Positions 1-29,215 of a stretch of DNA of 29,215 bases are shown piece by piece (position 1 is the stretch's first letter; each line of letters opens with the position of its first letter). This DNA is from Tolypothrix carrinoi HA7290-LM1. GTDB taxonomy: Bacteria > Cyanobacteriota > Cyanobacteriia > Cyanobacteriales > Nostocaceae. The translations under genes and the position numbers were made by a program. Location of the stretch: the NCBI GenBank assembly GCA_019358935.1, contig JAHHIK010000101.1, positions 1 through 29,215 on the forward strand, given 5' to 3'. The notes below the pieces were generated by a model. It had not been told where the DNA came from, ran no database searches, and saw only the letters and a program-made list of their open reading frames with translations.

Positions 1-157
1 CATCCTCCTTGTCCTCCTTGTCCCCCTCATCCCCCCCATCCCCCTCATCCCCCCCATCCCCCCCATCCCCCTCATCCCCCTCATCCCCCCCATCCCCCCC
101 ATCCCCCTCATCCCCCACTCCCCCACTCCCCCACTCCCCCATCCCCCCATCCCCAAC
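1..157 (+). repeat. STRR-like short tandem repeats (CCCCC(T/C)CAT 9-mers, CCCCACT units) inside the CDS
   Basis: Direct reading of tandem units; translates as SPSSPPSPP... Confidence 0.9.
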
Positions 158-1310
158 ATGGCAGAAACTACTACGAGCAAGCGATCAATTTATCGTTTAT
201 CGAGCCTCTATTGCTGGACCGACTGTGATTGCTGGTTATCATTGGTTCAATGACTGGGGACGCGATACCTTGATTGCTTTACCGGGTTTGGCGTTGGTTC
301 CGCAGCGCTTTGAACTGGCAAAAGGACTTTTGGAAACTTTTGGGCGTTACTGTCATTACGGCTTGATTCCCAATGCATTTCCTGATGCTGGTGGGGAACC
401 GTTTTATAACAGCATCGATGCAGCGCTATGGTGGATTGAAACTTTAGGACTTTACTTAGAAGCTACTCAAGATTGGGAATTTTTGGCAGAACAATATCCG
501 GTGGTACAGCAAATCCACAAAGCGTTTATCGGCGGTACGCGCTATAATATCCAGGTTGATTCTACCGATGGGCTGGTTAGTTGGGATACTCGTGGTGAAG
601 CTCTCACCTGGATGGATGCGGTAGTTGAAGGACAGCCTGTAACTCCCCGTCGCGGTAAGCCAGTAGAAATCAATGCGCTGTGGTATTCGGCTTTATGTTG
701 GGCTTCTCGGTGGGCAGAAATCTTGAGCGAAAAACAACCACCAGCGGAATCAACGCGGTTAGTTAAGCAAGCGCGACGTTATATTGAGCAAGCCAAACAG
801 GTGCAATTTTCTCTGCAAAAGTTTTGGAATCCGCAGCTAGACTATTTGTACGACACAATTGAGCCAGACGATCGCCGAAATTCTCAAATTCGCCCAAATG
901 CAGTTTTAGCGCTTTCATTGCGTCATTGTGGGTTTTCTCAACAGCACGGGCGTCAGATACTTGATAAAGCAACATCTAGCTTGCTCACTCCCTATGGTCT
1001 TCGCAGTCTCGATAGAAGCGATCCCGAATATATAGGTATATATTTAGGCAATTCAGAACAGCGCGATCGCGCTTATCATCAAGGCACTGTTTGGAGTTGG
1101 CTAATAGGTCCATTTATCCGCGCTTGGGAACGTTTTTACCCAGAAGAACCTCTGCCCTTTGATTGGCAACCGTTATTAGATCACTTCCTTAATGATGCTT
1201 GTATTGGCTCAATATCGGAAATTTTTGATGGTGATGAACCTCATCATCCCAGAGGTGCGATCGCTCAAGCTTGGTCAGTTGCAGAAGTAGTTCGTCATTA
1301 TCGTAATTAA
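1..1310 (+). CDS. Amylo-alpha-1,6-glucosidase / glycogen debranching enzyme family, 5'-partial (starts upstream of window)
   Basis: Frame open from window start. Motifs IAGYHWFNDWGRDT, LTWMDA, PRRGKPVEINALWY, AYHQGTVW, SEIFDG, AQAWSVAE typical of the GDE_C domain. Pro/Ser run at 1-157 is an in-frame repeat tract. Confidence 0.92.
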   Translation, partial: SSLSSLSPSSPPSPSSPPSPPSPSSPSSPPSPPSPSSPTPPLPHSPIPPSPTWQKLLRASDQFIVYRASIAGPTVIAGYHWFNDWGRDTLIALPGLALVPQRFELAKGLLETFGRYCHYGLIPNAFPDAGGEPFYNSIDAALWWIETLGLYLEATQDWEFLAEQYPVVQQIHKAFIGGTRYNIQVDSTDGLVSWDTRGEALTWMDAVVEGQPVTPRRGKPVEINALWYSALCWASRWAEILSEKQPPAESTRLVKQARRYIEQAKQVQFSLQKFWNPQLDYLYDTIEPDDRRNSQIRPNAVLALSLRHCGFSQQHGRQILDKATSSLLTPYGLRSLDRSDPEYIGIYLGNSEQRDRAYHQGTVWSWLIGPFIRAWERFYPEEPLPFDWQPLLDHFLNDACIGSISEIFDGDEPHHPRGAIAQAWSVAEVVRHYRN

Positions 1311-1410
1311 AAAGGTGATTTTTAATTTTTGTGTTAAAGCATAAAATCAGGCGCAAATTGATTTATTGTGCGTTGCGTTTTGTGAGATATTTTCAGGCGA
1401 TCGCTCACTG

Positions 1411-1764
1411 TCATTCTAAAAAATTAATTTGAGAGCAACCAAGCTTTGATACTCGTGCTTTGAGTCCCAAAGACTCATTAATGAGGTTCTGAGACTGATT
1501 AAAGAGTCTTTTATACTCATTAATGAGGTTCTGAGACTGATTAAAGAGTCTTTTATACTCATTAATGAGGTTCTGAGACTGATTAATGAGCCTTTTATAC
1601 TCATTAATGAGGTTCTGAGACTGATTAATGAGCCTTTTATACTCATTAATGAGTCTTTTATACTCATTAAAGAGGTTCTGATACTCATTAAAGAGGTTCT
1701 GATACTCATTAATGAGTCTCAAACACTCATTAAACAAGTTCAGATACTCATTGACGAGTCTCAA
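1411..1764 (-). CDS. Possible heptad-repeat coiled-coil protein (INEYKRL/INQSQNL); coding status uncertain
   Basis: ORF spans the 21-bp array. TTG start, no clear RBS; other frames are also open. Confidence 0.3.
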   Translation of the reverse strand: MRLVNEYLNLFNECLRLINEYQNLFNEYQNLFNEYKRLINEYKRLINQSQNLINEYKRLINQSQNLINEYKRLFNQSQNLINEYKRLFNQSQNLINESLGLKARVSKLGCSQINFLE

Positions 1765-1766
1765 AG
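1473..1766. repeat. Tandem array of 14 x 21-bp units with 42-bp higher-order periodicity
   Basis: Units such as ACTCATTAATGAGGTTCTGAG and ACTGATTAAAGAGTCTTTTAT start every 21 bp from 1473. Core CTCATTAATGAG is a perfect palindrome. No spacers. Confidence 0.93.
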
Positions 1767-1924
1767 ACAGATTAACGCAGCTTTAAGTAAGTAGACTCAG
1801 ATATTGCAGCAGTTGCATCATCCGCCATAGGTTATAAATTTATGGCTTATAGCGAAAGTCGTCTTTAGAGGACAGGAAGAAGATTTTAGTCTATTCAAGT
1901 GTTCCAAAGCTTTTATCATCAAGA

Positions 1925-1984
1925 GCGATCGCACCCCTCTACAAGAGAAAATCGCTGACCATAACAAAACTAAAAAGCGATCGC
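1925..1984 (+). repeat. HIP1-bounded ~60-bp direct repeat, copy A
   Basis: GCGATCGC-acccctctacaagagaaaatcgctgaccataacaaaactaaaaa-GCGATCGC; matches 2561-2621. Confidence 0.85.
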
Positions 1985-2053
1985 ACCCCTCTAACTATAA
2001 AAGAGCGATCGCTTTTTGCGTCACTTCTGAATTTCTGTAATCGAGTAAAATTG

Positions 2054-2103
2054 GCGTTGGCGTTCGCGGAGCGTCTCGTAGAGAAGCCCAGAGCAGGCAT
2101 CGC
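2054..2103 (+). mobile_element. HIP1 site split by two nested 21-bp short dispersed repeats (SDR5-like)
   Basis: GCG(2054-56) + 42 bp + ATCGC(2099-2103). Outer 21-mer TTGGCG^AAGCCCAGAGCAGGC carries inner 21-mer 2063-2083. Confidence 0.7.
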
Positions 2104-2109
2104 TCTTGT

Positions 2110-2328
2110 TTAAGTGTTCTTATTTGCCTGCTTCTGACTTACAATACTTTTAAATAATTCAAATTGTTGTTGATGCTCCTCTGACGATTGGGGTGGATGA
2201 AACCAAATTGCTTCCGAATCAGGACTGCGACGATTAAATAAAGCATTTAGAGCCTCTGTATCTTCTCGATGGGTTAGAATATAAGCTCTTAATTCCTTTG
2301 TGGACATTGTTTCAAAGTTTGGTTTCAT
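2110..2328 (-). CDS. DUF6887-like small protein (putative TA-pair component)
   Basis: MKPNFETMSTKELRAYILTHRED-EA N-terminus resembles this cyanobacterial family; ATGA overlap with upstream ORF. Confidence 0.75.
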   Translation of the reverse strand: MKPNFETMSTKELRAYILTHREDTEALNALFNRRSPDSEAIWFHPPQSSEEHQQQFELFKSIVSQKQANKNT

Positions 2329-2501
2329 TCAAACCTCCAGTTTCCTGATGGAAAGACAATAATTTGCAGATCGTCCCCAGCAAGAATAAACAAATATCCT
2401 TCCTGGTCATTGAAACGGAATAAGTGAATATCCAGGTAGCAGTTAGATAGCCATTGACAGACTCGTACACAGGCTAATGCTTGTTCGGCTGTAGGATTGA
2501 T
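2325..2501 (-). CDS. DUF6888-like small protein (58 aa), non-canonical ATC start; absent from ORF track
   Basis: Manual translation (I/M)NPTAEQALACVRVCQWLSNCYLDIHLFRFNDQEGYLFILAGDDLQIIVFPSGNWRFE*. GAGGAA precedes ATC; TGA overlaps next ATG. Confidence 0.7.
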   Translation of the reverse strand: MNPTAEQALACVRVCQWLSNCYLDIHLFRFNDQEGYLFILAGDDLQIIVFPSGNWRFE

Positions 2502-2560
2502 GGTCGTTTCCTCAATTCTGACATAGATACTATAAACCTTGCGTGCAGTTCATTTGTGAT

Positions 2561-2621
2561 GCGATCGCCCTGACTCTACAATATAAAATCGCTGATTATA
2601 ACAAAAGTAAAAAGCGATCGC
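2561..2621 (+). repeat. HIP1-bounded ~60-bp direct repeat, copy B
   Basis: GCGATCGC-cctgactctacaatataaaatcgctgattataacaaaagtaaaaa-GCGATCGC. Confidence 0.85.
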
Positions 2622-5600
2622 CCCCTTGTCCCCCTTGTCCCCCTTGTCCCCCTTGTCCCCCCTCTCCCCCCCTCCTCTACTCTCAAAGCACACACCCCAG
2701 ACGCCTCAGGATGGGTAGTCAAATAAACCTGAAGCCAACTGCAACCCTGCGCTAATAAATCATCTAAATCCAGATTCCACAGTTTGATAGTATTGTCAGC
2801 ACTTGCGGAAGCTAGAGTTTTCCCATCCGGGCTGAAAGTCGCGTTATAAACTGAACTACTATGCCCCTTGAGGGTAGTAATTTGTTTTTTCGTGTCCAGA
2901 TTCCACAGTTTGATAGTATTGTCACCACTTGCGGAAGCGAGAGTTTTCCCATCCGGGCTGAAAGTCACGTTATAAACTGAACTACTATGCCCCTTGAGGG
3001 TAGTAATTTCTTTTTTCGTATCCAGATTCCACAGTTTGATGGTGTTGTTTTTACTTGCGGAAGCGAGAGTTTTCCCATCCGGGCTGAAAGTCGCGTTATA
3101 GACCCAACTACTATGCCCCTTGAGGGTAGTAATTTCTTTTTTCGTATCCAGATTCCACAGTTTGATGGTGTTGTCGCTACTTGCAGAAGCGAGAGTTTTC
3201 CCATCCGGGCTGAAAGTAACGCTATTGACCGGCTGACTATGCCCCTTGAAGGTAGTAATTTCTTTTTTCGTGTCCAGATTCCACAGTTTGATAGTATTGT
3301 CACCACTTGCGGAAGCGAGAGTTTTCCCATCCGGGCTGAAAGTCGCGCTATTGACCGAACTACTATGCCCCTTGAAGGTAGTAATTTCTTTTTTCGTGTC
3401 CAGATTCCACAGTTTGATGGTGTTGTCCTTACTTGCGGAAGCGAGAGTTTTCCCATCCGGGCTGAAAGTCGCGCTATTGACGAGCTGACTATGCCCCTTG
3501 AAAGTAGTAATTTGTTTTTTCGTGTCCAGATTCCACAGTTTGATGGTCTTGTCAGCACTTGCGGAAGCTAAAGTTTTCCCATCCGGGCTGAAACTGACAC
3601 TATAGATCGGCTGACTATGCCCCTTGAGGGTAGTAATTTCTTTTTTCGTGTCCAGATTCCACAGTTTGATGGTATTGTCAGCACTTGCGGAAGCTAAAGT
3701 TTTCCCATCTGGGCTGAAAGTCGCGCTATTAATCGGCTGACTATGCCCCTTGAGGGTAGTAATTTCTTTTTTCGTGTCCAGATTCCACAGGTTGATAGTG
3801 TTGTCAGCACTTGCGGAAGCTAGAGTTTTCCCATTCGGGCTGAAAGTCACGCTATTAACCGAACTATTATGCCCCTTGAAGGTAGTAATTTGTTTTTTCG
3901 TGTCCAGATTCCACAGTTTGATGGTCTTGTCAGCACTTGCGGAAGCTAAAGTTTTGCCATCCGGGCTGAAAGTCGCGCTATTGACGAGCTGACTATGCCC
4001 CTTGAGGGTAGTAATTTCTTTTTTCGTGTCCAGATTCCACAGTTTGATGGTCTTGTCAGCACTTGCGGAAGCTAAAGTTTTGCCATCCGGGCTGAAACTG
4101 ACACTATAGATCGGCTGACTATGCCCCTTGAGGGTAGTAATTTCTTTTTTCGTGTCCAGATTCCACAGTTTGATGGTGTTGTCAGCACTTGCGGAAGCTA
4201 AAGTTTTGCCATCCGGGCTGAAAGTCGCGCTATTGACGAGCTGAGTATGCCCCTTGAGGGTAGTAATTTCTTTTTTCGTGTCCAGATTCCACAGTTTGAT
4301 GGTGTTGTCAGCACTTGCGGAAGCTAAAGTTTTCCCATCCGGGCTGAAAGTAACGCTCCTGATCGGCTGACTATGCCCCTTGAAGGTAGTAATTTCTTTT
4401 TTCGTGTCCAGATTCCACAGTTTGATAGTATTGTCAGCACTTGCGGAAGCTAGAGTTTTCCCATCCGGGCTGAAAGTAACGCTATTGACCGGCTGACTAT
4501 GCCCTTCTAAGCGATTTTGTTCGCGAATCTTCGGCAAAATTGTCTGTAAGCTAAACAAAGGGCTGTAGATAGGATAATCTGCTAAAGATTGTTTATCTTT
4601 AACCAAAAGTTTCAATTTTTTAGAAGCCCACATTGCTGACACCAGCCCGTCGATTTCGTTTGAATCAAACTGTTGTAACGCATAAGTTCCGTCTTGTTCC
4701 AGTTTCGTAGCTGTGAGGGCATTTTTACGCGCTGTTTCTGCTTGTTGAGCAAACATTGCCAATACCACGGTTCCCACCAAAGTCACCCCTAACACCACAG
4801 AACCTATGCGAATCCGCTGATTAGCTTTGCGATTTGCTTCTGCTAAAATCTGCTTTGCTTGTTCTTCGGCTTCCAGTCGCTTCTGCACATCGCGCTTATC
4901 TAAATTCTGGCTAGCAGTAAAAAACTGATAGTCTAAATCACCCAAGCTTTTACCCGCAGCCCAACTTTGAGCATCCTGCAAAGCTTGTCCCCGCAACAAG
5001 CGCGACTCATCTTGATAGTCAGAAGCAACCCAAGCATTCAACGTATTAGAATAGGGACGCAGTTTTGCAAGTATTTTTTCACACCATTCTTGATTAAATA
5101 CCTCGGCGTAAATGCGGTTGTAAATTCGCAGCTTGCCATCACGCTTCACTACCAACCCCGTCAGCCGCAGTTCTGTTTGTTCGGGACTGTCATCAGCGGC
5201 TATCTCTCCTTCGCCGAGATTTTGACCTAACCCCCCAGCCCCCTTCCCTACGAGGGAAGGGGGAGCATCATTTCTCCCCTCCCCTTGTAGGGGAGGGGCT
5301 GGGGGAGAGGTCACAATTTGCTGACACAGCCCCAGTAATCTGCCGGTACGCTGTTCGCCACTGTGCATAATTCTGTCTCGGATGGTTCTCAGATGTTCTG
5401 GTTCATCCTGCGCTTCCCAATTTACGATAATACGCTCTCTCACCACGCACTCGACAAAAGCTTGCGGATTCGGTATTTTAAATTGCTCCCCCCCTCCCCC
5501 ACTCCCCACGCCAGTCGCTACAACGGAGGGAACCTCCGCAACGCGCTGGCTCCCCTCTCCCCCTCTCCCCTTCTCCCCCACCGCTGCTTGCAGTACTAAT

Positions 5601-6367
5601 TTACAAACCTTCTGCGTTAAAAACGGCTGTCCCCCCGTCCAGTCAAGCACTGCTTTCATCACCGTTTGCGGTTCACCCATCACCGCGAGTCCCTGTGCTA
5701 AAGGTTCTGCTTCCTCAAGCTGAAACCCTGTTAAATCAATTGCCCGACCAATATTAAAAGGTGTCCGGCGCTTATCTTGAATCAAATCGGAAGGGGTAGA
5801 AACGCCCAATAAAGCAAAAGTCAGGCGGTTGTACGCGCTCTTTTCTGCGCGACGGTTATAACAATCGCGGATGATGGCAAAAAAATCATCTGTCTTAAAC
5901 GGAAGGCTGAGGATACTGTCAATTTCATCAATAAAGATGACAATATTCTCCGTAATTGTGTTGAGCAAAACTGTCTCAATAAACTTGCCCAAACGCTGGA
6001 CAGGTGGCAGCAAATCGTTCTGGATCCACCATTCGTCTAAATCAAAGCTTGTATAAATATTGAAACTGCCAGCTATACTATCAATCACCCCCGCATACCA
6101 TTGCTCTGGGGTAATATCAGATGTGCCAATAGATGTAATATCAATCACCGCACAGGCAAACCCTTCATCCTGCAACCGCTGCATTGTCTGCACCCGCAAG
6201 CTAGATTTACCCATCTGGCGCGAGTTGAGAACGTAACAAAAATCACCCGCCTTCAACGCTTCGTAAAGGTCTTCGTCAGCTTGGCGTTTGACATAGGTTT
6301 GGGCATCAGTCGGGAGACTGCCTCCAACTTGATATTCGTAGGCTGCGATCGCTTGAGGGTTTACCAT
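2576..6367 (-). CDS. AAA_35 (STAND-like) ATPase + transmembrane helix + 14 WD40 repeats
   Basis: Walker [10 protein letters not shown], Walker [19 protein letters not shown] motif, hydrophobic [20 protein letters not shown], 14 GH...WN repeats of 42 aa. Confidence 0.93.
2769..4510 (-). repeat. 14 x 126-bp near-identical WD40-coding tandem repeats
   Basis: GH codons at 4499 and 2861 are 13 x 126 bp apart; DNA nearly identical between units. Confidence 0.95.
5223..5313. repeat. Double-hairpin REP-like element within the AAA_35 gene, frame preserved
   Basis: TGACCT...AGGTCA ends; hairpins CCCCCTTCCCT-acg-AGGGAAGGGGG and CCCCTCCCCT-tgt-AGGGGAGGGG; translates as [12 protein letters not shown]...GKGAGGLG. 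Confidence 0.8.
5508..5552 (-). mobile_element. 45-bp hairpin element in an STRR tract inside the CDS (in frame)
   Basis: Reverse complement GAGCCAGCGCGTTGCGGAGGTTCCCTCCGTTGTAGCGACTGGCGT; same length and fold as the copies at 9034-9123. Confidence 0.75.
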
Positions 6368-6988
6368 TTATTGAATCACAATCTGAGCAAGGCGCTTCAA
6401 CGATTTAACAACGGTATGTAAATCATCGCCACGATTTAGCGATAATGTGTAAGATAAAGCATATCTGGGTATACCTTGTTTGATTAACTTAATAAATTGA
6501 AACTCCCGACCATTGGTGACAAAACCAAATGCAGGTTTTTCCGAGTCAGGATTACCCAACATATAAGTTAATGCTTGGGGAATTGCTACCTCTAAAGAGT
6601 AATCAGCCCGTTTTGCCTCAACTACAACCACCCAGAATAAAGGCTGGAAAACGAGGATGTCGATGCGTCCTCGAATAATCGTGCCTTCGTCTTCGGAAGA
6701 AATTTCGACTTCTTCCTCCGAGGCAATGTAGAAAGGTGGTTGATAAAAACCTGCCAGACGCAATAATGGGGATAATACCACCATCTTGACTACAGGTTCT
6801 AAAATTTGATATTGAGATAAATGGAGATATTCTGCTTTGACTTGGTTGAGAGATTGCTTTTCTAAGTCATTCAACTCTGGTAAATCGTGCTGCCACTCTG
6901 GGAAAAATTCCTCATCTGAACGTTGTAGACTAAATCTCTCGACTAGCTGGGTAATGGTGATATCTTTTGCCTGAATAACTTGAACCAT
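6368..6988 (-). CDS. Type I restriction enzyme HsdR N-terminal-like PD-(D/E)xK nuclease-domain protein
   Basis: GRIDILV...VVEAKR, PQALTYM, FGFVTNGREFQF motifs; its stop directly abuts the ATG of the WD40 gene. Confidence 0.8.
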   Translation of the reverse strand: MVQVIQAKDITITQLVERFSLQRSDEEFFPEWQHDLPELNDLEKQSLNQVKAEYLHLSQYQILEPVVKMVVLSPLLRLAGFYQPPFYIASEEEVEISSEDEGTIIRGRIDILVFQPLFWVVVVEAKRADYSLEVAIPQALTYMLGNPDSEKPAFGFVTNGREFQFIKLIKQGIPRYALSYTLSLNRGDDLHTVVKSLKRLAQIVIQ

Positions 6989-7010
6989 GTGTTTGTGGCT
7001 TTTATTTTAA

Positions 7011-7155
7011 TAGGACTTACGCAAAAACTCTCTCAAACTCTTATTCCTTCTCCTTCACCAGACGCCAAGGGCGAACGTGTACGAGCGTGCCTAGCCTGCG
7101 GCAACGGCAAAGCCGAACGCGGTTCGTTATTCCGTGAAAGAGTGCGTAAGTCCTA
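7011..7155. mobile_element. MITE with TA-flanked terminal inverted repeats, carrying nested ~24-bp hairpin repeats
   Basis: TA-GGACTTACGCA at 7011-7023 and TGCGTAAGTCC-TA at 7143-7155; a lone right end recurs at 24552-24564. Confidence 0.78.
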
Positions 7156-7196
7156 TTTAAGTAATATCATGTCCTCAGTTGGCAGACATATTGAGC

Positions 7197-7222
7197 GAGA
7201 CGTCCCGTCGGAACGTCTCTAC
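7197..7222 (-). repeat. GTAG-type REP-like palindrome (GTAGAGACGTTCC...)
   Basis: Related copies at 15419-15444 and 27888-27918. Confidence 0.7.
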
Positions 7223-7235
7223 GAGGGTTGCGGTG

Positions 7236-8933
7236 TTAATTTTTAATTCCCAAGCGATCGCCAAAATATTCACAATACAATTCACACAAAGGCATCACCT
7301 CGTTCCCCTGAAATTTCACTAACCCCATACTGCGAAGTTTAAAAGCTTCTGCTGTCCCCACATCTACAGGACAATCTACTGACAGCACTTCCTTGAATGC
7401 GGCTAGTAATTTCGCATTTTCCTGCAAATTCAGTAAATGACGGCGCAAATGGTCGCTGTAGGGTCCTTCCTCTGTCGGGGCAATTTGCTGAAGTTTTTCC
7501 AACGTCATCCTGTCCCGTGCAATTTGATACAAAGCTACCCGCGTTAAGTAAGGATGACCACCTACAAGCGTCATTAATTGCTCAACTTGTTTTTCAGTCC
7601 AATTAAGTCCATGTCGTTGCACTAACTCTTGCACCTGTGCTTGACTCAAGTCTGGCAATTCAATCGGCAATCCGACATTAAAGGGTGACTGATTGATATT
7701 CAGCGGGATGTAAACTTCTTGAGAATGCACAATTATTAACCTGAGCTTTTTCCAGACAGGATCGTTTTTTGCCCGTTCATGCCAAGCTCGTAATAGTCCA
7801 AAAAAATCATTAGCGATCGCCGGATGTTTGAACACCTCATCAACTTCATCCAAACCCAAAGCTACCGGGGTGTCAATAGAAGGTAATAAATACCTCTGAA
7901 AGTAATTTGTACATTTATTCTTACTACCCAAAACGCCTTTCCAATGTTCCTCTAGCTTCTCTGGTAATGAGAGCGCATCGGTAATACTCGCAGCAAACCA
8001 TTGTAAAAATAGATCCAAATCGCCGAGCAATTCTCCATCTACTGACTGAAAGTTCACAAAAGCAGTTTTATAGCTTTGTTTGCTTGCGTGGTCGAGGATT
8101 CGCGTCATTAACGAACTTTTGCCCATCTGTCGGGGTGCTTTGACGCGAATCAGCGCACCCGGTTTAAGAATAGCTTCATAACAGTCCGTTTCAATCGGCG
8201 GGCGATCGATATAATAGGCAGATTCCAAAGGTATTTGCCCTTCTGGTTGTTCTAAGGGAGATGCCGGTTGAGTATATATCACTTTTTCTGGCTTAGGCTT
8301 TGGCACTCGAACAGCGTCCCGATTTGAAGGTGATTCTACCTCATCTTGGTTCGGCTGTTGCTGGGGAATCGCTTTGAAATTTTTTATGCTTTTGAGTTTT
8401 GGAGTTAAAGATTCTGGAATGCCCTCTAAGTCAATGGCATTACAAGCAAATTTATAGGCATCCTCATAGGAACTGCCAGCACCAAGCGCATCATAAAACC
8501 CAACGGCAAATTCAATTGCAGCGCGATCGCCAATTGCCCGATTCATGCCAATCACGTAGTCAGCATATTGACAAATTGCCTCGGCTTGCGCTTCACTATA
8601 GCAAGCGTTTAACAAGACACATTCAATATTTTTAAATAACCCAAATAGCCCTGCCAGTGTCTGAGTTCTCACCAGCTGCATTTCCCCTGAGTTATTCTCT
8701 AAGGCTAAACCTTGACTCCCCGCTCCATGTCCGGAAAAGTGAACAATTTCAGGCTTACGATCCAACAAAGCCCGACGCAAGTCTTTCGGACGCACTGCTG
8801 ATGTAGAGAAAATTTCAAACTGATCTCGGTTTTTAGAGCGTTCCAAGCTAGCCCGAATTTCTCGTACTTCCTCATCCAGACGCAGCTGATTTGTATTCGT
8901 GGGATTTGCTGACAAAATCAGAATTTTCTTCAC
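7236..8933 (-). CDS. CHAT (caspase-like) domain + AAA_35 ATPase protein
   Basis: KILILSANP, LRLDEEVREI, HFSGHG and LNAC (His/Cys dyad intact); Walker A APRQMGKSS, Walker B LDEVD, GGHPYL; GTG start. Confidence 0.92.
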   Translation of the reverse strand: MKKILILSANPTNTNQLRLDEEVREIRASLERSKNRDQFEIFSTSAVRPKDLRRALLDRKPEIVHFSGHGAGSQGLALENNSGEMQLVRTQTLAGLFGLFKNIECVLLNACYSEAQAEAICQYADYVIGMNRAIGDRAAIEFAVGFYDALGAGSSYEDAYKFACNAIDLEGIPESLTPKLKSIKNFKAIPQQQPNQDEVESPSNRDAVRVPKPKPEKVIYTQPASPLEQPEGQIPLESAYYIDRPPIETDCYEAILKPGALIRVKAPRQMGKSSLMTRILDHASKQSYKTAFVNFQSVDGELLGDLDLFLQWFAASITDALSLPEKLEEHWKGVLGSKNKCTNYFQRYLLPSIDTPVALGLDEVDEVFKHPAIANDFFGLLRAWHERAKNDPVWKKLRLIIVHSQEVYIPLNINQSPFNVGLPIELPDLSQAQVQELVQRHGLNWTEKQVEQLMTLVGGHPYLTRVALYQIARDRMTLEKLQQIAPTEEGPYSDHLRRHLLNLQENAKLLAAFKEVLSVDCPVDVGTAEAFKLRSMGLVKFQGNEVMPLCELYCEYFGDRLGIKN

Positions 8934-9033
8934 GACGCTATCATCTCTTAAACACGGGCTTATTACCTAGATGTAGTTTACTACACCCTACTTGCAATGA
9001 ATTACTGACCGAAGAAGGGAAAAGGGGAAAGGG

Positions 9034-9123
9034 GAGGCAGTGCGGTCTTGGGGTCTCCCCAAGTGGAGGAGGCAGTGCGGTCTTGGGGTCTCCCCAAGTG
9101 AAGCACCTGCCGTCATCTGCCGT
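9034..9123 (+). mobile_element. 45-bp hairpin element nested in a copy of itself, inside a GGGAAA(A) tandem tract
   Basis: Outer 9034-9068 + 9114-9123; inner 9069-9113 GAGGCAGTGCGGTCTTGGGGTCTCCCCAAGTGAAGCACCTGCCGT. Confidence 0.82.
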
Positions 9124-9387
9124 GAAAGGGAAAAGGTGAGGAAGTAATTTTAAATATTTTTACTAATTTTAAATAACTTCGTCCCTTTCCCCCTTTTTCC
9201 TTTACCCTTTACCCCTCTTTTTTATTTAAGTTTTTAGCTTTAACTCACATTTTGCACAGAAGCAAAACGTAAACTGACTCTTAACACCAAAAAACTAGAT
9301 AATTAAGCGCTGCGATCGCCAAAATCTTCTAGGTTCTAACTCTAGGAAGAGATATAAAACAAAAATTACCAAAAAACTTAAGAGTTA

Positions 9388-9435
9388 TTAAATTCAATTA
9401 CTTGTGAACAACTTTGTACAAGTAATTGAATTTAA
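9388..9435. repeat. Perfect 18-bp inverted repeat with 12-nt loop
   Basis: TTAAATTCAATTACTTGT (9388-9405) / ACAAGTAATTGAATTTAA (9418-9435). Confidence 0.85.
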
Positions 9436-9463
9436 ATGAATTGAACTTTGAAAGTAAATTTGC

Positions 9464-10074
9464 ATGAAATTAATTAAGCAAACTAGCAAACTATTTTGAA
9501 GTTTAACCTTAGTTATGATTTTAACTATCACCAACGCCCGTGGTGTTTTGGCTGAAACTATTCATGTCAATTCGTCTTACACATACCTTGCCCAAGCGAG
9601 TACAGACTTAGGCGACCAAGTTAAGGCTAATCTCAAGAAAGCTCAAGGAAAAGCTCAAGAGACATACGGCAATATTACAGGCGATCGCAAAGCACAAATC
9701 GAAGGAAAAGTAAATCAAGCCTCGATGAACAGGGTGTGGGGTATAGGGTGTGGGGTGTGGGGACTCCTCCTTTAAAAGAGTCCTGTTCAAGTAAGGACGC
9801 GCTTACGAGCGAGTACTACGTATCGAAGAGTACATTTTTTTCTTTCTTCCCCTTAAAAGGGTCAATACTGACCAATCCTCCAGGGCGGTTTTCCCTGAAA
9901 CCTGCAACCCCAAACCTGCAACCCGCCCCGGAGGGGCTTTGGTGAGCAATTCGTTCAACTCAAGGCGGTTCTGAGTGGGATATTGAAGGTAAAACCCGCC
10001 AAGCCGAAAACAATATTCGTCGCTACCAAGCACGAGACGGCAAAGCAAATAACCTCAAAGAGGCTCTTGACTAA
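9464..10074 (+). pseudogene. CsbD-family stress protein pseudogene (premature stop plus insertion)
   Basis: MKLIKQTSKLF* (TGA 9497-99) in frame with ...KAQGKAQETYGNITGDRKAQIEGKVNQA; resumes after the insert as AIRSTQGGSEWDIEGKTRQAENNIRR...EALD*. Confidence 0.72.
9730..9941 (+). mobile_element. ~212-bp non-autonomous structured element (ATGAA^GT family), copy 1
   Basis: Interrupts csbD-like gene; clearly homologous to reverse complement of 24214-24432. Confidence 0.8.
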
Positions 10075-10206
10075 CGCCTAATTTCCAGTAAATATAGGGT
10101 AGCGATCGCTTGAGAAATCAACCAAAGTTAATTATCCAAAATTTCCATCGCTGGCGGTACTGTAATTGTCGGCAACTAAAGAAATTTCATTAATTTTGAG
10201 GAGTTC

Positions 10207-10256
10207 GTAGTGAGCGATTTATCGCTCAACTTCAACAGCTTTCATCCGCTCACTAC
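10207..10256. repeat. GTAG-type REP-like composite palindrome, possible terminator between convergent genes
   Basis: GTAGTGAGCG...CGCTCACTAC with internal TGAGCGAT-tt-ATCGCTCA. Confidence 0.6.
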
Positions 10257-10297
10257 AAACTCTTACAAATCCTCAAAACTAATGCGATCGCCCACTA

Positions 10298-11185
10298 CTA
10301 AAGCTGAAGAAGCCACTCGACAATTTGCGGATTTACCAAATCTGGTACTTCATCGTGGGGACAATGACCGGCGTTAGGAATAGGAACGATTTTGATTTCT
10401 TTGCCATTCTTACGTGCCTCCTCGTAAATCTTTGCCCCGGTGATTGGTGTCCAAGGATCATCTGCACCCCAAATTACCAACAAGGGACGCTTGACTTTGG
10501 GTAAGAGTTCCGCAGGTTGGGGACCTGGAGGTGCAGTGAGGATCGAAGCGAAAACTTGCTGCGCTCCCGGATCGCAAGAGGGAGCGTAAAGTAAATCGAC
10601 TAATTCATCGGTGACAGCTTGGCGATCGCGATAAACTTGATATAATGTCCGGCGAATTTGCTCCTTTTGACGGATGCGATTAAAAACAAATTTGCCTGAA
10701 ATTGGATGACCCACTAATCTGTTAAACGTTGACATGACAATGCGTAAGGGTGGGTTCAATTCATGAGGACGATGACTCAAACCACCCGCAGAATTAATCA
10801 AAACACCACCAGCAGCAATTTCCGGATGTTCCGCTACCACCATCAAGCTTAAAAGTGCGCCGATAGAGTTACCGATAAATACCGCAGGTTCGCTAATATG
10901 CGCTGTGCAAAAATCCTTAACTAATTCCACCCATACTTCTAAGGTGTAATTCAACGGGGGCTTATCAGAACCACCGAAACCCAACAAATCAATCGCAAAT
11001 ACTTGATAGCCTGCTGCTGCTAAAACCGGGATATTTTTCCGCCAATGTCCAATCGAAGCACCAAAGCCATGAATCAGCACCAGGGGGCGACCTGTACCCA
11101 TGACGGTATACTGAATTTTGTAGTCCTTCCAAGTCCAGAAGAGTTTTTCAAAGGTGGCTGTTGTTGGCTGGTTAGTTACAGTCAT
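10298..11185 (-). CDS. Alpha/beta fold hydrolase
   Basis: LIHGFGAS, DLLGFGGS, nucleophile GNSIG, WGADDPW, GHCPHDE. Confidence 0.93.
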   Translation of the reverse strand: MTVTNQPTTATFEKLFWTWKDYKIQYTVMGTGRPLVLIHGFGASIGHWRKNIPVLAAAGYQVFAIDLLGFGGSDKPPLNYTLEVWVELVKDFCTAHISEPAVFIGNSIGALLSLMVVAEHPEIAAGGVLINSAGGLSHRPHELNPPLRIVMSTFNRLVGHPISGKFVFNRIRQKEQIRRTLYQVYRDRQAVTDELVDLLYAPSCDPGAQQVFASILTAPPGPQPAELLPKVKRPLLVIWGADDPWTPITGAKIYEEARKNGKEIKIVPIPNAGHCPHDEVPDLVNPQIVEWLLQL

Positions 11186-11299
11186 TATTAAGATTTATAA
11201 AGTGTTTCTTAAATTAATAGTAATATTCTCTGACGTATATGGGTTAACAACAAAATGCTATTTTTGAATCAGTCCCAGTTGAGTTGAGATATTTGCTTT

Positions 11300-12253
11300 A
11301 TGAGTGTTTTTGCCAACCAACTCAAGACAGAGATTACCTACTCTATCTACCCCATCTCTGACGGTAAACCGATGGCAGAGAGCGACTCAGCACGCGATTA
11401 TCTGATTTATGGTGTTGAAGCTTTAAATATTTATTTCCAAGACCGAGATGACGTTTATGTATCAGGGAATCTGTTCATTTACTACAAAAAGGGTGTTCCC
11501 AGTGCGGTAATGGCTCCCGATGTGTTTGTAGTGTTTGGGGTTGAGAAGAAAAAGCGTCTCAGTTACAAAGTTTGGCAAGAAGCAGGTAAAGTCCCTAATT
11601 TTGTTTTAGAAATCACTTCCGCAGCTACTCAGGAAAATGACGAAACCGAAAAACCTCTGAAGTATGCGGCTTTGGGCGTGCAAGAATACTTTCAGTACGA
11701 CCCGACAGGGGATTATCTGACACCACAACTCAAGGGTTCGCGTTTGGTTGAGGGCAAATATGAATTCAGAAGGCAGCTATGCTGAGGGCAGAGGGCAGAA
11801 GGAACCCACCCTTAAAAGTGTGGGATTGAAGCAAGGACACCGTTTTTCCTCGCGCTCCTTTTCTCGAAAAACATCTTTTTTTTAAATGGGCTTTAAACCC
11901 ATAACTAAAGTTTTTTTTTAGAGGGCAGGAGACAGAATGCCTTCAGCATAGCTGCCTCCTGCCCTCTGCCTTTCTTTGTAATTTCCCCAAACCATTTACC
12001 TGATGGGGTTTTGTCAATTCATAGCGAACAATTAAGTTTAGATTTACGGCTAATTGATGGAGAATTGCGCTTCTACGATCCCCGTACTGGAAAGAAACTC
12101 TTGAGTTATCAAGAAACGGAACAAGCGCGACAGCAAGCAGAACAAGCGCGACGAGATGCAATACCTCGATTGTTGGAATTGGGATTGAGTGTGGAACAGA
12201 TTGCAGCTGCTCTTAGCTTAAGTGTGGAGGAAGTTAGGCATTTGGTTCTGTGA
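11300..12253 (+). pseudogene. Uma2-family (PD-(D/E)xK) endonuclease interrupted by a 213-bp insertion
   Basis: SDGKPMAES, APDVFVV, VLEITS, GVQEYFQYDP. Removing 11765-11977 gives continuous ...VEGKYEVISPNHLPDGVLSIHSEQL... (246 aa). Confidence 0.85.
11765..11977 (+). mobile_element. 213-bp non-autonomous structured element (ATGAA^GT family), copy 2
   Basis: Subterminal inverted arms AGGCAGCTATGCTGA / TCAGCATAGCTGCCT plus GGCAGA(A/G) repeats; excision restores Uma2. Confidence 0.82.
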
Positions 12254-12393
12254 ATAATAGAGCGATCGCTTTATCATTGCATTAGTCGAGTGCAGAAGCA
12301 AAAGAAAAATGGGAAAGGATAGGGATTGAAGAGATTGAAATTTTCTTTCTCCTCTAATCTTTATTCATAAGAGTGCAAAAGCTACTTTTGTAA

Positions 12394-12552
12394 TCGGTTG
12401 TTGGAATTGGGATTGAGTATAGAGCAGATTGCAGCTGCTCTGAGCTTAACTGTGGAGGAAGTCAGGCACTTGGTTCTGTGAATAATAGAGCGATCGCGCA
12501 CAAACATCTACTCGATAATAGAGCGATCGCTTTATCATTGCATTAGTCGAGT
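12394..12552 (+). repeat. Duplicate of the Uma2 3' end and downstream flank (12166-12291)
   Basis: Encodes LLELGLSIEQIAAALSLTVEEVRHLVL*; contains an extra ATAATAGAGCGATCGC duplication (12482-97 / 12515-30). Confidence 0.88.
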
Positions 12553-12559
12553 AGCGCAA

Positions 12560-13024
12560 TTATGATTCGGCGTGCATTACTACAACAGCATCGCCTTCTT
12601 GCAAGCTTATATCCTGGCTCAAATCTCCTTCTGACAAGTACTTATAGATATTTACGTTGATAATAGTTGGTTCTGAACTATTATTAATTCGTCGGCGAAC
12701 TTGAACCTGCCGAACATCCGCATGAACTGTTATTCCTCCAGCTATCTGAATCGCTCGAATTACAGTAGGTAACTGCTGTTTCGACACAGAACTCCCATCG
12801 GTTTGGGCTGCAACGCCAAGAAAATAACCTCCAGGACGCTGCACTTCACCGATGACCGCAATATGGATACTCTGTATTCTTTTTGGTTGAGTGTTGGGTT
12901 GAGCCTGACTCAACTGGTGTGTATGTGAAGTGGCATCAACAATAGGAGCAGCTAACGTCGGAATAACCATCATAGACACTGACAAAGTAGCACCTAAAAG
13001 CCCTATCCCAGTAAGGTATCGCAT
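12560..13024 (-). CDS. Secreted SLBB-domain protein (polysaccharide-export-like fragment)
   Basis: Signal peptide; VIGEVQRPGGY, TVIRAIQIAGG, DISLQEGDAVVV. Confidence 0.8.
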   Translation of the reverse strand: MRYLTGIGLLGATLSVSMMVIPTLAAPIVDATSHTHQLSQAQPNTQPKRIQSIHIAVIGEVQRPGGYFLGVAAQTDGSSVSKQQLPTVIRAIQIAGGITVHADVRQVQVRRRINNSSEPTIINVNIYKYLSEGDLSQDISLQEGDAVVVMHAES

Positions 13025-13264
13025 GAGAGTTGCTCTGAAAAATATAATATTGTCTGATTTATTTTGACGACTGGCACTGATTTATTCAAGTTCCTAGTTT
13101 TTACTTAGCAGCAAAATTGCCTGTTATATCTGCTGAGTAAGTACAGTTTTGTTAAGTTTCCTAAAGTATTTGTTTAAATGTTAGTTTCTCACCTGCCACG
13201 GGATTAATAGCTGAGGGAAGATTTCTTCCTATTAAACTTTTTACCCGGTTGGTGGGGTTGTGAG

Positions 13265-15313
13265 ATGACAAACTTTAATCATAGTTACTTGGCTCATTTT
13301 GGCAAAGTTTTTTTTGCTGCTGCTTATGTAGCAATAACTTCGCCAATGGCTTATGCTGCTTCAGGGTTCTCAACCACCACCGAACAAACACTGAATAATT
13401 CCCCAAGTCAACAACTTGTGGCTGATGAGTCCGGTGGTGACGATGACGACGATGACGATGATGACAGTGATGCCAAACAGGTTCAGGCAATGCCAGAAAC
13501 TGTCAAATCAGCGGTTTTACAAGACATATCCCAGCGTGCAGAAGTAGAAATGTCTTCTTTGCGGGTTGTTAAGGCGCAAAAGCAAAGTTGGTCAGATGGC
13601 TGTTTGGGTTTACAATCAGATGCAATTTGCACTCAATCTATAGTTCCAGGTTGGCAAGTAGTTGTTGCCAATGAACAGCAAATGTGGGTGTATCGCACTG
13701 ACGAATCAGGAAAAGTCGCCAAGCTGGATGAAAAATCAACTCAAGCTGTGACTGCTACGATGATGCGACGGACTTCTACGACTGCCCAAACTAGCAGTCG
13801 CACTACGATTCAGCGACGCACTCAAACTATGACTGTACGACGCAGTACTCAAGTTAGCGCTGCTAGTGTTTCTTCTGTGAAAGCGAAAACAAAAGGTTTT
13901 AGCCTTGCGATTTGGCAACCATCCGGTAACTTTTCGGAAGTAATTACTCGTATATCCATCAAGCCTAAACGTGGCAAAGGTTACTTAAAAGAGCGATTTT
14001 TGGGTGATTACAAATGCAAGATTAAACAAAAAACGAAATTTGTTAATGGATTCAAAGCAGGCGATCGCATTGTTGTCCGCTTGTACGATACCGAAAACCG
14101 CTTTATTGGCTACAGCGAATTTGAAGCAATATCTGCAAACACAACGGTTAACCTGATTTTGTCATCAAACCCAACAGAATACAAAGTTGTTCGCACTGTC
14201 TACGGTGTTGATGCAGACATGAACGGCATAATTGACGCGGGTACTACCACCTACGATTATTTCACCCAAGTGAATAATCAAAGTGTCAGCTTCCTCAGCA
14301 GTTCTCGAACAATCAAAGTTAGCCAATTTCAAGCACAAGGTTTATCGATTGCAGCAAATAGCGTTTATCCCGCTTCCTTTACCAAAGGTGAGTTTGCTGT
14401 CGTGCGTCAGTCAATGAGTGCCTTTAGTTCCAGTTTAGCAGCGGCTTTAAAAGCTGCTCCTGGCAGTTTGGTACAGGTGAATGATGTTAGCGATAACTCT
14501 AACTTTGACCTCGCGCAGATGATGATGGAATATCGAGAGGTAGGAGTCGCTAACGGTATCCAAGTCAAGTTTTCTGACGTACCGACAAATTATTGGGCAA
14601 AAGATTTTATTGCTGAGTTAGCAGCGATGGAAGTTCTCGAAGGTTTTCCTGATGGAACTTTCCGTCCAGATGAACAAGTGACTCGCGCTCAATTTGCGGC
14701 GATGATTAGTCAAGCCTTTGAAAAGGTAAAAATCCGCAATGCCATCAAATTTAATGATGTTTCTAGTAAATATTGGGCTTACAATGCGATTCGCGAAGCT
14801 TATGCAACTGGCTTTTTAGGGTCTTCTGGCAATCAGTTTAACCCTACCGCTAACCTTTCTCGCCTGGAAATTTTGCTTTCAATCGCACGCGGACTCAACT
14901 ATACTTTCAGTGGTTCCACGGAGACAATATTAGCAGCTTACACCGATGCTAGCAGCATTCGCAGTGATGTTAAGAATGCGATCGCTGCACTAACCCAACG
15001 AGGTATTGTAGTCAATTATCCAAATATCGAGTCTATCAATGCTGAAAAGGTAGCAACGAGAGCAGAAGTCTCTGCATTGCTATATAAAGCATTAGTTAGC
15101 ACCGGCGATGTTGCAGATATATCCTCGCAGTATGCTGTGGGACAAAAAGAACAACCGCAAGTTGAGGAACGTGCTGAAGTTCAGGGCAAAAAGCCTCGTC
15201 AACATTGTAACCAAGGCATTGGTAATGGTGCTGAAGGCTGCGACCCTGGCAATTCTCATCCGCATGGTGGTAGCAACGACGAAGGGGGACGAACTCCAGG
15301 CGGTAAAAAGTAA
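13265..15313 (+). CDS. Secreted S-layer homology (SLH) domain protein
   Basis: Signal peptide AYAA; WSDGCLG...CTQ...PGWQVVV module; FSDVPTNYWA, GFPDGTFRPD, TRAQFA, ATRAEV SLH motifs. Confidence 0.88.
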   Translation: MTNFNHSYLAHFGKVFFAAAYVAITSPMAYAASGFSTTTEQTLNNSPSQQLVADESGGDDDDDDDDDSDAKQVQAMPETVKSAVLQDISQRAEVEMSSLRVVKAQKQSWSDGCLGLQSDAICTQSIVPGWQVVVANEQQMWVYRTDESGKVAKLDEKSTQAVTATMMRRTSTTAQTSSRTTIQRRTQTMTVRRSTQVSAASVSSVKAKTKGFSLAIWQPSGNFSEVITRISIKPKRGKGYLKERFLGDYKCKIKQKTKFVNGFKAGDRIVVRLYDTENRFIGYSEFEAISANTTVNLILSSNPTEYKVVRTVYGVDADMNGIIDAGTTTYDYFTQVNNQSVSFLSSSRTIKVSQFQAQGLSIAANSVYPASFTKGEFAVVRQSMSAFSSSLAAALKAAPGSLVQVNDVSDNSNFDLAQMMMEYREVGVANGIQVKFSDVPTNYWAKDFIAELAAMEVLEGFPDGTFRPDEQVTRAQFAAMISQAFEKVKIRNAIKFNDVSSKYWAYNAIREAYATGFLGSSGNQFNPTANLSRLEILLSIARGLNYTFSGSTETILAAYTDASSIRSDVKNAIAALTQRGIVVNYPNIESINAEKVATRAEVSALLYKALVSTGDVADISSQYAVGQKEQPQVEERAEVQGKKPRQHCNQGIGNGAEGCDPGNSHPHGGSNDEGGRTPGGKK

Positions 15314-15354
15314 TACGACATCTCGTTTGTCGTAGAGGCTGACAAGACAAAGAC

Positions 15355-15395
15355 AAAAGGTAAAGGGTAAAATTTATTACCTTTTACCTTTTTTT
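15355..15395 (+). terminator. Rho-independent terminator, probably bidirectional
   Basis: AAAAGGTAAAGGGTAA-aattta-TTACCTTTTACCTTTT + T run between convergent genes. Confidence 0.65.
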
Positions 15396-15476
15396 ATAGG
15401 TTTTATATCATGCAATAAAGACGTTCCGGACCGAACGTCTCTACAATACAATATGTGTAATAAGCCTGTGATGATA

Positions 15477-16532
15477 TTATTCTGGTGTTAGCACTCCGTT
15501 ACCATTTTTTGTTTGATTACCTTGTGTATAAACTTCTCTAATCGGAAAGGGAATTTTAATGCCTTCTTCCTGATACTTTTTATGCAATTGCTTAATAAAT
15601 TTGTGTTTAGCAATGCGTTGGTCAAAGAATTCGTTCACCCGCATAAATACCGTAAAATCAATACTAGAATCTCCAAAAGTATGAAATCTGATAAACGGTT
15701 CATTTTCTAATAAGTCGGGTGAAACTTCTTGCATTACTTTTTTTGCAACCTCTACAGTTACTCTTTCAACTTGCTCAAGGTCGCTTTCGTAATCTACACC
15801 AACATTAATCGTTAATGTAATTTCCTTAACTGGTAAATGGTAATTAGTAAAAATCGCTGAGGCTAGTTTAGAATTAGGGACAATTATCACATTATTTGAA
15901 AGCTCTTTTATCGTCGTATTCCGCCATGTAATATCTGTAATATATCCTTCGTGTTTATCTTCTAATTTTACATAATCTCCGGTTCTAACTTGCTTAGAAA
16001 TAATTAAATAAACACCCGAAAATAAATTTGCAAGTGTATCTTGAAGTGCCAAACCAACTGCTAAACCACCAATTCCTAAAGTGGTAAGTATCGGTGTAAT
16101 TTGAATGCCAATCGTTTGTAAGATGATTAATGTTCCTAAAATTAAAATGGTAGTTGTGGCAAGGTTAGAAAGTAGTGATGCAGAAACTCCTTGTGTTCTC
16201 CGACTATATAATCTAACAAAACCAGCAATCAATCGGGCAATAACTAAGGTAATTGAATACAAAAAAACAATTGTCAGGATTGTTTGCAATACCTCGGCAA
16301 TATCTGGTATTAAGCTTCGATAAGCACGAATTGCTCCATAAAATCCAGCTAGCACAAACCAAGTAAAGGTGATGCGCTGTAAGGAGCGAAATAATATTTC
16401 ACTACCTGGTAACCGTTGGCGAGCAGCAAATGTTTTCAATTTACTAAAAACGATTTTTTCAGCAATTATTCCAGCTAGTAAGCCAGCTAAAATAAATCCC
16501 AACGGTAGAATCCATTGCATCAACATAAGCAA
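15477..16532 (-). CDS. Small-conductance mechanosensitive channel (MscS family)
   Basis: Multiple TM helices, LGIGGLAVGLALQDTLANLFSG, IIVPNSKL, GIKIPFP. Confidence 0.93.
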   Translation of the reverse strand: MLMLMQWILPLGFILAGLLAGIIAEKIVFSKLKTFAARQRLPGSEILFRSLQRITFTWFVLAGFYGAIRAYRSLIPDIAEVLQTILTIVFLYSITLVIARLIAGFVRLYSRRTQGVSASLLSNLATTTILILGTLIILQTIGIQITPILTTLGIGGLAVGLALQDTLANLFSGVYLIISKQVRTGDYVKLEDKHEGYITDITWRNTTIKELSNNVIIVPNSKLASAIFTNYHLPVKEITLTINVGVDYESDLEQVERVTVEVAKKVMQEVSPDLLENEPFIRFHTFGDSSIDFTVFMRVNEFFDQRIAKHKFIKQLHKKYQEEGIKIPFPIREVYTQGNQTKNGNGVLTPE

Positions 16533-16772
16533 ATCCCAATTTCAAGAAGATTATCAATTATGTCTGGAATATTTTCAATTTGTGATTTTCAATTCAATGC
16601 CTCCGTAATTGTGACGTTATAACCAATTTTATCGACTCAAAAATACACTTAGGTTTATTTGCTACTTGACTGTGTTTGGTTACAGTTTAAATTATACTTG
16701 GCTGAGTCAAAGAGCAACTATCACAGTTTGGGTAGTTGGCATTATTGGCGGTTAAAACTGAAAATTAATTAT

Positions 16773-17690
16773 ATGGACTTGCCAATTATTTATCACCCAG
16801 ATTACGTTGCACCACTACCTGAAGGACATCGCTTTCCGATGTTAAAGTTCCGGCAATTATACGAACTGCTGTTAGCTGACGGTGTGGCACAATTACAACA
16901 ATTCCACATCCCTGAATCTCCGCACCCTGAGTTGATAGAGTTAGTTCACAATCCAGACTACGTACAAGCTTACTGTAACGGAACGCTAGACCCAAAAGCA
17001 CAACGGCGCATTGGTTTACCTTGGAGTCCGGCGTTGGTAAATCGTACTTGTGTGGCGGTAGGTGGTACAATACTTACGGCTAAACTCGCACTAACTCACG
17101 GTTTGGCGTGTAATACTGCTGGTGGTACTCATCACGCCTTTCCCAGTTATGGTTCTGGTTTTTGTATTTTCAATGATTTAGCGATCGCCTGTCGCGTCTT
17201 ACAAAAACTTAACCTCATAAAAAAAATCCTGATTGTCGATTTAGATGTCCATCAAGGTGACGGCACCGCTTTTATCTTTCAAGATGACGACAGTGTTTTT
17301 ACTTTCTCGATGCACTGCGAAGTCAACTTTCCCGGTACTAAACAAAAAAGCGATCTTGATGTTCCCCTACCAACAGGAATGGAAGATGATGCTTATTTGC
17401 AAACATTGGCAAATTATTTACCATATTTATTGTCAGATGTCAAGCCAGATTTGATTTTATATGATGCTGGTGTCGATCCGCATGTAGGCGATCGCTTAGG
17501 AAAGTTAGCTTTAACTGACACTGGCATTTTCCGTCGGGAAATGCAGGTATTAAGTACCTGTGTAGCTGCTGGTTATCCCGTTGCCTGCGTTATCGGTGGT
17601 GGGTACGCGGATGATATCAAGTCGCTTGTGTGGCGTCACTCGTTGGTGCATCGCGCTGCGAGTCAGATTTATCAGCAGTATGGACTTTAG
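16773..17690 (+). CDS. Histone deacetylase family protein (Zn-dependent deacetylase/amidohydrolase)
   Basis: HRFPM, GGTHHA, GFCIFND, DLDVHQGDGT, YDAGVD, GGGY; ATG 16773 preferred to TTG 16659. Confidence 0.93.
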   Translation: MDLPIIYHPDYVAPLPEGHRFPMLKFRQLYELLLADGVAQLQQFHIPESPHPELIELVHNPDYVQAYCNGTLDPKAQRRIGLPWSPALVNRTCVAVGGTILTAKLALTHGLACNTAGGTHHAFPSYGSGFCIFNDLAIACRVLQKLNLIKKILIVDLDVHQGDGTAFIFQDDDSVFTFSMHCEVNFPGTKQKSDLDVPLPTGMEDDAYLQTLANYLPYLLSDVKPDLILYDAGVDPHVGDRLGKLALTDTGIFRREMQVLSTCVAAGYPVACVIGGGYADDIKSLVWRHSLVHRAASQIYQQYGL

Positions 17691-17993
17691 GCGATTTTAA
17701 GTAAGTTTCCGTGTTGGCATTTGGAACACTATAACTGAACACTTTATTGGGTTGGTTGCAGAAAAAGTTGGGGATAACGACGGTGAGTTCTTGGTCAAAG
17801 TTGATTATGCTCAACTGTCACGATGAAAAGGCTGGATTTGAAGGTTTTTTTCAGCTTTTGTCTTTTGTTTCAACAGCCAGATAAAAGTTTAGATGAGGAT
17901 GGTGAAAAGGTGATTAAAAGTTATTTGGTAAAAGAACATATTTCTATCATATTGAAGTACAAGTTCCTCCTGTGACAGAATCTAAGAAGATAG

Positions 17994-19698
17994 ATGCGAT
18001 TTTATCAGCGATCGCCTCCACTCAAGCTGTCATCGAGCTTTGACTTTATTCAGGTTGATGAAGTACAAGATACTCATTTATCTGAATATGAAATTGTCCA
18101 ATGTTTAGCTTATCGTACTGGCAATATTGCCATGATTGGTGATTTAGACCAAACTATTTACGAGTGGAGAGGTTCTGAACCTGATAAATTTATCAGTCAA
18201 TTTAAACAAGAGTTTCAACCTCAAGAATATTCTCTGACTTGGAATTACCGCGCTACTCAAACCTTACTTAATGCTGCTTCTGGTTTTGCTGACTGTTTTG
18301 AACAAAGATACACAAAAATTACCCCTGCACCTAATTGTGAGGTTGGAGAATTAATTCCAGTTTATGCAGGTCAAAATGAATTAGATGAAGCTAAATGGAT
18401 TGCGACACAGATTCAAAAGTTAGCTAAGAATGACCCCAATTTTCTCTATAACCGTATTGCTGTTTTAACTAGAAATCATAAACGAATTGAGATTATTACT
18501 AAACTTTTAGAAAAGTTAAATATTCCCTGTGTAACAGTTGAGCAACATCAATTCTTCATGCGTCAGGAAGTTAAAGATGCTTTGGCTTATGTACGATTAA
18601 TATTAAATCCTTTTGATACAGGTTCAATGCGTCGAATGTTACTGCGTCCAAATCGGGGAATTGGTTCTGTGACTATTGAGAATGTCATCAAAGAGGGAGA
18701 AGCTTGTGGGTTTAAACTCACTGATATGGCTTCAACTCAAACTTTTATTGATGGTGATGCTTTTAGCAATTTACTAACCGCTTATAATTCTGGCACAATT
18801 GTTGTTTTTGATGTGGAAACAACTGGTTTTTCAGCGAGTCAAGATGAAGTTATTGAAATTGCTGCATCTTTATTAGTTGCTGGGAAACTAGAAGATGATA
18901 ACGGCACATGCTCAAAAAGTCGGTTTATTCACTCCTAAATTTCAATGGGCAGATACTTGGGATTTAGCTAAACGCTTTATAGAATCAGATAGCTATAGTC
19001 TTGAAGCTTTGGCAACTAAGTTAAAGCTGACTCAATTACCCAGTCATCGTGCAATTGACGATACACGCACAACTGTAGAATTTTTAGCAATTTTAATACC
19101 TTTAGTTAAAGTTCATGCTGACTATCGCCAAGCTTTAGTCTATCGTTATGGGCAAGAATTTGAAAATTTAGCTCATGGTATTGAAAGTTGGAGAGATGCA
19201 AGCCAAAAATTACGTCCAGCAGATTTATTAGGTAAAATTTTAGTTGAGTCTGGTTTATATGACTATTATCACCAGGACGAACCAAAACGCCTAGAAAATA
19301 TCAAACGGCTAGTAAAGATTTTTCAAGCACAGGATGATTTAGAACTTCATCCAGATACAGCACTCAGAAGTATTATTGAGTATATTGCATTAGCGAAAAA
19401 CTTAGATCAAATTTCTCAGGATAATAATGAAGTCCTTGTTATCACAATTCATCAATCAAAAGGGTTAGAATTCGATACAGTTTTTCTATCAGGTATATCT
19501 GAAGATGAATTTACCACTTATTTCAGTGTGCGTGATAGTAACGTAGAAGAGGAAAAACGTCTATTTTATGTGGCTATGACAAGGGCAAAAAAACGCTTGT
19601 TTATATCGTTTTTTATGAAAGATTCTAAAAACTACTCGAAGTCAAAAAGTCAGTTTATTAGTTCACTACCTTCTGAATATTTAATTGATGTTGTTTAG
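17994..19698 (+). pseudogene. UvrD/PcrA-like helicase with inserted DEDDh exonuclease domain; 5'-truncated and frameshifted
   Basis: No Walker A; VDEVQD, GDLDQTIYEWRG, NYR, TIHQSKGLEFD, EEKRLFYVAMTRAK. Exo motifs FDVETTG and HRAIDD are split across frames near 18895-18938. Confidence 0.82.
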
Positions 19699-19979
19699 TA
19701 CGCTCAATTCTTGGGTCTTCCAACTTTTGAAAAGTATTTGAGTATAGTATCGTCGAAGTTCGCAGTCATAATTTGTAAATCTTAAGATGCGATCGCATCG
19801 CCTGAAATGCATTCGTAAAAGTATAACCCTTTAATATACCATTACTTTAGAGCCAATTTTGATGCGTTTGCCCTGATACACCTGAGAAATTTATAGCCGC
19901 ATCTGCTGCATCCCAAAACACCACAAGACAACCTCAAAGGCACAAAGTATAAAACCTTAAAAGCTAAAAAATAGTTTAA

Positions 19980-20206
19980 ATGCTGGTGTCGATCCGCATG
20001 TAGGCGATCGCTTGGGAAAGTTAGCTTTAACTGACACTGGCATTTTCCGTCGGGAAATGCAGGTATTAAGTACCTGTGTAGCTGCTGGTTATCCCGTTGC
20101 CTGCGTTATCGGTGGTGGGTACGCGGATGATATCAAGTCGCTTGTGTGGCGTCACTCGTTGGTGCATCGCGCTGCGAGTCAGGTTTATCAGCAGTATCGA
20201 CTTTAA
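19980..20206 (+). repeat. Second copy of the deacetylase gene 3' end (17464-17690)
   Basis: 227 bp, 4 mismatches by manual alignment; similarity continues ~20 bp past the stop. Confidence 0.95.
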
Positions 20207-20424
20207 AGGATTTTAGTAAGTATCCGCTCAAGTAATTTATAACCGATTTTCAAAAAACAAATGTCGGTGAGAGAAAGCGGCTTTTGCACTATTTGCGAAA
20301 GAATAGAAAGATTTTCCAACAGATTTTATATTGCGATCGACTCAATTTAATGTCAATTTATATACTTAGCCTACATAGCTTTTAGTCGAGTACATAGAAA
20401 ATTTTGGCATATATAACGTAGATT

Positions 20425-21897
20425 ATGAAAATTATCAAAACAGTAATTCTTGCTGGTATGGTTGCTTGTGCGATCGTGTTTGGAACTCCAGCACTTTCCC
20501 ATATTGTTGAACATCATGAGTATAAGCAAGCATCAAATCCGATGCTCAATAACGGTTCCAATACCGTGTCAGCATTTCATTACCATAATGCAATTCATTC
20601 CTCTACCGACGCTGATTCTGCTCTTGCTCCCGCAAACAGCAAGCGTCTTATTTGGAAAAATAAAGCTTTTGGAGCGATTGTTAGAAAGAATGTTGTTGAC
20701 CTTACCCCAAAAGAGAAACGGGCATTCGTTAATGCTGTGCGGGCATTAAAAAATATTGTACCAAGGGGTAGCCGTACTAATATCTATGACCAGTTTGTTG
20801 CAGTGCATGTGGGAGCTATGGGTTTAATGTACGATGATGCCCAAGGTCCTGCTGCCGGACATGATGGTGCCCATGAAAGCGCTATATTGCTACCGTGGCA
20901 TCGTGAGTTGGTATACCGATTTGAAAAAGCCTTGCAATCAGTAAACCCCAATGTAACGATTCCCTACTGGGATTGGACAGACCCTAAGGCGTTGTCAGTT
21001 ATCTTTAGTGATGATTTTATGGGACCGAATGGTGAAGGAGTAACCCTTAACATCCCGATTATCGAAGGTGGATTTGCTGTGTCGCTTGGTGATGGTCAAC
21101 AACCAAACTCGAATCTTCCGGGTTCAGGTAATGAAGGGGGATCTGATATGTCGCTTGCTGATGGTCAACAAGCAAACCCCAACATCCAGACGGTTACTGT
21201 TCAAGGGGGACCTGTTCAGTCTGGTCCTTTTTCAGCAGCTAGTGGATGGACTGTGAACCCAGACTTACATTTCAAGTCGTCATCAAGAGAAACATTTGGC
21301 GATCAAATCTTACGCTTTCTGCAAGTGCCTCCGACAAATAGTTACCCTGTTCCTAAAGAAGATATAGAGCAAGTCCTTGCCATTGACAACTATGAAACTT
21401 TTCGCCCAGCTTTAGAAGGTTTTATCAAAGTAGATAGCTCTACTGGACAACAAACACCTGGAATCTATTTGCATAACTATTCTCATAGCTTGGTTGGTGG
21501 AGGTACTTTCGACCCTGCTGTAGGTCGTCCTGAACCTCTAGGCACAATGGCTGACCTTGCTACTTCTATCAACGATCCAGTATTTTGGCTAGTTCATTCC
21601 AATGTGGATCGCCTTTGGGCTGAATGGCAGGCAAGTGGGCATGAAGGTAGCGATTATTATCCTGCCGTTGGTGGACATTATGGAGAGAATCTTAACGACC
21701 GGATGTGGCCTTGGGACGGAGGTGAGTCTACACCAGCGAATTGGGGTCCAGGGGATTCGTTATCCTTACTACCTGTTTTTTCAGCAAATGATATTGTCAC
21801 ACCAAGAGACACTCTGGATTTCCGAAAGTATCGCTATACCTATGACACTCTTATTTTTCCGGTTCGCAAACCTACTTGGAAAATAAATAGTGACTAA
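20425..21897 (+). CDS. Secreted tyrosinase-family (type-3 copper) protein
   Basis: Signal peptide; VRKNV, YDQFVAVH, GAHE...LPWHR (CuA), PYWDW, HNYSH and DPVFWLVHSNVDRLW (CuB). Confidence 0.9.
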   Translation: MKIIKTVILAGMVACAIVFGTPALSHIVEHHEYKQASNPMLNNGSNTVSAFHYHNAIHSSTDADSALAPANSKRLIWKNKAFGAIVRKNVVDLTPKEKRAFVNAVRALKNIVPRGSRTNIYDQFVAVHVGAMGLMYDDAQGPAAGHDGAHESAILLPWHRELVYRFEKALQSVNPNVTIPYWDWTDPKALSVIFSDDFMGPNGEGVTLNIPIIEGGFAVSLGDGQQPNSNLPGSGNEGGSDMSLADGQQANPNIQTVTVQGGPVQSGPFSAASGWTVNPDLHFKSSSRETFGDQILRFLQVPPTNSYPVPKEDIEQVLAIDNYETFRPALEGFIKVDSSTGQQTPGIYLHNYSHSLVGGGTFDPAVGRPEPLGTMADLATSINDPVFWLVHSNVDRLWAEWQASGHEGSDYYPAVGGHYGENLNDRMWPWDGGESTPANWGPGDSLSLLPVFSANDIVTPRDTLDFRKYRYTYDTLIFPVRKPTWKINSD

Positions 21898-21928
21898 CAA
21901 GCACATAAGTTAAGGAAGTATTCGCCTC

Positions 21929-22159
21929 TGTACAATGCTAGTGTTGACCCTCATCTAGGCGGCTTGGGAAAGTTAGCTTTAACCGACACTGGCATTTTCC
22001 GCCGGGAAATGCAGGTATTAAGTACCTGTGTAGCTGCTGGCTAGCCCGTCGCCTGTGTTATCGGTGGCGGGTACGCTGATGATATGAAGTCGCTTGTGTA
22101 GCGTCACTCCAAGAGTGCATCGCGTCGCTAATCAGATTTATCAGCAGTATCGCCTCTAA
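21929..22159 (+). pseudogene. Third, decayed copy of the deacetylase gene 3' end
   Basis: LYNASVDPHLGGLGKLALTDTGIFRREMQVLSTCVAAG*PVACVIGGGYADDMKSLV*RHS..; many third-position changes, two stops, one indel near the end. Confidence 0.9.
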
Positions 22160-22317
22160 CAAAAGGAGGAGATATAAAGATTTACATGTCTACCGATCCC
22201 TAGATGTTTTTGATTTATTTTTAGATGATTCTTAATAGTTAATTAACTATCACGTCCCAGCAAAAAATCGTCTAATTCGATACAATTTATAAGCTATAAG
22301 AGGCGAGGAGAAGTAAA

Positions 22318-23457
22318 GTGGTGCTATCAAAAGGCTTTGAAATTGAGATGTACACAGGCACGCCTCAAGGAGAAATCGTGGGACTCTCCGACAAAATTGT
22401 GGCATCTTTAGACGGATTTGTGCGAGAGCCAGATAGCCGCAATGTGGAATATATAACCGCACCATTTCACAATTATGAGCAGCTATTGTGCGCTCTGTTG
22501 CGTCCGAGGCAGCAACTGCGTAATTACCTGAAACAATTGGGCAATTACACGCTGATTCCGGGAAGTACTTTATCTTTAAGTGGTAGCGATCGCTTTTATC
22601 GTTCTGACCCCAACAATCCATACCACGATTACATTGAGCAAACCTACGGTACCAAAGTCGTCACCGCTAGCGTTCACATCAATGTCGGCATCAGCGACCC
22701 GGAATTATTAATGCGGGCATGTCGAATTATCCGCTTAGAAGCGCCTTTGTATTTAGCTTTAAGTGCCTCGTCTCCCTTTATCGATGGCAAGGCAACCGGG
22801 TATCACTCCACCCGTTGGGGATTATTCCCGCAAACACCTGAAGGAGTGCCGTTATTTGCCAGCCACGCTCATCATATTGAATGGGTGGAAAATCAACTGG
22901 CTGCTGGTACAATGCAAAATGTTCGTCATTTGTGGGTATCGGTACGACCAAATGGCGATCGCCGTCCTTACGATTTAAATCGCTTAGAACTGCGAATTTG
23001 TGACTTAGTAACAGATCCAATCGCTTTACTAGCAATTACCGCCTTGCTAGAAGCGCGTTTATTACAGATAATAGAAAATCCGCATATCGATCCGCTTACC
23101 CAAAGCAACTTCTCACCTGAAGAACTAATAACCCTCACAGCAAGCAACGAAGCAGCAGCAGCGTCTCTTAGCCTCGATGCTCAACTAATACATTGGCTTG
23201 ATGGCAGAAGCATTCTTGCCAGAGATTGGATTGCCGAATTAAGTAATGAAGTTTCGGCGATCGCCAAACGTCATGGCTTTGGCTGTTTCCTTTCGCCCTT
23301 ACAAAAAATACTCCGCGAAGGCAATGAGGCTCAACAGTGGCTGCAACTGCATTCTGTAGGTTTTGATACGACTTGCGTCATGACCCAGGCTATTCGTGCC
23401 ACGCGAGAACGAGAAATTGAACTAGAAAACAAATTGTGTTCCTCCCTAGTGGCTTAA
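22318..23457 (+). CDS. gshA: Glutamate--cysteine ligase, cyanobacterial type
   Basis: LSKGFEIEMYTG, REPDSRNVEY, TASVHIN, NRLELRICD; adjacent to trmL. Confidence 0.88.
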   Translation: MVLSKGFEIEMYTGTPQGEIVGLSDKIVASLDGFVREPDSRNVEYITAPFHNYEQLLCALLRPRQQLRNYLKQLGNYTLIPGSTLSLSGSDRFYRSDPNNPYHDYIEQTYGTKVVTASVHINVGISDPELLMRACRIIRLEAPLYLALSASSPFIDGKATGYHSTRWGLFPQTPEGVPLFASHAHHIEWVENQLAAGTMQNVRHLWVSVRPNGDRRPYDLNRLELRICDLVTDPIALLAITALLEARLLQIIENPHIDPLTQSNFSPEELITLTASNEAAAASLSLDAQLIHWLDGRSILARDWIAELSNEVSAIAKRHGFGCFLSPLQKILREGNEAQQWLQLHSVGFDTTCVMTQAIRATREREIELENKLCSSLVA

Positions 23458-23720
23458 GACTGCACCTTTTGTGTGGAAGTAAGTGATTAATTGCTCTGAA
23501 AAGAAAAAAAGTCAGCTTCTTTACATAAAATTTAATATTTCTTCATAAAAGCAAAAAAAACTCCCAGATATTCCTCTGGGAGGATTATTATTTTGTTTTA
23601 AATATCTAATCATTGGTATTTCGAGAGAAATATTAATAAAAGTTATATATAGAGAGTATCTATACGTAGAGATGGCAGTTTCGATACATTGATTGTTTGT
23701 ATACATTTATCCGCTCGCAA

Positions 23721-24182
23721 ATGCCTCAGGTAGTTTTAGTTAATCCGCAAATTCCTCCGAACACAGGTAATATTGCCCGTACTTGTGCAGCTACGGGTAC
23801 TGAATTACATTTGGTTGGACCATTGGGCTTTGAAATTAGCGATCGCTATTTAAAAAGGGCAGGTTTAGATTACTGGCCCTATGTAAAGCTACACTGTCAC
23901 GAATCTCTAGAAGCGTTTCAAGTTGTACATCAGCAGCGTGGTGGTAGATGCTTGGGCTTTAGCGTTTGTGGTAGTTTTAATTATGCAAACTTTCAGTTTC
24001 AAGCTTCGGACTGGCTGCTATTTGGCAGTGAAACTACTGGCTTACCGTCAACAGTTTTGTCTACTTGCGATGCTACTCTGCATATTCCTATGTTCGAGAA
24101 GAATGTTCGCAGCTTGAATCTTTCAGTAAGTGTTGCCGTGAGTCTGTTTGAAGCCCGTCGTCAGTTAGGCTATTTACAGTAA
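23721..24182 (+). CDS. trmL: tRNA (cytidine(34)-2'-O)-methyltransferase, SpoU family
   Basis: PQIPPNTGNIARTCA, LKRAGLDYW, LLFGSETTGLP, RSLNLS. Confidence 0.92.
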   Translation: MPQVVLVNPQIPPNTGNIARTCAATGTELHLVGPLGFEISDRYLKRAGLDYWPYVKLHCHESLEAFQVVHQQRGGRCLGFSVCGSFNYANFQFQASDWLLFGSETTGLPSTVLSTCDATLHIPMFEKNVRSLNLSVSVAVSLFEARRQLGYLQ

Positions 24183-24213
24183 GCGCGACCAAAAAAGGAT
24201 AAAGTATGTTTAC

Positions 24214-24432
24214 CAAAGCCCCTTCGGGGCGGGTGTGGGGTGTGGGGTGTGGGGTGTAGGGGAAAACCCCGCCCCGAAGATCCAATGGTTAAGCGGCTCT
24301 CCCTTTAGGGAGAAAAAAGAAACAAGAATGTGTTTTGAGATACATAGTACGAAAACGGGCGTGTCCGGGAAGTGAAACTCCGCACCTTTTGGGCGGAGTT
24401 TCTACACCCCACACCCTACCCCCTACACCCTG
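24214..24432 (-). mobile_element. 219-bp non-autonomous structured element (ATGAA^GT family), copy 3
   Basis: Reverse complement reads gATGAA-CAGGGTGTAGGGG...GTACTATGTATC...ACCCGCCCCGAAGGGGCTTTG-GTAA. Confidence 0.8.
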
Positions 24433-24495
24433 TTCATCTAGGTTGCCGCGAACATACTTAAATTAGTATCATAAGTCTTATTTGAGATACACTTA

Positions 24496-24525
24496 AGTAG
24501 CGGTAATTCATGAATTACCGCTACT
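24496..24525. repeat. Perfect 30-bp GTAG-type palindrome
   Basis: AGTAGCGGTAATTCA|TGAATTACCGCTACT. Confidence 0.8.
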
Positions 24526-25212
24526 GTATAATGTGCCTGCACAATTATTTTTGCGTAAGTCCTAACTTATATAGATTGCCAAGAAAATCATTTTTTTAAG
24601 GAAAAATTCTTGTTTTTCTTAAACAACAATGTTAACTAGTATACTTTTAAAAGATTTGTGAACAAATTATAGTGAAAAATACTTACGAATTTGGGTAGGC
24701 TTATATAAGAAATTTGTATATAAAGTTGGAGTGGGTGTCCGACCTGAATGATAGTTTTTCATGAACTTGAAGTTATATGCTTTTGGGAACAAAAGCGGTG
24801 GAAGCTTGTCTTCTAATGCATTTGAGCTATTTTTGCTAAAAAAGTGATATTTGAACAGCAAAAAACGGCGTGCGAGTTTATACGGTTGTATTTTAGGGAA
24901 GAATCAACGTAAAGTCTCGTGTTGAGAAGGCGGATTGGGTGCAGAAATCTAGAAGATATCTACAGTAGGGGGCATCGCTTTTGTTTGAAGTCTGAGTTCA
25001 TAATCTGGCGAAGAGCGCGAATTTTTACTTATCGATAAAGCGCGATCTGAAGCAAGATATACACTCTTTCAACGATCTAAAAGCATATATTCCCAGGTGT
25101 AGAGGAGTCGAACGGACAAGTAAGCACAGCAACTTGAAATTTTGCTGCTTCGCGTAATGAACTTGTCGAAATCAGAGAAGCAAGATAATCTTGCGTAAGT
25201 ATCTCTGGTGAG

Positions 25213-25251
25213 TGTGATCTTGATCTGTGATTCAATGTGATCTAGATCATT
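25213..25251 (+). promoter_or_regulatory. Candidate CRP-family binding sites upstream of the M23 gene
   Basis: TGTGATCTAGATCATT (25236-51) matches 14/16 of TGTGATCTAGATCACA; weaker TGTGATCTTGATCTGT at 25213-28. Confidence 0.45.
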
Positions 25252-25313
25252 GACTAGTATCCGAATTAAAGATCGAGGTCAGTTAAGCGCTAGTAGATCA
25301 TAGGAGGTCGTCT

Positions 25314-27575
25314 TTGAAACGAGCATTAAAGGAGAAAGTGAAGGCTGTGCTTGAAAATCCCCCCAGTGATGATGCCCCAGTGGAACAGCTAAACGTGGTT
25401 AATCCATACGTTAATCGTCAAGTACGGACAAAAGCCGCCATGATTGGTTTGGCAATTTCAATGGGAGCTACCAGCCTCCTGGTGACTCGGCAAGGCGACC
25501 AAGCCCAAGCAGCAGCTCCTGTAGGCAATCAAAACACAGCCTCAACGATTTCTGCGGCTCCTAACACCGAGGTGAAATTTGCACCCACGCCAAAACTGGA
25601 ATATCAAGCCGTTTCATCAGTAAGCGTGCCGGAAAGTCCTCGGATAGTGGAACCAACAGCAATTTCACAGGTGCCTGGGCTTCAAGCTAAATTGGAACTT
25701 GCTGCACCTGTGGTAGCGAGAACAACTACCACAATTCAACTTCAGCCGGTCTTCCAGCCACAAGTCGCAGAGAAAGAAAGCATTCCCAAGGGTTATGCTG
25801 ACAAGCAAAGCGATCGCAATTCCATTGCTGGCGCTGACAGCATATCAAAGTTGAATGCCCAACCACAAACAGTAGTTTCGGCATCGATTGCTAACAGCTC
25901 GTCAGTCAATTCTCAACTGAGGGCACAGCAAGACTTTGCAATCAATCGTTTACAAGAAAAATCGAACCGTTTAAGAAGAAGTCTGGCCCAGTTGCGGTCA
26001 CATGAGACAAAATTATCACAAGCAACAAACTCGGTAGCACCAACGATTGCGGTGGAAAAAACACCACAGTTGAACGCAAATAACACTGCACTACAGCCAT
26101 CGAAAAATGCTAAAGATGCCAGCCAAGCAAGCCTGGTATCGAGGTTAAAGCAGGCAAAGGTAGGAAATGCGCCTACAGGTGCGACAAACGCACGCCTGAC
26201 GCCATCTCCAACAGCTTACGAAGTAAAGCCTGGAGATACATTAGGAGCGATCGCTTCGGATCGCGGTACTTCAGTCTCAGAAATAATCAAGAATAATAAT
26301 CTCAACAATCCCAACGAACTGCGAATCAATCAAAAACTCACAGTTCCAACTGCCGAAAACCCCAGTACTGCCATCAAGCCAATCGCACCAGTCACTCCCG
26401 TGCAGTCTGGCAGTGCCCCTGAGATTGTTACGCCATCATTCCCGCTTAATGCTGGCTTAACTCCTTCTGAGCCTTCACAGCCATCAGCCACGGCTAACAA
26501 CAGCAGTGTTACCATCCCGACAGCAGTAATTTCTGACAAGCAGATTCAAGCAACTGCGATTAAGCCCACAACAGACCTCACCACAGCCCCCGCTTATGGC
26601 ATCGGTGGTGACAGCCCAATCCCACAAAACTTGAATCAAATGCAACTGGCGAAAAAGCCGCCAGAGGTAACACGGGCAAAAAATAATAATCCGCGCCTGC
26701 GTAGCTTACAAGACGAAATTGAGAGATTACGGGCGAAATACCGCGCTCAAGAAACTGGTAACGTAGTCGTACCTACAGAATCCCCAAGCAACGAAGCTGC
26801 GGTGCAGATTCCTGTTTCTCGACCAGATAATTTCCCGGTGTCAAATCCCGTTACTAGAGTGAATAATGTTGCGGTGCCCATCCCCGTTCCTAGACCGATG
26901 GCACCTAACTATATAGCTCAACCTCAGCCTCAATTCCGTGCGACTGGCTCGAACAACGACTCAGTTAATCCAGACTTCTTTTTTATTAATCAAACATCAC
27001 GTCAGTCGAATCCTAGCGGCAACAGACCAAGTGTGAGAATTGCTACACCTCCTGCTGGTGTTGATGCTTCTACATCCCTTGGGGCAATGCGTGGAAGAAC
27101 AGTTTCTCCAGATTTACCGCCTTTAACAGCAGCAGTCGATAGATACTTACCCAGAGCGATTGACCCGACCATGCCCGCTCCGTCTACAATGACCACTGCT
27201 TATATTTGGCCCGCCAAGGGTGTCCTCACCTCTGGCTTTGGGCAGCGTTGGGGACGTCCCCACAAAGGTATTGACGTTGCTAATGGTACAGGCACACCAA
27301 TATACGCATCGGCTGACGGTGTAATCGAAAAAGCTGGCTGGAATAGGGGTGGCTACGGCAATGTTGTGGATATCCGCCATAACGATGGCAGCATGACTCG
27401 CTACGGTCACAACAGCAAAATTCTGGTGCAGGCAGGTCAACCAGTCCGCCAAGGCGACACAATTGCTTTAATGGGCAGCACAGGCTTTAGTACTGGTCCA
27501 CACACCCACTTTGAAATTCATGCATCAGGCAGGGGTGCTGTTAACCCAATAGCCTTGTTACCCCCTCGCGTGTAG
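25314..27575 (+). CDS. LysM-domain M23 family peptidoglycan DD-metalloendopeptidase (NlpD-like)
   Basis: AGGAGG at 25302-07 then TTG; YEVKPGDTL LysM; WPAKG, HKGID, YGH, STGPHTHFE. Confidence 0.92.
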   Translation: MKRALKEKVKAVLENPPSDDAPVEQLNVVNPYVNRQVRTKAAMIGLAISMGATSLLVTRQGDQAQAAAPVGNQNTASTISAAPNTEVKFAPTPKLEYQAVSSVSVPESPRIVEPTAISQVPGLQAKLELAAPVVARTTTTIQLQPVFQPQVAEKESIPKGYADKQSDRNSIAGADSISKLNAQPQTVVSASIANSSSVNSQLRAQQDFAINRLQEKSNRLRRSLAQLRSHETKLSQATNSVAPTIAVEKTPQLNANNTALQPSKNAKDASQASLVSRLKQAKVGNAPTGATNARLTPSPTAYEVKPGDTLGAIASDRGTSVSEIIKNNNLNNPNELRINQKLTVPTAENPSTAIKPIAPVTPVQSGSAPEIVTPSFPLNAGLTPSEPSQPSATANNSSVTIPTAVISDKQIQATAIKPTTDLTTAPAYGIGGDSPIPQNLNQMQLAKKPPEVTRAKNNNPRLRSLQDEIERLRAKYRAQETGNVVVPTESPSNEAAVQIPVSRPDNFPVSNPVTRVNNVAVPIPVPRPMAPNYIAQPQPQFRATGSNNDSVNPDFFFINQTSRQSNPSGNRPSVRIATPPAGVDASTSLGAMRGRTVSPDLPPLTAAVDRYLPRAIDPTMPAPSTMTTAYIWPAKGVLTSGFGQRWGRPHKGIDVANGTGTPIYASADGVIEKAGWNRGGYGNVVDIRHNDGSMTRYGHNSKILVQAGQPVRQGDTIALMGSTGFSTGPHTHFEIHASGRGAVNPIALLPPRV

Positions 27576-27798
27576 TTCCTGGCTGTCTTTTTGGTTTTTG
27601 AAAGTAAAACTCCCTATGAACGCTTTTCATCACCGCTACTAGGGAGCAATGAGCCGGGAGTGGTGAAGATTTTATTTCCTACTCCCTCATCTCTATTACC
27701 TAATTTTCTTTGCCTTGAAAAGCGCGAAAAATAATTGAGTTAAATGCTAGCCATGACAAAATTTTTCTGCTATATTTAGGAAGGCATTAAGAAAATAT

Positions 27799-27872
27799 GG
27801 CTCAGTAGCTCAGTTGGTTAGAGCGTGGGACTCATAAGCCTGAGGTCGTGTGTTCGAGTCACACCTGAGCCA
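27799..27872 (+). tRNA. trnM: tRNA-Met (CAT), elongator type, CCA not encoded
   Basis: Acceptor GGCTCAG/CTGAGCC, D arm GCTC/GAGC, loop CTCATAA, T arm GTGTG-TTCGAGT-CACAC. Confidence 0.92.
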
Positions 27873-27887
27873 TTTGAAAAATATCAT

Positions 27888-27918
27888 AGTAGAGACGTTC
27901 CACTGGAACGTCTCTACT
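27888..27918. repeat. Perfect GTAG-type REP-like palindrome, likely also a terminator between tRNA and Uma2
   Basis: AGTAGAGACGTTCCA-C-TGGAACGTCTCTACT. Confidence 0.8.
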
Positions 27919-27930
27919 GTTTTTCCTATC

Positions 27931-28701
27931 TTAAATTTCCGGTTCTACTCCTAGCGCTCTTAATTGTTCTGCCAATCTTTCTGCACGCTGGCGTTCTTGT
28001 TCTGCACGCTGGCGTTGTTGTTCTGCTTGTTGTTGAGCCACGTCTTTCTCTTGCCGTTCTTTTACTGCTAACTCCAAACCCCACAGTAATAATTCTCCGT
28101 CTTCATCCCACCAGCGCAACCAATAGCCTGTACGATTTTCTCGGCTTCCTTGCCAGATGCCCAAAAACAAATTTATTTGAGCAATCCAGTAACGATTATT
28201 CTCATCGGTTGGTTGCAGTTGATAATGCCCAGAGTTATCTAGCTGATAAACTTCTAAGGTTCCTGCTTCTGGCTCAAAAATCGTATAGTTAGGAACTTTT
28301 AAAACTTGCTCGTAATAAAACCATTTACCAGGAGGATAAGTTGGTTTGCTAGAATATTCTCCACCTTCGGTATCCGAGAGAAATTCCATTACAATCGCGG
28401 GAATATCGCCTTGAAGTTGTGGAGTATAGCTACGCTTAACTTCTTCTCGCGACACTCGAATCGATGGCACGTAGCCCCAATCCGGTGCTTTGACAACTAT
28501 TTTATTATTCAAGGTGGCACAAATGCCGTAGTTAGTTGTGGTTAAGGCATTTGTGGGCAATTTACCGGCAAGTTCCAAGCTTTCTGTTAAAGCGGCAGCT
28601 AGAAGTGGCTGATTAATATTGTCCACTGGCTCGTCGTCTAAAACAAAATCATCTGGTAGCTTTTCCCAAATAATTTCATGAGTGGCTGCAAACGCTTGCA
28701 T
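27931..28701 (-). CDS. Uma2-family endonuclease with C-terminal coiled coil
   Basis: WEKLPDDF, VKAPDW, IVMEFLS, WLRWWD, QRAEQERQRAERLAEQLRALG. Confidence 0.9.
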   Translation of the reverse strand: MQAFAATHEIIWEKLPDDFVLDDEPVDNINQPLLAAALTESLELAGKLPTNALTTTNYGICATLNNKIVVKAPDWGYVPSIRVSREEVKRSYTPQLQGDIPAIVMEFLSDTEGGEYSSKPTYPPGKWFYYEQVLKVPNYTIFEPEAGTLEVYQLDNSGHYQLQPTDENNRYWIAQINLFLGIWQGSRENRTGYWLRWWDEDGELLLWGLELAVKERQEKDVAQQQAEQQRQRAEQERQRAERLAEQLRALGVEPEI

Positions 28702-28828
28702 AATAAACTACTTTTTGCGATTGTTTTGGTGTCGGCGGGTAACAATCTGGCATTGCAACTTATTATAACTGTAGGCGATCGCTCTCTATATTAAAAGTTA
28801 ACTAATTAATTACTCTGTGCGATGACCT

Positions 28829-29032
28829 ATGAAAGCTGAAGAATATCCGTTTGTGCAAGAGTTAATCACAGACAAAAAAGGTCAAGTTATCAAGGTTGTT
28901 TTAGAGTTTGAAGAATATCAGCGTTTGTTGTCAGCTATTGAAGATGAGGGGCTAACCCGTGCTATACAAGCAGTTATTGGTGAAACGCCTCTAAGCCTTC
29001 ATCAAGCGCTTGCGGAACTCGAACAGCCATGA
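28829..29032 (+). CDS. Putative type II antitoxin (67 aa)
   Basis: Small acidic protein (VVLEFEEYQRLL..EDEGL) with ATGA overlap into a RelE-like start. Confidence 0.65.
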   Translation: MKAEEYPFVQELITDKKGQVIKVVLEFEEYQRLLSAIEDEGLTRAIQAVIGETPLSLHQALAELEQP

Positions 29033-29088
29033 ACTGTGAGTATATGCCTACTTTTATTAAAGACCTGAAGGCACTCAAAAGTACTTGA
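29029..29088 (+). pseudogene. Truncated RelE/ParE-like toxin N-terminus (19 aa)
   Basis: MNCEYMPTFIKDLKALKST*; resembles the RelE beta1-helix1 pattern (Y..F.KDLK.L); no recognisable continuation. Confidence 0.55.
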
Positions 29089-29215
29089 GTATTGTAAAAC
29101 TTTAAACAAAATATAGTCTAAAATCATCAAATATATTCAGATATCCCGAATGTGGTATATTAATTTCAAGTTGTAAATAATCATCATGTGTCGAGTAGAA
29201 AAGCACGTAATCAAA

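Follow-up and report, generated by a model that had tools for sequence, protein, structure and literature searches.

The 29,215-nucleotide stretch of Tolypothrix carrinoi HA7290-LM1 analysed here (the window) contains three copies of a gene-less element of approximately 215 bases, which raises the question of what these elements are and how they spread. The hairpins, GGAC(A/G)C motif, T-rich core and complementary heptamer arms that the original prediction had described were all present at the positions it gave. The elements carry no transposase gene: apart from frames running across an element, they contain no ORF as long as 80 aa. They are real and mobile, and very probably represent PATEs, IS200/IS605-class elements with IS608-type ends that insert after TNAC and are likely moved as single strands by an IS608-like TnpA acting in trans. 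They have a fixed target outside the element, no target duplication and IS605-related subterminal hairpins, and Y1 transposases are available in the genome. Their build is unusual, with linkers of approximately 70 and 40 nt filled by complementary heptamer arms, plus a covarying central hairpin.

Features of the three elements and their flanks (window coordinates; top strand, the transposing strand)
Feature	Position	Strand	Details
CsbD-like gene interrupted by copy 1	9515..9724	+	PF05532, E=1.8e-10
Copy 1	9725..9941	-	217 bp; top strand -; terminal TCAT = window ATGA 9725-9728
Copy 1 right-end hairpin and degenerate guide	9761..9788	-	GAAC, expected GAAA
Copy 1 target/left cleavage tetramer (putative), TCAC	9942..9945	-	outside the element; present at both copy-1 elements in the genome
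Uma2-family gene split by copy 2	11300..12253	+	PF05685, E=1.1e-14; orthologues uninterrupted
Copy 2	11765..11977	-	213 bp; top strand -; terminal TGAA; GGCAGAA-type arms
Copy 2 right guide and right hairpin	11805..11828	-	guide CAAT 11825-11828, predicts TGAA
Copy 2 central two-stem hairpin region	11843..11872	-	upper stem degenerate in copy 2
Copy 2 left guide AAAG	11891..11894	-	predicts TTAC; in loop of hairpin 11886-11902
Copy 2 target/left cleavage tetramer TTAC	11978..11981	-	retained in empty site
Copy 3 target/left cleavage tetramer TTAC	24210..24213	+	empty site in G009 (L042)
Copy 3	24214..24437	+	224 bp; top strand +; terminal TCAT; intergenic
Copy 3 central hairpin	24330..24359	+	upper stem with ATA triloop
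Copy 3 right guide and right hairpin	24374..24398	+	guide GAAA, predicts TCAT

On the top strand, the target TNAC and the cleavage point are followed by a heptamer arm, the left guide, the left hairpin and an A-tract, then by the central hairpin, a GTCC motif, the right guide, the right hairpin, the complementary heptamer arm and the terminal tetramer, after which lies the second cleavage point. Each element thus follows TNAC and ends in TCAT or TGAA, on the strand opposite to the original reading, which had placed every copy at ATGAA^GT(A/G)A. ATGAA was rejected as the target: in copies 1 and 3 it forms the end of the element itself, and the ATGAA preceding copy 2 belongs to a host coding sequence. 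Genome-wide, only one of four near-identical copy-2 elements has ATGAA upstream; the empty orthologous copy-2 site (L026) reads TATCAA^GTAATT, and on the + strand of the relative G009 the copy-3 empty site is TTTAC^CTAGG, showing that ATGAA departs with the element. The bounds proposed for copy 2 stood, while the left boundaries then given to copies 1 and 3 were corrected (to 9725-9941 and 24214-24437), with a one-base ambiguity at the junction of each. The pattern ATGAA, 195-225 nt, CTTT(G)GTRA occurred 64 times genome-wide and does not define the family; membership was defined by profile searches rather than by this loose pattern.

These searches found 43 copies in the T. carrinoi genome and matches in 32 of the 40 Nostocaceae genomes searched, and the family has spread recently. 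Copy 3, which follows a SpoU methylase gene (PF00588) and is the only one of its kind in the genome, is absent to the base in G009, which is 99% identical. Copy 2 has three other genomic copies (98-100% identical) and is absent exactly from contigs of runs X2 and X5, which skip its 213 bases; as had been claimed, deleting it gives an open Uma2 frame (KYE|VISP). Two insertions in G009 correspond to sites that are empty in our genome, again exactly and without duplication. TTAC or TGAC was retained in all four of these comparisons, and the predicted lack of target duplication was borne out. At one of the four (C106), the empty form carries TGAC and the filled form TTAC. Copy 1 has a 99.5% identical twin with different flanks (C98), and a related copy on a run X2 contig matches 9725-9945, with foreign sequence 5' of 9725. 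No exact empty site for copy 1 was found in 30 relatives or five close genomes; in an X2 contig of low depth 222 bases are missing there, with four other letters, and the exact junction cannot be placed from it. Judging from the empty sites in relatives, TCAC would be the target tetramer of copy 1. The family has broken host genes for Uma2, CsbD and cysC, and the CsbD-like gene, whose half 3' of copy 1 is out of frame, is probably a pseudogene. At one site the core differs between this genome and G009. No excision or circle was seen among the assembled contigs of this strain.

The ends follow a pairing code. Among 87 distinct elements, 72 had the terminal tetramer that their right guide predicts (the mean after shuffling was 26.3, with sd 3.9 and at most 41 in 10,000 shuffles; this and the following permutation figures overstate significance because the elements are related). 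When ends were called without the guide, guide 1 paired with site 2 in 48/62 elements (shuffled mean 21, maximum 33) and guide 4 with site 4 likewise in 48/62 (mean 22, maximum 34), although the exact agreement of this blind end-calling was only 43/71. The left guide predicted the left cleavage tetramer in 37 of 50 (shuffled mean 18.4, sd 3.2, maximum 30). Guides take the form NA(A/G)N. Our script recovered seven guide:site classes (GAAA:TCAT, CAAT:TGAA, AAAT:TTAA, CAAG:TGAC, GAAT:TCAA, GAAG:TCAC and AAAG:TTAC) and an eighth, AAAA:TTAT, was found by eye in L107 and L108, so that the family uses at least eight right-end and at least three left-end codes. The rule was missed at 15/87 right ends and 13/50 left ends, some of them because the scan window was short or the element had decayed. 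Copy 1 fits it badly despite having two near-identical copies, with GAAC as its right guide and no clean left guide; hence pairing of guide and cleavage tetramer holds across the family but not in window copy 1. Copy 3 also lacks a clean internal left guide.

A classical MITE or an IS110-type element, with the complementary arms acting as terminal inverted repeats, is extremely improbable. In 46 of 61 elements the two arms are complementary to each other, and MITE finders would classify the elements on that basis, but the arms are subterminal, comprise anything from none to seven units (most often about four) and change in unit type. The ends are not inverted repeats and there is no duplication, so the elements are not classical DDE MITEs, and the empty sites largely refute this reading. 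Nor would DDE or IS110 chemistry explain a one-sided fixed tetramer together with guide covariation. A non-autonomous element moved in trans, with IS200/IS605 named as one possible source, had been foreseen and is supported; the IS110 alternative offered beside it is not, because guide and cut site pair out of helical register, in the manner of TnpA.

The hairpins also speak for the preferred reading, an IS608-type PATE. RNAalifold on 21 cores yielded only three pairs and no global fold, so helices were set by hand (of 14 pairs, the one between columns 58/69 was set wrongly and pairs in only 3/21). Covariation in the shared hairpins, which the original prediction had staked itself on, was present: 74% of cells were paired compared with 55% after shuffling, and double changes numbered 74 against 30. 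The two subterminal hairpins lie in direct, not inverted, orientation, and the family's commonest hairpin recurs letter for letter in non-cyanobacterial assemblies as a canonical right end (GAAT, hairpin, 10 nt, TCAA). The bulged T required by IS608 is missing from the right hairpin of the copy-2 subfamily, whose left guide sits in a loop. The central hairpin is likewise kept by covariation, and its loop is a GTA, ATA, GCA or AAA triloop in 39/56 elements. Such triloops are stable in DNA rather than RNA.

The arms, which we take to be STRR heptamer arrays of heterocystous cyanobacteria, fill most of the linkers. The left guide lies a median of 71 nt from the target, and the right hairpin a median of 40 nt from the end, with right tails of 39-42 nt in 40 of 72 elements and tail lengths stepping by approximately 7 nt, as slippage would give. 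The heptamer type can be swapped between copies, yet the two arms remain matched. Folding back of the left arm, which would restore the IS608 spacing, is partial: 19 of 50 linkers had z below -2, and the idea that it always occurs was rejected. The left linkers of all three window copies fold back, whereas the TTAC/TTGAA subfamily does not.

Alternatively, the elements could also, or mainly, be stand-alone loci for OMEGA-type guide RNAs, in which a transcript of the core and right end, running into the flank and with the arms in a long duplex, guides TnpB or IscB in trans. We consider this very unlikely. The genome holds 51 TnpB-domain and seven IscB/IsrB-domain matches, and the conserved central hairpin, the many right tails of 39-42 nt and the site with two different cores would all fit. 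The core profile, however, misses the TnpB and IscB loci of the genome and, in 30 TnpA loci, matched no IS ends beyond the hairpins; the 7-nt steps resemble slippage, and most central loops are triloops of the DNA-stable type. The structured ncRNA of the original prediction fared no better, with no relevant Rfam match to the window (none at E≤1, HEARO included) and no consensus fold, both of which also count against guide RNAs; RNA folding z-scores were -0.5, -3.8 and -6.8 for copies 1, 2 and 3, so that copy 1 is no more structured than its own shuffles. It is also a quite remote prospect that each copy is a self-spreading guide-RNA cassette, moved by TnpA, whose transcript loads resident TnpB or IscB in trans to cut empty sites. 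Such a transcript would comprise the central hairpin, the right end, the arm of approximately 40 nt paired to the left arm, and then the flank. If so, repair would explain swaps of arm and core that leave the arms matched, and a CRISPR-like repeat/anti-repeat guide would have been made from STRR heptamers.

Under the IS608-type reading, TnpA would bind the two hairpins, and each cut site would be recognised through pairing with its own guide, the paired bases being guide 1:site 2, guide 2:site 1 and guide 4:site 4. The released top strand would form a circle, to be inserted at another TNAC. The arms would serve as linkers whose expansion is tolerated and which often fold out; the central hairpin would form in single-stranded DNA and might assist assembly of the complex.

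We infer mobilisation by TnpA, and candidates are resident. The genome has seven PF01797 (Y1) matches, including five IS200/IS605-type TnpAs. One of these, on C90 (gene start at 7059, - strand), belongs to an element of 1,819 bp whose left end is TGAC/CAAG and begins like several mini-elements, and whose right end is GAAT/TCAA; this TnpA is intact, IS608-like and matches the ISHp608 transposase (E=3.8e-59). Y1 transposases occurred in 10/10 relatives checked, five of them without the element, so their presence fails to single out the helper. A C90-like TnpA was the top match in three of five high-copy genomes and none of that score was found in five element-free genomes; assignment by co-occurrence was dropped, as these numbers are too weak. 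Longer copies enclosing an ORF between the same ends, for which the original prediction had proposed a search, were not found among partial matches in this genome, in the 30 TnpA loci from five high-copy relatives, or in one contig pattern scan (10 loci, of which four lay at contig ends with the IS body missing).

Two Y1 genes (C51 and C46) are divergent and flanked by palindromes. This raises the possibility, which we judge very unlikely, that the mover is a TnpA-REP/RAYT or subclass 1.2 enzyme and that the elements are units of the REPIN/BIME kind. Cleavage by REP enzymes falls far from the hairpin. RAYT and REPINs are reported in Nostoc punctiforme, and the accessible descriptions of REPIN/BIME units share the Y1 enzyme class, a guide tetramer at the hairpin foot and a non-autonomous nature (PMC6006769, PMC3116915). 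Unlike those units, our elements have direct hairpins, guides other than GTAG/GTGG (PMC6006769) and fixed ends that obey the IS608 code, and their hairpins match IS608-type ends and, by eye, not the C51 and C46 palindromes.

The IS200/IS605 class and the IS608 mechanism are already known, and the interest of the family is a specialist one. Our literature search, in which subscription journals were thinly covered, found no description of it. The elements resemble cyanobacterial MITEs (Nezha, Wolk 2010, Fewer 2011, the Anabaena 90 MITEs and MaeMITEs) in size range, host group and gene disruption. The Wolk element is reportedly a MITE of approximately 224 bp in Anabaena PCC 7120; our family may overlap it, and may be identical to one of the Wolk, Fewer or Anabaena 90 MITE families. 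The terminal inverted and direct repeats ascribed to Nezha in the accessible text are absent here (PMC3184786). Like the PATEs of Haloquadratum walsbyi, as far as the available parts of those accounts describe them, the elements are too short for a transposase, have near-terminal IS605-type palindromes, cause no duplication, form homogeneous and heterogeneous subfamilies and are targeted by smaller repeats (PMC3119063, PMC4810608). Unlike them, they have a cyanobacterial host, paired heptamer arms between palindrome and end, and a covarying central hairpin; the same portions of those accounts report no guide/cut-site covariation.

IS608 (ISHp608), in the sections of the papers at hand, likewise has its target tetramer outside the left end and its terminal tetramer inside the right end, a guide tetramer 5' of each hairpin, the same pairing code and no duplication (PMC3201880, PMC5934647), and its AAAG:TTAC and GAAT:TCAA pairs both occur in our family. 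Unlike IS608, whose linkers measure 19 and 10 nt (PMC3201880), the family has neither tnpA nor tnpB, has far longer linkers, combines its many codes within one family and includes subfamilies with a perfect hairpin or a looped guide. For the IS608 mechanism it amounts to a retargeting library made by nature within one lineage, right-end changes included. It points to a TnpA that tolerates linkers of 40-70 nt and altered hairpins, a matter of interest for transpososome geometry and engineered target choice; by IS608 logic, clean excision from broken host genes could also occur. Widespread Nostoc-type repeats with the 'inverted ends' of MITE finders are reassigned to single-strand transposition. 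The arms correspond to the STRR heptamer repeats in the available description (PMC4692102), and the family is one concrete vehicle for them, carrying a small share: it contains only 70 of the genome's 2,372 heptamer arrays. A sister family holds a further 43, and the elements were rejected as the source of most arrays (113/2,372 for both families).

The three elements of the original prediction, with their listed parts, were confirmed in the window, and the family to which they belong is real, recently active and oddly built. Their proposed target, ATGAA, was wrong: among the four copy-2 elements of this genome, ATGAA lay on the left of the window copy only, where it falls within TAT GAA, two codons of the interrupted Uma2 gene, and the right flank GTAA was common to all four. 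An uninterrupted Uma2 orthologue reads TATCAA^GTAATT at the empty site, and the contigs of two public runs omit exactly positions 11765-11977. In the close relative G009 (99% identical), precisely the bases 24214-24437 are missing, among them ATGAA, and the TTAC of the copy 3 site is retained; the sites of two G009 insertions are, in turn, cleanly empty in the T. carrinoi genome. One copy in an adenylyl-sulfate kinase-like frame, read by eye, interrupts the P-loop (GLSGA^GKTT) with no added bases. These empty-site comparisons and the flanks of the copies show that the elements sit 3' of T-N-A-C on the strand opposite to the one first read, end in one of several tetramers (for example TCAT or TGAA) and, as first proposed, cause no duplication.

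Elements and other features of the window, with positions and strands
Feature	Position	Strand	Description
Copy 1	9725-9941	-	
Copy 2	11765-11977	-	inside Uma2 gene
Copy 3	24214-24437	+	
Fourth heptamer-armed unit	9006-9224		beside copy 1; TGAC followed by AAAGGGG arms that enclose a short palindrome rich in A and T
21-bp tandem repeat array	1411-1764		yields overlapping frames
UvrD-like helicase	17994-19698		split across two frames
tRNA gene	27799-27872		

The assembly that contains the window as contig C101 is 7.96 Mb long with 42% GC. Its gene content, together with plasmid matches in Nostoc and Calothrix (7 records), suggests a heterocyst-forming cyanobacterium. Copy 1 has one twin elsewhere in the genome (99.5% identical) and copy 2 three further copies (98-100%). 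Searching the genome with an iterated nucleotide profile gave 43 near-full-length copies; clustered at 90% identity they fall into 33 groups, of which six contain 2-4 members. Of 40 other genomes from the same taxonomic family, 32 had matches to a covariance model of the core, with up to 71 per genome when at most 90 candidates were scored in each. The model also matched 14 of 100 other genomes sampled from across the phylum, and these 14 all belong to the order of T. carrinoi. One member lies on a contig labelled Acetobacteraceae (CAZZZY010000189.1), which is probably mis-binned, as the neighbouring genes look cyanobacterial.

In IS608, each hairpin has a guide tetramer at its 5' foot, which base-pairs with the tetramer that is cleaved (AAAG with TTAC, GAAT with TCAA; PMC5934647), guide bases 1 and 2 pairing crosswise with site bases 1 and 2 and site base 3 staying unpaired (PMC3201880). 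The guide analysis drew on 113 profile hits in this genome plus 72 loci from relatives; 101 could be parsed, giving 87 distinct elements. In 72 of these 87, the right guide predicted a tetramer that occurs in the tail (shuffled guides 26.3, sd 3.9, maximum 41). When the end was called without the guide, the two agreed exactly in 43/71, with guide base 1 pairing with site base 2 in 48/62 (shuffled maximum 33). Structural papers on IS608 pair guide base 4 with site base 4, which is consistent with both IS608 guide:site pairs; here that pair formed in 48/62 (shuffled maximum 34), and such an out-of-register fourth pair is not expected from a plain helix. Left guides (59 distinct, 50 with a target call) agreed with the target in 37 of 50 (shuffled 18.4, sd 3.2). 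As all these guide statistics are drawn from related elements they are not independent draws, and it is how many classes there are that carries weight (at the left end, CAAG:TGAC 17, AAAG:TTAC 14 and GAAG:TCAC 5). Within the window the rule held at both ends of copy 2, at the right end only of copy 3 and at neither end of copy 1, yet copy 1 has spread.

The linkers were longer than those of IS608, with a median of 71 nt from target to left guide (16-94, n = 50) and 40 nt from right hairpin to end (12-62, n = 72), compared with 19 nt (target to hairpin) and 10 nt, respectively. This space holds heptamer arrays of many unit types, and left and right arm units were complementary in 46/61 elements (shuffled 16.1, maximum 27). 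Left ends without arms also exist (16-17 nt; L092, L096 and the Acetobacteraceae-labelled locus), so the arms have apparently arisen by expansion of a linker of the IS608 type. The left arm can fold into a 12-16-bp internal stem in all three window copies; only 19 of 50 linkers folded better than shuffles. Of the copies at C19:90078-90293 and C44:38301-38516, one lies within a host (TTACCCA)n array, which offers TTAC in each unit, and the other is followed by an apparent second right arm.

Among 21 hand-structured cores, 74% of hairpin cells were paired, against 55% in shuffled and 26-53% in slid controls. At the centre lies a hairpin of two stems separated by a GAGA/CGA internal loop. In 56 distinct cores (44 of the 113 hits, without the anchor used, were left out), 278/392 lower-stem positions were paired (shuffled 215, maximum 242) and 136/168 upper-stem positions (shuffled 92, maximum 111), and the loop was GTA, ATA, GCA or AAA in 39. 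In single-stranded DNA, triloops of this kind and tandem G-A pairs form stable structures; both were found on the top, transposing strand. The hairpin is possibly a counterpart of the second left-end hairpin of IS608, which strengthens the complex (PMC3201880). Since a T-run follows it on the opposite strand, it could also serve there as a terminator. One insertion (C176 ~8585-8797) shares its site and near-identical flanks and arms with a G009 copy on C5, with strongly different cores, which could have arisen when one copy converted or replaced another, or when the site was hit twice.

Seven Y1 transposase matches were found in the genome. That on C90 lies within a 1,819-bp element (target TGAC, left guide CAAG, right guide GAAT, end TCAA), and its 132-aa product gives a gap-free alignment with the ISHp608 transposase (E = 3.8e-59). 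A probable broken tnpB follows, in a stretch where no PF07282 match was found. Three high-copy relatives carry related elements, and the family's commonest hairpin was found in non-cyanobacterial assemblies, both unaltered as a canonical right end and in fused terminal-only elements. No ORF-bearing parent with the family core was found, so the C90 TnpA is only a candidate helper in trans. Three ~50-bp terminal-only elements in non-cyanobacterial assemblies (L166, L169, L171) consist of TTAC, a short linker, one hairpin and a canonical TCAA tail, as expected for core deletion between identical hairpins. Two divergent Y1 genes (C51:17950-18294, C46:32571-32882), with QxxHH-like C-terminal motifs and repeated palindromes on their flanks, resemble subclass 1.2 as described in PMC6006769.

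The elements agree with every PATE criterion that could be tested, as set out in PMC3119063 and PMC4810608. They do not satisfy the criteria for MITEs, REPINs or HEARO-type RNAs. A literature search found no description of the family, although it may overlap with an Anabaena MITE of ~224 bp from Wolk 2010, tabulated in PMC3184786, or with the MITEs of Anabaena 90.

Other armed elements were also present. A sister family with 41 right ends (e.g. C13:101372, C52:32834-33116) has GGCAGAA arms and the target TTAT; its left guide is AAAA, its right guide, GAAT, lies in the loop of a hairpin, and its end is TCAA. At C52 its right two-thirds occur three times in tandem. The unit beside copy 1, in which no guides were identified, contains nested ~45-nt repeats in its left arm and has relatives on C23, C98, C152, C138 and C16. 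Upstream of C38:7007 (-), the RNA region before a broken iscB is split at GGTCA by an element with GGGAGCA arms and a core differing from the family's. The genome holds 2,372 heptamer arrays. Outside the two families there are 138 adjacent inverted pairs, of which some resemble further IS605-type mini-elements (C22:78300, C12:67108, C104:11580, C110:11851, C151:5868).

Follow-up and report, generated by a model that had tools for sequence, protein, structure and literature searches.

Displaced deacetylase gene ends and stepwise cargo accretion upstream of gshA in Tolypothrix carrinoi HA7290-LM1

Background

Integrons are defined by an IntI integrase, an attI site and attC sites, the last being imperfect palindromes of the form RYYYAAC...GTTRRRY. 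The HIP1 palindrome has gone unexplained for 30 years, and has lately been suspected of aiding gene transfer.

Several described systems resemble the locus analysed here. Insertions with long target duplication have an insert below 20 kb, a unique direct repeat longer than 30 bp and an empty allele in relatives, and the reported cases come mostly from naturally competent species, with one from Microcystis (Furuta, Abe and Kobayashi 2010, PMC2853133). In E. coli, single crossover of trimmed circles produces duplications of 109-950 bp and is RecA-dependent (Amarir-Bouhram et al. 2011, PMC3240628). The e14 element in icd displaces a 165-bp icdC end downstream (PMC11148124), and the flexible genomic islands of Alteromonas occupy the same location across species (PMC4119200). 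In Synechococcus PCC 7002, integration rises 7- to 130-fold when a homology arm has HIP1 at its edge (bioRxiv 2024.09.10.611283), and HIP1 has been reported at junctions and implicated in plasmid recombination and deletion (bioRxiv 2024.09.10.611283, PMC4390886, PMC5861425, PMC13756078, PMC9239245). The support for gene transfer described in these reports comes from laboratory transformation, genome statistics and a gene-family correlation, whereas the tails described below are natural and some of them start at HIP1; in the open-access literature, supplements aside, no description of HIP1-anchored displaced tails was found.

The window (29,215 nucleotides, the whole of the stretch analysed) contains a deacetylase gene whose 3′ end recurs twice downstream, with cargo genes between the copies. 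Its repeats (227-248 bp), its inserts (2.3 and 1.7 kb), its empty alleles in relatives and the lack of any mobile-element gene in the inserts all resemble insertion with long target duplication. However, the set described in PMC2853133 has restriction-modification cargo, single events and repeats of ~45-100 bp, whereas this locus has an iterated coding end of ~230-250 bp, mixed cargo and a HIP1 bias; without restriction-modification cargo, it works like that class but lies outside the described set. One-sided homology, gene-end duplication and a variable start are shared with trimmed-circle crossover, although that account concerns a laboratory E. coli plasmid substrate and is described with neither iteration nor HIP1; true homology-facilitated illegitimate recombination, as given in the same paper, yields a deletion rather than the duplication seen here (PMC3240628). 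As with e14, there is an intact gene with a replacement C-terminus and an old end displaced downstream, but e14 is described with a single fixed att position and with an integrase and phage genes of its own, and neither kind of gene was found here (PMC11148124). Cassettes that are added or absent at one location across species, with interiors exchanged by homologous recombination, recall the Alteromonas islands, which are described at tRNA 3′ ends with mobile elements rather than as small cassettes at a protein-coding end without mobile-element genes (PMC4119200). The newest cassette at a fixed end and the variable single-gene cargo, including defence-like genes, are also reminiscent of an integron; unlike an integron, the locus has no IntI and no attC-like bounds, its repeats are gene fragments, its cassettes occur in both orientations, and there are many sites per genome.

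Organization of the deacetylase-gshA interval

All features lie on the forward strand, apart from the palindromic HIP1 sites. The target of the insertions is an intact histone-deacetylase-family gene (16773..17690; 305 aa; PF00850, E 1.4e-58), which has 305-aa orthologues in relatives and whose longest ORF begins at a TTG at 16659. A HIP1 palindrome occupies codons 239-241 (17488..17495). The current 3′ end with ~21 nt beyond the stop (17464..17711), hereafter T1, continues into a flank that is of the G009/X4 type to 17756. Cassette 1, the newest (17712..19979), has this fixed left flank, an exchangeable interior with a broken UvrD-type helicase that carries an inserted exonuclease domain (17994..19698), and a right end derived from a PLD-nuclease gene, of which a 3′ remnant is left (19878..19979). 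The displaced tail T2 follows (19980..20226), with its frame open and HIP1 at 20004-20011. The older cassette 2 contains an intact tyrosinase-family gene (20425..21897; 490 aa; PF00264, E 1.4e-40), and beyond it lies the decayed tail T3 (21931..22159; repeat alignment 21935-22158). The ancestral deacetylase-gshA spacer (22160..22317), which is the flank that follows the intact gene in empty alleles, leads to the conserved right border, the glutamate-cysteine ligase gene gshA (22318..23457; TIGR02048, 718 bits against a cut-off of 249). No Rfam family was matched in 16500-23700, and there is no tRNA near the insertion site.

The three deacetylase gene ends

The sequence-only reading had the last 227 bp of the deacetylase gene recurring twice, and alignment, BLAST and read depth all bear this out. 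T2 is 96.8% identical to T1 over 248 nt, so the repeat extends ~21 nt beyond the stop, and there are exactly four mismatches in the 227 coding nucleotides; T3 is 86.8% identical to T1 over 227 nt. The two copies are detected by BLAST at E 1e-114 and 1e-72, with no additional copy in the 7.96-Mb assembly. Unitig depth is ~500 in unique parts, 837-1010 in parts shared by T1 and T2, and 1569 on a 38-nt piece common to all three tails, as taken from a sequencing run that is possibly itself the source of the assembly. This 1x/2x/3x pattern indicates that the repeats are not an assembly artefact, and the three 3′ ends are real.

T3 is interrupted by two stop codons (22042-44 and 22099-101) and has a +1 insertion; its own HIP1 site has lost 3 nt and survives as a remnant at 21959-21963. 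The proposed common start ~24 bp before HIP1 fits T1 (HIP1 at 17488) and T2 (at 20004), both of which have the site 24 nt past the tail start; T3 departs from it, with homology opening at least 4 nt before that of T2, at the equivalent of 17460, and its HIP1 destroyed. Divergence does grow with distance from the gene as had been claimed: in the segment that follows HIP1, 3/192 sites of T2 and 22/192 of T3 differ from the gene.

The allelic series in relatives

Ten other genomes of the genus were compared. Three have an empty, single-copy allele (G001, G002 and G008), six have extra tails, and one, 54% complete, has no match. The empty allele of G001 matches 21935-23465 at 94.3%, and those of G002 and G008 at ~90%. 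A tyrosinase-only allele is found in G003 and L051, and the alleles of other relatives contain a toxin-antitoxin-like pair or a Mokosh-like helicase and PLD pair. Run X4 has the identical three-tail frame, but with 5,541 other bases inside cassette 1. Cargo and tail number thus vary between relatives and the content of the interval is not invariant, in agreement with the comparison that the earlier reading had proposed.

These alleles show the order of insertion, from empty to tyrosinase and then to cassette 1, and show that the cargo is exchangeable. T3 is the original deacetylase 3′ end and the newest cassette adjoins the gene, which supports stepwise accretion; the empty and tyrosinase-only alleles uphold the claim that insertions were added one after another, each pushing the previous 3′ end downstream, with the youngest beside the gene. 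The empty, one-step and alternative alleles also make it likely that stacking took place by ordinary homology-based recombination.

Outside the genus, 20 genomes of the family have two matches, of which 15 were kept; the five dropped were a contaminated genome (G160), three with distant weak matches (G064, G303 and G304) and one with a single broken gene (G401). In 382 genomes outside the family, no contig carries the gene followed by a tail. Nine genomes outside the family with two matches were set aside, the second match being a distant paralogue in six and a piece on another contig in three. Viral contigs contained no relative of the tail.

Mosaic structure and phylogeny of the tails

T2 is a hybrid. 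Over the 30 nt upstream it matches the G005 junction between PLD gene and tail exactly (19979/19980 here), its interior is nearly identical to T1, and downstream it has the flank that G003 carries behind its intact gene. Compared with G001, T3 has 7/28 differing sites before HIP1 and 16/192 after it (Fisher p 0.015, on few sites); compared with alleles outside the genus, it has 4/28 before HIP1 and 48-50/192 after. On these few sites, T3 appears to switch around HIP1 from foreign-like sequence (the first ~28 nt) to genus-like sequence.

In a tree built from the sequence after HIP1, with 22 rows and without two short tails, T2 clusters with the gene of its own genome (99/96) and the tail of G004 with the genes of G004 and G006 (97/97), a pattern that exchange between close relatives would produce. 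The tail phylogeny that had been suggested therefore places T2 with its own gene but does not place T3 among the genus alleles.

Tail starts and HIP1

The longest tails start at 17460 or a few nucleotides earlier (the tyrosinase junction), 17464 (the PLD junction) and 17470 (G014), within a window of ~13 nt that lies 18-30 nt before HIP1 and not at HIP1. Other tails start at 17481-17597, and junctions across relatives are spread over ~100 nt. However, a single tyrosinase insertion has tails starting at 17460, 17481 and 17566 in different strains, which indicates that later deletion scatters the starts. The scatter, at first accepted as evidence against a fixed site, was discounted once this erosion was found, and is weak evidence on that point.

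HIP1 is present at the 17488 position in 73 of 101 full-length deacetylase orthologues, and several tails in relatives either start or carry a lesion there; the tails of G004, G009, G312, G389 and G394 start inside it or within 2 nt. Such coincidence may mark where a deletion stopped and not where DNA entered. A heuristic genome-wide scan, which takes in probable paralogue remnants, detected displaced tails on 31 genes. Seven of the 31 junctions are at HIP1 and 24 are away from it, compared with 0.56 expected at HIP1 (0/3000 draws reached the observed value) and 0-4 in 14 slid controls, whose mean of 1.5 is itself above the random-gene null.

Proposed mechanism

We consider it fairly probable that the array was built by integrase-free additive recombination of the long-target-duplication type, in which an existing tail would likely serve as homology arm for the next addition. 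In the founding step, DNA with one-sided deacetylase homology would join the gene, either by single crossover of a piece that had been trimmed and recircularised or through a short-homology join, and the last ~230 nt would be duplicated. In propagation, the tail of a donor gene-cargo-tail molecule would act as the right arm against the recipient's gene end, so that cargo is added upstream of the recipient's existing content; the gene would stay intact, the junction would be inherited unchanged and the array would grow on its gene-proximal side. The hybrid flanks of T2 are what this step predicts. Later, replacement recombination between common flanks would exchange the interiors, and deletions, often ending at HIP1, would erode the older tails. 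Host homologous recombination probably resolves at or near HIP1, and DNA uptake by the organism is putative; ComEC and DprA genes are present.

Site-specific recombinases

It is also possible, though unlikely, that a site-specific integrase, lost or acting in trans, targeted codons 229-231 as its att site and brought a new 3′ end for the gene, in the manner of e14 in icd, that the array arose by repeated integration, and that homologous recombination only reshuffled the locus later. A fixed att site would be the simpler account of the narrow start window, given that two cargo junctions lie 4-7 nt apart, that a remnant from a third genus starts 6 nt further on, and that shorter tails are eroded. 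The gene is always restored with the newest element proximal, the T2 hybrid would fit the attR of a PLD-ended element, and the 20 tyrosine and 11 serine recombinase matches in the genome could act in trans. However, T1 is not foreign (3/192 differences from T2), its flank is unlike that of G005 despite the same right junction, no inverted-repeat core of at least 4 bp occurs at the junction itself, and many integrases would have to have been lost to account for like scars at 31 unrelated genes; the lack of same-contig tails in the 382 genomes outside the family also counts against it.

That no integrase is left at the site, as had been noted, holds beyond this genome. PF00589 and PF00239 have no match on this contig, and no recombinase lies inside the interval of 48 deacetylase-gshA-spanning loci (~3 duplicates), bar an IS-type TnpB region in G006. 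Of the 31 tailed genes, one has a Pfam-defined recombinase within 3 kb, and that gene is itself an integrase; no integrase or transposase family was matched by any of 59 scanned cargo ORFs. The 15 family-level tail fragments examined have no integrase next to them, save one plasmid-type recombinase. This enzyme, the G306/L132 tyrosine recombinase ~1.1 kb from a tail, was considered as a targeting enzyme and rejected as a conserved plasmid-backbone enzyme, because of its 45 loci only the query's own contig has a deacetylase piece, against 0/44 of the others. Further recombinase matches were set aside, those of L082, L084 and L087 lying 4-8 kb upstream of tail-less genes and those of L037 and L041 being IS-type sequence.

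In a simple pattern test of the sequence around the three junctions, neither strand contained an attC pair. With neither integrase nor attC, junctions spread over ~100 nt, displaced ends at several positions of a further gene of the locus, the helicase, and tails on 31 genes genome-wide, the earlier description of an integron-like or single special site is not supported. Of the two mechanisms then offered, homology- or HIP1-assisted capture is the likelier, with a trans-acting or lost recombinase keeping a small share of the probability for the founding junction.

Tandem duplication and assembly

In another reading, replication slippage or unequal crossover duplicated the gene end locally in tandem, and unrelated insertions and decay came later. 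This would suit the 97% identity of T1 and T2, including the 21 nt beyond the stop, and a genome in which repeats are abundant. It is nonetheless improbable, because the upstream junction of T2 pre-exists in another species (G005), the downstream flanks of T1 and T2 match different relatives, the 5′ end of T3 is foreign-like, no locus examined has a tandem tail-tail allele, and tails outnumber heads 31 to 10 genome-wide. An assembly artefact has negligible probability even for a draft of 184 contigs whose sole near-complete read set consists of short unitigs, given that depth rises in steps, that each copy has flanks of its own which are matched in independent genomes, and that the three-tail frame recurs in an independent strain.

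Wider significance

If additive recombination at HIP1 extends beyond this locus, HIP1 near the 3′ ends of conserved genes would be an entry point for foreign cyanobacterial DNA and tails would be reusable arms, with host recombination and HIP1-recognition machinery running integrase-free, self-propagating integron-like arrays, often with defence cargo, at dozens of housekeeping genes per genome in filamentous cyanobacteria. This extension is tentative and rather doubtful. If true, it would explain how defence and accessory genes build up behind cyanobacterial housekeeping genes without mobile-element enzymes, and engineering could use it to stack markers. Displaced gene tails document insertions that nature has completed, and their junctions can still be read. 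The unusually full allele series at this locus (empty, one-step, two-step and swapped interior) allows HIP1 as entry point to be separated from HIP1 as deletion end point, and provides a simple construct for testing the tail as homology arm.

Cargo genes

The broken UvrD-exonuclease and intact tyrosinase originally read between the copies are both present. The former comprises two ORFs (17994-18938 and 18895-19698) which, against a homologue of 825 aa, cover residues 213-499 and 558-820; ~212 residues at the N-terminus and ~58 internal ones are missing. The best PADLOC model for it is RTasHel. The stretch at 17712-17993 has no useful match in 11 loci of helicase homologues. The tyrosinase of cassette 2 is common to G003, L051, G009 and runs X2-X4.

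An MkoA-like helicase sits in the deacetylase-gshA interval of many relatives. In G016 the Mokosh-type pair is detected as MkoA (E 1e-115) and MkoB (E 3.3e-30), with AAA_11/AAA_12 and a weak PLDc_2. This agrees with the Mokosh type I gene order, in which a PLD nuclease gene comes after one for an Upf1-like RNA helicase. The Mokosh type I helicase is described as bearing a Ser/Thr kinase domain (bioRxiv 2022.05.11.491447). Since no kinase family was matched in any of the four relatives' helicases scanned, three of which have IF2_N instead, these cassettes are named Mokosh-like. About 100 nt of such a cassette is left in the window, namely the PLD-nuclease remnant, which the sequence-only reading had missed and which derives from the MkoB-like partner of the MkoA-like helicase.

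Structure of the deacetylase-gshA interval

The window, which is the whole of contig C101 in a 7.96 Mb, HIP1-rich assembly (G000; 0.99 of these cyanobacterial palindromes per kb) that probably belongs with the filamentous Nostocales, carries an intact gene for a 305 aa protein of the histone-deacetylase family (PF00850; 16773-17690, plus strand). The final 227 nt of this gene form a repeat unit, and only two further copies were detected in the whole assembly. T2 (19980-20226) is 96.8% identical over 248 nt to the gene's own end, T1, with four coding mismatches and an open frame, and T3 (21935-22158) is 86.8% identical, with two stops, a +1 insertion and a HIP1 site lacking 3 nt. The right border is gshA, which matches the cyanobacterial family TIGR02048. 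In a sequencing run that is possibly the source of the assembly, unitigs reach depths of approximately 500, of 837-1010 and of 1569, corresponding to one, two and three copies. Sequence matches and depth thus confirm the triple gene end, a real and well-resolved structure that is almost certainly not an assembly artefact.

Cassette 1 (17712-19979), between T1 and T2, contains two pieces of a UvrD-type helicase that carries an exonuclease insert (they correspond to residues 213-499 and 558-820 in a homologue of 825 aa, present in 12 of 150 family genomes), for which RTasHel is the top PADLOC model; its right end is a remnant of approximately 100 nt from a PLD-nuclease gene. HIP1 sites at 18008-18015, about 25 nt upstream of the truncated start of helicase homology, and at 19789-19796, just upstream of the PLD-like remnant, are possibly deletion end points within this cassette. 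Cassette 2, between T2 and T3, contains an intact tyrosinase. A search of the site region detected no tRNA or Rfam family at the insertion site.

Alleles in related genomes

Among ten other genomes from the genus, three have empty sites, six have extra tails and one, which is incomplete, has no match. The empty alleles, in which about 160 nt separate the gene from gshA, align with the window from T3 onward (G001 at 94%), which identifies T3 as the original gene end. G003 and the metagenome locus L051 have the order gene, tyrosinase, tail, gshA. G004 has a two-gene pair without a Pfam or PADLOC match, in which one motif points to a possible PIN-type toxin-antitoxin, followed by a tail whose start falls within HIP1. 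The G005 allele (helicase, PLD, tail, gshA) spans a contig break, and G006 and G009 have longer stacks with at least two tail fragments. Run X4, from a strain about 95% identical, preserves the window's three-tail frame. Its cassette 1 is occupied by 5,541 bases of different sequence, and its T2 has lost 12 nt, beginning within the HIP1 site. This allelic series and the interior swap bear out the variable cargo anticipated by the sequence-only reading. In G010, the gene (L042 2598-3005, followed by a galE-like fragment) and the tail with gshA (L043 8674-9377) are on separate contigs with unrelated housekeeping neighbours, as they are in G394 (L130/L131) and G312 (L134/L135), which suggests rearrangements breaking at cassette sites.

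Outside the genus, a protein search detected tail fragments in 15 of 378 family genomes, and a DNA search added another (G014). Ten of these genomes have a different junction, in which the PLD start adjoins approximately codon 264; the helicases, too, have displaced 3' ends, at several positions. In 382 genomes outside the family, no tail was detected downstream on the gene's own contig. At L103 (493-2131), a deacetylase orthologue is split by an ORF labelled TnpB-like from its N-terminal motif. The usual resident in other genera is an Upf1-like helicase and PLD pair that scores as MkoA/MkoB, without the kinase domain that Mokosh type I has (bioRxiv 2022.05.11.491447). In this family-wide, Mokosh-like pair (L046 2394-8757; L045, L047, L048) an IF2_N domain occupies the place of the kinase in three of four helicases scanned, and several genomes have second, divergent (58-64%) helicase and PLD copies in a tandem stack.

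Junctions and mechanism

The 30 nt upstream of T2 are identical to the PLD/tail junction of G005, and its downstream flank is that found after the intact gene of G003; T2 thus combines donor and recipient sequence, and its junction was inherited. The downstream flank of T1 is of the G009 type. Past HIP1 (17488-17495 in T1), T2 and T1 are unlike at 3 of 192 positions and group together in a tree (99/96), and the G004 tail clusters with the genes of G004 and G006 (97/97). The new ends therefore derive from close relatives or have been homogenised; a travelling foreign element was not their source. Compared with G001, T3 has 7 differences in the 28 positions before HIP1, where it is closer to non-genus alleles, and 16 in the 192 after (p 0.015), an apparent switch of origin near HIP1 that rests on few sites.

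We consider it fairly probable that host recombination added DNA with one-sided homology, duplicating the gene end, and that the existing tail would then serve as the right homology arm for the next addition. Such reuse would leave the gene intact, pass on the junction, make the tail a hybrid and extend the array from the gene-proximal side; interiors would be exchanged between common flanks, and old tails would erode. The products are present in these alleles, and from them we infer the recombination reactions. In E. coli, single crossovers of trimmed circles give 109-950 bp duplications (PMC3240628), and in PCC 7002 integration is raised by HIP1 at the edge of a homology arm (bioRxiv 2024.09.10.611283).

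Of the two routes initially proposed, homology/HIP1-assisted capture is preferred. The rival account, in which an integrase that acts in trans or has since been lost used an att site at codons 229-231, in the manner of e14 at icd (PMC11148124), seems rather unlikely. In its favour, the longest tails begin inside a span of about 13 nt; this clustering, combined with erosion, is the main result against the preferred reading and keeps a founding integrase alive. In relatives, tail starts, in T1-equivalent coordinates, are at 17460, 17464, 17470, 17481, 17486 (twice), 17488, 17491, 17492, 17504, 17507, 17522 and 17555-17597, five being inside HIP1 or at most 2 nt away. Since the tail of a single tyrosinase insertion starts at 17460, 17481 or 17566 depending on strain, erosion accounts for part of this scatter, and is perhaps also behind some of the HIP1 coincidence. 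Both routes can be combined, an integrase founding the array and recombination spreading it. Plain duplication of the gene end is an improbable account of these tails.

When 31 recombinase matches from G000 were used as queries against 120 loci, 48 of which (approximately three being duplicates) span deacetylase to gshA, no recombinase was detected within that interval except for an IS-type TnpB region in G006. Neither a recombinase nor an attC pattern was detected at the window site, and with both tested features absent the integron-like identity is not supported. The one tyrosine recombinase detected near a tail was rejected as the targeting enzyme, as it belongs to a plasmid backbone and a deacetylase piece is absent in 44 of its 44 other loci. 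It lies in G306, where the chromosomal site is empty while a plasmid-type contig (L132 3097-8161) holds, beside this conserved enzyme, a degraded deacetylase tail, a helicase with an internal deletion and PLD. Another plasmid-type contig, L178, has the G004-type gene pair (95/91% identity). Given these contents, plasmids are plausible vehicles for cargo.

The closest working likeness is 'insertion with long target duplication', here iterated; in PMC2853133, restriction-modification cargo is one criterion of that class, and the window locus carries none. Iteration yields an additive island (compare PMC4119200).

Displaced 3' ends across the genome

Two heuristic scans of G000 detected 3' ends displaced 0.2-10.6 kb downstream, one scan for 23 genes in 26 events and the other for 31 genes in 36 events. 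Among the genes affected are ilvD, nadC, malic enzyme and one of comM type; the set of 31 probably includes some paralogue remnants. Three genes, namely the deacetylase, malic enzyme and one on C52, show two displaced tails each. In the smaller set, 5 of 23 junctions fall at HIP1 (0.45 expected; 0 of 2000 draws), and in the larger set 7 of 31 do so (0.56 expected; 0 of 3000 draws), against 0-4 in slid controls (mean 1.5; Poisson p 0.0009). Displaced 5' ends were detected for ten genes, one at HIP1. One of the 31 loci has a recombinase within 3 kb, an integrase that is itself the tailed gene, and no integrase or transposase family was detected in 59 scanned cargo ORFs of 64 found (three others, the window's own, were scanned separately). 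ComEC and DprA genes are present in G000. In the open-access literature searched, no description was found of cyanobacterial displaced tails with a HIP1 bias. A broader reading, less likely than not, is that cassettes stack by a general process independent of integrases, with HIP1 as the point of entry; if true, it would make the finding weightier.

Both displaced tails of malic enzyme (C19 57247-61700, L217) start within HIP1, a cleaner case than the window, and are interleaved with a tail displaced from an acyl-CoA dehydrogenase gene in converging orientation. For the comM-type Mg-chelatase gene (C111 15947-23541, L231), the displaced tail measures 142 nt and lies 6 kb downstream; its cargo showed no integrase, although comM is a common integrase target.

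The window contains a second displaced tail, the last 50 nt of an AAA-WD40 gene (2561-2625, minus strand) repeated 636 nt downstream (1925-1988) and starting 4 nt upstream of HIP1. A 104-nt repeat (12166-12269 and 12394-12497, 92%), each copy ending at HIP1, closes a Uma2-like gene region that is probably split. The first ORF is separated from the WD40 gene by an array of at least 13 repeats of 21 nt, palindromic in character (1429-1827), and a tRNA-Met gene (27798-27873) adjoins a Uma2-like ORF close to the end of the contig.
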